Assembly: GCA_043228905.1 (NCBI GenBank)
Contig: JBHGNT010000021.1
Span: forward strand, 3,472,001 to 3,536,000
Direction: 5' to 3'
Origin: Azolla caroliniana
Taxonomy: Eukaryota; Plantae; Polypodiophyta
DNA length: 64,000 nt
Program-made: the position numbers and the translations under genes
Notes under the pieces: generated by a model
Databases searched by the model: none
Told to the model about the DNA's origin: nothing
What the model saw: the letters and a program-made list of their open reading frames with translations, nothing else
Part shown: positions 1-64,000 of the stretch, piece after piece
How the letters are laid out: each line of letters starts with the position of its first letter
How positions within the stretch are numbered: position 1 is the stretch's first letter

Positions 1-632
1 TTTCTATGCAGTTGTATCTTTTTTTCATGAGCAAGCTTGCAATCTCGATTGTGTATCAAACTTAGATGTTTCCAAATCTTGAAGTTAGAGTCGGCAAGCA
101 TAAAACAATAGAAAATTAGCACTCCAATTAAGAATTAGACATGCACACACAAAAGTGATAATTGAAACACCCCCACCCCTACCCCCCTCTCACTTTATCA
201 TTCCAAGTGTCAATGTCATTTTCTCTCCTTCTCTCACTTTCCAGCCTCTATCTTTCCGAATGGCATTTTGAACAGATTCATTATTAATGAATCCATTCCC
301 TCACACACATATATACTAAAAAAAGATTGGAATTTGGCATTGAGAATACAATTGCTTTTTCATGATTAGCTCTCTCACACCCAATTATACTTTAATCCAC
401 GCACAATTAGATATAAGATGGTTCGATGCATGGGGTCGGCAGCACTCTCTCACTCTCATTGCCATTCATGTTGCACCTCATGATTAAGAAAATGAATTGA
501 ATGGCAAATACAAAGGTTGCCTTATCATTAAATCTCAAAAGCATCTTAGGTTTACAAAAAATCTCTCGCCTACTTATTTTTATTGTATTTAAGGGAGCTT
601 CACTTTAAAGGTTCCTTTTTACATAGTGGATC

Positions 633-633
<1 letters not shown>

Positions 634-683
<50 letters not shown>

Positions 684-742
684 ACGTTTGCTTTTGTCAC
701 ATAATAAGACAAAATCAATCTCTCTCTCTCTCTCTCTCTCTC
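634..742. repeat. (GA)n tract followed by (TC)n tract upstream of the GA3ox-like gene
   Basis: About 23 GA units at 634-679 and about 12 TC units at 719-742, which are mutually inverted microsatellites. Confidence 0.95.
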
Positions 743-923
743 CCATCCCCAAGGTTCCAAACCCTTCAAATTCTTTTTATGCTTTCTTTTTGTAGCCCTT
801 GTTTTCTTCCTTGCACATCATTGCCTCTAGAAATTCTACATACTCACTTGGGTTGGTTGGTTTGTTTGTTTCTCAAGTGCCAATCCTTATTCTAATCTCT
901 CCTCCCCCCTTCCCCCCAAGGGC

Positions 924-932
924 CTATAAAAA
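924..932 (+). promoter_or_regulatory. Putative TATA box of the GA3ox-like gene
   Basis: CTATAAAAA about 160 nt upstream of ATG 1088, followed by a pyrimidine-rich leader. Confidence 0.5.
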
Positions 933-1087
933 TGCAAACACTCATTAAAGAGGAATCAGCTTATTGGTGCTTCACTTCCTTCATCTCTAGTCTTGCTTCT
1001 TTCTTCCAATACAACTGATCCCCCCTCCCAATACTTACCCCTTGTAAGACAACTTACTTTCCAAGTGTTTATCCTTTTTCTATAAGA

Positions 1088-2776
1088 ATGTCCACCACTT
1101 TGCTTTCTCGCCCAACCCCATCTCCATCCCCCTTCCCCTTCCATCAACCTCCTAAGTCATCATTCTTAGATCCAGATCCAAATCAAATTTACTCAATTCC
1201 AATTGACACCTTACCCAACTCATATATTTGGCCCGAGCAAGATAGACCTTCATGCATCCATGAAGATACATATCAATCCCCATCAAATATTCAAATACCC
1301 ATCATTGATATGAACGAGGGAGACACGTGTTCAATCATTGAGAAGCTTACTGATGCTTGTGAGAAATGGGGCATTTTCTATGTAACAAACCATGGTGTCC
1401 CCCCCAATTTAATAAACACAATGAGGGAGAAATCAATGAAGCTCTTTTCTCTTCCACTTGACATGAAAATGAGGGCTCTTAGAAAGGATGAAACTTTTGA
1501 AGGATATGGTAAGCCAGTAATTGCAAAATTCTTTAAGAAGCTCATGTGGGTTGAGGGCTTCACTATGATGGGACATCCTAGCTCATCTATAGTTGATACC
1601 ACAAATAGAATTTGTGGAGGAGAAGACAATGAATTCAGGTGTGCAATATGTTAAATGAATATATTTGTGTCCATGTAACAAACTTACAAAAACTCTTATA
1701 TGGATGGTTGAACATTAAAAAAACCTTCAATAACACAAATGTAGGTGATTTTTAGTATTGCGCTAAAACAACTTCCTTTTTTTATCAATAAAATTGGCAT
1801 ATGGGTATTAAAATCTATTATAAGGTCAGCATTGGTTGAAAGAAGTCATATGGTAGTACAAGTGAAATCATTTAAGATGTAACTTAACAATTATCCAAAT
1901 GGTCATTTATGTTGTTTGCTTTCTCTTAACTTTAATAAGTAAAACATTCTTATCTTTTGCCTATAGGGAAACATTTGAAGACTATGATGTTGCAATGAAA
2001 AAATTGTCAGGAAAGCTATTGAGTAAAATCCTTATTGGTTTGGGGATTGACATGGACCAATTTAAGAGTGAGCAATTCATTCCTGAAGAAGATTGTTATG
2101 CAGCATTACAACTTAATCACTACCCTCCATGCCCTAACCCATTGATGACCATGGGCCTTCCAGCCCACACAGACTCAACATGTCTCACCATTCTCAACCA
2201 AGGGGAGGTTACAGGATTAGAAATATATAAATATGGTGATTGGATTCGTGTACCCCCGTTGCAAGGTTCTCTTGTCATCCATGTTGGTGATATGCTTCAA
2301 GTAAGTATCTTAAACCCTCACATTTTCAATAAATTTTGTTCCTAAAAGACAAGCCCTCATTAAGTATCACACACCTAAAAAATCAAATGCTACATTTCAT
2401 GTGATGATAAGTTTCAAACAAATGTTTGTGAAATATAAACATGAATTCATGTACACTTAGGTATACAATTTTAGCTAATTTCAACTTACCTCTTCATCTT
2501 TTTAACTTCCAGGTCCTAAGTAATGACAAATACAAGAGCATTGTGCATAGGGCAATTACAAATAAGACGAGGCCTAGGCTAAGCATAGCTTATCTATGTG
2601 GGCCCCCTCTCCATAAGACTATCAACTCCCCTCATGAAGTTGTGAAATCATCATTCGAGCAACAACCTATGTATGGGCCAACAAAGTGGATAGAGTTTCT
2701 ACATGCAAAAACCATTCATTTCATGGGAACTCTAGATTACCTCAAGGCTAAATGGCATCATAGCAATTACATTTGA
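1088..2776 (+). CDS. GA3ox: Gibberellin 3-beta-dioxygenase-like 2OG-Fe(II) oxygenase, 382 aa, 3 exons
   Basis: Exons 1088-1638, 1967-2300 and 2513-2776 join in frame with GT-AG introns. It has DIOX_N motifs (ACEKWGIFYVTNHGVP), GA3ox-type KLMWVEGFT, LQLNHYPPCPNP, AHTDST (HxD), IVHRA and RLSIAYLCGPP (RxS). The substrate assignment comes from motif recall, not a database search. Confidence 0.8.
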
Positions 2777-3858
2777 GATCTAGTAGGAAACTAACACCCA
2801 TGTAATTGTTTTGTATAATACCACTTTAGAATGTTACCATGTTCATCACTAGTATTGTTTGGCATTGTATACATTTTCTATGGATAGACTTTTCATATGC
2901 ACTTGTTGCTTATCTTTCTTCTTAACTTTTGTCAAATCATTGTATCATGCAATGATGATAAAGAGTCAGTAAGGTGGTGATGTACGTGTGCCCAATGCCC
3001 ACATGGTTCACGAAAAAAAACTAGAAAAGTTTTAATGAATCAAGTCACCATAGAAATGTGTTTGTAGTCCAAGGGTTCATAAAATTGACGGGATTTAGAT
3101 AATCCAACATTCAAACATTATTTATAAATTGAATAGAGAAGGAGCTTCCAAGATATCAATTTTACAAGCATAGGAAGAAGCTAGTTGTTAAAGATCAATT
3201 TGTGCTCGAGGGGACAATTGAAGAAACATGGACAAGGTTAAAGGATTCGGACCCTTCACCTTGAAATGTCCAAGCAACTACGTTACCAACTTGTATCAAG
3301 TTGATGTCATTTGGTTTGATTTCAAATTATTTCGCTTTGGTAGTTTGCAATATATCCATTTCAAAACCGTGATTTAATTAGCTCAAAAGATCAATTGACA
3401 TAATGGTTTGTCGCCTTTATGTTTATTAATTTCATCAACCTCTTGTGAGTTATGACTTTTTGTTTTCATGTAATCAAATCGTTAGAACTTTGTTCTCACA
3501 TTTTACATTTTTTGCTTCATATTTTAAAGTGATGAGTTTCAATGTTATCGTTTATGCAAATTGATTGATAAATTTTTTACAATTTAAATGGTTTGGGTTT
3601 GACGATGTCTTAATCAATTCAGCTTAGGCTTGAGAATCTCTTAAATGGTTTAGTTTAAACGGTTTCTAAGTCATGATCACTAAAGTTTCAATTTTTTAAA
3701 ACAACTTAAGGTTGAAACTCAAAACTCTGTTTGAGTTGAACCACACTATTGCCAATAGGTCATTCACTATCAACACATTACTCTCTCTACAACAATCTTT
3801 ACTAATTTAAGCTTACAAACCTACCCTAACTATTGTAACTTTGTTATAGAAAGAGTAA

Positions 3859-5116
3859 TGTATTGTTCCTTTGTGCCCCCCTTTTAGCACGCCCTTTTTA
3901 GCTAAGCCAACCCAAATGTGTACCTTTGTATAAACTATAAATTGAGTAAGAAGTAAGAAGCTAACTAGGTTGGTTTTCATCTCTTATGTGCAGTTCACAT
4001 ATTGGTGGAGAAGCGGGCACCAGTTCCCCACGTCCAAGTATCCACCTCTTCCCCCTCACCTTAGGTTGCCCACTAACTTCTTGTCCCACGAGTTTCTCCA
4101 ATCCCCTTCCTACATGATAGCCCTCCTGTCCCCCACATCAATCAAGTCTAGGTGTCCCTCAGTCCCCAAGAGCGATTGATCTCTATCCTCTTGTAGCCCT
4201 CATGTCCCCCACCTTAACCAAGTCCAGGTGACCCTCAGTCCATAGGATTGATTGATCTCTATCCGCCTATAGCCCTCTTGTCTCCCACCTCTACCAAGTC
4301 TAAGTGGCCCTCAGTCCACAAGAGGGATTGATCTCTATCCGCCAATTGTTAGCTCGTTTTCCGTCACTAACCTCGTCCAAGTGGCCCTCAGTCCACATGA
4401 GGGATTGATCTCTATCCGCCAATTGCTAGCTCGTTTTCCGTCACTAGCCTCGTCCAAGTGGCCCTTAGTCCACAGGAGGGATTGATCTCTATCCTCCAAT
4501 TGATAACTTGTTTTCCGTCACTAGCCCCGTCCAACTATCATCTGATCAGGGTCACCAGTTCCATGGAGATCTCCTCAATGTCGTTGCAGCTCAACTCGGT
4601 GTCCAGTAGATGTTTACGTCCCCATACCATCCTCAGACAAATGGCCTCACCAAACGCCTCAACAAGACCCTCAAGAAGGAAATTGCCGCTTACATTGATC
4701 CATGCCACAAAACCTAGGATCAAATCTTGCCTTTGATCACCCACGCCTACAATACATCTGTATAGGCGTCAACACAAATCAACCCTTTTCGAGCACTCTA
4801 TGGGCGTAACCCTCACCTCCCACTAGAATCATCCATTGATGTACATTCAAAACCTACCAACATGGATACCACTTGGGGGGCTCTATCTCCACAGATGCTC
4901 CCCCTCCTTCAACAAGCATTGCTCCTATTCCTGTTCCTGCTCCTCAGTCTCTTGTTTCTCTCAAGGGGGAAATGTGGTGTGCGTGTGTTCCTTTGTCCCT
5001 TTTAGCACACCCTTTTTAGCTAAGCCAACCCAAATGGGTACCTTTGTATAAACTATAAAATGAGTAAGAACAAGAAGCTAACTAGGCTGGTTTTGATCTC
5101 TTATATGCATTTCACA
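3859..5116 (+). mobile_element. Short-LTR (TRIM-like or internally deleted) Ty3/gypsy element
   Basis: Direct repeats of about 140 bp at 3859-3999 and 4973-5116 (TG...TTCACA). PBS TGGTGGAGAAGCGGG at 4003 is tRNA-Ala-like. A purine tract AAGGGGGAAA precedes LTR2. An integrase-core remnant at about 4532-4830 (SDQGHQF...TSPYHPQTNGL...HAYNTS...PFRALYGRNP) has 3 stops. No clear TSD. Confidence 0.8.
4120..4535. repeat. 76-77 bp tandem repeat (about 5.5 copies) inside the short-LTR element
   Basis: The CCCTCAGTCC...GATTGATCTCTATCC core recurs at 4156, 4232, 4308, 4385 and 4462. Confidence 0.9.
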
Positions 5117-5169
5117 ATGTCAAAATGAATTATTATTTATCATCTATTAGCAAACACAAGCAATTCATA

Positions 5170-6007
5170 TGCACATATGTAATCATGAAAACACATGGGT
5201 ACGTAAGGTTAGTTGGGACCCTTTGCAATGGACGTGGCATGATCCTTATGCGAGTCAAGGAAGCAAAGCCATCCCTTTCTTCCAAGTCATGACTACATTG
5301 GGTTGCCACCTTCTAACCGCTCAAACCGCCCGCAAGCCAACTGCTGCAAAGGTATGGCACACATATCATGTTCCTCATACAATTATCACGAAGTTTTGGT
5401 AGAAAATCTGGACACAACAACATGCTAGGCGAATTACCATGTTCCAATGGCTATTAATACATAAGTCACTACCGGTTGGAGTGTGGCAACATGGGAACCT
5501 TAGCTCTCCTAATTCTATAGTGTGCCCAAATGCAACAAAATCAATCTGACACACTTTGTGGGACTGCCTAGAGACTCATCGAATATGGGGGGGGGGGGGG
5601 GGGTTGGCCGCCTATTGCAAGTATGCTAGGTGCAAGGCACAATCAAGTGGAGAAATGTATGTTGGTTATCATGGTAGGCCCTAGTTGACATATATGAACA
5701 TCATGAAAAGGGGATAACTTTGGTGATAAATGCACAAGAGGTTCTTTTTTCCACCATCAACAATATCCACTCAACTCCTATTAATGTCAAACCTCAAGTT
5801 GTGTTGGAATTGGTCAGCCCAATAACTCTTTGGATTCTATGGAAACAGCGATGTAGACGAGTCTTCTCCAACCAAACCATGCATCCAATAACGTTAATGC
5901 AAGAGATATGGCGTGAATTTGTAGCTATTGTAAAGAGGCAATATGATGGCTCATGGTCGGATCACATAAGATGGAACTATCGTGTCCCTACAAGGATTTG
6001 TATATAA
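5170..6007 (+). mobile_element. Degenerate LINE (L1/Tx1-like) ORF2 3' remnant
   Basis: zf-RVT-like FW*KIW...FQWLLIHKSLPVG...C...HTLWDC...RIW, then LWILWKQRCRRVF. Contains stops and a G-run. Confidence 0.7.
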
Positions 6008-6780
6008 CAATCCGATCTGTAAAATTTTATAACTAATGGAAGAAGTTTTTTTGGAGAAAAAAAAAGAACAATTCATATGCAACACAAAAGTCATCTAGCA
6101 TTTTGTGTAGACTTGATAGGGTGATACGAACTTGGTCGTGTAGTTGCCAACACACTAGGAAGTCTAGAGCGCAAATCCATTTACCTTGTGCTTGTTTCAT
6201 CAACACTTTTTTGCACACAACATTGTACCAACTAGATAAATATTATTTATAATTGAATATTGCAATCAAGGGAGTTTTCAGCATGCCTTCAAAACTAATG
6301 ATATAAATGGCATAGTCATATAGATTGGTGAATTTGTGCTAACCATATAAAAAGCATCTCTTTTTTAACCATTCAAGGTTAGTTGGCTTAGCTATAAAAC
6401 TCAATGAGCAACTTAATGTATGTCGCCAAGTTATTTTATTCCATCCAATTTGAAATGTAATTATGATCCCTTTCCTCTCTCAATGATAGAACAATCCGAA
6501 GTTGTGATCCATTTTCCATGAAGTCGTCTAGAATTCCAAAACTTGGCTAGACTTAGTTAAGAAGCAAACATAATATTGATGAGTCCTTACACAGGGTTTT
6601 CTTCTTCAATTTCGAATATATTGACAATTCATACCCTCGAGTCACCAACAAGATTACAAAGTTACTCAAACTAGTTTGTAATTTGGTTCTTAATAGAAAC
6701 TTGTTTCTCTACAAGTCCTATAATTATGTCAATCTCGATGCTTGTGCAAATGTACATGTTACCTCATGAAGTCATATGTG

Positions 6781-7040
6781 GTCTCTCTCAACTTAGAAGT
6801 TATTGAAAGCCCCATGAGTAAATTTCTAAAACGGATTATTATGCCTCCATTTTTTTCTTGGAGACTCTCAAATTACAACTACAAGTTATGGAAAGCCCCA
6901 TGAGTAAATTTCTAAAAGGAATTATGCTTCCATTTCTTTCTTGGAGTCTCTCTCAAATTACAAGTTAGGGAAGGCCCCCATTAGTAGAGAGCATAAATTA
7001 AGTATCAATTTCTAAATGAGATTACATCTCCATTTTTTCT
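6781..7040. repeat. About 80-85 bp degenerate tandem repeat (3 copies)
   Basis: Recurring AAGTTA..GAAAGCCCCATGAGTAAATTTCTAAA...CCATTTT..CTTGGAG. Confidence 0.8.
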
Positions 7041-7267
7041 TTACCTTATGAAAGGCAAATAATCTAGAATTTTTACGTTATATTATATCAGACATCATGT
7101 ACAATGTTGTTGCAACTAAATTGATCTTTCTTCGTACATTTATTTCCACCATTGATATCAATTATTGCGAAATACATGATAATGCATTATCTATTACCTG
7201 ATAATACATGATAATGCATTATCTATTACCTGATAATACATGATAATGCGAAATACATGATAATACA

Positions 7268-8005
7268 AAATGAAGCAAATTTTCTATAAACATGGAATCT
7301 GAAAATGGACAAATGGTTGATGTTGAAAATGAAGCAGATTTTCTATAAAGATGGTGTTGGAGGGTGAAGCAGTTTTTTATGACTGTCTGAGGAGAGTGAT
7401 TCATTCGATTTTTTGAGGGTGTATATAATATTATACTTTATTATATTTATTGTTTGATGTCTATATGTTAGGATGTTTGATGGAATCTGCAAATGGACAG
7501 ATGGTTGATGTTGAAAATGAAGCAGATTTTCATAAAGATGGTGTTGGAGGGTGAAGCAGTTTTTTAGGAGTGTTTGAGGAGAGTGATTCATTCGATTTTT
7601 TGATGGTGTAGGGGCTGAAGCATACTTTCATGAGGGGAGAAGGAGAGCACATTGGATGTTGGTCATCGCGTCTTCCAATCTCAAGGACCTTCGTAGTAAA
7701 AGATGACATTGTTGATATGGACAACGAAGCACATTATCTATTTCTGACAAGGATGAGTGACGATGGTGTCGGGGGCAGAAGCATAATTTCATGAGGGGAT
7801 CCGGAGAGTAGTGTCATTATGTTTTTTGTATGTACAGGGTTTTGGTGGTCTACGACGAGAGATGGTTGAGGTGGACTTTGGTGGTAATCGGCTAGATGTT
7901 GGATGGGGAAAATAAAACAGATTCTTGTTTGATAAGGATGAGTTGTGAGGTTGGCGGGGGTTGAAGCACACTTCACGATGGGAGAGTAGACGCATTTTCT
8001 TTTTT
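7268..8005 (+). repeat. Degenerate satellite, same family as 43140-44192
   Basis: Recurring GATGGTTGATGT.GAAAATGAAGCA and AAGGATGAGTGACGATGGTGTCGG...CATGAGGGGAT. Confidence 0.85.
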
Positions 8006-8329
8006 TGTTTTATGAGTGTTGATGTTGTGGACTTGGAAGGTTTTTCTTGAGGGTCAACGACAATACATGTTTTGAAGCTTGGAGATTTTTAATGTTTTTA
8101 AGACACAACAACTCAGGCCAAATGTGTTGATGTCATCGGAAGACATTGATTGACTTCAGACATTGGAATTAGTTGATAAAGTGATCACATTACAGGATTT
8201 ATGAGGTTGGTTGATTTTGTAGGCATTTTTGTTGTCCAAGGTTGAGGGCTAATGTGGAAAAAAGAAGTTCGAAAAAACTGGATACTCTGAGATGTTGTTT
8301 ATATGTTGACTATGGTCTTCAGATGACAA

Positions 8330-8710
8330 GGGGCAAAGGAAGATGTGTTTCAGACACTTCTAACTACAAATGTAGCCATTTGGAATGCAATCATGAGAAA
8401 ATGGACTTGTTTTTACATGCTAGAGATTGTTTTTCCTTTACATGTGGTCTCCTAGCTTGCCGTAGCAAAGGCTTGTGGAAGTGTAGAAGCTATTGACAAG
8501 GGAAAAGCGGATATGGCTCTTGTGGATAATGATATAATGGTATTGGGCAATGCTTCAATGGACATGTATGACAAATGTGGTGGGTTTGGAACAGCCAAGG
8601 AAGTGCTGGAAAAGTTTGTTTTTCATTATAACATATGTCCAGCATGGACAAGGCCACAAAGCACTCGATTCATTTGAACAAATGCAAAGCATGGGCATTT
8701 CTCTGATTTG
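8330..8710 (+). pseudogene. PLS-class PPR remnant
   Basis: Frameshifted motif pieces: DVFQTLLTTNVAIWNAIM, KACGSVEAIDKGK, LGNASMDMYDKCG and YVQHGQGHKALDSFEQMQSMGIS. Confidence 0.75.
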
Positions 8711-9029
8711 GATAATGGTATGGTATCATTGTAATTTCTTTGCCTATAAAGATTGGCAAGGGGGGTTTTTTCTTACTTATCTTACCTAGAAAGACTAGCT
8801 AGAGTCATTCGGCATGGCTTTACAATATTTGAAGTAATATTAGCCTATTTTGTACATGGCCTTTGGCCACTTTCATTTTAATACCAATGGAGGATATTTT
8901 TTCAGGAAAAAAAATAAATGCATTATCTATTACCCATACACCCATCGAAGGGCTCCCTCCATTCCAATTTTCCAAACTTGCTGATGTAGAAATACATTTC
9001 CGAGAAAACAATTTCTTTCATCCTTCACA

Positions 9030-9070
9030 TGGTAGCCTGTGATGAGAGGGTTATGGGTTCAAACCCACAA
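9030..9070 (+). other. Possible tRNA-derived SINE head remnant (B-box)
   Basis: GAGAGGGTTATGGGTTCAAACCC resembles a tRNA T-arm/B-box. No cloverleaf or A-box was recognised. Confidence 0.25.
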
Positions 9071-9955
9071 CGTGTTTCACATGTGTGGACATCAATGGTC
9101 ATGCACATTGCTCAAGCAATAAAGATGAAATTCCCATAATAGAATATTAGGGTAATCACTCCCTTTCTGATGGATCAGTAAAGATCTAAATCCATCAAGA
9201 CACGTGAGAAGGTCAAAGATGCTGAGAACATGATTCTAGAAAAGTGTTTGTTTGGTTAATTACAGTATAATTATAGTGTTTGTTTGGAGATAAGCAACAA
9301 GATTAGCCAAGCACGTCTTGAGGTTGAGCTTCTATAGATAACAAAAGAGTAAGTTCCTCTCGCGTAAAACAATGGCAATTGCTAAATATCGACACTAAAA
9401 TGTTGTAACCATGACCCATGGATAAACTAATATACATTACAACCACCCTCCTATTAAAACAGCCCAAACCCACTAAATATGGCAGCTCTTAACAATAATG
9501 ACAAGACTAATCACTCAGAAATCAGATGAATCAAGTAGTTCTCATCAAAAAGTGAAATCTCTTATTCCCTGTTGTATGAGTGCAACAATCAATCTCAAAG
9601 ATAAAATCATTACAAAACAAAATTTAAATGTTCTCTATAGACATGCTACCTAGTTCACATTTGGTACCACAATGACACTAAAAAAAGTTATTGGGCACTT
9701 TGAATGGCATTCTTTAAGCTCCAATACCCATATTGCATGTAGAAATAAAAAGGACAACATAATAAGAAATGTACTTCAATTATGTCCAACTATTCTTTCA
9801 TTGGGAGGAAACTTGTATAACAAAGCTTGGTGTGTATGTATCATCCTTATTTACATTTCAGCACCATCTTGAAAAGAATATCTAAGAAAAATATAGACAG
9901 AATATATTACAAAGATCAAGCATGTCGAGAAGCTATTGGCTATTACTAAAACTTT

Positions 9956-12900
9956 TCAAGAGAAAGCAGGACAACCGTATACTTCAATGCCAGGGGCAGT
10001 GGGGCATGACGCGAATGGACAATTATCAAGATTTGCCCCCCACCACTGAAGAGAGATGTCCTCCCACCCTAAAAATATATATAACATTATCCCCATAAAA
10101 GCAAGTCCTGCATCTAAGCCTCCAGACAACACATAGTTATACCGTTGCCACCATGCTTTTCTGTATCGGAATATGACAAAACTAAAGAGAAACCCCATTA
10201 CACACCAACTGGTGAAATTGACTGCAGTGGCAGGTGGCATCATGCCGGTAGCACCAATTAAAATGGGCATATTGATTAGCCTTATCCATTTCTGATTCGG
10301 AAAACGTCGGCACAATAGCCATACTAAAAAAGGAGCAATTGCCCCAATAACGAAAAACCAATTCACAGAAGAGTAAAGGCCAAGGTCACCAAAAATTCGC
10401 CGTGGACCAATAAGCCCCCATATGACAGATGCATCAAAGAAGACACGATCGCCAGGACATGTCCAAGGACTATTAGAAGGCAATATAGCTTGATCGCATA
10501 TTCCAGGAATATTCTCAATCATATACCATGCTGTTACTAAATAGGATACAGCTGCAACAGCTGTTCCTACCAGCTGCACAATTCAAAACATTTAAGTGCC
10601 ATTTCAATCATACGTTGACCACAGTAATCACACACAACAAAAGAGCATTTGTTCTTTTTGGCTTTTGAGAGAATTTTCTTTGTACTTTTTTCGACAGCAT
10701 TTCATTGTTCTTCATTCAAGAGCATTGCATTTGCTCTTTCTTTGAGTTGCATTTTCATTCATGTATTAAAGCATTTCTTTTGTTTGGTTTTTAAAATGCA
10801 TTTCATTGGTTGCTGGTTCTTTCTCAAGAACATTACTTTGGTTCCTTTTTCGAGAAGGTTTCTGTGGTTCTTTTTTCAACTGCATTTCCTTCTTTATTTT
10901 TTCCACAGCATTTCATTTCTTTTTTTGTGAAAGCATTTCATTCTTTCTTTTTTCTTTCATTTTCTGGGGATAAATGTATATAGATGGATACCTGGGCCAT
11001 GAACATTGCTCGAGGAGGAACTTTCATGTAGTGCCCAAGCTTGAAATCTTGCAGGAATTCAAGTGCTTGTGACATGCTAATATATCCATAAACTTTGAAG
11101 CATACATTAGCGACTGGGTGTCCAGGATAAAGATAACCAATCAAATACTCGGTAATAATGTTGATGCCAGGTGACTGAAAATCATCAACACACACGAGTG
11201 AAATTAGTAAAGAGAAGTAAAGATTTTCCCAAACAAACTAGTGAAAATAGAAGAGAAAAAATATCAATTTCCCCAGCCCATGAATGAGGTCAGGATAAAA
11301 GCATTGTTTTCTCAACATATGAGTCTCTAAAGGATAAAAAGCATTGAAAACCCAAATTGTTTACTTTATTTAATCACCTGATTTGTTGTTGCTCTTATTA
11401 TCCCAATTGGTAGAGTGAATAGAAATGCAATAATACAAGCCAAAATCACACCCCACCACGGCAGTTGCAACTGCTCATTATAGGTCTCACAAGCAGCTAC
11501 TGCAATGCCAATGGTCACAACAAGAATGCCCAAGAACCATGATTGAGGAACTTGCTTATATTGCCTCATAAGACGTGTATGAACATCGACATTTCGAACC
11601 TTGAAAGCAGCTCTGCTCAGCTCCAAAATATCTCTACACATCAACAAATTTACACTATATTGAATGTCCGTTCAAAAGTGTTCATCATCTTAAACTGCAA
11701 CATGTAATATGGTTGGAAAATGAGATTCAACCTCAAACCATAAACCTTTATAACATGTCCTTTGCTCTCACAATAAACTGTCTCTCGCGATTATTGTTTT
11801 ATTGGACTCATTAGTATGGTCAAGAAGCTAAACCTGTTCCTAAAGCCATCTACCATAATTGCCACATAACTTTACCCACTAATGTTGCACAGTTGGTGAG
11901 AATAACAAACTGGTAAAGGAAACAAGAGTCATATAAAATTCACCTGCCATGGAAGAGTATCACATGAACAACAGTGGCACTGAGAGCTGCAAATCCAATA
12001 CCATATGAAAAGACAAAGAAGGTGCTGAGATGTAATGGTCCATAAGCAGAGTAAGCTGCTTGATCGAGCTGGAAATTTGCATCGATAATCTTTGAGATGT
12101 TGTAAGGTTGACCCGATCCAGTAAAGAGCCGGTCTGAGAAGATAGGAAATTTTCTTGCTTCAAAGACATTTGAGAAATAAGTTAATGGAGTGACTATATA
12201 AACAACAAGGACATAGCCAGCTAGGACATTAGCTATGGCAAACCATGGAGAGGCAAGAGGACTTCCAAGATAGGATGATACTGCCGACCAGTCAAGGCCG
12301 ATTGCACCAAACCCAAGGCCAGAGAGACCAGAGCCCAACTGCTGAGCTAATACAGATTGTGGGTATACCCAACAAAGCCATGATAGGGAGGTAAGCATTG
12401 GGAATAGGTATCCTGGTAGAAGATAATATGCAAAACTGCACACCAATGTAAGAGCAAAAAATTGGTTCCTTGTCAATCCTCCCTTGGGCCGATTGTCTTT
12501 TTCATGCAAAGCCCTGTGAAAGGAAAGATTAGTCCATATTAGTGTCGTGATATCTCTAATGCATCAATTTTCTAACATATAGCTTAGTCCCTAATCCATA
12601 AATCCGTTTTCATATCTTTCAGTCTTTAACACATCAATGTGTTAGAGAATGAATGGTCTGAAATATCCATGTCCATCAATCCTCTTTCATATCATTCAGT
12701 TTCTAACTTATCAGAGCATTAAAGAATGAATGGTCTGAAGTATCCATGCTTGTGAGATCTCTAACACAACATTCCTCTTTAATATCATTCAGTCTCTAGC
12801 ATATCAATGCTTTAGAGAATGAATGGCCCAAAGAATCAATGCATTAGAGAGTAATCTAAAGGATCCATCCATTAGAGAATAAATGGCCCAGAGGATCCAT

Positions 12901-14526
12901 GCACGCATTAGAGAGTGATCCAAAGGGTCCACACGTTAGAGAATGAGCAGCCTGACAAATTACCGCATTAGAAAATGAATGATCCAAAGGATCCATGCAT
13001 CAGTGTCTGATCAGAATAGTCCCTCTCTAATGCATTGATCTTGCAGAACTTTCATTCTCTGATACATTCATCCTTTGGAACATTCATTCTTCGAGTTAGA
13101 AACCACAGCTTTTGAATAAATGATATGCTTACCTAAACAAGGAGACTTGTACCAAGTTTGATGGCCACCACATAGTGGCTGGCTCGACAAGATGTGTACG
13201 GAATACGCCCGCCCACCCGAATCCTAGAACCTTTCCAGTTCAACACTCTAACAACTTCAGGCCAAAAAACCTTCTACCAATTACCACAATACACAATACA
13301 AAAGGGAAAATTAACAAAATACCACCCTAAACCCCAATTTCAAATATTTTAAAACATCCCTATGTGCAATTTCCTTGTATCTCCCTGCAAATTCTCTTTC
13401 CAAATGGGTATATTCAGGATCTCCTGAAGAATTGAAGGTATTTTGATCAATTCCCCCACAAACATCTCTATGCTCTATGCCCCTGCAACCTTTCTTTCTT
13501 GTGGGGGATTTCAGGAAGAATGAGATGCATTTTGGTAAGAAATAAAAGTGATCTGATACTCAAAATCTTTCAATTCAAAAGAGAAACAAAGAAAAAGCAA
13601 AAGCAAAAGTGAGTTAGTTATGTAACCTGTGTAGTAGCAACAATAATAAAGGCGACTGCAAAATTGAGGGTTTTCTTGTAAAAAATCTTCACAACAGTAA
13701 CGATATGAATAGCATAGACACTACCAGCACCCGCATTAGCAAAGATAGTGATAAGAACATGTTCTTTCATATTGAATGGGCCTGGATTAAGAGAAAATCG
13801 CCAATTTGTTCCTGGAAAGCGCATCTTCCGTGTTGGCAATGTGGCGGCCATGAAGCGTCCCAGAGGTAGAACAGCAATTTGGGCAGACACTGCCGTTATA
13901 CTCAGTGGCTCAGTGCGAAACCAAAAAAATTGGTTCAAAACGGAAAGCACAACACATGAAAGAAGACCTAATGTCCACATTCGGAATGTAACAACCGGAA
14001 TCGAAGGGTCGTCTGTGATAGGAACTGTTAATGCTACTTCTTCGATAGGCGATTGATCCTTCTCATACGGAAGCTCTAGTTCAAATTCTTCCTGTTCTTC
14101 CTCATAGTTTTGTTTTCCTTGCTTCTCCTGCCCCTCTTGTTCTTCTTCTCTTTCGACTTCCCAACTCTGTTTTGCCAAAAAGGGAATATTTTCTGGCGAG
14201 CGATAAGATCTGCCCATATTTTGTGTTTCCTGATGAGTAAAGGATCTATCCGTCTTCAGAACTGCCATGGAAGAAAACTTACTTGGATCATTTAACAAGG
14301 AGAAAGAGAAAAGGCATAACTTTTGACCTCCAAAACCAGATCTAATTCCCAACCATATGACCACATCATAGTATTAATGTTTCAGAAAAACAACCCAGAT
14401 ACATATACATACATAAATATATGCAATAATTCAGAAAACAAAACACATATATATAAATGTATGTATGTATATAGAGGGAGAGAGAGACAGAGAGAACTTA
14501 CGTGGGACAGACCTTCCATCCGCCAT
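9956..14526 (-). CDS. OPT: Oligopeptide transporter (OPT family), 794 aa, 7 exons
   Basis: Exons 14526-14502, 14261-13627, 13230-13133, 12513-11944, 11633-11378, 11174-10992 and 10573-9956, all GT-AG and in phase. Signature motifs [20 protein letters not shown] and [11 protein letters not shown]. The N-terminus [11 protein letters not shown] comes from a 25-nt first exon. Confidence 0.95.
12600..13092. repeat. Intronic ~30-bp minisatellite ending in an inverted copy (OPT intron 3)
   Basis: Direct units of GCATTAGAGAATGAATG..CCAAAGGATCCAT, then reverse-complement units at about 13024-13090. Confidence 0.75.
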
Positions 14527-14585
14527 GGCTAAATCTCTGCGTTTAGATTCTTCTTCCTCTCTTCCTTCTCTTTCTTTTCTGTGGC

Positions 14586-14622
<37 letters not shown>

Positions 14623-14736
14623 CCCTGTTTTTCTCCTGTTTTCAAGAGATAAAATCCAGTAGCTATATTATTTGCTCAGAGAAGTTTAGGAAAATCCCAA
14701 AATTAGCCCTCTTCTTTTTCTTAATCCTGAAATTGA

Positions 14737-14784
<48 letters not shown>

Positions 14785-14899
14785 GTAAAAAGCACACAAT
14801 TATATTCATTGTAATTTGTATGTAAAACCCACTCTTACAACTTCTTAATCTTCTTTATCTCTACCATCTATTGTTGACAGTGGGACATCTCGCCAAATG

Positions 14900-16450
14900 C
14901 CATTAGAAAACCTAAATATTATGCAACTGAGCAAATGATCCTCAAAGGCCTCTCACGTCCCAAAATTCCACATGAGAATGCCTAACGTTCAACTTCTTCA
15001 CATAGGCTTTACCTACCCATGTCTACAGTCGAACATGAAAGCATTACGCATCTTCCGATTCTGTTGCAGTCCCCAGGTATCGTAAAAATTGGAATAAGAT
15101 CTCCCTCCAACTTGTCATTCTAACCAGTTTGAACATATTGAACAAAAACCCATTGTTGAGGCCACGAATAACAACGAGATAAAACATGTCAAATCTCCTA
15201 TCAGTACTTCCAAACGGTAATATGTGTTATATGGCATCTAATGAACCTATGTGTATTGTCCTCCAATGGAATGGTGCAAAAGAAGCACGTACTTGACCCT
15301 AGTCATCTTCTCCTAAAGGTTGAACCTTATGGGAGCCCAACAATCACAACTCTCCATATGAATTACCTTTGCACGAAATGGCAAATGGGAACGCCAACCA
15401 TTTTGCAATGTTTTCCACCACCTTGCATTCGACTTACATATATATCACGCCCTTTTGTTTTAGGTGATAGTCAATAAAACGATGACATTGCATCATGATA
15501 CAATATATTTGTAGTGACCTTTAATAAGCGCGTACCATCCTTTGATCGCCAATCCACCCAAGGCACACCATTTGTTTTCATTGGCAAAGATACATGATGC
15601 AACAATGGTATAAATCTTGTGATTTCTCCCAACTAAATCCATAATTGGGGAGATAAACATAACCATCATTTAGCATCTTCAAATTTTGACAATCATTGAG
15701 ATTCATTATCAATTATAGCAATGGGCCCGATTTTGGCTCAAACCTAACTGAATCATTAAGCCATTGTTTAACGGTTTATCAGTTCCAATATAATTAAATG
15801 GTTTGGTTCAATTATTATTGAACATTTTGGTTCTAATACTCGAGTTTATCGATTGATAGGTTTTAAGTGGTTCAATTTAATGGTTGACACATATCTCGTA
15901 AATTGATCTTGTTGACACATATCTTTTAATAATGCAAATCTATGGGCCATCAAATGCATTTCTAAATTAAATATTAGTAACAACTCCTCCTAACCATTTG
16001 GGAGTATTGAAATGATCCCATGAAATCCACGTAACTCCAACGTTTTCTCTCTTCCGATACAACATAAACCGAAGACGTTGCAACAATGTTTGCAATGACT
16101 TCTTAGTCCAAGGGAGTTATGGTAAAAAGTATAATAACACGGGTATCATGCATGATACATTGCACTACTTTGATCCGTACATGTAATGACCATAATTGAG
16201 ACATCCAATACGTCAAATTCGCCTTCAATTTACCACAAATCAAGAAATCCAATTGCACATTTGTAACATCAACACTAAATGGATATACCCCAAATTCCAA
16301 CAAGTTGATCCTCGTGTAATCACTAACCCTTGTCATCCCAAACATTCCAAATCACTCTTCATATACGAAATAAGGCGAGACTTCCTCCAATTTATATGTA
16401 ACCCTAGATCCAAGGCAAGTTGATCCCAAACTTACATACTCCTTTCTATA
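14900..16450 (-). mobile_element. Degenerate LINE ORF2 remnant (post-RT region)
   Basis: Minus-strand pieces KLKANLTYWMSQLWSLHVRIKVVQCI and VTWISWDHFNTPKWLGG match the L1-type W..LS..R and SW...PK..GG motifs. Many stops, boundaries approximate. Confidence 0.55.
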
Positions 16451-17479
16451 TTTCTTTTTCAGGCCTGAAGAAACATAAAATAATCATCAATTGGGGGTTG
16501 TGCCACTAGTTGTCCCCCAAAAAGAAGCTACAAAGCCAAAACGTTACCACTACATGCAAATTTGAACAACCTTGTGGCACCATCTACTAGCCCCCTAAGT
16601 TGCCTACAAATGTGAAAGTGAGTTTCCAAAACAATTAATTAAAAAGGCACAAGAAACCATCTAATGACACACACATAATTAAAGCTTTTCAAGGGAAAGT
16701 ATGTGTGCTCTATTATTGATGACCCTAAAATTGAAAGGATAATGGAAAACCTATAGTAATGGAGGGCCAAAATTAGCAAATTGTTGTGTAGGAATATATA
16801 GACGAAATCATGGATGTATTGCATCTAAATAGCGAATCCATATTTCACATTTTTAGAAATATCTCAACGATAAGAGTGGACAACTAGCACGACGTCTCCA
16901 ATGTCTAAAGCATATATAATATTCGAAGACGTTTGCACAACTAGCACGGTATAATGTTGGCATTGTGTATTGAGAGGCCAAATTTGCATGTTAAGAAAGA
17001 AGACAATATAGAGAAGGATCTTACATCAATGTTTGCAATTGATTATGCTAGTTGGAGCAATATTGACATAGAGTAATACTTGTAAGTTGTTGCATGGTTA
17101 CTTTTTAATAGATAACAATTACATTATTCGCCTTACATTGGTAATTTACAGGGTCATTGGTGATGAGAAATTGACACATGATTTACAAAGTGGCATGTCA
17201 AGGCACCTCAAAACAATATATTCCTTGTATTGCCTTCATAGAGATTCTAGAACATGCAATACCTTTTGGAAAAATAGGATTTAGATAGCTTTCTAAAATT
17301 ATAGCCCTATGAAAGTGATACCATCATGAGTGCCTTATTGAATGACAAACCTCTGGTATCCAAATTCCCAAAACATGTAGGTTTTAAAGTAACTTCTTAC
17401 AACAATAGTTTGTGTTTTTTTAGAGATCGTGTAGATCTCATTAGCTTTTTAATTTAGGAATATAATTAAATTATCAACA

Positions 17480-18226
17480 TTAGTTGTAGGTTCCGGGCAT
17501 GTGAGAAGGACCTGGGACATCGTTGAGAGGATGGGTGGTACAAGGAGGGGTTGAGCCAACAATATTAATGTTAGGTGGTGGTGTTGACACATTTTTATAC
17601 TTTTCAACATCGATGTTATCCTTCCGTGAAGGTGGTGGAAAGCCATGTCGCTCACACCACTTACACTTGGGCATACTTATATGAGAAAGCTCTTGGTTGC
17701 AATGTCCATGATGATGGCGAGTTGCTCCAATGTTTAAAATACCATGTTGTGGAAATTGCTTTGTTGATATATCATCATATGATATGATTGAAGCACTTGG
17801 AGGTACAAACGATGATGGACTTGGATGTCGACTTTCACACTTCCACATATGAGAATGCTTGTGAACATGGTCCTTATGGTGATGGTGGGGTTGATGATGA
17901 TGAGGATGAGGAGGATGAGGATGAACCTTCTTGAACGATCTCTTTAAAGTATCATATTCCATGGACTCATTAAGTTTTTTAGGGCTCTTTGTAATTATTA
18001 TATCATTCATAGTGATAATATTACTAGAACTTGCAAGATGCGATAAGTGGGGATGACAATGAGGACGATGAAGAAAAGGTACACTGTTTAAATAAATATG
18101 TTTCAAAGGCTTATGATGCCCAAGGGAGTGATGATGATGATGCCTTTTCATCAATGTTTTCATGTTCTTCTTCTTCTTGTTCATATGCATCATAATAGTA
18201 TGTTTGTGGTAATGTCCTCCACCCAT
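17480..18226 (-). CDS. Candidate histidine-rich orphan protein (248 aa from first ATG; frame open to about 18480)
   Basis: About 1 kb stop-free frame in AT-rich DNA. ATG in AAATCATGG context. TATAAAAAG at 18349-18341. About 41 His in 248 aa. No family recognised. Confidence 0.5.
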   Translation of the reverse strand: MGGGHYHKHTIMMHMNKKKKNMKTLMKRHHHHHSLGHHKPLKHIYLNSVPFLHRPHCHPHLSHLASSSNIITMNDIIITKSPKKLNESMEYDTLKRSFKKVHPHPPHPHHHQPHHHHKDHVHKHSHMWKCESRHPSPSSFVPPSASIISYDDISTKQFPQHGILNIGATRHHHGHCNQELSHISMPKCKWCERHGFPPPSRKDNIDVEKYKNVSTPPPNINIVGSTPPCTTHPLNDVPGPSHMPGTYN

Positions 18227-19119
18227 GATTTCAATGAAGAAAAAGGCCAACTTGATGAAGGCGCAGAAGTATTTAGTTAGTCCTTTAACTATTATAAAAG
18301 TTTGTGAGTTGTTCTCTATGTAGTGTAGAAGTATAAGTGTCTTTTTATATCCGTTTTTTCCCTTTCCCTTTGCCTTGCAGTCCACTCCATTCCATTCTTT
18401 GCCTTGCGTTGCACTTTCACATCCTTTAGAGTCACGATATCTTTTTCTTTTTTCCTTCAGCTTTTTCACCCAGCGATGCTGTTATTTATTTGGCTCGTTG
18501 ACTTGTGATGAGTGCTAGTGTAATGAAAGTGATGCCAATAAATAAGTTTTGAAAACCAAGAAACCAAAAGTCATTCAAACAAGGGGTGATACAATTGTTT
18601 TAAACTTCTATTTTGAAGTTCACACATACACATACATGTGTACCCAAATGTGGAACCATGGGTATTCATCCCAAAGTGGTGAACAACATGTGCTACATAA
18701 GATGTAATGTTACAATACAACAAAACAAGCGAAGAGATGAAATGAAAATGGTGTGCAACATGCACATTTTTACATCAATGTGGTTTTTAAGTGTTGATGC
18801 TAAATGTTGGCATTAAGTTTATGATACATGTCTTTGAATGGTACAAAATTGTCATTATCTTTGAATGATGAATTTGAGGTTAAGATTTCAAAGATATTAC
18901 TTAAGGCCGGAGTCACAACGAATGGGTGAGGCTTATGATGACGATGTTACGTCATCTCATCAATCGAAAGAACAACGGATATCATATTTCATGAAGTGAA
19001 ACAAATATAGAGATGTTGTGAAGTCACTATACTAGAACTCATGTTATAAGGGTACCATCCATGATATTATTAGTGGGAGATCTCAAACCCAAGCTAAAAA
19101 ATGCACGAGGTTACTAGTG

Positions 19120-19568
19120 GGAAACACAAACACAAACATGCATGGATACAAAGACACGCATGCATATACACACTCACAAACAGATGCACATGCATACAAC
19201 ACATGCATGGATACAAACACACTCATGCATAGATGCACTCCTAAACATATGCAGATGCATACAAACACATGCATGGATACAAACACACTCATGCATAGAT
19301 GCACTCCTAAACATATGTAGATGCATACAAACACACTCATGCATAGATGCACTCACAAACATATGCACACACATAGAGACATACACATGCATCGATACAA
19401 ACACACTCATACATAGATGCACTCATAAGCATGTGCACGTGCATACAAACACATGCACACACATAGAGACATACACATGCATACAAACACAGTCATGCAT
19501 AGATGCACTCACAAACATATACACATGCATATGCAAATACATTCATTCACGAGCGCACACACACACGT

Positions 19569-19610
<42 letters not shown>
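19120..19610. repeat. CA-rich minisatellite (about 66-bp unit) grading into (CA)n
   Basis: ACACATGCATGGATACAAACACACTCATGCATAGATGCACTC is repeated. Pure (CA)n at about 19570-19608 and 19777-19801. Confidence 0.9.
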
Positions 19611-19922
19611 GCAGACATAAGTGGCATGATCGCACAGATACACGAGTTTTTTGGTATTTATGTAGTAACTCGATACAAAGGATTGAAGGCAGAGAAGGAG
19701 ATGAGGTGAAGCTTGAAGACCACATAAAAATGAAAAAGAGAAGACAAGACAAGTGGCAAGCAATGAGAACCTCATCCACACACACACACACACACACACA
19801 CAAAGAGTTGGTGGTTATGAAAATAAATAAACAGAACATTGAGAAACACTCTCTGAAAAGCCAAGGAGTGGGAAAAACAGAGTATACTCTGGTTATCTCT
19901 ACATCCCAAAGCCTCTCTGGCT

Positions 19923-24391
<4,469 letters not shown>

Positions 24392-25882
24392 ATGTCGCTC
24401 TTTAATTGGGGCTTCATTTTCATTTGTTCCTTGAACACTAAGAGTTGTTACCAAAGGAATTCTTTGGTCGTAACGGCTCTAATGAGACATTAAGGTTGTA
24501 TATTAGCCTTCTAAAATTCATTTGCTCCATCTTTGTATATCATATAACTTGATATAAAGGCTTTTTATTTCGAATAATTTAGAATTTGTATAAAGGAAGG
24601 CTTTCGTGTTAGACATTGCACAAAATAAATGCAATTAACTCTAAGATGTGTTATGAATACATACATTTATAAATTCATAGGAAGCTGTTCAAACTTGAAT
24701 TGTGTTGAGCCAAAATTTAACGCTATGATGTTCACACAACGTATGATGTGTTGGCAAGTCGTAAAGGGCGAAGAAATTGATTGGACATACATTTTGACTG
24801 GATGTATTCTCAAAACATGTTGATCATGCAAAACTTTTGTCCGTCTTGAAAGATCTCGGGATAAAACGTTTGTCCTAATTTTTTTCCAACTAATTTATCT
24901 TTACCGCAAATTGGTTTGTACACCGAGTTTAGGGTTTAGGGTTTAGGTGATCTAGCCTTGATGAATGCATTAGTATGTGGTGCATTGGGGACTCTCATTT
25001 TAGTTCCTGTCATGTGTTGAAACCTCACCAATGATTGCTTCAAACATTCTTTTGGTCCCAACGTTTTATTCTCATGTGCTCTCGTTACTTGAAATCATTC
25101 AGCTTGTGGGTTCAATAATATATTCATTATTATATGTTTATGACAAGAAATTGGCTAGAGGAGTTGCTAAACACTTTGTAGCTCAGAGGAATAGCTCTAG
25201 AGCCTAGACCATCATGAAAGAAATCATTGATCACACTAATACATGTTCCCTATTCACCACTCACCAATATGTACAGAAAACAATCATCCTGATTCCCATC
25301 CTCAAACCCCACCAAACTAGTATATTTTTCACATCTCTAATATTATGAATCATGATAAGTCTTTGTTAGCTTTTCAACTTAGATTCTTCGCTTGTGATCT
25401 CATCTAGCTTCGACATTTTATGCTACCAACAAAATTGTCAAAACAGACTAGTCCTTGTCACAAACATAGTAAAAAGTTCTTGTCACAAACAAAGATTGTC
25501 TAAATTAAGGTAGATTACAATGTAGAGAGAACCTATTCATCACAAACATAATAGTACAATTATTAGGATTGAAAGCACAATTTCATTTTAATTTATTTTA
25601 GTACAAACCATAATGAATCCAATAATAGTGTGTGCATCAATGAAAAGTGAAAGATTTTGTGAGTAGGATTGTGTTAAAACCATCAACAGCCTAATATAAG
25701 AATATATTCGGCTCGGAGTAGAGTTCCAACTTTTTGTGCTACCAAGGCAATAGAAGACCACTAGTAAACCGATGATTTTGATTTGATGGAGGTAAGAAAA
25801 GAGTGGGCTCAAGGCTCTTTGTACAAGAATTTGGCTTTATATACAATGAGCCATCGTCAAATGAGCATTGTAGCAACTTTAT

Positions 25883-28800
25883 TTATCGTTTGTAGCTAAC
25901 TTTGTATCTCTCTATCAAGTATTGTCCACTTGTTATTGGAGGAAACCTACAAGATCACCAAAATAATATGATATCGCCGAAATATACACTACTCTATGCA
26001 AGATTAGCACATGCATATGTAGTGCATGCCTTATGTATAACATCGAGGGAAACTACATGTGATATTGTCGTGTATGTGTAATGTGGAGAAAACTACACAT
26101 GGTAATCCATTGTGTGACACATGCATACATAAGAGAGACTAATTAAATGTGTGATGACTATTGGAAACACCCATGTGAAAACAAAGGAAAAGGGAGATAC
26201 TTCTTATGGTTCATCAAATACCTGGGAGGGTTCCACTTTGAACAACAAGTAGGGACACACTCCACCAAGCAATCAAAATTGGGATCAAAGAAGAATGCAA
26301 TCTGCATTAAACATCCAAAACCTCGGATTAAATTGGTAGGTGGAGAGAAATATGCAATCGCAATATGGGCATCAAGTATAGTCGTCATTAATTACCGAGT
26401 ATCTCTCTTGCCCAGTCAAGATTACTCGATGCAATGTCGATCTGCAGGTGGACATTAAAGTAAGCTAATGGTCTTCAAATTAAGGAGAAGTAACTGAAAA
26501 ATTCAAACATAATGTGGGAATTCTTATATTCTTGTTAAATTTCATGGCTATATTTATGTGGCAAGCAAGTTGGCCTCACAAAGCATTTGTAAAAGTATAT
26601 TTTGCATGACTAGAAGATGATGGGCACGATTTGTCCATGTGAGCTTGTTGGTTTGTCTTGTTTCATGAAATTTGTATGAGAAAAACACGTGAAGTGTGTT
26701 TCATTGCGCAAAAGATAGTTGAGGATGAGCTTTTGAGTTAAATTCCTATCCTTCCTTTCGATCTCCCCCCAAATTACAATATCAATTGTAGGTTAATTAT
26801 GAGTGAATTTGTTATATTTATCAATAATTACAATATCAACTGATTAAATATTATGAGTGTGATTAACAATATATGTAGTGCGCTAATTGTAGTTGTGATT
26901 AAAGTAATTAATCCATTGATGGGGGGAGGGGTGCATGGATGGTCATGCATGGGTCACATACATGTAAGGTCCAAACCCCATTATTTCAAAAGCTCGTCAT
27001 CCTATTTCAAAGAAAGCTCAATGTATAGGGTGAGAACCTCCCAAAAGAAAAATTCAAAATTTTCATGGGTCCAACAATTAGATGCAAGGGTGGAAGCTTC
27101 ATTTATGATGTGAAGATCTTGTAGTCACCTTGAACTTGTGTTCTGTGTGCGGTATTTCATCCTCTTCGGTACATTGTTTATAACATTGTGAAGAGAATGA
27201 GGTACCATACACAACACAATTCAAGGTGACTACAAGATCATCTTTTCTCTCTCACTTTTTAAGTACATTGTATGGTAGAGAGAGACATTGATATTTTCAT
27301 GTTCTCGAGAGGCAAGAAACACGACTCATGGGGTTATGCACGTATGTTTCGTAAGGTCACATCTATACTAAGTAGAGACCATATATATGTGCCAAAAAGA
27401 GGTTGGTGCATAAACTTAGTTCAGTAAACAATTAACGGTAAGAAGCATTGTATAGATAAGACAAAGAGATAGGGAGAGAGCACCTAAATATTCCATTGCT
27501 CCAACGTTCAAGCATATCACCCAAGTTTACAATGAAAGCTCTGTTGCAAGGGAAAAATTGATGCCATTTGTCAGCAAGATATTGTGAGATATATGAAATC
27601 ATTATGGCAAGGCATATTTAATTTTGTGGAGCTTAACTATGCGCTTGAGTTTGACGCCTTACCAAGCATGCGAATATATGTAGGAGCTAGGGTCATTTTA
27701 CTTTTAAAACTTATAAGTGAGCATGTTTTTTGAAATATAGAACAATTGAATTCTCCTAGCACAAGGCCCCCACCCCTCGCCCCCGTTCCAAAAGAAGAAA
27801 AACAAATAAAACAAAAGTCTACTATTGTTGGATGTGGTAACTAATTATTCATGTTGCTATCTTGACATGTTGTACAAAGTCATTGCATAATCCGTTGCTA
27901 CTAGTAGTATAAACTGATGCTAAAATGCTAAGAATTGTGTGTTTGTTGCGACTCACCCCTTGATAGGTTGTACATTTTCCCACACTTGCGGAGATGCATC
28001 TTTCTCCCTGCAAATCTAAACACCATAATATTCATTAGATTTTATTCTATGACCAATTACTCAATGAACTGATGCCAGATTTTATTTAGAACGTTTCGAG
28101 TTGGGGTGGGGAAGAGCCCCCTGAATAGTGGTCATGGGTAGCTCCCATGCGATATCAAAGTGATCGGGCAATGGACATGGGTGGAGCATGGCAACTAGCT
28201 CTAGCTAGGCACGATTTTCGAGGGCCACAAAATTTTCCATTGACACTTTGCCTAGGTATAAATGTTGTTCGAGAATGCAGTGCCATAGTTTAGGTAGATG
28301 CAAAAGTGCATGATACCACAAGCCTAGGGCTATGTACTAATACAACAAGCCTAGGGCTAGGTACTAAAACCTCTAACCTAATTATATGTAAGAGATCATA
28401 CATAAGATCGTCGAGCTTACGAGAAGCGATCCGGACACACATGATATGAAATACGGTGAATCATAGAGATACCTGTAAGCCAGGGACACTGTCCGTGGCC
28501 AACATTGTGATCATGCCGTAATCGGAATGAGCCCCGGCTCCATATATCCCGTGCTCGGGCCTCGAGACCTCGCCTTGTAAAGTGGACAACAACAATAACA
28601 AAAAAAACAAGAAGAAAGTTTGAGGGGTATTTTGAGGATTTCCAAAAAATCAGGGAGGGGTATGGCTTGTAAATATTTCCATTTCTTGTTTGATTGTGAA
28701 GAAGAAGAAGAAGATGATGATGATGATGGGAGTTGAAGAAAACCTGAGTAATGGAGTAGCCTGATGTAGGCCATGGGTGAATCCATCATTCCTGGCCTCT

Positions 28801-30479
28801 CGAAATAATCTATGTCCAGATCCAATGCTAATGCCAGCAATCTCGTGATCGCCCGCCCAGCCTTTCTGCTTGCAATCCAACCGAAATTTCTTATTAAAAT
28901 CCTTGTATTCAACTAGAATCGAATGTAATCCAATCCAATCGAGAATGTTAGTTTTAACGATCCTTCCCCGGTTCTCCTGATTGATTCATTTCGGTCAATG
29001 ATTCATCGCGGAGGTTAATGATTTCATCACTCGATGATTTCATCACGGTTCTTAATGATTATTATTATTATTATTCATGGTTTAGGGTCGTTTATGATCG
29101 CTTCAAACCGATCGATTAATGTTCATCCAGTCCTTGATAATGAATAACAATTTATGATTATACATTAATCTGTCTATTTATCTATCTATATATATACACA
29201 CACAGAGAGAGGATGGATTTCTCACAGCATTTGCTCGTAATATTTTTCCATGGTTTCCCTCCATAATGGCAACAGATCTGTGCGGATAATTTTTTTTTTG
29301 TTAATACACAAACCAACTTAATTTAATACAATATTGTTCTGCTCCTATACCTATCCCTTCATTTCTAATCGACTCGACATTTCTGTTTTTTTGAATGAGT
29401 AAATTAATCCACTTGAGCTGTATGGTGCTTATTTTATGAGCGAAATTGGTTTAATCAACTGCTAAATTATCAATTAACTAACTGTTTAATCAGCTAGTTA
29501 TTTTTATTTATTTATTTATTTAATGAATCGGTTTTTTGTGTTGATCCTACCTGTGGGTGGCCATTGATTTGGTCCATGGAAAGCTTTCATTTCTTCTTCT
29601 TCTTCTTCTTCTTCTTCTCCCTGCTTTTTCTTCATTTCTGGCCCAATGTAGAATCCCTCTTTACAGTCACCTGGTTAGCATAATCCTAATATATATAAGT
29701 TACTACTTCTAATCAGTCAATTAACCATCCACAATTAGGCTAATCAATCCATTAAGTTAGGTCAATTAGCCTAAATAATCAATCTGCGAATTGCAGGCTT
29801 TGTCTAAATGTTGCATATGCACATGAGAAGGCGTGACGATAATCAAACAACAGGTATCAAGCTAATGACAGAAAATTAATTTGATACTAATGATTAATGA
29901 CAATTCGCATGACAATCAACTATAAAATTCAAAAGATTATATTAACAAGCTAATGACAGAAAACCAATTTGATACTAATGATGAATGACAACTCACAGGG
30001 AAATCAACTATAGAAATCAAAAGATTATATTAACAAGCTAATGACAGAAAATTAATCTGATATTAATGATGAATGACAAGTCACAGGAGAACCAACTATA
30101 GAAATCAAAAGATTATATTAACAAGCTAATGACAGAAAATTAATCTGATACTAATGATGAATGACAACTCACAGGTAAATCAGTTACAATAGAAATCAAA
30201 AGACTATATTAACAAGCTAATGACAGAAAACTAATTTGATACTAATGATCAATGATAACTCACAGGGAAATCAGTTACTATAGAAATCAAAAGATTTATA
30301 TTTCATGAAGGTAAAATGATTTGCCAACAAATTAAATATCGATAACATAATTGGGAATTGATAAGAATGCTAAGAACATAGATTGCAGGCAGTAACTTAA
30401 GGAATCATCAAAGAAAAAAGCCAGAGTACTAGAGATCATCATCATCACCACCATCATAATCACTGTCAACATCATCACG

Positions 30480-30525
<46 letters not shown>

Positions 30526-31875
30526 CCATCACCAGCATGAATCATCACTATCATCATGATTCATCACCATCATCATGATTCGTCAACATCATTGATCATG
30601 ATTCATCAACATCAACATGATTCATCAGCATCATTGATCATGATTCATCAGCATCATTGATCATGATTCATCAACATCATTGATCATGATTCATCACCAT
30701 CATTGATAATGATTCATCACCATCATCATGATTCATCGCCATCATTGATCATGATTCATCACCGTCATTGATCATGATTCATCACCATCATCATCATTGA
30801 TCATGGTCAGTGCACCAGTACCTTTGGTGACCTGAGTGGAAGGATCGAGCGTCTCGTCCTCGAACGGCGTGTATCCGCGGTAGTTCCTCTTGCCATCTCG
30901 GGCCACCTTCATCTTCTCGTGGGCCGGCAGCGCGAAGAACGCGCGGCTCTGCGCGAGCACCTCCTCCTCCACTGCAGCCTCCACACCATGATTGATCACA
31001 TAGAAAAATCCGCAGTCCATACATGCCTAGAGACGGAGCCAGACCAGACATAATTCGATCGATTAATGCATGCTGAGTGATGAACCTATCTCTACCAAGA
31101 TTTACAGAGTTTAATCCTTTAAGTGCTTCAATTTTTATTAATCACTACTTATGTTACTGTTAAGCATCAGATGCACCCAGCCAGGGAGCACAGTCCTATG
31201 TGCTCATTGGCCATTAATCCTCACAATATTCTGATTGGTATCCAAACCAAGAGTGCAAATTGGATAGATGACAATAAATATATAAGCTTAATTTTTGCTA
31301 CCACCATGGAATGAATGATTTAAGACAAAAGCAAGCAACAACAAATCATTGCAGACAATTATAATTTTCCAATCAAAAGACTTGATACTAAATCCACAAC
31401 AATGGAATGACAAATGATAGATGAGTGGATCAGAGGGAACCAATCAATATTGGCTACCACCATGGAATGAATGATTTAAGACTAACAACAACAACAACAA
31501 CAACAAATCATTGCAGACAATTATTTCCAATGAAAAGACAATACTAAATCCACAACAATGTAATAACAAATGATAGATGAATGGATGAGAGGGAGCCAAT
31601 CAATATTGGCTACTACCATTGGATGAATGATTTAAGACAAAAACAACAACAACAACAACAAATCATTGCAGACAATTATTTCCAATCAAAAGGCAACACT
31701 AAATCCACAACAATGTAATGACAAATGATAGATGAAGGCAGTGATAGATGAATGGATGAGAGGGAACCAATCAATATTGGATGTAATAAGGGTGGGGGAC
31801 CTGTTTGAGGATGGAGGCAGTGAGGTGGAGATCTGGGCAAGACAGGTCCACAAGGCTTATGGTCATGTTTGTCAT
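25883..31875 (-). CDS. 2OG-Fe(II) dioxygenase (resembles the Arabidopsis AT1G35190/AT4G16765 type), 326 aa, 11 exons
   Basis: Exons 31875-31801, 31026-30822, 29670-29551, 29277-29226, 28865-28744, 28573-28473, 28015-27957, 27540-27484, 26441-26396, 26301-26222 and 25946-25883 are all in phase. Motifs LKQACMDCGFFYVINHG, RGYTP, GPNQWP, GAHSDYG (HxD), STLHRV and ERYS. Confidence 0.92.
27115..27239. ncRNA. 125-nt intronic hairpin (candidate MIRNA precursor or mini inverted-repeat element)
   Basis: GATCTTGTAGTCACCTTGAA is perfectly complementary to TTCAAGGTGACTACAAGATC, and pairing continues about 30 bp further with bulges and wobbles. Confidence 0.45.
29855..30300. repeat. 88-90 bp tandem repeat x5 in dioxygenase intron 2
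   Basis: CAAGCTAATGACAGAAAA starts at 29858, 29946, 30034, 30122 and 30212. Confidence 0.95.
30435..30803. repeat. (ATC)n microsatellite and derived 23-bp minisatellite
   Basis: Pure ATC run at about 30480-30523, then ATTGATCATGATTCATCAGCATC units at 30633, 30656 and 30679. Confidence 0.95.
31297..31780. repeat. About 156-bp tandem repeat x3 in dioxygenase intron 1
   Basis: GCTACCACCATGGAATGAATGATTTAAGAC at about 31297, 31452 and 31609, with variable (AAC)n inside. Confidence 0.95.
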
Positions 31876-34800
31876 GTTTGTGGTCACCGTGGTACAAGTC
31901 TATTGGAGCCACTCGATATAAATAGACCCCCCCCCATACTGTCCGGTCATTGTCATTCGGTCCCGGTTATTGTCCGGTCAAATATTTCCCGCGGACATCT
32001 TGGGTCGGTCAATTCGATCGGGTCCATTCCTTCTTCCCTACCATGATTCCCAACATGTCTCCTTGACTCAAATCATAATACAGGTCATTATATATATATA
32101 TATATATATTCACTTGGATTATGTGTATGTTTGTCCACGCGCATTTGCGTGCATATAAGTCTTTGTGTGATCCGGTCGGTATAAAAATGCCGTACCATCT
32201 CCCCCTCCCCCCCCCCCCCCCCCAAGATGTCACCTAGTCAACAAAAAAAATTTCGCAATGATTTTTGAATAGCATCTCGTATGGAAAAGTGTACAATGCC
32301 CGAGATCTTTGTTTAGCGAACCCCATGACACTTCCCCTTGAATATGTATGTTAGGTTATAAAGATATTAATGCGCATACGATTGAAAAAAAAAAGAACTT
32401 AAAATTGTTAGACCAAGTGTGGTTTCTTGTAAAATTATTGGAATCGACCAGTATTTCCGACCCGAGGAGTTACGTTTCCTTTTCCTTTTCCTTTAAATTA
32501 AAATGTACCACGCGCAATATATTTTGACATTGGTATATGAATGTATCAAGTAAGTTCACAATTTAGAGTCGATTCAAATATGAATCGGAAAAGAAAATAC
32601 GGAAATTCTTATGTGTTTAATGGATCATGACATCACGTTCGATTTCATGTTCCTTTTTCCAGACTTCATCAAATGTACAATGAGCTAGATAGAGGGGATT
32701 TCATCCAATTTCAGCTCTCTCGATTCATGAAGGCAATTATTTGTATTATCATAGGTAACCACCATAATTATTTGGGAGCTATAGTTAATGAATGGTTAGT
32801 ATATCAGCAACATAAATAAAAAATTTAACATTTCCTTCCCATGAACAAGACGGTCAAGAGGTAGTCCCAACAATTTTTATGGTTGGACTAGAACATAATC
32901 GATGTGTATGGCTACAAGAAGGATATAATCAAATTTTATTGAAGAAGGTTGTTTTTGTGGGTCAAATTCATGACACGCTTCACTTTTAGTAGGCCACTAA
33001 TAATGTAGAAACTAATGAAAGCGTACATGACCCTATTCTCAAAAGTCTTCAGGTCCTACAATGTTCTAGATTTGAGCGACAATGTTGAGCTTGAGTTATA
33101 GAAGAAAAGGGAATCATGATATTCAATAAAGAGAAGGAGCGAATTCTGTCCCTCGCTAGCTTTTCCCCCATAAGAGGGTATGCACAAGCACCCATAACTT
33201 TCAGAACCGTGGGTCTTAATGAGCCCCTTTTTCTTAAAAGTAAATCTACACAACTTATAGAAACCTTACAATAGGCTCGTTCTTTTTTCGGAATGCTACT
33301 CATAACAATACTTACTTTGAATGGTAATCTAAACCATTCATTGTTGATCTTTTCCTTGCGTGCTCAAGTTGTGGCACATAGAAATGCAATTTTTTGTTAA
33401 TGGTAATAGATATAAAGGTGTATAGTTTGCCTCATACAAGCTTATAAGCGTCTTTTGAACATCTTCAGCGTTGCGAGTTGTAGACATTATTATTCTTTCT
33501 TAAAACACTGTTATAAGTGTCCTTCAAACATGTTCAACATTGCAATTTGTGGACATTATTGTTCTTCCTTAAAACACTGTTGTCACTCATCATGCTGTCA
33601 ATTAATATTGCTTCTTTCGATAAACTTTCCATGTTGGAAAACAAATGCCGCACTTTTGCCTGTTATCATGCGTACAACTCTACAACTTGTTCACATGCCT
33701 CTTTCTAGACACAAGGCATAAATTCATAACTACATAGGTAATATACATGTCCACTAGTCAACATAAATGAGTTGTTGACAGCAAGAAATTTGTGCATTTG
33801 CAAAGTATAGCTACTAGTCCCTTCATTTTTCGTTTACAAGGTTTACATTTTTTGTTGTTAATGAAGTTAATGAAATGACATGATTTTGTCATAAGTACTT
33901 ATATAAAACCTCAATCTTTTATTGAAATCAATGATAGCAAATGCAACGCTAGAAATAAATAAGAATGTGTAACAAAGTTTGGGTACAATATGACAAGTAA
34001 TAGAATGTATATCTTATATGGCTTCGACTAAAATGTCATCTTATAAACCTTTTCTCTCTAACTTTAATTGGTGTATGTACCACCTATGGTGACACTTTAC
34101 CATTGGTCAAAAACTTACCTCTAAAATAGTGAGTGGTCAACCTAAATGTGGACCTTCTCTAGACCGCACTCTCTATATGCTTATCACATTGTCACAGACT
34201 TATTCCTTTGATATTTTGTCAACAACTTTTAAGATGTCCCCGTTACTATTATTGTTTATATTTATCACATCATGATTTAAGCCATTTGTCTTTTTGTTAT
34301 GAAGGGTTAAACTTGATTAAGATTGGAAGTGGCTTTTAAACCATGGAACATATGCATTTTGGCATGATCCAATGCTGGGAATATGAAGCAAGATTATTAC
34401 AGGTAGGGTCCATGAGCTATGGCATTCACAACATTAAGTAAAGTGAACTAGACATAAAGTTAATGTTGTATGAGGACATTTATAATCTTGCAACATAGTC
34501 AAACTTGCAATCCTAAAATGTGACCATGCACTCAACTCACAAGAGTAGATTCTCGCGTATCCACGATTACCCATATCACAACGAAATTTGTTTAAACCAT
34601 AAAAGAACGAGTTAAATTATTTGAAATCACAAAAGTATAACACAATGGCACTTTAACACTTTCTCATTGTATGTGGATTTTCAAAGTCAACTTTTTTTCG
34701 ATCAAACTGCTTCATTGTTTAAACCTTGTCATCGAGTTATTGTTCAACTATGATAGGCCCTCTTAATGCGATCTAGAAGAATTTTGACCTAGCTTTGATC

Positions 34801-37800
34801 AAAAAGTTTGAAGGGAGAGTTTGTAGATCAAAGTGAGAGCTTACACTTACATATCTTCCCCGATTCCTTGTTTCTAAAATTTCAAACTCATATGCATGCA
34901 AAGTGGAACCTAGACAACTAACCAATCAAATCGTACAGTCAAAATGTTCTTTCATTGTAGTTTTATGCATATGCATTCATTCATGAGTAACAGAATAGTC
35001 CGAACTTAAGGCCTACTTTTTATCTTATACATTGTGCCTATATGCCAATTTGTTGCTTACATGCGTGTTTACTATATACCTCTTTTGTTGTAAATTTTTT
35101 TGACAATATGCTAAGTGTACTTATAAAACAAATTTACCAAGAATGGTTAAATATATATGCTTAAGTGTATTGATTTTACAATGTCGAGTCTTTTTGTTTT
35201 CTCGGACACAAGTTAAAGGATGCTAAATTTTGGATGTTCTGACGATCAAACCATCTGTCAATTTGAACTATTTAGTTGTCTTATTATCGAATCAATCAGA
35301 GTTTATTGAAGTTGGGAGATTGTTGCATTAACAAAGTTCTCGATTAGTTGGGAAGGGATGAAGCTGAAGGGAGACAAACTTGATCAGAATGTTTGCCTAA
35401 TTAAACTTATCATGACTTTTCTAGAGCAAAAATATTGTCTCATATAGTAAAATAGATTGGTTATCTTTCATGGTCTTTGGGCCCCCTTGTAGTTTTCATC
35501 AAAGATATATAGCATTCTTTATTATCGGTTTATTGATGTACCACACTAATTATAGTTTCAAACAATTACCATGCGTCATTAATCAAGATTCTAGAGATTG
35601 TTGATGTCATCTCTGGCTCTTAACATAGTAGTATGTTGTTTTGTAGAGAATACGTGCCTTCTTGAACTTTGCACTTCATGAGTGGGGTTGTCCCTACCAA
35701 CATTTGTTATTTGTTGTTTTGTAGAAAAAAAACTTACAACCCACTAGAATTATGGCAAGTTTACAATGTCAAACCCATTGACCAAAAGTTGAACTCATAA
35801 CCTACTGTTGTAAATCAAATCCATCACTAAAACGTTGAAACAACAACCTTACTATTGTAAAGAAAAAGCTTGAATAGTACAACATTATTTCTATATATTT
35901 AATTATTTGTTCAAGTTCAATAATGTACCAACATTATGAATATATTTAAGCAATCATTTATGAGGTCTAAAGCTTCTAATATTGTGCAATTTCATATTGC
36001 GCTTGTGTGTGTAATATCTTGTTATAATCCTTTGTAAAAAAACTATGTGATTGGAACATTCTAAAAAAGGAGATTGAGTAGCTTGAACATGAGGAAAAAA
36101 TGACACTAGAACTAATAAATTTTCTAGCAACAATGCAATAATTGAACCAACCTCCCCAATAAACCAAGCCCATATTGTTTTCCAAATGTCAACCTACAAT
36201 AACTAATGTATTTTAGAAATATGGGCTAGAAGTTTAATTACCATTTTTCTTGTGCATGATCTCTAATGAGCATTGTTTGTGATAGTTGAGAAAGAGCTAC
36301 ACATCTAAGCATGCTTACTGGTAACTCTAGCTACCTTTAATGGGCAAATAAGTGTTAGGTTGTGGTCCTCATGACTTCATTTCCATGTGATCATACAAAT
36401 CCATATTACCCAATGGTGGGAAATTAATAATGCAAAATGTTCACCTTCTTGTTAAAAGGCGCAAATTGTGGACATGTTTCTTCTTACCTTGAATTTAAGG
36501 TAGCTCCTAAAGTGTGCATGTTCTAGAGTAAGGAGCTAGTTGATTACTTAAGACTCAAGAGTATACCTAACAAACCCTATACCCTTAACTAGTTTAGGGA
36601 GTACTTCTTCACCCATTGTATTCTTTGTATGTTAGAACCTAGGTAGTAGTATAAAATTGAATTGTCGGATACTAAACATAGCCTTGCTTGGTGATGAATC
36701 TATATGTGAGATATGCATATGAATGATAGAATACCAAATAAATCCTTGATTGGCAGTATTTAAAACAATAATACCAATAAAATATAGCTATGTTAGTTTT
36801 CAAATTTCCAAACTTCCCAATTGGATGTGATAATGTATGATCATCACAGTTTTAAACACAAGCTCTTTTATGCCATAAAGATAAGGCGATGTCCTAATGT
36901 AATAATAACCTATAAGAAAATCAAAGGGAGAAATTAGTCGAGACTGACCCATTTAGGGGATTACCTTTGATTTTTGAGAACTAGGAATGACACTTTATTT
37001 GAAATCATGTGTACTACATTACAAGATCCATCAAACTCATGTCTTAACAAAAAGCAGGGGTTGCAAAAGTCAATAATTAATTGTGCAAATGACCAATCCG
37101 TTGATTGATCAAACGATTAAAATGTTTTTTTATTCAATGTTTGAAAACATCGTTAAAGATTTCGGTTGTTCATCATAAGAAAGAAGGAAGAATAACAAGC
37201 CACTTATTTATTTATTTGCCCAGGTACAATTATAGTGCGCACAATCTTTGTATTCCTAGGATTACGGTGCTCGACTCTTGTTTTTGTGTGGCGTAGACAT
37301 TTTGCAAACAAGCAAGAATACTTTTTAAATTTGTCTCACCTATTATCATTTATAAATAGTTTCCCTACACACAAAGTATGATATTAAAATTGCCCCCGAA
37401 AAAGGGGGCTTTTCAACTTGGCATTGTGTCATTCAAATTTTCCGAAAGTAGGCTATACGTAATGAAATGGGATTTTCAGCTTTGCCTACTCCATGAACTA
37501 TTTTTAAAATTTAAACTATTTTTTTTCTTTCAAAATAGCGTGCATCACTCCTTGATCTCGACAATGTATATACCTAGCAAGTTTTTATGTATTAACCATT
37601 TGAAAATTTTCTTTATAAAATTAATGGCTTTCCTTCTCTCTAAATCTTCAAAATATCTATAGAGATTTTGATCTTTACAATGTACGTACCTTGATTTTGA
37701 CAGTACAATAAGTTTAATAACAAATCAAGTTGCACCCAAATTACCATGATTTGAAGTAGGGTTCCTCTAATGTTTTCTTGATTTATTGTTATCTATAATA

Positions 37801-39689
37801 TGACGACAAAAGGAGATATACAAACGAAATATTTTGTGTGTTATGTACAAAAATCTGTTACAAATGCAAAAGTGACAATGGAACATTGGCATCTACTAGT
37901 ATTTCAACACACCTTGTTTGTTTTATATGGATTGAAAATGTTGCAAGAAATAAAATTGCATTGATTTTGTGTACTTTGTGTATAAAACCATGTCTAGTTG
38001 TGTGACCCCCTTGAATCACAAGAGCGAAGCACATGTCGCTCAAGCATAAAACTCCCCATGTCTCTTCTCCTCTAAATTTTTAATTCAAGATGATTACAAG
38101 TCTCAATCGCAAATTGCATGGCCTTTGAGATCTCCTAGATGTTAGTAATATCTTGAAAAGCAGACATCTCATGACGAAATCAATACACCCCTTGCATGCA
38201 CCATCTATCAAAAGTAAAATGGGGGGGGTGGTTTCCTTCACTACCACTATCCCAACTTTGAGAAATTATTAATATCACAATGTTTGAAGCCACTTCCTTG
38301 TGATGACTCTCACATCCCATAAAAGATCACAAATGTACAAAAGTTTGATGCGATTGTGGAGGAAAGAAGGATTAAAGCGAATCTAAATATTCAACCGAAT
38401 GATTTTCTCTAGAATCTTCCTAGTCAAGTTGTCACTTATTCTTATTTCCATTGCATAAACACATTTTAAATCGGACACATATCCATACCTTAATTATGTG
38501 GCATCACCATTCTTAATCCAAATTTGTTTTCTTGCCCACCATATTATAATGTTTGAAGAACTTTGATTCGAGATCAAACTTTTATGTAATCACTATCTAT
38601 AATATAGGTAAAATCTACTACAACTATTTTGATATTAAAAAAGTGCATGCTAGAAAATGGTCATAAATGAATAACCTCATGCATTTATGCGTAAAGAGGA
38701 TTATAACTATTGTGACCCTTCCTACATATTCAAATCACTTTAGTATTAATGTAGCTCTTATTCCTTGATTTCAATATACTTCAGAAATAGCAAGTTTGTG
38801 ATTTCAAAACATGATGTGAGAAATTGAAACTTCACTCCCTTTAAAAATACAGTATTTTTAAGCCTACCATACGCTCAAAGAGTTAATCTTTGCTTTTAAT
38901 TTATACTCACATTCAGCATAGTGATCAAGGAGTATGATAAGACAAAGAAACATAGGAAGAGAGAAATATGGATTAACGGGAATAAACTGATGAACACAAT
39001 CAATATGTCTATATATGCAAGTCCTAGGAACAGACGAATATGCAAAGATACTAGGTTTTCTATAGGGATACCCCCTTACCAAGATTCCTCGTCCAAAATG
39101 TAGTGAAATGTTTGGCTCATATTTTCCTAAGGTTAAGGTGTAATATAGCCTAAGTGTTTTTTTTAGATTGAGTGTGAAATGCAACCAACTATCTATGATA
39201 TGTCAATATATGTAAACATTTAATTAGATAGCACAATCATCAAGGATTTGATGTTCTACACAAGATACAAAACATAAACAATTAGGATTGAGCATCAAAC
39301 TATTGGTTATGTTGCATTGACTTCTTCATTGTTGGTGCTTTTTTCTCCTCATTATAAGTGTTTCGTATATCATTTCATGGTTTTTTGTAATATGCAAACA
39401 TAACTTGTACGACACTTTTTTTTGCCCAAAAAAACATTACTCGCATTAGTTAGCAAACAAAGTACATCAAAGTTCAACCATTAAGATGCACAAAGCCTAA
39501 CCTCAGAGTGATCTATATATCCAACAACTCCAAAATTCAACAAAACTCATGCCGATCTTCCCCTCACAAATTTGATCATAATCCCCACCCCCTCATTTAC
39601 AACAAAATTATCCCACCTACTCTTTTACAACAAAGTTATTTGTGTACCACAACTATAGTAACTTGTACCGCAACTATACATATTTACAT

Positions 39690-39990
39690 CTCATGTCCAC
39701 TAATGGGAGCCTTGGTGGAAACAACCACCTGGGTGCTTGGTAGTTCCATTTAGGCCTTGTCAAAGATTTGACTATCATAGGAGAACCGCCCCATTTAGCA
39801 AAAACTTTGACCGTGCTCTTTCTGCTTCGTTTGATTCCCCCTGAATTGAGCCATACCGTCCACACAACCAGGATACTAGCGCGAACTAGATATTTAACAA
39901 CGCCTCGCCGCTTATGAGCTTTTGTTGTTGAAAAACAAACTTACTACGCCTGGTCCAGATGTGCCAAACTGATAAGCACGCCACCATCAT
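39690..39990 (-). mobile_element. LINE ORF2 C-terminal remnant related to 5170-6007
   Basis: SVWHIWTRRSKFVF...KWNYQAPRW parallels LWILWKQRCRRVF...RWNYRVP. Confidence 0.55.
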
Positions 39991-42900
39991 CCATATCTCC
40001 TAAAAAAATGCAGAGTTTGTGCCAAGGTCGCACACCAACACATTGGAACACACTGCCACCCTATACTATAAATCCATGACCACGTGGGTTTAATTATTCC
40101 ACCCATCCTTCCTCTGTTAACTTCAAACCCTGTAAGGACCCCCAAACAACTTTCCCATTCACACTGAACTTGTACCACACTTCATTCGTGTGAACTTATT
40201 GCTTTATTTTTTGGGGGAGGAAAAAAAACATCTAGTAAGTTTGCACAAGAGACGTGGGTCACTAAAACAACATTGCTTGTTGATTTGGGTCCATGAACCA
40301 TTTGTAATTGTAGTGCTTTTATAAAATTATTGGATTATAAAATCACTTAAGCTTACAAGTGAATTACCAAATGAATGCATTGCGTCCAAGAAGAGAGATA
40401 TTGTCATAATTGAAGAAGCTTCGAGGGAATGTGGTGTGCTCCCTTGGGCCCCAACAATTGAATATTTTATCACGCCTATAAATGGGATGAAAACTAGTTA
40501 GGCCCTATATTGGAAGATATTCCACTAAACGAACAAGAATGAAAGAGATATTATTCCCCATTGTATGAGTATAAGGATATCATGCATAGTTTTTTATTAA
40601 CCAACAGTTTATAATATAAGAGTTACAAATGTTTGAATACAAACTCACTTGCGTCTCTAAGCTAAGAAACATAGTTTGAAGGAAGCACCAGATCAAAACA
40701 TTGGACGTAAAGAATATTGTGCCAATGCGTGAATGATTGAGTCCAAGGATCTTAGTTCTTGAATTGTTGACATCAAAGTGAACATATTTTTAAATATTCC
40801 TTGAACAATTTTAAATCAAATATAATTTTCAAAATGAGATTTCCATCCAATCATATAGCCTTTCTATATCTAATAGGAAGAAAAATAAAAAAATATTCAT
40901 TGCTCATAAATGTGTATCATAAATATCTACACAATATGCTTACCCTAGAATTGTATGCTATCCTTTTCTCGAGATATTGGTTATTGTGCTTTTCTTTGTT
41001 ATTCTCACTACTTGCCACTTAAGTTTTACTAATCTCGAGGGTTTAAAAAAAAAAGGTTGTACATGTTTTGAAAAACTATACATTATATTTACATTGCAAA
41101 TATAGGAAAAGTGTGTTTAATTCATTGAAGAAGTGTTTTAATTGTTATTTATCCACATGTTACAAAGAAGATCTAATGAAACCTCAAGAACAATGAGAAA
41201 GGATTTGCTCGTCTTCTCTCCTTTGCCAATTTGCACCATGCAAAATAACATAGTATTCTTATTGCCACCAAAATAATGACTTCCAAAAGCTACTCTTCGG
41301 GTGAAACTTTAAAAGTTCACCCATATGGTTGATGTATCTCTCATGACTCGTTAAATACATTCCAATCATCACAAGTTATTTCCCATTACTTGTACTCAAG
41401 ATAGCTCCAATTACATCATTGCACCACATACTCAATGCATGGATTCTAAACATGACTATGCCCTAAAATAACACCCTCTTTTGACAACTTTGGCATTTAG
41501 GACAAAGTAATGCACCAAAATATAATGCCCTTTTTTATCATTTAGGCCATGTTACATGAGCTTGCATTACCACACTGCAAAACATAGCCTTGAACTATAT
41601 TAATATGATGAGAGACAAATAATTGGATTTAAGTTCTTGATTTAATGGTTGGTTGGTCACTATAAGGAGAATTGTTTCATTGTAGTGCTTTATACATGAA
41701 CCTTTCAAACATCCATGTCCACTAATGTGCTTACTCCAACTCTTAATCCATGACATTTTGGCACTCCTATGAAGTGAAGGATCCTAAAATTTCAAGTTGA
41801 GTTCAATGTCACGGTTGAGTATTGCAAGTGAAATGCAATGACATGGATGAGATAGAGGTTTTTTTGCAGCGGTGTTGCAAATATACATGCGTGCGTCTGA
41901 AACGGGAGTGGAACCTCCGGGGGAATTGAACTAGAGAGGATGGGTGTGAGTGAATGCGAATATACATGTGTGAAAGGTGACTCCAAAAAGTTTATAGCCC
42001 TTGTGTGTTTATATATGTAAGTCAAAAGGTTAAGATGTTTTAGTGTATTTAATAATGTTTAAGTCTGATAAAGTATGACGGAATTATCTTATATAAGAAC
42101 ATAAATGAGTTTAAGGATATATTTTAATATGCAAGGCCAACATGTCTGAAGGAAGGTGTATATGTTGCTTGTTAGTGTAAGCATTAACATGTAAGTGTGT
42201 ATGTATGCATCAATATATGAGAATGTGCTAATGTGTTTATGTATGTTTGGATATGTTATGTGTATGTATATTTGTCTTGTATGTGTGTTGTGTATGTGCT
42301 TGTTTTTAAGTTAACATGTAGGTTTAGGAAGTGACGTGCACTTAAATTTTAAAGTGAGGGTTTGTGTAAGAGAATAAATATATATATGTGGATTTGTATG
42401 TTCATGGTTTGGGGAAAAGAAAAGAGTGTAAGTCTTGTGGGTAGGGTCCTAATAACTTCCCTTTTCCTTTTTCTAAAGTATAAAATGATGGGTTGAGGGC
42501 AGACAACGTGGTCAACCAACATCATTTGAAGATGCCAACAACAGCAAGCGACAACAACAAGTGTAATAGTTGTCACTACTAAGCATGGTGAGTATGGAAT
42601 GGTGGCGGTTGACTTTGGTTTGAGCAATTCCCTCAATTATGAGGAAAGCATGAATCACGAGCATTCCTTGAACTAGAGGAAAGTTCAAACTAGAGCTTTC
42701 CTAGAACCAAAGCAAAACTCAAATCAGAGCTTTCCATGAAGTTCAAGAAATGGTCAAAGGAGAGAGAGTGTTTATTGCTCAAAGGATGGGTGGGTGGGTG
42801 GGGGGGGGGGTGTTCCTTTGCGGAAAGTCTCCTTTCCACGTGTAAAAGTCTCCTCGAAGAGAACCGTGGAGCTTTGAAAGCTTGAAGGTGACCTTCATTT

Positions 42901-43139
42901 GAGGAAATTTATTTTGAAGCATTTTTCGAAATTAGTTTCTAAACCCTTAAATTTGTTTTAGTTCGTAACGTTTTGCTTAGATCTTGGAATCGCGTTTTGG
43001 AAAATCCGTCACTACCCTCACAACAATTCCCTTGCATGATGACACAAATCCTTTGCTATGAAATTCTGAGATCCTCATTTCATTGAATTCAAGGCAATTC
43101 TAACATAACTTAATAGGAAGTCCACATTAATTTTTCATT

Positions 43140-44192
43140 AGGATAGTAGCTTCAGTAAGTTTTTTGTAGATACAGGACTTTGGTGGTAGACAATGATATG
43201 GTGATGTGGTCATGGAAGCATTTCTATTTGGTAAGGATGAGTGATGATGTTGTAGATTTTTATGAGGGGATGAGGACAACACATTCACTCTAATTTTGTT
43301 TGTACAAGATTTTTGCGGTGAATGAACAGATGGTTGATGTGGAAAATGAAGCACATTTTATTTTTGTAAAGGATGAGTGACGATGGTATAGGGGGATGAA
43401 GCATAATTTCATGAGGGGATTAGGAGAGTAATCTCATTCTATTTTTGTAGGTACATGTCCTTGGTGGTATACATCGAGATGGTTGATGTGGTCATTGAAG
43501 CAAATTTGCATATTTCATTTTTTTAAGGATGAGTGAACCATGGACTTGGGCAGTAAACAAACAAACGATTGATGTGGAAAACGAAGAATATTGTCTATTT
43601 TGGTAAAGGATGGGTGACGATGGTGTCGGCTGAAGAAGCATAATTTCATGAGGGGATCAAGAGAGTAGTGTCACTATGTTTTTTGGTACAGGTTCTTGGT
43701 GGTATAAATCAAGATGGTTGATGTGGACATTTAAGAAAATTGTGTATTTTTTAAGGATGAGTGAATCATGGTGGTGTTGGGGGCTGACGCAGTGTTGGGG
43801 GCTAACACAATGTTTTTATGAGGGTATGAGGATAGCACATTCACTCTATTTTTGTTTGTACAGGACTTCAGTGGCAAACGAACAGACAATTGATATGGAA
43901 AACGAAGAACATTGTCTATTTTGGTAAAGGATGAGTGACGATGGTGTCGGTGGAAGAAGCGGAATTTCATGAGGGGATTGAGAGAGTAGTGTCATTATGT
44001 TTTTGTTTGGTATCTACAGGATTTGCTATGCTATGACGAGATGGTTGATGTGGACATTGGGGGTAATCGGCGACATGTTGGTTGGGGAAAAGGAAGCATA
44101 TTTTCTTTGTTTGATAAGGATGAGTGATAACGTTGTTGGGGGCTGAAGTAGACTTTCATGAGGGGACGAGGAAAATAGAAGCATTTTCTTTT
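43140..44192 (+). repeat. Satellite array (about 7 units, mostly 135-175 bp, alternating variants)
   Basis: GATGGTTGATGTGG-type cores at about 43196, 43330, 43478, 43568, 43713, 43889 and 44040. The last ~300 bp is colinear with 7710-8005. Confidence 0.9.
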
Positions 44193-44321
44193 GCATGTGA
44201 TTGTTGTATTTGACGAGGTATATTCTGAATTAATATATCCAGAAGTCTGCGATTCAGAACTTCAACGCAATGCAAGTACACACATGTTGAAGGAAACAAT
44301 TGTAGGGGCAGCAAGGAAAGT

Positions 44322-45330
44322 TTGGTATTTACAAATGCAACACCCAATGATTATGTTGTTTTTGTGCTTTTGAAAGCTTGTGCTAAGCTGAAAGTTGTGG
44401 AAAATGGCCAACAGATACATGCACATATTTGTGGGAATAGGGAAGTGGAAAGTAATGCTTTTTCTTTAATGGACATGTATTCAAAATGTGGTATGATAGA
44501 TCAAGTCAGAGATGTATTCGATAAGCTCTCAGTTCGTGATGTGGTGTCATGGAATGCATTAATAGCACGACATGGTCTTCATGATTGATATTAGGAAGTG
44601 TTGGAAGGTTTTGAGCATATGCAATGTCAAAGGATCATCCCAGATGAATAGTTGATGTCATGTTGGCTCATTTGAAAAAGCAAAAGAGGAGCAAGGTGAG
44701 GACGTGTTGATCAAGTCAAGAAGATGCAACTTTTGGAGATGAAGTCACATGTGCATGCATCTTGAAAGCTTGTGGGTGCATTAGATCCGCAAACAAGGGC
44801 AACGAGATACATTTCGATGCTGAGAGGAAAGGGCTTTTTCGAAAAAACCAACTTGCTTGAAATACACTAGTAGAGATGATTCGAAATGTGGCTTCCTAAC
44901 AAAAGCAAAGGCAGTGTTTGACAAACTTCCCATATGTGATACAGTGACATGGAATACATTGTTCATAGGTTATGTGCACTATGAGAATGACGAGGAGGCC
45001 CTTAATGCTTTTGAGCAGATGCAAAAGAAGAGAATCTCTTCTAATTCTATCACATTTGTAGGTACTCTAAAAGCTTGTGCTAGCATTGGAGCAATAGAAA
45101 AGGGTAGAGAAATGCATGTAAAGATCGAGGAGATGGGGAGGCTAAAGAGAAACCAGGTTGTTGGCAAAGCATTGCTTGATCTATATGCTAAGTGTGGAGT
45201 CTTAGAGAAAGCATTTGATATGCTTCCAACTCGAAATATAGTCTCTTGCAATGTTCTGATTACAGGATATCATCAAGTTGGAGAAATTGAAAATGTGTTT
45301 TTTGTATTTGACCAGATGAGAGGAAATTGA
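44322..45330 (+). pseudogene. PLS-class PPR pseudogene
   Basis: LLKACAKLK...GQQIHAHI, LMDMYSKCG...VFDKLSVRDVVSWNALI, VFDKLPICDTVTWNTL, ITFVGTLKACASIGAIEKG and ALLDLYAKCG, interrupted by stops and frameshifts. Confidence 0.9.
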
Positions 45331-46394
45331 GTTTTACCAAAGCCGGTTGGAAATGCTTGTAGTCATACAACCATGGTAGATAAAGGTCAAATATATTGTG
45401 AAGCCATGGTGATGAGCAATTATTACATATGCTGATGAGCATGTGAGAACGAAAGAATAATGACGTAGTATCTATCCACATATGGATACATGGATGAACA
45501 ATGAGAAACTACAATTTAGTGTTTAAGCTAATGATCACATGAGATGGAAAGAAGATTCTTGTATGTGTTCACCGTTCTTTGTAGTTTTATACTCTGAGTC
45601 TTTGAGTTATTTTTTTCTTTTTTATTGGCCTATCACGGTGTCGTGAAGAATTTCAGCCAGAGGCGGAAACCGGGAAATATTGGCTACATCGGTGGGGTGC
45701 ACCATGTGCACTCACCCTTGTGTAATTGTGTGAATAATAGGGGTTAAGTTGGGATGAAGAATCCCATGTAAATCGGGATTTATCCCACATTGTAATGCAT
45801 CCCTCTCCTTGTTCTATAAAAGGAAGGGATGGTCCCTTGTAGAAGGGTTGCCCGTTTTGTGTTAGAGGGTATACCATTAGGTTTAGAGTTAGTTTTCTTC
45901 TTCTTCTTCTTGGCGGGGAAGTCGACCGTTGAGGGCTGTCTCTGCTAGGTCTCCTGTGCAAGACCCCACTCCGCGTGACGAGCCTGAGAGCTCCCCGGAC
46001 GGCGGCTTGGCAACAGACTATTGCTGTAACCTACCTACCCTACCATGGTCCGGCTCGAAGCCGGGGTTGCATTCTTTCCCTTGTAATACTTACATTTGCG
46101 TTTGTCTGTGCATATTCGTGTCTCTGTTGGTGTCGGGCGCTTCCCCTTTCCTGCGTTTCCTGTACATAAGGGCGTGAGTCGGGTCGGCTTGTGTGTGTGT
46201 GTGTGTGTGCGCGCGCGAGTCGGTGTCAAGCGCGCGCTCCCTCTCTTTCTCTCTCTCCCTTTGGTTGCTTCCGGAGTGCTTCTGGGATGCCCCGGAAACG
46301 GTGAAGTACGACTTCCTACGCTCCGTGACTCCCTAGTCCAAGACCCCTGTGGTCCCGCCTTCCTCCACGCACGCGCGTAACAACGCGATATCTT

Positions 46395-46411
46395 TGGTGA
46401 ACCCGACGTGA
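46395..46411 (+). promoter_or_regulatory. Primer binding site, tRNA-Trp
   Basis: TGGTGAACCCGACGTGA is the complement of the plant cytosolic tRNA-Trp 3' end (UCACGUCGGGUUCACCA, from recall). Confidence 0.85.
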
Positions 46412-49400
46412 AAGGCAGCAAGGGAGGATGGAGTCGGAAGACGACGACCTCGCGGCGATGGTGGCCGAAGTGGTGTTGGAGTCAGCACGAGTGGTGATGA
46501 GGCGAGAAGCAGTGCAACAAGCGGTTGAGCGAGTGGTCGAAAGAGTCGGCCGTTTCAATGGGGACAAAGTCCCATCTTACTTGGAAGCCTACAACGCGGA
46601 AATGGAGGAGCGAGACGTGGACGAAGCGTTGAGGCTGGAATTCTTCTGTCGGGCTGTCGCCGTCCGTATGCACGCGTAAGTAAAGGAGCTCCGACAAGCT
46701 CATAGTTCGTGGGAGGCCTTTGAAGAGGCGCTCCTGCAGGCATATGGAGGACGGCGGAAGAGCCGGGGACGACACGACTTTGACTAGTGGGTCGCATTGG
46801 CAAAGACCCACCGGGGCTCGGCTCTCGGAGCGGGAACAAGGTTTGGTGGGGACGGACAAGGTCCTATTGTTCGTCAGGTCGATCGACCGAGCGGAACGGG
46901 AGGCCATCGGGATGGAGCTCGAAGATGATGACGGAGTAAATGGGCTTACGAAGGACTGGTCGAAGGTCGGAAGGGTGTGCCAACGGCTAGACGATGAGCG
47001 AGCCGAGAAGGCTAAGTGGAAGACGCGCGACGGCTTGCCATCATAGTGGGAAGAGGCCGAACGGCAAAGGGAGCTGGCAAGGGTCAACGTTGGGGCCAGG
47101 ATTGCGGAGGCGTACACAACTCTCGAGGCGATGCTCGAGGAAGAGGAAAGATCGAGGCCCCAAGCTGAGACCGAGGAGACGGTCTTGCCCCACGAGATGG
47201 CGGAAGATCGGTACCACGGTACCACGGGAGAGGGTGCGGAACAAAACGCCCTCTCGACTTGCGGAGAATTGCCAACCGAGGACAGGGTCGAGAGCGGAGA
47301 AGAACCCTCCACACGGATTCCGGAGACTTCGGCGGTCATGCCCGTGTGCCGTCATGAGGCCGGAGAGAAGGAAGGCGCCGACGAGGAGTCCTGGCACGAT
47401 GCCAACGAAGAGGGATGGGAAACGGCCTGCGAGGAGGCCAAGGATGGAGGCGGCATGGGAAGATCGACATTCCGATTCGGATGGAGCAGAATTCGGTCGT
47501 CGATCGTTCGATCGGGGCCGTATTCGGCATGAAAGTGCCGATACGGAAGAGGGTGCGGGACGAGCGGTCCTCTTTTACATGGGGAGAAAGACCGACCGGG
47601 CGAAGGTCGGGAATTGGAAGGGAAGTGGTCAAGGGTTCAGAACGAGTTCGGAGAGGTCGGCACCAGAACCGAAACTACGGATATTGGAGAACCAAGCCCA
47701 GGCGGGGCTTGGTTGATCACAAACCAGATGCTTCTCACCATACGTACTTGGGAGCAGTACCCCGAATGAGCGTCCGCAAATCGTTACGGGACGGAAGCCC
47801 CACGTCCTATCCGGAGACTTCGGTAGTTTGGCCGACGTGGCAACATGAGACCGAAAGAGATGGAGGATGGAGGCGAGAACGCGAAGAGGAGAGAAACGAC
47901 GAGTTCGGGAGAAGTACAAGGGATGAAGAGGAGAACGAAGACTGGTCCTACAGGATCCCCACACCAGTCCGGAGACCCCGGCAGTTCGGCCAACGTGGCA
48001 ATGTGAGACCTAGGGAGAAGGCTGGTGGCGACAAGAGAATGGGACCCAACAATCTGGAGAAGGACGAACGGACCCGGACGAGAACCGGGCGGAGCGGACT
48101 CCCGGATGACCATTCCGGGAGGGAGGAAGAGAGTAGGCCTACGAAGAGGCCGAGGAGACGGTACGTTAGTACCACGGGAGAGGGTGCGGAGTAAACCGCC
48201 CTCTCGGCATGCAAAGAAGGAAGACCCGGGATAAGGGTCAGAGATATGGCAAGCTCGAGGAGGATCCTTCACACCGGTTGTACAGAAACCGGCGGTCGGC
48301 CCGAGAGCCGATGCGAGGCCTAAAGTGACGAACAGTGGCGGCGAGGGGACGAAGGCAAAGGGCTACGGATGGGCGGTCTACGGAAATCCTCACACCGATC
48401 CGGCGGTCGGCCGGAGAGCCGGCTTGAGTCCTATAGGAAAGGACGATGGCGGCAGGTGAATGTGACCAACAGAAGAGAAAGGCGAAAGCAGAGTGGAGCA
48501 GCTGTGACCTTACACACACCGATTCTAGAGACTCCGGCAACCAACGACAAGAGGAGGAGTGAGACCTAGAGTAAGGGACGGTGGCGGCGGCAAGGCGGGA
48601 AACCGAAGCTAGAAGGGGAGGTCCCACGAAGACACTCACACCCATCCGGCGGTTGGCCCGAGTGCCAGCGTGAGTCCTATAGGGGAGATCAGTGGCGACA
48701 GGAGAACGTGATCGGACGACAGGAGGTGACGAATGGCAAGGAGGTATGAGGCCGACAAGGTGGCTACGGACCATCTCAAACCTTCCGGCGAGGTGAGTGG
48801 GCGTAAGGAAGTCCGGTCCTACGAGATCCCCACACTTAACCAGAGACTCCGGCAGTTCGGCCAACGAGGCAACATGAGACCGAGAGAGAAGGTTGGTGGC
48901 GGTGGGACACGGGACCTGACTACACGGAAGACACGAGGAGAGTCTGGGAGGGACTCAAACAAAAGACACCTGGATCTCGGCAAGCGACGAAACGATGACC
49001 GGTCCTATGGGACCCTCACACTGATCCGGAGACCCCGGCAGTTCGGCCAACATGGCAACGTGAGACCTGGGGAGAAGGATGGTGGCGGCAGGGAACGGGA
49101 CCCAACGACACGGGGTAGCGGATCGGGAGTCGGTAAGACGGGGCGGACGAAGTGCGAAACCCTCACCGGCCGGTTACGGTTTCGGAAGTTGCCGGTAGGG
49201 GCAAACATGGGAGGTGTGCTGGGCCGAAAAGGCACACCGGGGACGGAACAAGTGTCTTGCAAGTGGCCATCGTGGGCCGGATCGAAGCGTGACTACTGGA
49301 CGGTGTTCGGCACGGGCGGTGCCGAACAAAGGAAGCGGAAGACGGCACAAGGGAGGTGCCGGGAACGGGGTGACGGGTGCCTTGTGGACTGCACAGGGTC

Positions 49401-50444
49401 GGAGTCAGGGGATGACAAGAGAGGCCGGAGGAGGATCCTTCACGGTCGCTTCGTAGATCTCGGGAGCTCCATCGAAGTAACGAAGATTGACACGACAAGC
49501 CCGGGGTGACAAGCTGGTGGGGGTGAGGGGGACGACGGCAAGTGGGAAACTCAGGACCTGTTGCAACAACATGAGTGGTCGACGGAGGCCAAGCGGGCCA
49601 CTACGGGCATTCTCCAAGCGTAGGACATCGGGCATACGGCGGAGAACGGAGCGTGCATACGGCCGAACAAGGGCCAGTGGAAGTACGCATACTACGGAGA
49701 TCGCGGCGAAGGACCCATCGACGGGTCGAACGAGCCTACGGAGAGGTAAGCGCGAAGGGAGAACTGCAGCCGACGGTTCAAACTGGCACCGAGCCGGGAT
49801 GCGGATTACGGAAGACCGGTTTCTCACCGGCCGAAATCTCTCACCCTTCACCGGATATGGCACGTACTAGTGGACGTGCGGTTAGGTGGGGGCGGATGTC
49901 GTGAAGAATTTCGGCCAGAGGCGGAAACTGGGAAATATTGGCTACATCGGTGGGGTGCACCATGTGCACTCACCCTCGTGTAATTGTGTGAATAATAGGA
50001 GGGTTGTCTCTGCTAGGTCTCCTGTGCAAGACCCCGCTCCGCGTGACGAGCCCGAGAGCTCCCCAGACGGCGGCTTGGCAGCAAACTACTGCTGTAACCT
50101 ACCCTACCATGGTCCGGCTCGAAGCCGGGGTTGCATTCTTTCCCTTGTAATACTTACATTTGCGTCTGTCTGTGCATATTCGTGTCTCTGTTGGTGTCGG
50201 GCGCTTCCCCTTTCCTGTGTTTTCTGTACATAAGGGCGTGAGTCGGGTCGGCCTGTGTGTGTGTGTGTGTGTGTGTGCGCGTGAGTCGGTGTCAAGCGCG
50301 CGTTCCCTCTCTTTCTCTCTCTCCCCCTTCGGTTGCTTCCGGAGTGCTTCTGGGATGCCCCGGAAACGGTGAAGTACGACTTCCTACGCTCCGTCACTCC
50401 CTAGTCCAAGACCCCCGTGGTCCCGCCTTTCTCCATGCACGCGC

Positions 50445-51233
50445 TATCATGTTGTTACGCGCGCGCGTGGAGAAAAGCGGGACCACGTACGCCTCTGCAA
50501 TCCTGGCCTCAACGCCCCTTGCCAACTCCCTTTGTCGTTCGGCCTCTTCCCGCTGTGATAGCACGCCGTCGCGCTCCTTCCTCTTAGCCTTCTCGGCTCG
50601 CTCATCATTTAGCCGTTGGCACACCCTTCCGACCTTCGACCAGTCCTCCGTAAGCCCATTCGCTACATCATCGTCTTCGAGCTCAATCCCGATGGCTTCC
50701 CGTTCTGCTCGGTCGATCGACCTGACGAACAATAGGACTTTGTCCACCCCCACCAAACCTTGTTCCCGCTCCGGAAGCCGAGCAAGTCGTTGCTCGAACT
50801 CTCGGAACGCCTTGGTCGTGCCCTGGTGGGTCTTTGCCGATGCTACCCACTGGTCGAAGTCGTGTTGTCCCCGGCTCTTCCGCCGTCCTCCGTATGCCTT
50901 CAGGAACGCCTCTTCGAAGGCCTCCCACGAACTATGAGCCTCACGGAGCTCCTTTACTTCCGCATGCATCCGGACAGCTACAACCCGACAGACGAACTCC
51001 CGCCTCAACGCCTCGTCTATGCCACGCTCCTCCATATCCGCATTGTAGGCTCCCAAGTAAGATGGGACTTTGTCCCCGTTGAAACGACCGACTCTTTCGA
51101 CCACTCGCTCAACCGCTTGTTGCGCTGCTTCTCGCCTCATCACCACTCGTGCCGACTCCAACACCACTGGTGCACCCCGCCGATGTAGCCAATATTTCCC
51201 GGTTTCCGCCTCTGGCCGAAATTCTTCACGATA
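50445..51233 (-). mobile_element. 789-bp mini-element: LTR 5' tip, gag segment and LTR 3' tip, nested in LTR2 of A
   Basis: TSD GCGC at 50441-50444 and 51234-51237. About 66 bp of the LTR start is joined to gag (VLESARVVMRR...IAEAY), which is joined to about 42 bp of the LTR end. Termini are TA...TA. Confidence 0.85.
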
Positions 51234-52139
51234 GCGCGTAACAACGCGACAACGGCTACAACCTTTATAAGGTTGTTAGACTAATCATTTTGTCATGTAT
51301 GTGGAATTTCTACTAATGAAGAATATGTTTTTGGGAAAAAAAAAACTTTGTGCACCATACTCAAATTTTTGAGCTGAAAAATCTATTGCGACCATAGTAT
51401 GAACCATATGTACCATACGTACAATCATTCGAGTATGATAAACACCCAGAAGAATGGTAAATACCATACTTTTGGATTAACTATTTATTATGAGGTAAAT
51501 AAACCTAAAAAACGGAATTTTAAACAAAAAATAACCTTAAAAAAAGGGGGAAAAAAACTGAAGAATGTTTGAATAATATTTGCATTCGTTTTCCAACGTA
51601 GGAAAACGAATGTTATGCTAGATGAACACGAAGTTTACGGACTATGATTGTGACCTCAATCGATTATGACGGGATTATGACTCACTTTAGATAGTAGGCT
51701 TACCAAAACAATAATCCTTGTAAGTATTAAATTATTGTATCATATTCAAAGGTTTAAGAACTAATTTAGATCACGACTCCGTTACATGGAGTGGCCAAAC
51801 CAGTTCAACTTTGAAACTCCCAAATTGGTTAAATTTGCTTAATCGGTTTGGTTTGGACAAGAACAAACCGGTTAAGCTAAAATTGTACCATTGTTAGGGA
51901 GAGGGAGGGAGAGATTTTTATTAATATTTCTAAACCTTTTACAAAGGTTATTCTGACTCATTGTAACATATTCCTAGAGCTAAATCTTAAGCATATTTTC
52001 TTTTATTATAATTAGCACAAAAGGGCAATAGAAGCATGTGAAAGGAACCAAAACGGTTTCCAACTTGTAGAAAAGGGCAAGTGCTCTATTGTAAAAGCGG
52101 CCTTTGGGTGCCCTAACTTTGGGGCTACCTTTTGGCTAT

Positions 52140-53410
52140 CTACTTGGAAGTTTGCGAGGCGGTGGTTTGGGCCGTATGTGGTGACAAGCGCCAACGACAA
52201 TGCGGTATACCATCTAGCAAAGCTCGAGGGGACGAGGATCATGGTACCGGTTGTGGGTAAACAGATCAAAGCGTTTAAGAAGCGACACGAGTCGGAACCA
52301 GATCCGGAGGTGGAAGAAGAAGATGACGAGACTGAGGAGCCGGACGAGGACCTGATCGATGACGGATTGGAGGAGGAGGAGTAAGGAATGACCAGGAATC
52401 CTCACTGCTTCACTAGATCAACACATACTGAAGGATGTGCGGTTTGGTGGGGGTGGATGTCGTAAAGGATTCTGGCCATATGGGGAAAAACGGAGTCGGA
52501 TACATGTGAACGGGGGTGTACAAGGACGCACACAAATGAGTCCTTACATGCACATAAAACCTTAAAAATAACATAGGACTAATAAGTACTAGACAATGTG
52601 ATTTGGATGGGTACTTTAATGACCCACAAATTGAGAGGAATAAAAGTGTGTGATGGGAAAAAATTATGCAAAAGGATCTCTGACGAAAATGGTTGTCTTT
52701 ATGACTGATGTAACGACCTCTCCTTGAGCCATAAAGAGAGAGGACCAAGGGAGAAAAAGTGAGCCATTGACGGTTTTGGAGAACAAAGTGATGTCAGATT
52801 GAGCTCTGCAGGTTTCTAGCTTTTGTTCTGTCATTCCAATGAGCTTCCGCGATGCCTCTATTTGCGCTGGAAGCCCTTGTGCTCCTGATTAGAGGCTCAC
52901 TAGTGCCCGCGTGGGTGTGTTAAGAGCTCGAAGCTCTGTTACTAGCTGAGTCTGGGTGTATCTCCCTCTGTCTCAGTTTAATTGATTATCTCTGTTGTAC
53001 GCTGATTTCTCTGTGTCATTGTGTGAGTCTTTGTCTCTACTTGTATTCTTGTCTCTGTTCCCTCTCACCTATGTGTGTACTCGAGCATCTGAGCCCATGA
53101 GCTCATCGTTTTTACCCGGTGAGAGGTCCATAATTGTTTGGGTGTTAGGACAGTTTGAATGGCTAAGCATGTGTGCTCATCGCACCAGAATCCGACGTCA
53201 ATGTTGGAGCAGAGTGTGTGTCCAAGCCCATGTGTTGACCATCCGGTCTCTAGAGACGTTTTGGATTAGCTACGCGTCTTCGCCGCGTTTCAGTGAAGTT
53301 ATCCGGAAATGAGCCAGGTAGTCATTCTCTCCCACTTCTCTTATTGGTTCCTTCTTCCGAGACCCTGGTGGTCCCCCGGTGGTCCCGCTCTATTTCAACG
53401 TATACTCACA
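52140..53410 (+). mobile_element. 5'-truncated gypsy element C: integrase tail, PPT and LTR (52458 to about 53410)
   Basis: KFARRWFGPYVVTSANDNAVYHLAKLEG...KAFKKR, PPT GCGGTTTGGTGGGGGTGGA, then TGTCGTAAAG. Confidence 0.85.
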
Positions 53411-54067
53411 AAAAACCGGGATAGTGTGAATGAGGGTGTGCAAGTATGCACATGAACAAGGACTAATGTACAAAGAAATGTAGATATAGGTAGAGTATTT
53501 ATAAGTACTAGGTAGAGTAGTTAATGGGTACTTTAATGTCCCATAGAAAGAGAGGAATAATGGGATATGATGTGAGAGAGAATTGAGGAAGAATCGCTAA
53601 CATAAAATGGCTCTCATTAAGCATGATGTAACGGCCTCCCCTTGGTGCTATAAAAGGGGAGGTTTGAACTGTTGCAAGGGGGTACCGCGTTTGGGAGGGA
53701 GGAAGTGTTGCCATATTTCAGAGTTGACTGTTCACTTCCTGTCTTTGTCGTTGTATTGCGAGGCCTCTATTTGCGTTGGAAGCCCGAGTACTCCCGATCA
53801 GAGGCTCGCTGATGTCTGAGGGGTGTGTGAGTTGAGAGCTTAAAGCTCTATTGTCGACCGAGTCTGGTTGTACCTCTCTTTGTATGTTAGTTAATCGATT
53901 TGTCTTGTTGCATCTAGTTTTTTTTGTTTCTTGCGTGCCTCCTAATTTCGGTCACATTCTCGTCTCTGTTTCCCCTTTACCCATGTGTATACCCGAGCAT
54001 CTGAGTCGTGTGCTCTTCATCCGGTGTCCAAGGACTGGTCTGGAACAGTATACGCATTTGAGCCCAT
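53411..54067 (+). mobile_element. Partial LTR related to LTR C, cut by element D
   Basis: Colinear similarity with 52490-53100 (GAGCTTCCGCG/TTGCGAGGCCTCTATTTGCG.TGGAAGCCC, GAGTCTGG, CGAGCATCTGAG). TATAAAAG at about 53649. Confidence 0.75.
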
Positions 54068-57055
54068 TGTCGTAGTATTCCGTGTGGATGTGTCGAAACG
54101 GGGCGGGACCACGAGGGTCTTGGACCAAGGAGCCGGTGTGAGTAGGAAGGTTGTCCAGATCAGTTAGCGATTACGAGTCTGGTCCGAACTAGTTCCCGGA
54201 TGTCGGACGGTGAGCACACACACTCGGGTACGCGTATTGTTCTTTACCGGGAGCCGGCTGGCAGCGATGAGCTCTTGGCGCCATGCAAACAGAAACACAA
54301 CACAATAGGGATAGACTAGAAACAAGAACACGGGAAATCCGAAACACACGGGGAGACTCAACAAACCAACGATTAACAAAGGAAATTGGAAGGATTACAA
54401 CCGACCGTGGCCGGCAAAAGAGCTTTGACCTCACTGTAAATACTCACACACACTAGCGGGTCTCCAATCGGGAGCACACAGGCTACCAGCTCGAAGCGGA
54501 GGCCTCGCAGTATGAGGATAGGGGAAACCGGAAAACGGGGAACAAGAAATAAGCCTACAGAGCTTGATCCAGAAGCACTTCGTCCTCCCAAAATGTGTAT
54601 ACCCAAACAATCTCAAACCTCCCCCTTTTATAGCACAAAAGGGAGACTATTACATCGTGATCAATGTCAGAGATTCTCCCCGATTTCTTCACATCAAATC
54701 CCCGTATCCTCTCTATCCGTGGGGGGTCTTTAAAGCCCCATTAAATCCTAATCCCTACTGCTTACTAGTCCTATGCTATTTACATATGTTTGTACATAAA
54801 GACTTAAATTTTGTGTGCATCTGTGCACACACCCGTTAATGCGCATCCAGCTCCGTTTCTTTCTATGGCCGGAATCATTCACGACATCCATCCCCACCAA
54901 ACCGCACATCCTCTGGTATGTGCCAATTAGTGTAGTTGTGGGGATTCCGGCGTAGCTTTCACTCGTCCTCTCCTGGATCGTCACTGATTAGGTCTTCTTC
55001 CAGCTCCTCGCTCTCACTCCCGCCTTCTCCCGGCTCTAGATATGGTTCTGGCTCGTACTGCTTCTTGAAGGCCTTTATCCGCTTCCCCACCACCGGTACC
55101 GCAATCCTCGTCCCGTCAAGCTCGACAAGATGGTATGTCGCATTGTCATTGGAGGTTGTCACCACGTACAACCCGAATCACGTCCTCGCAAACTTCCGGG
55201 TCGATTGGTGCTGGTTACAAGGTTGTTGTTGTAGACCAACACCCAATCGTCCTCTTTGATCTTCTCCGGCCGGAGTCGGTGTGTTCGGTCGAACCGGCCC
55301 TTGTTCTTCTTCCATGCCTCTTCTATCATTGCCGTCGCTCGTCCCACGTCCTCCGGCCTTTGCTCGAGCTGTTGAATTCATGCCGCAAGCAACTCTTCCC
55401 GGCTCACCTCTCCCGACCAGTTGACCGCCAACCACAAAGAAATCGTCCTCTGCACTGGCATGATCGGCTTCTGTCCGAACATCAGCTCAGTCGACATGTA
55501 TCCCGTCACCGAAATGTGCGTAGTTCGGTCAGCCCATAAAGCGTAAGGCAGTAGTCTCGCCCAGTCCATTGCATGCCCTCACTAATGCTTTCACAATTGG
55601 TCCGTGTCTATGCTTGATCTTCCCATTGGCTTCTGGATTGTATGTCGTTGTGAGGGACAACTTGACCCCTAGCCTGTCAAACAACTCTTCGGCTTCTTGC
55701 GCATCTAGCTCCCCTTGGTCGGCCACGATCCTACTCACACACCCATACCGGCAAATCACATCTTCGATCAGGAACCGACATACGGCTGCGGTTGTCTTGT
55801 TCGTAAATGCTCAGCCCTTCACCTGATTCGTGAGGTCTTCTCTCGCAAGCACTAGGTACTGTATCTTTCCTACACCCATCGACATTGTTACTAAATCGAC
55901 CATCTACTTGAAGTGTATGGCTGGCGGGTAGGTCGGGTGTAGCTCGTCGCGGTGCCGGATACCGGAATGCATTTGACAGCTTTTGCATGTTGCCACGAAA
56001 TGATGCGTGTCGCGATACATTCCAGCCACCAATACTTCTCCTTCAATTTCTCGAATGTGGCCCATGTTCCCCGGTGTCCGGACCAAGGGCCCTCATGGAA
56101 TTCTGATAGGAGCACCGCTTGCTCTTCTTTCTTCGTCACCACCCAGAGTGGTGTGCCAGTTCGTCTCTTTAGGTGTTCCATATCTTACCGTTGTCGAGAT
56201 ATTACGCAAGTGCGTGTGAAAATGAGGCGGGACCGCGGGGGTCTCGAACCAAAGAGCAAGCAAGGGAGGAGAAAGAGAGAGAACCGGCTACGCAGGACCG
56301 GGGATACGCAGGGACACGGCCCTTCAGCACGGAGAACGCGAACAGACACCGACACAGACAGATGCGAATGACTAAATATGTGTATTAACAAAAATGGCTA
56401 ACACGACTACAACCCTCGATGGGGCACAGGTTGGTTACAACCGAACAGGCCGGCGAACAGATGCCGATGCCTGTTCGCTTCGACGCACAAACGGGGTAGC
56501 AGGTCGGAGGTGCTGCCGGAAGCACTCGGCGTTCCTCGAAACAGCGCGAGCCTCCTCGGAACCCTGCACAGGAGCTATGGAGCTCGAGAAGGAAGGAAAC
56601 ACAGAGAGAGAGAGAGAGAAGCGTCCAGAAACGGTCCGGCAGCACTTCGTCCTCTCCGCCCGAGATCCCTGCAACAGCTCTTTCCTGCTCCTTATATAGG
56701 CCGACGAGCAGGCCGTCATGTCAGCTTTATTCCCTGTCCCTTTTGGACAGGGATCCGCTCCGTTTTTCACGCATCCGCGTAGTTACGCCGCCGACTCGTA
56801 CAGTTCGCGCGCGCGACCGAAAAGACTGTTCGCGCAGTCTTTGTCTCCACTTGAGTTAGGGCCCGTTCCTGCCGATTATCCTCCTAATTCGCTTCTATGT
56901 ACAACTTGGAGCGTGCGCGCGTGAAGAACCGGTTCCCACGCCTTGGTGCGCCGATTCCGCCTATGGACGGTTTTCTTCACGACATCCGCCCCTACCTAAC
57001 CGCGCATCCTCCGGTATGCGCCAAGAGAGTTGGGACGGAGAAAACCGGCCCGTCT

Positions 57056-60000
57056 TCATTCCTCGCCCGTCGGTTCTTCCTCGTTTCCGGATCGTTCGTC
57101 ACTGCTGACTAGGAGAGCCGGGTCCGGCTCGTCGTCATGTCGCTTCTTGAACGCTTTGATCCGCTTCCCTGCAACCGGTATCGCCACTCTCGTGCCGTCA
57201 AGTTCCGCCAGGTGATATGTCCCGTTGTCATTGGCGCTCCGTACCACGTAAGGCCCGAACCACCTTCGTGCAAACTTCCGTGTAGCCCGGTGCTGGTTGT
57301 CGAGGCTGCTATCGTAGACGAGCACCCAGTCACCTTCTTCGATTTTCTTCGGTCGGAGCCGGTGCGTTCGGTCGAACCTGGCTTTGTTCTTCTTCCTCGC
57401 CACCCGGAGCCTCTCCGCAGCCAGTTCCACGTCCTCCGGTCTCCGCTCGAGCTGTCGTATACGCGCGGCCAACAACTCCTCCCGGCTCATCTCGTCCCTC
57501 CAGTCGACCGTTGCCCACGAGGAGATCGTCCGTTCCATCGGCATGATCGGCTTCTGGCCGAACATGAGCTCCGTCGGCATGTACCCGGTTACCGAACTGT
57601 GCGTGGTCCGGTCTGCCCACAAAGCATAAGGTAGCAGCCGCGGCCAGTTACCGACTTGGCCTCCGCATGCCCGAACCAACGCCTTGACGATCGGTCCGTG
57701 TCCGCGCTCCACCTTTCCATTCGCCTCCGGATTGTACGCAGTGGTGAGCGAGAGCTTGACTCCCAGCCGGTCGAACAGCTCCGCGGCTTCTTCGGCGTCC
57801 AACTCCCCTCGGTCAGCCACGATCTTCCCGACGCACCCGTACCGGCATATCACGTCCTCAATTAGGAACCGGCATACGGCCGCGGTCGTTTTGTTCGGAA
57901 GGGCCCGGCCTTCCACCTGGTTCGTCAGATCCTCCCGCGCTAGGACCAGGTACCGCATTTGTCCCACTCCCATTGGCATCGTTACCAGATCTACCATCCA
58001 TTTGAAATGGATGGCCGGAGGGTACGTAGGGTGAAGCTCGTCTCGATGTCGGACTATGGAGTGCATCTGGCAGCTCTCGCAAGTTGTCACGAACTGATGC
58101 ACGTCCTGGTACTGCCCCGGCCACCAATACTTCCCCTTCAGTTTCTCAAACGTAGCCCAAGTTCCACGGTGTCCAGCCCAAGGGCTGTCGTGGTAGGCCG
58201 TCAGCAGCTCCTCCTGTTCTTCCTTCATCGCCACCACCCGGAGCGGAGCGCCGTCCCTCTTCTTCGGGTGCTTCCATAGATAGCCATCCCGGAGGAAGAA
58301 CCGGTACGCTTTCTTCCGGATCCGGTTGGCCTCGTCCTTCGTCCATGACGCATCGGGCGTCATTGTTTTCAAAAACCCACCGATCTGCAGCCACTCCCCG
58401 TCGTACTTGCTCGCGTCGAAGTCGTTGAGCGCCGGAGTGCTTGTTCCGCCGGTTGTTACATACGCAGTCTCGAAAAAGTCCACGCCGACCTCTTCGTCCT
58501 CCGAGACCATGCCGCCCTCGTCATCGAATCTCGCCCTTGAAAGCATGTCGGCCATGGCGTTGTCTTTCCCGGAAATGTGTCGTATTACCGGGTCTAGGGA
58601 CTTGATGTACGCTATCCACCTGAGCATTGCCAGGTCCGGCGTCGCGCATCCGGAAACCATGCCGAGAATCGGCATGCAATCCGTCTCTATGATTACCTCC
58701 GTCCCGATCAGATAGTCCTTGTCGGCCTTCACCGCCGAAACGATACCCCAGAGTTCGCGTTCGCTGAGGACCTTCGCGCCGAATCGGATCGGAAACCGAT
58801 TGCCGTCCTCGTCTTCTTGGTTGACGACCCACCCGATTCCGGTCGGACTCGTGTCAACCGTCACGTACACTGGGGCGCCCTTCCTGTAGACGGCCTTTCG
58901 GAGCGCCGGTGCTGCCGAAAGAGCCTCCTTCAGCTTCCGGACCGACTCCGTGTGCTTGTCTAGCCACTCGAATCTTCGCCCTTTTCTCAATAATCCGTAT
59001 AACGGCTCCGCAACGTGGGCGTAATGCGGGATCCATATGTGGTAGAATGCGCATGCCCCCAGGAATCTTCGTACTTCCGTGACCGAGCTGCAGTCGGGCT
59101 TCATCGCGGAGATGGCTTCCACCTTTGCCGGAGACGGTTTCCGGCCATATGGCCCACATAAGTGTCCGACCACCATGATTTCCGACTGCCCGAAGGCTGA
59201 TTTCTCCCCCGAGAAGGTGAGTCTCGCATCCTCTAGCCTTTGCAGCACCTTCTCGCAGTCGTCGATGTGCGTCGCCACGAATCGCCGGCATCCGTCCGGC
59301 CCGATCGTCTCGTCCTTTTCTTCCACCGGGCATCCCTTGATCGGGATGTCGTCCAGAAACGGCATGGTGATGTCCGGGATACAGTCCCTCAGAACCTTGT
59401 TCATCGCATTCACCATGTGGGCCACCGAGTTGGTCCCTCCTTGCGGCAGTGTACACATCCGAACTAGGCCGAGGGGAGTTCGCATCGTCGTAATGTCTCT
59501 GCTCTCCACGGCTAGCTGGAACTGGTCGTACCCTGAGTATAGATCCCCGACCGAGTAAATTGACCTTCCGGCGAAGGCCTCCGCGAACTCGTCTGTGGTC
59601 GGTCCGATCCCTGCGTTCCGAATGGTCACTCGATTGACCGGCTGCAGGTCCTGGATGAAGCGCAACGAACCGTTTTTCTTCGGTACGGTAAACCATCGAT
59701 TCGAATATGGGGCGCTCGACGGCTCGAGAATTCCCATATCAACTTTCTGCCTCAGCAGCTCCATCAACTTCGGGATGTGAGCTCTCGGAACCGGGATTGG
59801 CTTGAGATTCCACGGTACATGCGGTACCGTGAATATCACCATTGGCTCCACGATCGTCGGGTCAACGCACCCGATTTCCTCCGGCGAGAATGCGAAGGCT
59901 TTCCCGTGCCTTCCGAGCATTCTCCGAAACCGGTCTTCCTCCGCCGGCAGTAGGAACCCGCCCCCACCGATTTTGAGCTCTCGGAGCGTCTCGTCGGTGA

Positions 60001-60523
60001 AGGTGTGTCCTATGCAGGCCGGATCTCGTAGACTAGGGTCCGATGCAACCCCTTTGATTCTCGACGCGCTGTCCTCCGGTAAGGGTGCCGCGACTGGCCT
60101 TACCTTCCGGTCCACAGTCTTGTACTTGGTGCTTACGTGGGCCGTCCGAACTGACTCGAGCCCTCGACCGAAGTCCGCGATGACTCCGTACATCTCCTCG
60201 GAACACACCGGTATCGTCCGGTCTTCGTTAAGGCCTTCTTCGACTACCTTTCCCAGCATTCCCAAGGTGTCGTCGAATGAGACCGCCTCCACGGCTCCGT
60301 TGATTTCCTCGTCGGGGCCGAGAACTCCGCACGCTCGAAGTCTCCCCTCCGCCTTTGTCTTCTCTCGGCCGCCGATGCCGACTATCGTACACGCTCCGCT
60401 GTCGGAGAAGCAAAATACCCTACCTGTCGTACACGGTTTTATCGTACAGATGTGGGGTTTTCCCGGAGCATCCGGACTGTCGCGGCCCCACGCCTTGGCA
60501 GCCCTCTCTAAAAATCCTCTCGG
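57056..60523 (-). CDS. pol: Pol (RT-RNase H-integrase) of element B, -1 frame, no ATG of its own near the start
   Basis: The frame is open from 60523. RT: DLYSGYDQ, LPQGGTNS, FLDD. RNase H: VDTS, ELWG, ETDC, ADMLSR. Integrase: H-H-C-C, D-D-E and GPY. Confidence 0.93.
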   Translation of the reverse strand, partial: PRGFLERAAKAWGRDSPDAPGKPHICTIKPCTTGRVFCFSDSGACTIVGIGGREKTKAEGRLRACGVLGPDEEINGAVEAVSFDDTLGMLGKVVEEGLNEDRTIPVCSEEMYGVIADFGRGLESVRTAHVSTKYKTVDRKVRPVAAPLPEDSASRIKGVASDPSLRDPACIGHTFTDETLRELKIGGGGFLLPAEEDRFRRMLGRHGKAFAFSPEEIGCVDPTIVEPMVIFTVPHVPWNLKPIPVPRAHIPKLMELLRQKVDMGILEPSSAPYSNRWFTVPKKNGSLRFIQDLQPVNRVTIRNAGIGPTTDEFAEAFAGRSIYSVGDLYSGYDQFQLAVESRDITTMRTPLGLVRMCTLPQGGTNSVAHMVNAMNKVLRDCIPDITMPFLDDIPIKGCPVEEKDETIGPDGCRRFVATHIDDCEKVLQRLEDARLTFSGEKSAFGQSEIMVVGHLCGPYGRKPSPAKVEAISAMKPDCSSVTEVRRFLGACAFYHIWIPHYAHVAEPLYGLLRKGRRFEWLDKHTESVRKLKEALSAAPALRKAVYRKGAPVYVTVDTSPTGIGWVVNQEDEDGNRFPIRFGAKVLSERELWGIVSAVKADKDYLIGTEVIIETDCMPILGMVSGCATPDLAMLRWIAYIKSLDPVIRHISGKDNAMADMLSRARFDDEGGMVSEDEEVGVDFFETAYVTTGGTSTPALNDFDASKYDGEWLQIGGFLKTMTPDASWTKDEANRIRKKAYRFFLRDGYLWKHPKKRDGAPLRVVAMKEEQEELLTAYHDSPWAGHRGTWATFEKLKGKYWWPGQYQDVHQFVTTCESCQMHSIVRHRDELHPTYPPAIHFKWMVDLVTMPMGVGQMRYLVLAREDLTNQVEGRALPNKTTAAVCRFLIEDVICRYGCVGKIVADRGELDAEEAAELFDRLGVKLSLTTAYNPEANGKVERGHGPIVKALVRACGGQVGNWPRLLPYALWADRTTHSSVTGYMPTELMFGQKPIMPMERTISSWATVDWRDEMSREELLAARIRQLERRPEDVELAAERLRVARKKNKARFDRTHRLRPKKIEEGDWVLVYDSSLDNQHRATRKFARRWFGPYVVRSANDNGTYHLAELDGTRVAIPVAGKRIKAFKKRHDDEPDPALLVSSDERSGNEEEPTGEE
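60452..60517 (-). promoter_or_regulatory. Predicted -1 ribosomal frameshift signal
   Basis: G-GAT-TTT (60517-60511), then spacer TAGAGA, then a pseudoknot with stems GGGCTG/CAGTCC and GTGGGG/CCCCAC. Confidence 0.75.
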
Positions 60524-62634
60524 TTATCGGAACCGAGGGAGTCGCGGTTACGCTCGTGGTTCGGCCTAACCGTCAAAAACTGGACCGAATGGCGCCCGTC
60601 CTGGCTCTTGACCCGCGCATAGGCCGAACCATTGTCCAGCACCTTGGTCTCCATTCGCGCCGCCGTGATGTACGGCTCTCCCAGTATGACCGGATGCGAA
60701 GACGTCTCCTGCACGAAGAAGTGCTGGTCAATCTCGACGTCGCCGATCTTGACTCGCACATTCGGACAGGCCCCGTGCAGTTCCTCGGTGGCGCGCGTTG
60801 CTGCCCTTATTTTCCACCCGTGCTTGGTGTTGATCGGCCATTTGCCCTTCTTATAGAAGTCCATGGACATCAAATTGATCTCCGATCCGTGGTCTACCAA
60901 AGCTATCACCGGTTCCTGGACATCGCCGATCTTCACCGGGGTTTCCGTGGTCGCTCGGGCCCAGTGCGGTCTCGAATAGTGGCTTTCCGCCCACTCGTCT
61001 CCCAGCGCCATGTCGTCTAGGTGCGTCGTCCGCACTTCCACCGGTCTTTCCGGTTCTGTCTCCGTTGACAGCCTCTTCCGTTTCACCAAGTCCACGATGG
61101 AGTCGTGGAACTCCTTCTTGGCGATTCCCAGCACCTCCCGTAGCGACAGCTCCACCTTGCTGTCGAGGATCCGTTCCTCCAGGACCTTTCGTAAGTCCGT
61201 GGTTCTTTCTATCTCCGTCCCCAGACGGTACCCGCCCTTCTGGGGTTTATCTTGCGTACCGGCCCCGCCGGCTTCGTCCCGTCGTGGCCCGGACCGGGTC
61301 TTGTATCGTTGTGAGGGCCCGGTCGTCCCGGGTTTCCCCACCCGCTTCTCTTCTACCAGAGCCTCGTAGTTCCGGCAAGCGGCTTCCACGAAGCCCGTCT
61401 TTTCCTCGACCGGGTCGCTCCACCCGGTCATCTCCCGTACCCGTTTCTCCGCATGGTCCGATTCCTCCCTCTTCATCCTCGTATCGGCAAGGCCTTCCAG
61501 CACCGTCGGCCAGAATCCGGCTTTGCTTTCCCTTCGGGCCTCGTTGCCCCCGACTCGAATACCGGCCGACGCCGAGTAGTGGACGGTTTCCGCATGTCGG
61601 GCCGCCGCCTCTTCCATCAACCTCTTCATTCCGCCTCACCCGTCGTTTCGGTTTAGGGCCCTTCTCGTGTCGTTGGCGTGAACCCGGCCTTCCCATAGGT
61701 ATACCACCCGGTTCCTCAGCGCCTCTGCGAAATCGCCGCAGTCCTTCCGAATGTGGCCGACTTCATCGCACCACATGCACCTGTTTCCTGCCGCCGGCCG
61801 TCGGTCACGAGCCGGTTCGCCTCCTTCCCTTCGGGCCTGCGCGATTTGGAGGTCCTTTATCGCCTTCGTCAATTCCTCCAGCGCCGCTCCTCCGGTTGAG
61901 CCTCTGACTACGCCGGTCGAAGCCGAACCGGTATCCAACCACTCTCGGGTCTCTTCCTTTCGCACCTGTGGCGCTGGTTCGAGCTTCCTTGCTGCGACCG
62001 AGCCCGACCCGGTTGCACCGTTATCCGCCCATTCTCGCCGTTTGTCGAAACGGCCACAGACCTTCCTGACAGCCGCCCAGTCGGTAGTGAGCCCGTCTTC
62101 GGTTTCCAGCAAGAGGCCCACGTGCTCCCGATCCCGTTCGTCGACCGACTTGACAAACAGCAAGACCCGGCTCGTGTCCAGGATGGTTCGGTCGAGCGCC
62201 GAAAGGCGCGCAAAGTTTTCCTCGAACTCCCGGAGGAGCGCCGACGCGTTTCTTCCCTTCCCCGGGGACTCCACCCATTCCATGAACCTTCGCTTCGAAA
62301 GCCGGAGCGCGTCGTCTAGCCCGTATTTCTCTAGGAGCCGACCTTCGAACTCCTCCCAGGTACGGCTCTCCGTCCGCACCTCGAGCACCTCCGCATGGAT
62401 GCTCGGCATCGCCACTCGCGGAAATCCGGCAAGACGCCTTTCTTCCGGAATGTCCCGCATCAACATTTCTGCACCGTAGGACGCCAGATACTTCGTGGCA
62501 TCCCTCCCATCGAACCGGCCGATCGTGCCGACGACCGCCTCAATAGCTCTGTCGAGGGCACCGGTGCCCTCGCGCGCGTTTACAATCCGATCCACGGCCG
62601 AAGCCATGGCCTCTGCGAGATCCGACCCCCTCAT
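60508..62634 (-). pseudogene. gag: Gag-protease frame of element B, interrupted by one in-frame TGA (61638-61636)
   Basis: ORFs 61636-62661 and 60508-61629 share a frame. CCHC knuckle CMWCDEVGHIRKDC. Aspartic protease ALVDHGSEINL...VILGEPY. Confidence 0.88.
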
Positions 62635-64000
62635 CTTCTGCTCTTCTGCCGCCTCTTTCACGTCGGGTTCACCAAATATGTCGAGATATTACGCAAGTGC
62701 GTGTGAAAATGAGGCGGGACCGCGGGGGTCTCGAACCAAAGAGCAAGCAAGGGAGGAGAAAGAGAGAGAACCGGCTACGCAGGACCGGGGATACGCAGGG
62801 ACACGGCCCTTCAGCACGGAGAACGCGAACAGACACCGACACAGACAGATGCGAATGACTAAATATGTGTATTAACAAAAATGGCTAACACGACTACAAC
62901 CCTCGATGGGGCACAGGTTGGTTACAACCGAACAGGCCGGCGAACAGATGCCGATGCCTGTTCGCTTCGACGCACAAACGGGGTAGCAGGTCGGAGGTGC
63001 TGCCGGAAGCACTCGGCGTTCCTCGAAACAGCGCGAGCCTCCTCGGAACCCTGCACAGGAGCTATGGAGCTCGAGAAGGAAGGAAACACAGAGAGAGAGA
63101 GAGAGAAGCGTCCAGAAACGGTCCGGCAGCACTTCGTCCTCTCCGCCCGAGATCCCTGCAACAGCTCTTTCCTGCTCCTTATATAGGCCGACGAGCAGGC
63201 CGTCATGTCAGCTTTATTCCCTGTCCCTTTTGGACAGGGATCCGCTCCGTTTTTCACGCATCCGCGTAGTTACGCCGCCGACTCGTACAGTTCGCGCGCG
63301 CGACCGAAAAGACTGTTCGCGCGGTCTTTGTCTCCACTTGAGTTAGGGCCCGTTCCTGCCGATTATCCTCCTAATTCGCTTCTATGTACAACTTGGAGCG
63401 TGCGCGCGTGAAGAACCGGTTCCCACGCCTTGGTGCGCCGATTCCGCCTATGGACGGTTTTCTTCACGACACCGTTTCGTAGGAAGAACCGGTATGCCTT
63501 CTTTCGGATCCGGCTTGCTTCGTCTTTCGTCCATGTCGCATCCGGCCCCAACATGCTTAGGAACTTACCAATCTGGAGCCACTGCCTGTCGTAATCGTTC
63601 CCATCGAACTCGTTCAAGATCAAAGTGCTCCACTTTTTTGCCGACATTCGAGCCGACTCGAAGAAGTCCACGCCGACCTCTTCGTCTTCCGACACCATGC
63701 CATCCTAGTTCTCGAACCGTGCTCTTGAGAGCATATCAGCCATGGTGTTGTCCTTTCTGGGGATGTGTCATATCTCCGGCTTCAGGGCCTTGATGTACGT
63801 GATCCACCGAAGCATCGCCAGGGCCGTAGATGCACATCCGGAAATCAAACTGAGAACCGGTAGGAAATTTGTCTCGATTATCACTTCTGTCCGGATCATG
63901 TAGGCTTTATTGTCCTTTACCGCCGAAAGGATACCCTAGAGTTCGTGGTTAACCTGGGTGTATCCTCGTTGCCGCTCGCTTAGCACCTTCGCACCGAACC

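Follow-up and report, generated by a model that had tools for sequence, protein, structure and literature searches.

Two phenomena relevant here are already known, the capture of host fragments by non-LTR elements in Drosophila and the formation of template-switch LINE chimeras in mammals and Magnaporthe. The telomeric LINEs of Drosophila have captured host fragments that include nxf2 in TART-A as well as piwi and aub (PMC7785250, PMC13534243), and template switching has produced mammalian chimeras of U6 or mRNA with L1 (PMC13174262) and a tripartite chimera in Magnaporthe (PMC2104539). For plants, gene capture is documented in DNA transposons and in LTR elements (PMC13317346); the section of that review devoted to it lists no plant LINE case, and its main text has 0 occurrences of 'LINE' and 'non-LTR' as whole words. 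Our analysis of a 64-kb stretch of genomic DNA from the fern Azolla caroliniana (the window) identified two loci, at 7181–8934 (locus 1) and 43137–51345 (locus 2), that are in all probability 5'-truncated LINE copies whose 3' UTR is composed of a repeat, variable host-gene fragments, a terminal motif and an A-run, with capture plausibly by template switching. The literature searched contained no dispersed L1-type LINE of plants whose 3' UTR bears a repeat together with serial, spliced cargo of kilobase scale, and no plant LINE with cargo internal to its 3' UTR, although supplements or Repbase could list one.

The capture of nxf2 by Drosophila TART is the closest precedent. The Drosophila telomeric LINEs resemble the fern element in being non-LTR elements with host fragments in a non-coding part, in the amplification of these fragments and in their repeated independent capture. 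Their fragments measure 140–235 bp, derive mostly from piRNA genes and are telomere-bound, whereas the fern LINE is a dispersed L1-type element whose pieces reach ~1.1 kb, come from several unrelated donors strung together and have been spliced between copies. The mammalian and Magnaporthe chimeras also fuse sense cellular RNA to a LINE with target duplications, and double switches have been proposed for them, but in those descriptions the cellular piece sits on the 5' side of the LINE part and single insertions predominate, in comparison to the fern units that have LINE sequence on both sides of the cargo and form multi-copy subfamilies. L1 3' transduction is similar in that LINE RNA mobilises sequence downstream of ORF2 with an A-run and a target duplication, but there the host sequence lies beyond the end of the element while the fern cargo lies before the terminal motif (PMC13317346). 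Maize Bs1, TRIMs, Pack-MULE/CACTA elements and Helitrons are likewise plant elements with fragments of several host genes, but these are LTR or DNA elements (PMC13317346). Finally, ME1 of maize and sorghum is an L1-clade element with a short conserved 3' end before the poly(A), but it folds there into a conserved stem-loop, for which no counterpart was found in the fern tail, and the passages on ME1 describe no captured cargo (PMC3747384).

Local alignment within the window showed 79.7% identity over 306 columns (E = 1e-68) between 7712–8003 and 43890–44192, confirming the initial annotation, in which 7710–8005 was reported as colinear with about 43885–44192. The common array end proposed there, GCATTTTCTTTT, was present in the window only at 7992 and 44181, and the same-strand arrangement also held, as all 14 matches to a repeat-unit profile in the 64 kb were on the + strand and fell only within 7303–8008 and 43137–44196. 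The array had originally been called a satellite, which does not apply in the usual sense, as TRF reported no array and the unit is degenerate and present in few copies; it is ~150 bp in length (~140–190 bp), with anchor motif spacing mostly of 136–189 bp. The tandem-repeat part of the LINE 3' UTR, 5'-truncated at both loci, occupies 7267–8005 (+) at locus 1, with 92–94% identity to outside contigs L001, L002, L008, L009 and L011, and 43137–44192 (+) at locus 2, as delimited by the profile and by single-copy depth that ends at 43137. Decayed coding sequence was ruled out as the nature of the repeat, which has no long frame; canonical G-quadruplex motifs numbered 0 in 6 arrays, and viral contigs gave 0 matches to the repeat core and no ORF2 relative.

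Searches by tblastn with 120 relatives placed PPR matches in the window only at ~8225–8740 and 44238–45426, both on the + strand. The first PPR-alignable codon lies 220–325 bp past 8005 and 91–148 bp past 44192, which bears out the earlier observation of decayed PPR sequence shortly behind both arrays and on the same strand. The sequences are of the PLS type (Pfam PPR_2, E = 1.4e-19) with a broken array that lacks the C-terminal part, and their best named relatives are from Adiantum and Ceratopteris (40–52% identity), which marks the DNA as that of a fern. The two PPR cargos had been described as independent, and they are indeed different paralogs whose longest local DNA match is 29 nt; the further suggestion that the unit drives PPR birth was not upheld, every PPR piece seen being broken. 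A processed pseudogene of a PPR gene was rejected given the LINE repeat before the PPR sequence, the LINE tail after it, the mixed donors and the multi-copy state.

Outside the window, 14 metagenome contigs (L001–L014) were found with the 21-base repeat core. In 6 of the 14 the repeat comes immediately after the end of an ORF2 (L002, L003, L004, L005, L011 and L013); at most 5 of these are independent, as L002 and L011 share a 98% flank. Both repeat types are represented, since L003, L005 and L013 are of the locus 2 type and L002 and L011 carry the ORF2 end among contigs matching the locus 1 repeat. A zf-RVT domain was detected in L003 (E = 1e-10) and L004 (E = 7e-9), and L003 contains 2.1 kb of ORF2 with two frameshifts that is 76–82% identical to four proteins of 1454–1458 aa with endonuclease (PF03372), reverse transcriptase (PF00078) and zf-RVT (PF13966) domains. 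Compared with solved structures, in which other clades are unrepresented, these four relatives were closest to human LINE-1 ORF2 (E = 3e-61), against 1e-18 for R2. The repeat is very probably part of the 3' UTR of an L1-type LINE; neither window locus extends up into ORF2, and 5' ends differ among copies, indicating variable 5' truncation.

A terminal motif was found behind the cargo in 5/14 contigs (L003, L005 twice, L007, L012 and L013), at a distance from the ORF2 stop to the tail of 1904 nt in L003, 1412 nt in L013, and 992 and 1859 nt in L005. The same motif ends two cargo-free relatives in the window, neither of which belonged to the training set of the terminal-motif profile (E = 0.052 and 0.61) and neither of which has repeat or cargo. 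The relative at 5161–6081 (+) is 5'-truncated, with an ORF2 stump at 5190–6069, a ~60-nt 3' UTR and a 13-bp target duplication (5161–5173 and 6069–6081); that at 39417–39999 (−) comprises an ORF2 end and a ~250-nt 3' UTR, with no convincing target duplication (best 9 nt). As both cargo-free ORF2 stumps end in this motif, it constitutes the native 3' end of the clade, and the sequence between repeat and motif consequently lies inside the element. The terminal sequence is conserved as in LINEs with a stringent-type 3' end, and the conserved stem-loop of such ends was not found, with 8 folds no better than shuffles (z from −0.82 to +1.56). With four terminal-motif tails in 64 kb, the clade is presumably very abundant, its 3' end being conserved but devoid of a hairpin.

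Locus 1 is a 5'-truncated LINE copy with an 18-bp target duplication, an A-run and the terminal motif. The left copy of the duplication (7181–7198) is an exact match to the right copy (8917–8934), directly behind the A-run; among random window pairs taken as a control, 395/400 gave at most 14 nt and the other 5 draws were the same 18-bp repeat. At the 5' junction, 7199–7266 (+) is made up of short flank copies (a 32-bp unit present 2.5 times at 100%; families D3 and D8) with an extra copy of the 18-mer at 7213–7230, and probably represents end-joining filler. These filler copies are perfect whereas the locus 1 cargo is decayed, which can be interpreted as a recent insertion of already eroded cargo. 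Behind the repeat and on the same strand follow the type-1 lead cargo (8006–8329), for whose donor no protein relative was found, PPR piece a (8330–8467), which is common to L012, L014 and L008, and PPR piece b (8468–8740), which comes from another PPR gene and is not in L012. Two PPR donors are joined at 8467/8468, and at 8468 loose contig ends continue into ordinary PPR sequence. The LINE 3' tail, which includes the terminal motif and the A-run (8907–8914), occupies 8815–8916 (+) and is 83–88% identical to L005 and L012. The unit recognised in the initial annotation is real but extends further 3' than given there, to 8916, between the 18-bp direct repeats. No empty site was present among the 15 of 52 joints listed, and 7000–9100 contained 3 weak inverted pairs, none at either end of the locus. 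Locus 1 lies ~1 kb downstream of the last exon of an oligopeptide transporter gene.

Locus 2 is a second LINE copy, split by an LTR insertion. Its repeat is followed by the type-2 lead cargo (44193–44341, +), for whose donor no relative was found, by a decayed PLS-PPR tract (44342–45426, +) and by further 3' UTR sequence (45427–45638, +), of which 45555–45604 is weakly alignable with L003. The PPR tract stops ~70–97 residues before the C-termini of its relatives, retains ORFs of 119 and 168 codons, and is absent from the sister copies L003, L005 and L013; it stands in place of a stretch present in L003, with L003 sequence shared on both sides. An LTR-element complex (45639–51251) flanked by ACGG (45635–45638 and 51252–51255) lies within the LINE tail, and the uninterrupted site was recovered in six contigs of run X2. 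The 3' tail with terminal motif and A-run resumes at 51252–51345 (+; 79–80% to L003 and L013), 51254–51338 aligning with the L003 tail, and the unit, correctly recognised before, thereby runs beyond the LTR insertion to 51345 and past the 3' limit first given to it. The search for target duplications as shared boundaries, suggested with the initial annotation, yielded 18 bp at locus 1 and none at locus 2 nor at L013; a 14-of-16 look-alike at ~41420 was dropped, as it lies in single-copy DNA.

Depth was obtained from contigs of three DNA runs (X2, X3 and X7, with three organism labels) aligned at 80%. At locus 1, summed contig depth was 17 in the flank, 311–1847 in the body and 12780 in the last bin for X2, 11, 210–1617 and 9956 for X3, and 21 (right flank), 51–1193 and 10217 for X7; these sums do not equal copy number, and ordinary PPR paralogs contribute to the PPR bins, although non-PPR bins were raised too. 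Behind 8914, 50 (X2), 75 (X3) and 62 (X7) contigs continue into A/T-rich, unlike sequence, the loose ends lying behind 8912–8918. At locus 2, X2 depth was 17 in the flank and 445–1849 in the body, raised over 43137–45640. By contig depth both loci are multi-copy along their whole length with single-copy flanks. The earlier proposal that repeat and PPR move as a unit holds. Contigs of X2 and X3 bridge the repeat and locus 2-type PPR with ~14% differences, indicating that the locus 2 combination is a subfamily, and the two are also joined, at ~90%, in a 1870-nt contig from a run whose RNA nature is a guess; a search of sequencing runs listed none recorded as RNA that contains the sequence.

The cargo between repeat and tail was highly variable among the outside contigs, 2 of which end within the repeat, leaving 12 informative. 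PPR-derived cargo was found in 4/12 (L012, PPR_2 E = 2.6e-8; L014; L008; and weakly L005), the locus 1 lead alone in L002 and L010 (2/12), the locus 2 lead but no PPR in L003 and L013, Cse1 in L007 (E = 4e-27), and the upstream region or start of a P450 gene in L001, L011 and also L008, which share one junction in three assemblies and include ~550 nt upstream of the ATG. With PPR in just 4 of the 12, the repeat is not PPR-specific as had been supposed, most outside copies having Cse1, P450 or unassigned cargo. Among unbiased contigs PPR accounted for 2/4 identified donors, one of them weak (33.9 bits), which is too few to claim selection. Donors of both lead cargos and of the L006 cargo were not found (atlas matches <0.9), and no donor gene was found for any cargo. 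The outside contigs have a coverage of 1–5, so that misjoins are possible inside the 99%-identical repeat; short-range junctions and the window loci are independent of these and stand regardless. L002 and L011 have the same flank and different cargo. In L001 (425–2690) the repeat immediately precedes a P450 gene that has introns and appears intact, and this arrangement represents either the locus from which the P450 cargo came or a join made in assembly. In L005 (oriented 1060–1967) a PPR-like piece stands between two tandem terminal motifs that differ in subtype, and L014 (oriented 600–1005) has two type-1 leads, of which one retains and the other lacks an 88-nt GT-AG segment.

Comparison of the copies revealed indels of at least 30 nt in 16 alignment rows that correspond to 8 distinct events, and 3/8 were GT-AG segments absent precisely from the window copies (background for GT-AG ends 0.66%; P ~2e-5). 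The intron-like 88-nt segment is kept in L014 and missing from locus 1 at 8290/8291; a 99-nt stretch that is itself PPR coding sequence is kept in L012 and missing from locus 1 at 8339/8340; and a segment of 103–110 nt is kept in L003 and L005 and missing from locus 2 at 44275/44276, the L013 version being without the AG. These precise losses show passage through spliced RNA. A gap of ~300 nt in an X9 contig had no fitting GT-AG ends by eye and was left uncounted, X9 and X11 being only guessed to be RNA.

The capture step may have been template switching between LINE RNA and other RNAs, the chances for and against being about equal. ORF2p would start at the terminal motif or A-run of LINE RNA, jump to a cellular mRNA, pre-mRNA or other LINE RNA and then back into the repeat, leaving a fragment in the 3' UTR in sense orientation. 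A chimera of this kind would retain ORF2 and tail; it could be transcribed, undergo splicing at genuine or cryptic sites and be recopied as a subfamily, and repeated rounds might add, swap and erode cargo. PPR sequences would be likely to recur, as they form the largest gene family and an on-board PPR piece would offer homology for the next switch. Template switching is favoured because identified coding pieces are in sense (6/6, or 4/4 without the two window-only pieces chosen in the initial annotation) and because of PPR-to-PPR switching; against it, the intron-like segment of L014 and the ~550 nt upstream of P450 fit DNA or unspliced read-through equally well. These two features would be accounted for if cargo entered the same LINE as DNA, through gap repair or replication-fork switching at 3' UTR breaks, and was then amplified and spliced by retrotransposition, a mechanism described for DNA transposons and proposed for Pack-TIRs (PMC8277862). 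We consider such entry rather unlikely, as sense orientation holds for each of the 6 identified coding pieces and no identified cargo is transposon DNA, which is often expected of genomic templates; the latter is a weak point, several pieces being without an assigned source. Alternatively, transcription of the same LINE could have read through its 3' end into the flank as far as the next tail stump, which then primed copying, with later deletion of the inner tail. The order of L005 (repeat, cargo, tail, PPR-like piece, second tail), the frequency of tails and the position of the L001 repeat upstream of a full P450 gene agree with this, but L001 is perhaps an assembly join, no inner tail exists at the cargo joins in L007, L008, L001, L011 or locus 2, and the stretch replaced by the locus 2 PPR is embedded in sequence that locus 2 and L003 have in common on either side; read-through is accordingly judged improbable.

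The two interpretations offered originally, that the repeat acts as promoter or leader for a PPR subfamily or that it belongs to a Pack/Helitron vehicle for PPRs, find a basis in the PPR sequence behind both window copies on the same strand and in the one contig of a guessed-RNA run that joins repeat and PPR. Both were abandoned as highly improbable: in 6/14 contigs an L1-type LINE has the repeat just past its ORF2 stop, PPR is confined to 4/12, and locus 1 has an 18-bp duplication and A-run with no terminal inverted repeat at its ends. Helitrons leave no target duplication and have TC...CTRR ends and a subterminal hairpin; the duplication and A-run of locus 1, together with the lack of a hairpin signal in the tail, argue against one here, and Pack-MULE or Pack-CACTA elements were rejected on the lack of terminal inverted repeats and on the 18-bp length of the duplication, which lies behind an A-run. 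A single old local duplication of repeat and PPR, named at the outset as an outcome that would undo the proposal, could be suspected because the two copies are separated by 36 kb, share a strand and are 80% alike, yet it has next to no probability. Flanks (no better than shuffles) and PPRs do not align, both loci are multi-copy between single-copy flanks, and each is nearer to unlinked copies (94.5% for locus 1, 91–92% for locus 2) than to the other locus (80%); the two are separate copies.

A LINE that carries and amplifies kilobase-scale host fragments in its 3' UTR would add a route for gene-fragment shuffling, and such cargo may inflate or reshuffle the very large PPR family of the fern. 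PPR proteins without editing domains reportedly number ~700 in Azolla and ~600 in Salvinia, as annotated from ORFs of at least 300 nt (PMC6786969). As locus 2 alone has two such ORFs, part of this PPR excess could be LINE cargo, if the genome is of that kind. For early land plants, retroposition has been linked to the expansion of PPR genes, with no LINE vehicle mentioned in the passages concerned (PMC13386178). A far-reaching and doubtful extension would be a 'Pack-LINE', an active fern LINE whose 3' UTR cassette repeatedly captures, recombines and splices PPR sequence, which might supply a real share of the water-fern 'PPR genes' that lack editing domains and sometimes new PPR arrays, and might couple LINE silencing to organelle RNA-editing factors via shared small RNAs.

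The remainder of the window contains gene exons for a 2OG-Fe(II) dioxygenase (1019–2776), the oligopeptide transporter (9956–14373) and GAPDH (20785–23536), and a stop-free frame of 333 codons at 17480–18481 (−) with no Pfam match. Direct repeats of 136 bp (90%) at 3864–5116 enclose a 76-bp tandem array and an integrase remnant recognised by eye, giving a small, LTR-like structure. LTR elements occur in the window from 45.6 kb on; in the element at 45639–51251 the 3' LTR is missing an inner stretch, and 50445–51231 is an inverted, deleted copy of the element's own start. Further downstream, a 793-bp direct repeat with 99.9% identity (56192–56984 and 62679–63471) surrounds a gypsy-type pol frame of 1155 codons, and 56192–63471 is a very young LTR element.

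What the first reader, a model, noticed from the sequence alone, without database searches (positions are those of the whole stretch)
45635..63475. CpG-centred 4-bp target sites: apparent sequence-specific integration by this gypsy family
Seen: element A has TSD ACGG, in an AT-rich, CpG-poor flank. Element B has TSD ACGG in its own orientation. The mini-element has TSD GCGC. The one visible flank of element D reads ATGG, which is ACGG after one CpG deamination. The consensus is R-CG-S. Known: most plant LTR elements make 5-bp TSDs with weak preference, while some Drosophila errantiviruses (e.g. ZAM) make specific 4-bp CG-rich TSDs. Inference: a chromodomain-less integrase that targets CpG, possibly methyl-CpG. 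That would steer copies into other GC-rich copies, explain this nest and spare AT-rich genic DNA. The sample is only 3 full sites and 1 half site.
Basis: partly seen in the sequence, partly recalled or inferred. Interest (0 to 1): 0.85.

Follow-up and report, generated by a model that had tools for sequence, protein, structure and literature searches.

The report
CpG-targeting Phygy-type fern retrotransposons
These nested jumping genes, likely from a fern, insert at CG pairs and duplicate four bases, a habit already published for the moss lineage called Phygy that they likely belong to, so the finding is real but mostly known; whether they sense methylation is untested.

Summary
Elements A, B and the mini-element carry 4-bp duplications ACGG, ACGG and GCGC. 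In related metagenome contigs 11 of 11 further insertion flanks have CG at the same two positions, and contigs of three sequencing runs leave the LTR start with majority letters ACGT. The trait is published: Neumann et al. 2019 list the moss non-chromovirus lineage Phygy with 4-bp TSD (100%), motif NCGN and a tRNA-Trp primer. Element B matches that profile, has no chromodomain or extra RNase H, and groups with Riccia elements; I had no labelled Phygy sequence, so clade membership is untested. All 14 sites fit V-CG-B, the edge rule known for 4-bp retroviral intasomes. Nothing here bears on methyl-CpG reading, and AT-rich DNA is not spared. What is new is small: a likely fern host and the V-CG-B refinement.

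The parts
45635..45638 (+). Left TSD of element A, ACGG
45639..46390 (+). 5' LTR of non-autonomous element A (starts TGTCG, ends CGATA)
   Evidence: 23 differences in 558 aligned columns to the 3' LTR
46395..46411 (+). Primer binding site of A, 4 nt behind the LTR; read as tRNA-Trp from recall
   Evidence: anticodon identity not confirmed by a tool (empty)
49897..51251 (+). 3' LTR of A behind a purine tract, 190 nt shorter than the 5' LTR, interrupted by the mini-element 14 nt before its end
50441..50444 (+). Left TSD of the mini-element, GCGC
50445..51233 (-). Mini-element, 789 nt: first 64 nt of an A-type LTR, a gag piece, last ~40 nt of the LTR; no PBS or purine tract; ends TATCG...TGATA
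51234..51237 (+). Right TSD of the mini-element, GCGC
51252..51255 (+). Right TSD of A, ACGG
52016..53423 (+). Element C remnant: integrase C-terminus, purine tract, 3' LTR from 52458; right end degenerate, flank not countable
53424..54067 (+). LTR fragment E, homologous to C's LTR; the target of D
54064..54067 (-). Visible flank of D, ATGG in own orientation (CCAT on +)
54068..54886 (-). 3' LTR of element D
55060..56187 (-). Decayed integrase region of D, the target of B; D continues at 63476-64000
56188..56191 (+). Left TSD of B, CCGT
56192..56984 (-). 3' LTR of B, 793 nt, one difference to the 5' LTR
57056..60523 (-). B pol frame, 1155 aa: RT, RNase H, H2C2 and DDE integrase, weak SH3, acidic tail; no chromodomain, no extra RNase H
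60508..62688 (-). B gag and protease frame, split by a stop near 61636
62658..62674 (-). Primer binding site of B, same sequence as in A
62679..63471 (-). 5' LTR of B
63472..63475 (+). Right TSD of B, CCGT

Best explanation
This is a nest of chromodomain-less Ty3/gypsy retrotransposons, likely of the Phygy lineage and likely in a fern, whose insertions duplicate 4 bp centred on CG, most likely because the integrase itself selects that target by sequence and shape. Inferred mechanism: a two-fold symmetric intasome cuts with a 4-bp stagger, which needs a sharp bend at a central pyrimidine-purine step; this integrase accepts only CG there and, like other 4-bp integrases, disfavours T at the first and A at the last duplicated position (V-CG-B). 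Methylation is probably not required. Since such sites are about seven times denser in the GC-rich elements than in the CpG-depleted host DNA, copies often land in each other, but lone CpGs in AT-rich DNA are used too. A and the mini-element have no pol and would have relied on integrase supplied in trans or lost their pol after insertion.
For: Shown: 3 of 3 full TSDs NCGN; 11 of 11 non-PPT LTR starts in 58 family loci have CG at -3/-2, product of local CpG frequencies 1.5e-16; loose ends at the LTR start read A-C-G-T by majority in 34, 29 and 11 contigs of runs X5, X3, X9; 14 of 14 V-CG-B against a background share of 0.41-0.53 among CG sites, P(11 of 11) 5e-5 to 8e-4; no chromodomain or extra RNase H in B or four relatives at E<=1; integrase in a clade with Riccia elements, SH-aLRT 99. 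Published: Phygy 4 bp (100%), NCGN, tRNA-Trp 81%; PFV consensus with TSD VYRB, central YR unstacked, T and A disfavoured at the TSD edges; ZAM integrase binds its CG-rich target directly in a fly, which lacks CpG methylation (recalled).
Against: No labelled Phygy sequence was available, and no named moss protein appeared among the 120 listed hits of either search or the 30 clusters looked up. B is 7280 bp, below Phygy's range of 7656-9968. The 11 new sites are half-sites, so they show CG position but not TSD length. V-CG-B was noticed after seeing the first nine of them. The read-based majority lines have only 0.40-0.51 overall agreement, give no per-site counts and exclude flanks that begin with T. 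The tRNA-Trp reading is recalled. No methylation data and no integrase experiment.
Confidence: 0.72

Rival explanations
1. The integrase, or a host partner, reads methyl-CpG, so that copies are steered into methylated DNA.
For: The element DNA is methylated by its mutation signature (A LTR transitions at 12 of 91 CG, 5 of 55 CHG, 3 of 179 CHH sites); host DNA is CpG-depleted; 4 of 11 metagenome sites and 2 of 3 full window sites lie in family DNA.
Against: Nesting is already expected from site density alone (42.8 against 6.1 per kb); 7 of 11 sites showed no family match and several are lone CpGs in AT-rich DNA; no methyl-binding domain in Pfam; ZAM shows that CG-rich specificity can be intrinsic.
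Confidence: 0.13
2. The elements are a separate 4-bp, CG-targeting lineage (a sister of Phygy or an unnamed clade shared with liverworts, Chara and fungi), not Phygy proper; the targeting mechanism is the same.
For: Named relatives are Riccia, Chara and Smittium, no moss; length below the Phygy range; Phygy was defined from one moss.
Against: Three rare traits coincide with Phygy (4 bp, NCGN, Trp primer); TatI, the other 4-bp Trp-primed group, needs an extra RNase H that is absent here; Selgy uses tRNA-Ala; Phygy has been annotated in a liverwort.
Confidence: 0.13
3. Chance or misplaced element ends.
For: Only three full sites in the window, one inside a CG run.
Against: LTR pairs, colinearity of D with B and 11 of 11 outside sites.
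Confidence: 0.02

Closest known systems
Phygy (non-chromovirus Ty3/gypsy; Neumann et al. 2019, PMC6317226; passages, section 9 and supplementary files 3 and 4 read)
   Same: 4-bp TSD, NCGN motif, tRNA-Trp type PBS, no chromodomain, no extra RNase H, coding region fills the internal part
   Different: Host is likely a fern, where Phygy was defined as specific to Physcomitrella; B is 7280 bp, under the listed range; outer positions are not free here (V-CG-B); clade membership not tested
Ginger1 DNA transposons (Bao et al. 2010, PMC2836005; passages read)
   Same: Gypsy-type integrase near Athila/Tat, TGT ends, 4-bp CG-centred TSD: CCGG 75%, CCGT/ACGG 24%, all within V-CG-B
   Different: Animal DNA transposons with inverted repeats; narrower motif; here ACGG/CCGT 5, ACGC/GCGT 4, GCGC 2, ACGT 2, CCGG 1 of 14
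4-bp retroviral intasomes, PFV and MoMLV (Serrao et al. 2015, PMC4422553; passages read)
   Same: 4-bp stagger, central YR, T and A disfavoured at the TSD edges (VYRB)
   Different: Their preference is weak and any YR serves; here the centre is CG in 14 of 14
ZAM errantivirus (PMC2527525 and PMC3276498; passages read)
   Same: 4-bp TSD, CG-rich target, specificity ascribed to the integrase
   Different: Target CGCGCg plus a second binding site; insect errantivirus; no relation shown here
TatI and Selgy (Neumann et al. 2019)
   Same: Non-chromovirus, 4-bp TSD; TatI also tRNA-Trp
   Different: TatI has an extra RNase H in 100%, absent here; Selgy uses tRNA-Ala and is about 5 kb; no TSD motif listed for either

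Membership tests
Ty3/gypsy LTR retrotransposon | LTRs, PBS, purine tract, order PR-RT-RH-INT | tested here: met
   best solved relative Ty3 Gag-Pol, E 1.5e-50
Phygy | 4-bp TSD | tested here: met
   3 of 3 full sites; definition
Phygy | NCGN target motif | tested here: met
   14 of 14 sites; majority ACGT in three runs
Phygy | tRNA-Trp primer binding site | tested here: inconclusive
   The same PBS stands in A, B and 58 of 121 loci; its match to plant tRNA-Trp is recalled; a search for such a tRNA gene found nothing
Phygy | No chromodomain, no extra RNase H, no extra ORF | tested here: met
   Pfam at E<=1 on B and four relatives; ORF map
Phygy | Length 7656-9968 bp (descriptive range) | tested here: not met
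   B is 7280 bp; the authors call size of little weight for classification
Phygy | RT-RH-INT falls in the REXdb Phygy clade | not testable with these tools
   Additional files 1 and 3 too large to read; no named moss hit; tree holds no labelled Phygy
TatI | Extra archaeal-type RNase H | tested here: not met
Selgy | tRNA-Ala PBS, about 5 kb | tested here: not met
   B 7280 bp; PBS read as Trp from recall
Chromovirus | Chromodomain at the integrase C-terminus | tested here: not met
   only a weak SH3 match, then an acidic tail
Errantivirus (ZAM-like) | env ORF and CGCGCg target | tested here: not met
   pol ends 72 nt before the 3' LTR, no room for env; at most the mini-element site resembles CGCGCg

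The most novel reading that the evidence does not exclude
V-CG-B targeting is an old property of one integrase clade that spans Phygy-like elements of ferns, liverworts, charophytes and fungi and the animal Ginger1 transposons, and these integrases read the methyl mark on CG: a chromodomain-free route into methylated DNA, and a natural sequence-plus-methylation-specific integrase.
Probability: 0.1. Interest if true: 0.75.

Novelty: new member of a known kind. Interest (0 to 1): 0.24.

Why it matters
It extends a one-line observation for a single moss (NCGN in Phygy) to a very young family in a likely fern and sharpens it to V-CG-B, linking it to the bending rule of 4-bp intasomes and to Ginger1. 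A strict CG requirement predicts self-nesting in a CpG-depleted genome without any chromatin reader. It makes one open point testable: whether CG choice needs methylation. It is not a new kind of system.

Tried and rejected
No whole genome is held, so the genome-wide harvest and D's other flank could not be had. A fifth half-site, GTGT behind C, was dropped: C's end is degenerate and the C/E junction resembles C's own LTR start, so it may be a deletion joint. Whether D's ATGG was ACGG stayed open. Of 121 metagenome loci, 63 lacked the longer PBS and were set aside; of 21 LTR starts in the other 58, 10 followed a purine tract and are not insertion flanks; two more mutated starts (L014, L065) also followed one; 11 loci with room for a start gave none. 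Viral and prokaryote collections gave no relatives (the 21 loci fetched had no match). No Rfam match. No tRNA gene matching the PBS. The mini-element's two junctions are absent from all 142 loci. The Atlas look-up with homologue P0327 gave only generic integrase clusters. A labelled Phygy sequence was sought in supplements without success. No fold or complex was run: neither would decide target specificity. The tree is the quick one; the careful search did not finish.

Full report
Anatomy. The window's first 45.6 kb are AT-rich and CpG-depleted and hold plant genes; from 45639 on it is a GC-rich nest. One exon of the oligopeptide transporter gene has its best identity, 80%, to Adiantum nelumboides, against 75% or less for the seed-plant hits listed, so the host is likely a fern; this rests on one exon. 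The nest holds A (45639-51251, +, no pol similarity, no long ORF), a mini-element in A's 3' LTR, remnants C and E, D (-, cut by the window end) and B (56192-63471, -) inside D's integrase region. B's LTRs differ at 1 of 793 positions, A's at 23 of 558.

Observation. The three duplications are ACGG, CCGT (ACGG in B's orientation) and GCGC. For A and B only length 4 matches; for the mini-element lengths 2 and 4 match and the comparison with A's intact 5' LTR decides for 4. D's pol is colinear with B's pol across B's site once four bases are set aside. Chance for three central CG is about 1e-4, for any shared central dinucleotide 3.4e-3. D's flank is ATGG as stated; its origin from ACGG is compatible but not shown.

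More sites. A scan of metagenome contigs for LTR end plus PBS gave 121 loci, 58 with the longer PBS; their gag is up to 96% identical to B's. A scan for LTR starts found 21, of which 10 follow a purine tract. The other 11 have different flanks and read GCGC, CCGT, CCGG, ACGC, ACGC, CCGT, GCGT, CCGT, ACGC, ACGT, ACGT: 11 of 11 with CG at -3/-2 (product of local CpG frequencies 1.5e-16, with a floor of 0.01). They are half-sites. Eleven further loci had room for a start but gave none. Contigs of public runs that leave the reference exactly at B's LTR start read A-C-G-T by majority and then lose agreement: 34 contigs in X5, 29 in X3, 11 in X9. These rows give no per-site counts, omit flanks beginning with T, and runs of organism A may include the window's source.

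The motif. R-CG-S fits 7 of 14 sites, 4 of the 11 new ones. The first position is A7 C4 G3 T0 and the last T6 C5 G3 A0, so all 14 fit V-CG-B, while only 41-53% of CG sites in three backgrounds do; P(11 of 11) is 5e-5 to 8e-4. I saw this pattern after the first nine sites, but it equals a published rule: PFV's TSD consensus is VYRB, four retroviruses with 4-bp TSDs disfavour T and A at the edges, and the central YR step is unstacked by a sharp bend (PMC4422553, passages). W stands two bases before the TSD in 11 of 14, in line with that paper but weak.

Where they land. Four of 11 outside sites lie in family DNA, as do B, the mini-element and D. V-CG-B sites are 42.8 per kb in the nest and 6.1 per kb in the host part, which predicts nesting without a chromatin reader. 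Seven of 11 showed no family match, two flanks are 31-33% GC, and A lies 309 bp behind a PPR-like ORF. AT-rich DNA is under-used at most, not spared.

The protein. B's pol has RT, RNase H, H2C2 and DDE domains, a weak SH3 match and an acidic tail; no chromodomain and no extra RNase H at E<=1 in B or four relatives. Named relatives are Riccia (about 55-62% over pol), then Chara and Smittium. In a quick 50-row integrase tree B lies in a 22-row clade with six Riccia rows, support 99, with Chara and Smittium outside. No named moss protein appeared in the rows listed.

What is known. Neumann et al. 2019 (PMC6317226; passages, section 9, supplementary files 3 and 4) state that Phygy elements prefer NCGN and tabulate 186 elements with 4-bp TSD (100%), tRNA-Trp 81%, 7656-9968 bp, no extra domain. 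Jedlicka et al. 2019 (PMC6911290, passages) confirm 4 bp as Phygy's commonest TSD and report Phygy nested in Tcn1. A liverwort genome paper annotates Phygy (PMC12885004, passages). Ginger1 transposons, close to Athila/Tat integrases, duplicate CCGG (75%) or CCGT/ACGG (24%) (PMC2836005, passages). ZAM targets CGCGCg, its integrase binds that site, and its TSD is 4 bp in 3 of 3 cases (PMC2527525 and PMC3276498, passages). I found no report of Phygy in ferns (search listings 14, 29, 43, 59; passages of PMC9916801 and PMC13469084), none of constrained outer bases, and none on methylation dependence (listings 30, 76). Neumann's Additional files 1 and 3, which I could not open, hold the per-element TSDs and sequences and may already contain the V-CG-B pattern; subscription journals are not searched.

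Mechanism. Shown: 4-bp stagger, fixed CG, edge bias, absence of a chromodomain. Inferred: direct and shape readout by a symmetric intasome. Untested: methylation. The elements are methylated after insertion, as the transitions between A's LTRs show (CG 12 of 91, CHG 5 of 55, CHH 3 of 179), but that says nothing about the target at the time of insertion. An unreviewed note from this scan reports NCGN duplications in a fungal nest; I did not test it, and it is a lead only.

Verdict. Real, well supported, and in substance already described for Phygy. It works like Phygy; membership is likely but its phylogenetic criterion could not be tested. New member of a known kind; interest 0.24.

Noticed in passing
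window 50445-51233: The mini-element keeps only the two LTR tips and a gag piece, with no PBS or purine tract, yet has a clean TSD. Either two deletions after insertion or a DNA substrate joined by integrase. Both ends read TA in place of TG/CA; with the GCGC flank both changed cytosines lie in CHG context, which suggests deamination. Its junctions are absent from 142 loci.
   Followed up: partly
window about 61636 and about 58760 (- strand): B, despite nearly identical LTRs, has a stop between gag and protease where L018, L023 and L026 have one open frame of 709-730 aa, and an RNase H nine residues shorter than four relatives: likely a defective copy moved in trans.
   Followed up: partly
window 60508-60523; L018, L023, L026: Gag-protease and RT-RH-INT lie in overlapping, different frames in B and its relatives; Neumann's table lists the organisation of Phygy as not determined.
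   Followed up: partly
window 46391-46394, 62675-62678; loci: The PBS stands 3-5 nt behind the LTR end (the search pattern allowed only that range), mostly 4 nt, longer than the usual short spacer (recalled).
   Followed up: no
L018/L019: One contig holds three LTR starts each behind a purine tract and two LTR-PBS junctions: a tandem array sharing LTRs or a collapsed assembly.
   Followed up: no
window 1019-2776, 9956-14373, 20785-23536, 44229-45330: Host genes by eye from ORF translations: a 2-oxoglutarate dioxygenase, an oligopeptide transporter (confirmed), a plastid-type GAPDH and PPR-like fragments.
   Followed up: partly
window 7292-7973 and 43290-44193: A dispersed AT-rich repeat family with units of about 150-320 nt occurs at both places; unexplained.
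   Followed up: no

Follow-up and report, generated by a model that had tools for sequence, protein, structure and literature searches.

Conserved slippery heptamer and predicted pseudoknot behind the protease likely program a -1 frameshift into pol in Phygy-like Ty3/gypsy retrotransposons

In Phygy-like Ty3/gypsy retrotransposons, the gag-protease frame ends at a slippery heptamer that is followed by a 6-nt spacer and a predicted H-type pseudoknot, and this conserved combination very probably directs ribosomes into pol by a programmed -1 frameshift. The reading is based on sequence comparison; a programmed shift is likely in the family because the two-frame layout, the heptamer and the spacer are maintained, stem 1 covaries and stem 2 persists. 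The copy from which the analysis started lies in a 64,000-nucleotide stretch of Azolla caroliniana DNA (contig JBHGNT010000021.1, positions 3,472,001 to 3,536,000), referred to here as the window. Its junction combines an in-frame heptamer, a downstream open reading frame in the -1 frame, a spacer within the 5-9 nt range and a predicted 3' structure, as expected for a programmed -1 signal.

The minus strand of the window (63471..56192) carries a 7,280-bp LTR retrotransposon that is assigned to Ty3/gypsy by its domain order gag-protease-reverse transcriptase (RT)-RNase H-integrase, its LTRs and its target-site duplication (TSD; Table 1). The element is young, its LTRs differing at 1 of 793 bases. 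The coding region fills the internal part and leaves no extra ORF, and a Pfam scan (E 0.01) of the element detected neither a chromodomain nor an archaeal-type/second RNase H. The primer-binding site may match tRNA-Trp; a scan for the primer tRNA gave only chance matches, in viral contigs, and a search of viral contigs for relatives of the element found none. The best named protein matches were from Physcomitrium patens, with further ones from Riccia and Adiantum, which makes a seed-free land plant the likely host.

Table 1. Features of the retrotransposon and of its protease/pol junction in the window copy
Feature	Position in window	Strand	Basis or remark
Target-site duplication CCGT, 4 bp	56188..56191, second copy 63472-63475	.	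matches NCGN preference of Phygy
5' LTR, 793 bp, TG...CA	62679..63471	-	1 mismatch to 3' LTR
Primer-binding site starting TGG, directly behind 5' LTR	62659..62674	-	PBS-like tract
Gag-protease frame	60511..62634	-	first ATG 62634
CCHC knuckle in gag	61779-61738	-	sequence
In-frame TGA inside gag	61636..61638	-	private to window copy
Protease motif DHG	60894-60886	-	sequence
TAA preceding -1 frame	60526-60524	-	followed by two open codons before heptamer
Pol in -1 frame: linker, RT, RNase H, integrase	57056..60523	-	frame listing and Pfam
Slippery heptamer G GAU UUU (Asp-Phe in gag frame)	60511..60517	-	GGATTTT
Gag-protease stop TAG	60510-60508	-	directly behind heptamer
6-nt spacer TAGAGA (UAG plus 3 nt)	60505..60510	-	6 nt in 29/29 non-variant representatives
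Stem 1, 5' arm, 8 nt (begins GGGCTG from 60504)	60497..60504	-	alignment of representatives
Stem 2, 5' arm GTGGGG, in stem 1 loop	60486..60491	-	alignment and per-sequence register
Stem 1, 3' arm (CAGTCC ends 60474)	60474..60481	-	alignment of representatives
Alternative hairpin CCGGA/TCCGG	60475-60463	-	sequence
Stem 2, 3' arm CCCCAC	60452..60457	-	per-sequence register
Purine-rich tract before 3' LTR, likely PPT	56985..57000	-	sequence
3' LTR, 793 bp	56192..56984	-	LTR comparison

The element is inserted into an older, decayed relative of about 74% identity (55043-56191 and 63472-64000, minus strand), which it splits inside the integrase region; the junction of this relative lies outside the window. 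Related elements whose gag has decayed and that gave no pol match were found at 46033-50281 (plus strand), where a 185-nt repeat pair (97%) bounds a G+C-rich internal part, and at 50394-51275 (minus strand), a second gag remnant in the opposite orientation; both are possibly non-autonomous derivatives. The 3' end of another relative (integrase tail and PPT region) is present at 52016-52480 (plus strand), an open frame resembling, by eye, a pentatricopeptide-repeat fragment at 44824-45330 (plus strand), and minisatellite-like and dispersed repeat arrays at 19127-19622, 29855-30833, 4146-4534 and 43290-44193.

The gag frame contains a DUF4100 domain (Pfam scan). Because the region around the DHG motif gave weak Pfam matches to aspartyl proteases (Asp_protease_2/gag-asp_proteas) and its predicted model (mean pLDDT 56) resembles Ddi1/retroviral protease folds with E 1.6e-5, we place the protease upstream of the frame break; searching PDB sequences with the alignment of the protease returned one chance match (E 0.5). 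A preliminary description of this DNA had considered the DHG motif atypical; the motif is indeed present, but it is the normal one of the family (125 of 132 motif matches). That description also lacked the in-frame TGA of gag (61638-61636). Programmed readthrough of this TGA was rejected and the stop regarded as a private lesion, because all 66 relatives aligned across the site are open there. Since it would keep ribosomes from reaching the junction, the signal in the window copy is probably an inherited, idle example. Many related loci combine about 700 open gag-protease codons with about 1150 open codons in the -1 frame.

At the junction, the gag-protease frame ends with GAG GAT TTT TAG as originally described. 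The -1 frame, said to open two codons before the heptamer and to stay open through RT, RNase H and integrase, does so for 1155 codons (60523..57059). The heptamer, the 6-nt spacer and the two interleaved stems were also confirmed, with the correction that stem 1 has 8 bp instead of 6. The alternative CCGGA/UCCGG hairpin exists in the sequence, but it is formed in only 3 of 31 representatives and was therefore rejected as a functional part and considered incidental. Taken alone, the window copy gives weak evidence for a structure: stem 1 has one C-A mismatch among its 8 bp, the folding z-score (ViennaRNA) is -0.12 and not significant, and the pseudoknot score was reached by 4 of 100 shuffles and by 5 of 48 other windows. 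It is the comparison across the family that lifts the structure above chance.

Related stretches were taken from the best 80 of 200 scan matches, 76 of these 80 coming from one series of assemblies; three stop short of the junction, leaving 77 loci for the counts. A slippery heptamer (G GAU UUY, G GGU UUU or G GUU UUY), counted if it was in frame with gag and no more than 8 codons from the stop, was found in 70 of the 77 loci among these best 80 of 200. In 64 of them G GAU UUY directly precedes the stop and in two the stop follows five codons later; G GGU UUU or G GUU UUY occurs at 5 loci, minus the overlap with the other classes. The seven loci without a heptamer are truncated, chimeric or decayed, and three of them still show the site in the DNA. 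Pol occupied the -1 frame at 61 of the 77 loci (best 80 of 200), the remaining heptamer loci comprising four without a pol match, one that is cut short, two decayed ones with a downstream break and two variants treated below. One contig (L047:1692-1760) holds two junction copies, one with an altered heptamer. Other copies in which a single open frame spans protease and RT, which the preliminary description had named as the sign of a private 1-nt indel, were not encountered at any of the 77 junction loci (best 80 of 200), and the two-frame layout persists down to 53% protease identity. Four DNA runs with three organism labels contributed 6505 contigs at the junction; the variants listed for them include no indel, and their depth was maximal over 60482-60523. 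Low-depth joints in the DNA contigs (8-47 versus 10^4-10^5) were regarded as other copies.

For the analysis of the RNA signal, redundant and decayed members were removed by eye from the 70 heptamer loci until 30 were left; these were aligned together with the window copy using MAFFT, which gave an almost gap-free alignment of 31 representatives. The conservation and covariation proposed earlier as a check were borne out for the heptamer, the spacer and both stems. The 8 bp of stem 1 were 97.2% paired, with both sides changed at 6 of 8 pairs. Controls in which the whole structure was slid along the alignment were 38-48% paired. The structure contained 44 two-sided cells versus 14.0 ± 3.5 in shuffles (reached in 0 of 500), cells that are not independent events given the single assembly series behind 76 of the 80 loci and the probable relatedness of the hosts. 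On the protease tree, as many as 10 changes of pair type are counted for a single pair; the covariation thus does not reflect one inherited event, even though the sequences are still related. Stem 2, whose register shifts with loop 3, was 79% paired at one fixed register; with the register chosen for each sequence, a fitted count, its core positions were paired in 31, 31, 31 and 30 of the 31 representatives. The pseudoknot score, fitted like the stem 2 registers after inspection of the data, exceeded all 100 shuffles in 24 of 31 representatives. At the heptamer, G precedes GAT at all 26 Asp-Phe sites and TTT is used in 24, compared with a background joint frequency of 0.075. Apart from the variant pair, all 29 representatives have a 6-nt spacer, and the identity of the stop was free (TAA 12, TAG 11, TGA 6). 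A search of Rfam gave nothing above chance at the site, and it holds no such family.

According to the proposed mechanism, most ribosomes would terminate at the stop that follows G GAU UUU, setting free Gag-protease (about 700 amino acids in intact relatives). A minority would pause at the pseudoknot, where tRNA-Asp and tRNA-Phe would slip one base back (GAU UUU to GGA UUU), and reading would continue from ...E-D-F with L-E-R-A-A-K... to yield Gag-protease-RT-RNase H-integrase. The adjacent stop may additionally stimulate the slip, as for the pea enation mosaic virus heptamer (Atkins et al. 2016, PMC5009743). The protease would then be made in step with Gag, and RT and integrase at a fixed low ratio. 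The poor re-pairing of tRNA-Asp on GGA speaks against the -1 model.

The ends of related proteins support the -1 reading. A C-terminal anchor was located in 131 of 179 related proteins; 66 terminate with D/N/E-F, 25 with F-x-x-x-P-L/F, 2 with V-F-x and 18 otherwise. Entries from Physcomitrium, Riccia and Adiantum are among those with D/N/E-F or F-x-x-x-P-L/F endings, seen as protein ends alone. The F-x-x-x-P-L ending (P. patens, Adiantum) corresponds to coding of the stem 1 5' arm with the stop inside the stem, an arrangement seen in DNA at L057, L070, L071 and L076. The other 20 anchored proteins run on past the end; gene models from named genomes account for 18. In an alternative reading, an intron at the junction is spliced in some transcripts, joining protease to RT, and the fold regulates splicing or packaging. 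Twelve gene models of named genomes join the protease to pol motifs and real splicing is possible there, with Ogre as a precedent (Neumann et al. 2019, PMC6317226); the joins, however, vary from model to model, which suggests introns introduced by gene finders. Moreover, donor-like sites near the junction were present in only 5 of 29 representatives and at differing positions, all 29 keep the -1 frame open over the heptamer with no non-coding gap, and none of 343 reads from three polyA runs of a related species (about 12% of each run, strand unclear) contained a joint. Splicing is accordingly a very improbable explanation. Many 'predicted proteins' with DUF4100 from P. patens, Adiantum and Riccia (P0037-P0177, named genomes) represent the gag-protease of the family, and several models that bridge the junction with differing introns are probably annotation artefacts.

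We give equally little weight to synthesis of pol by re-initiation or internal initiation, with the fold serving initiation or dimerisation/packaging and not frameshifting. Although conservation of an RNA structure does not by itself imply action on ribosomes, and the variant pair has pol-frame AUGs 5 and 8 codons upstream, the first pol-frame Met lies between 1 and 109 codons downstream in the 29 others (84 in the window copy), and a fixed heptamer at a fixed 6-nt distance would be left unexplained.

Still less probable is that a single-ORF element suffered a 1-nt indel, private or at a hot spot, with stems arising by chance or from protein constraint. T-runs are indel hot spots, and the window copy does have a private stop in gag; the absence of fused frames at the 77 loci, the persistence of the layout to 53% protease identity, the lack of a listed indel in four DNA runs and two-sided base changes across codon positions argue against it. 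Transcriptional slippage, in which RNA polymerase would add a base on the U-run, is equally improbable: the run has 5 T when the stop follows the heptamer, several relatives (L057, L058, L070) have just 3-4 T, no inserted base was listed at the site in RNA reads (about 40 deep overall), and a pseudoknot at a fixed downstream distance is a mark of ribosomal shifting.

A programmed -1 shift is thus the preferred reading for the family; two loci depart from it in frame. L046 (2834-2900) and L062 (2496-2560) carry AG GUU UUU, a 5-nt spacer and a strong copy of the same pseudoknot, and their pol lies in the +1/-2 frame, with open stretches of 1160 and 1106 codons, respectively. They are sisters (support 1.0 and 0.997) with 80% identical pol DNA, and a dS of about 1.16 with a dN/dS of 0.09 indicates purifying selection. 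The gag-protease frame is open for 761 codons in L062 and has a stop within gag in L046; the pol-frame AUGs just upstream of the site are at L046:2820 and L062:2491. P0021, a protein from a separate contig with 4 differences in 200 residues to L062, shares the end Q-V-F-Y, and this end, seen apart from its pol frame, speaks against an assembly slip. A search for further members by the pol N-terminus gave one protein, which does not span the junction. At a third locus, L075, UG GUU UUC with a 6-nt spacer precedes pol in the -1 frame.

Both variant loci thus have the +1/-2 downstream ORF, an RG_GUU_UUU site that allows re-pairing after a -2 slip and the shorter spacer, where spacer length and frame count as one observation because the pseudoknot keeps its phase in pol. 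AG_GUU_UUU is the -2 site of PRRSV (Hill and Brierley 2023, PMC7618472), which shares the complete octamer with L046/L062, and spacers shortened by 1-2 nt promote -2 shifting (Lin et al. 2012, PMC3458567), in line with the 1-nt difference between the variant pair and the -1 members. For PRRSV nsp2TF, -2 shifting needs nsp1-beta/PCBP and has no RNA structure (PMC7618472), whereas in L046/L062 the pseudoknot is the putative stimulator. We therefore incline, by a small margin over even chances, to the view that one conserved pseudoknot directs -1 shifting in most Phygy lineages and -2 shifting in L046/L062, a long-lived lineage that would have changed over through AG GUU UUU and the spacer one base shorter; a +1 slip, use of the nearby AUGs or independent T-run losses are possible alternatives for these two DNA loci. 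If true, this would be a retrotransposon's -2 frameshift that depends on RNA alone, and evolution would have put the spacer-tension model to the test. With this pair, natural sequences sharing one stimulator would allow a test of the laboratory rule that shortening the spacer favours -2.

For the family as a whole, a covarying signal of 60 nt shared by moss, liverwort and fern elements would close the gap of -1 signals in plant LTR elements, explain many mis-predicted DUF4100 gene models and provide a plant-native frameshift reporter. A search of openly accessible literature found no report of Phygy frameshifting or of a plant LTR -1 pseudoknot. Pseudoknot-driven -1 shifting is textbook knowledge for viruses and animal retroelements. 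A similar layout is that of the alpharetroviruses, in which the protease is encoded in the gag frame and a -1 shift with a downstream structure leads into RT-integrase; these viruses differ from the element in heptamer and structure and belong to an unrelated lineage, and the element has no env.

Among plant elements, Phygy is a non-chromovirus Ty3/gypsy lineage with a 4-bp NCGN TSD and no extra domains; the survey of Neumann et al. (2019, PMC6317226) gives it as specific to P. patens, with a length of 7,656-9,968 bp and ORF organisation not determined. The element resembles Phygy in its CCGT TSD, in having no chromodomain, extra RNase H or extra ORF, and in its nearest named proteins, which are from P. 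patens; it deviates with its 7,280 bp, below a range that is descriptive and taken from one species, and with relatives in Riccia and Adiantum. On these sequence features it is probably Phygy, the TSD being judged from one insertion; we keep the assignment at 'Phygy-like' because the length falls below the listed range. The preliminary statement that most plant gypsy elements have a single ORF or a break before the protease needs correction, as breaks behind the protease are common in the same survey: its supplement gives GAG-PROT:stop:RT for 49% of Retand and a spacer/intron after the protease for Ogre (PMC6317226). These plant non-chromoviruses share the protease/RT break with the element, but Retand has a single in-frame stop and Ogre a spliced spacer, and both possess an extra RNase H; the lineage table lists an overlapping-frame break after the protease for no lineage (PMC6317226). 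A 2003 survey, as cited by Atkins et al. (2016, PMC5009743), counted two plant LTR types with separate frames, both +1.

The heptamer itself has a viral counterpart. G_GAU_UUU is a working -1 site in pea enation mosaic virus, its G_GA being a known exception to the XXX type among slippery sites (PMC5009743). The G_GAU_UUU sites of umbraviruses and dianthoviruses agree with the element in heptamer type and in the stop close behind; they differ in their stimulator, a bulged stem-loop with long-range pairing about 4 kb away, where the element has a compact, local, predicted H-type pseudoknot (PMC5009743).
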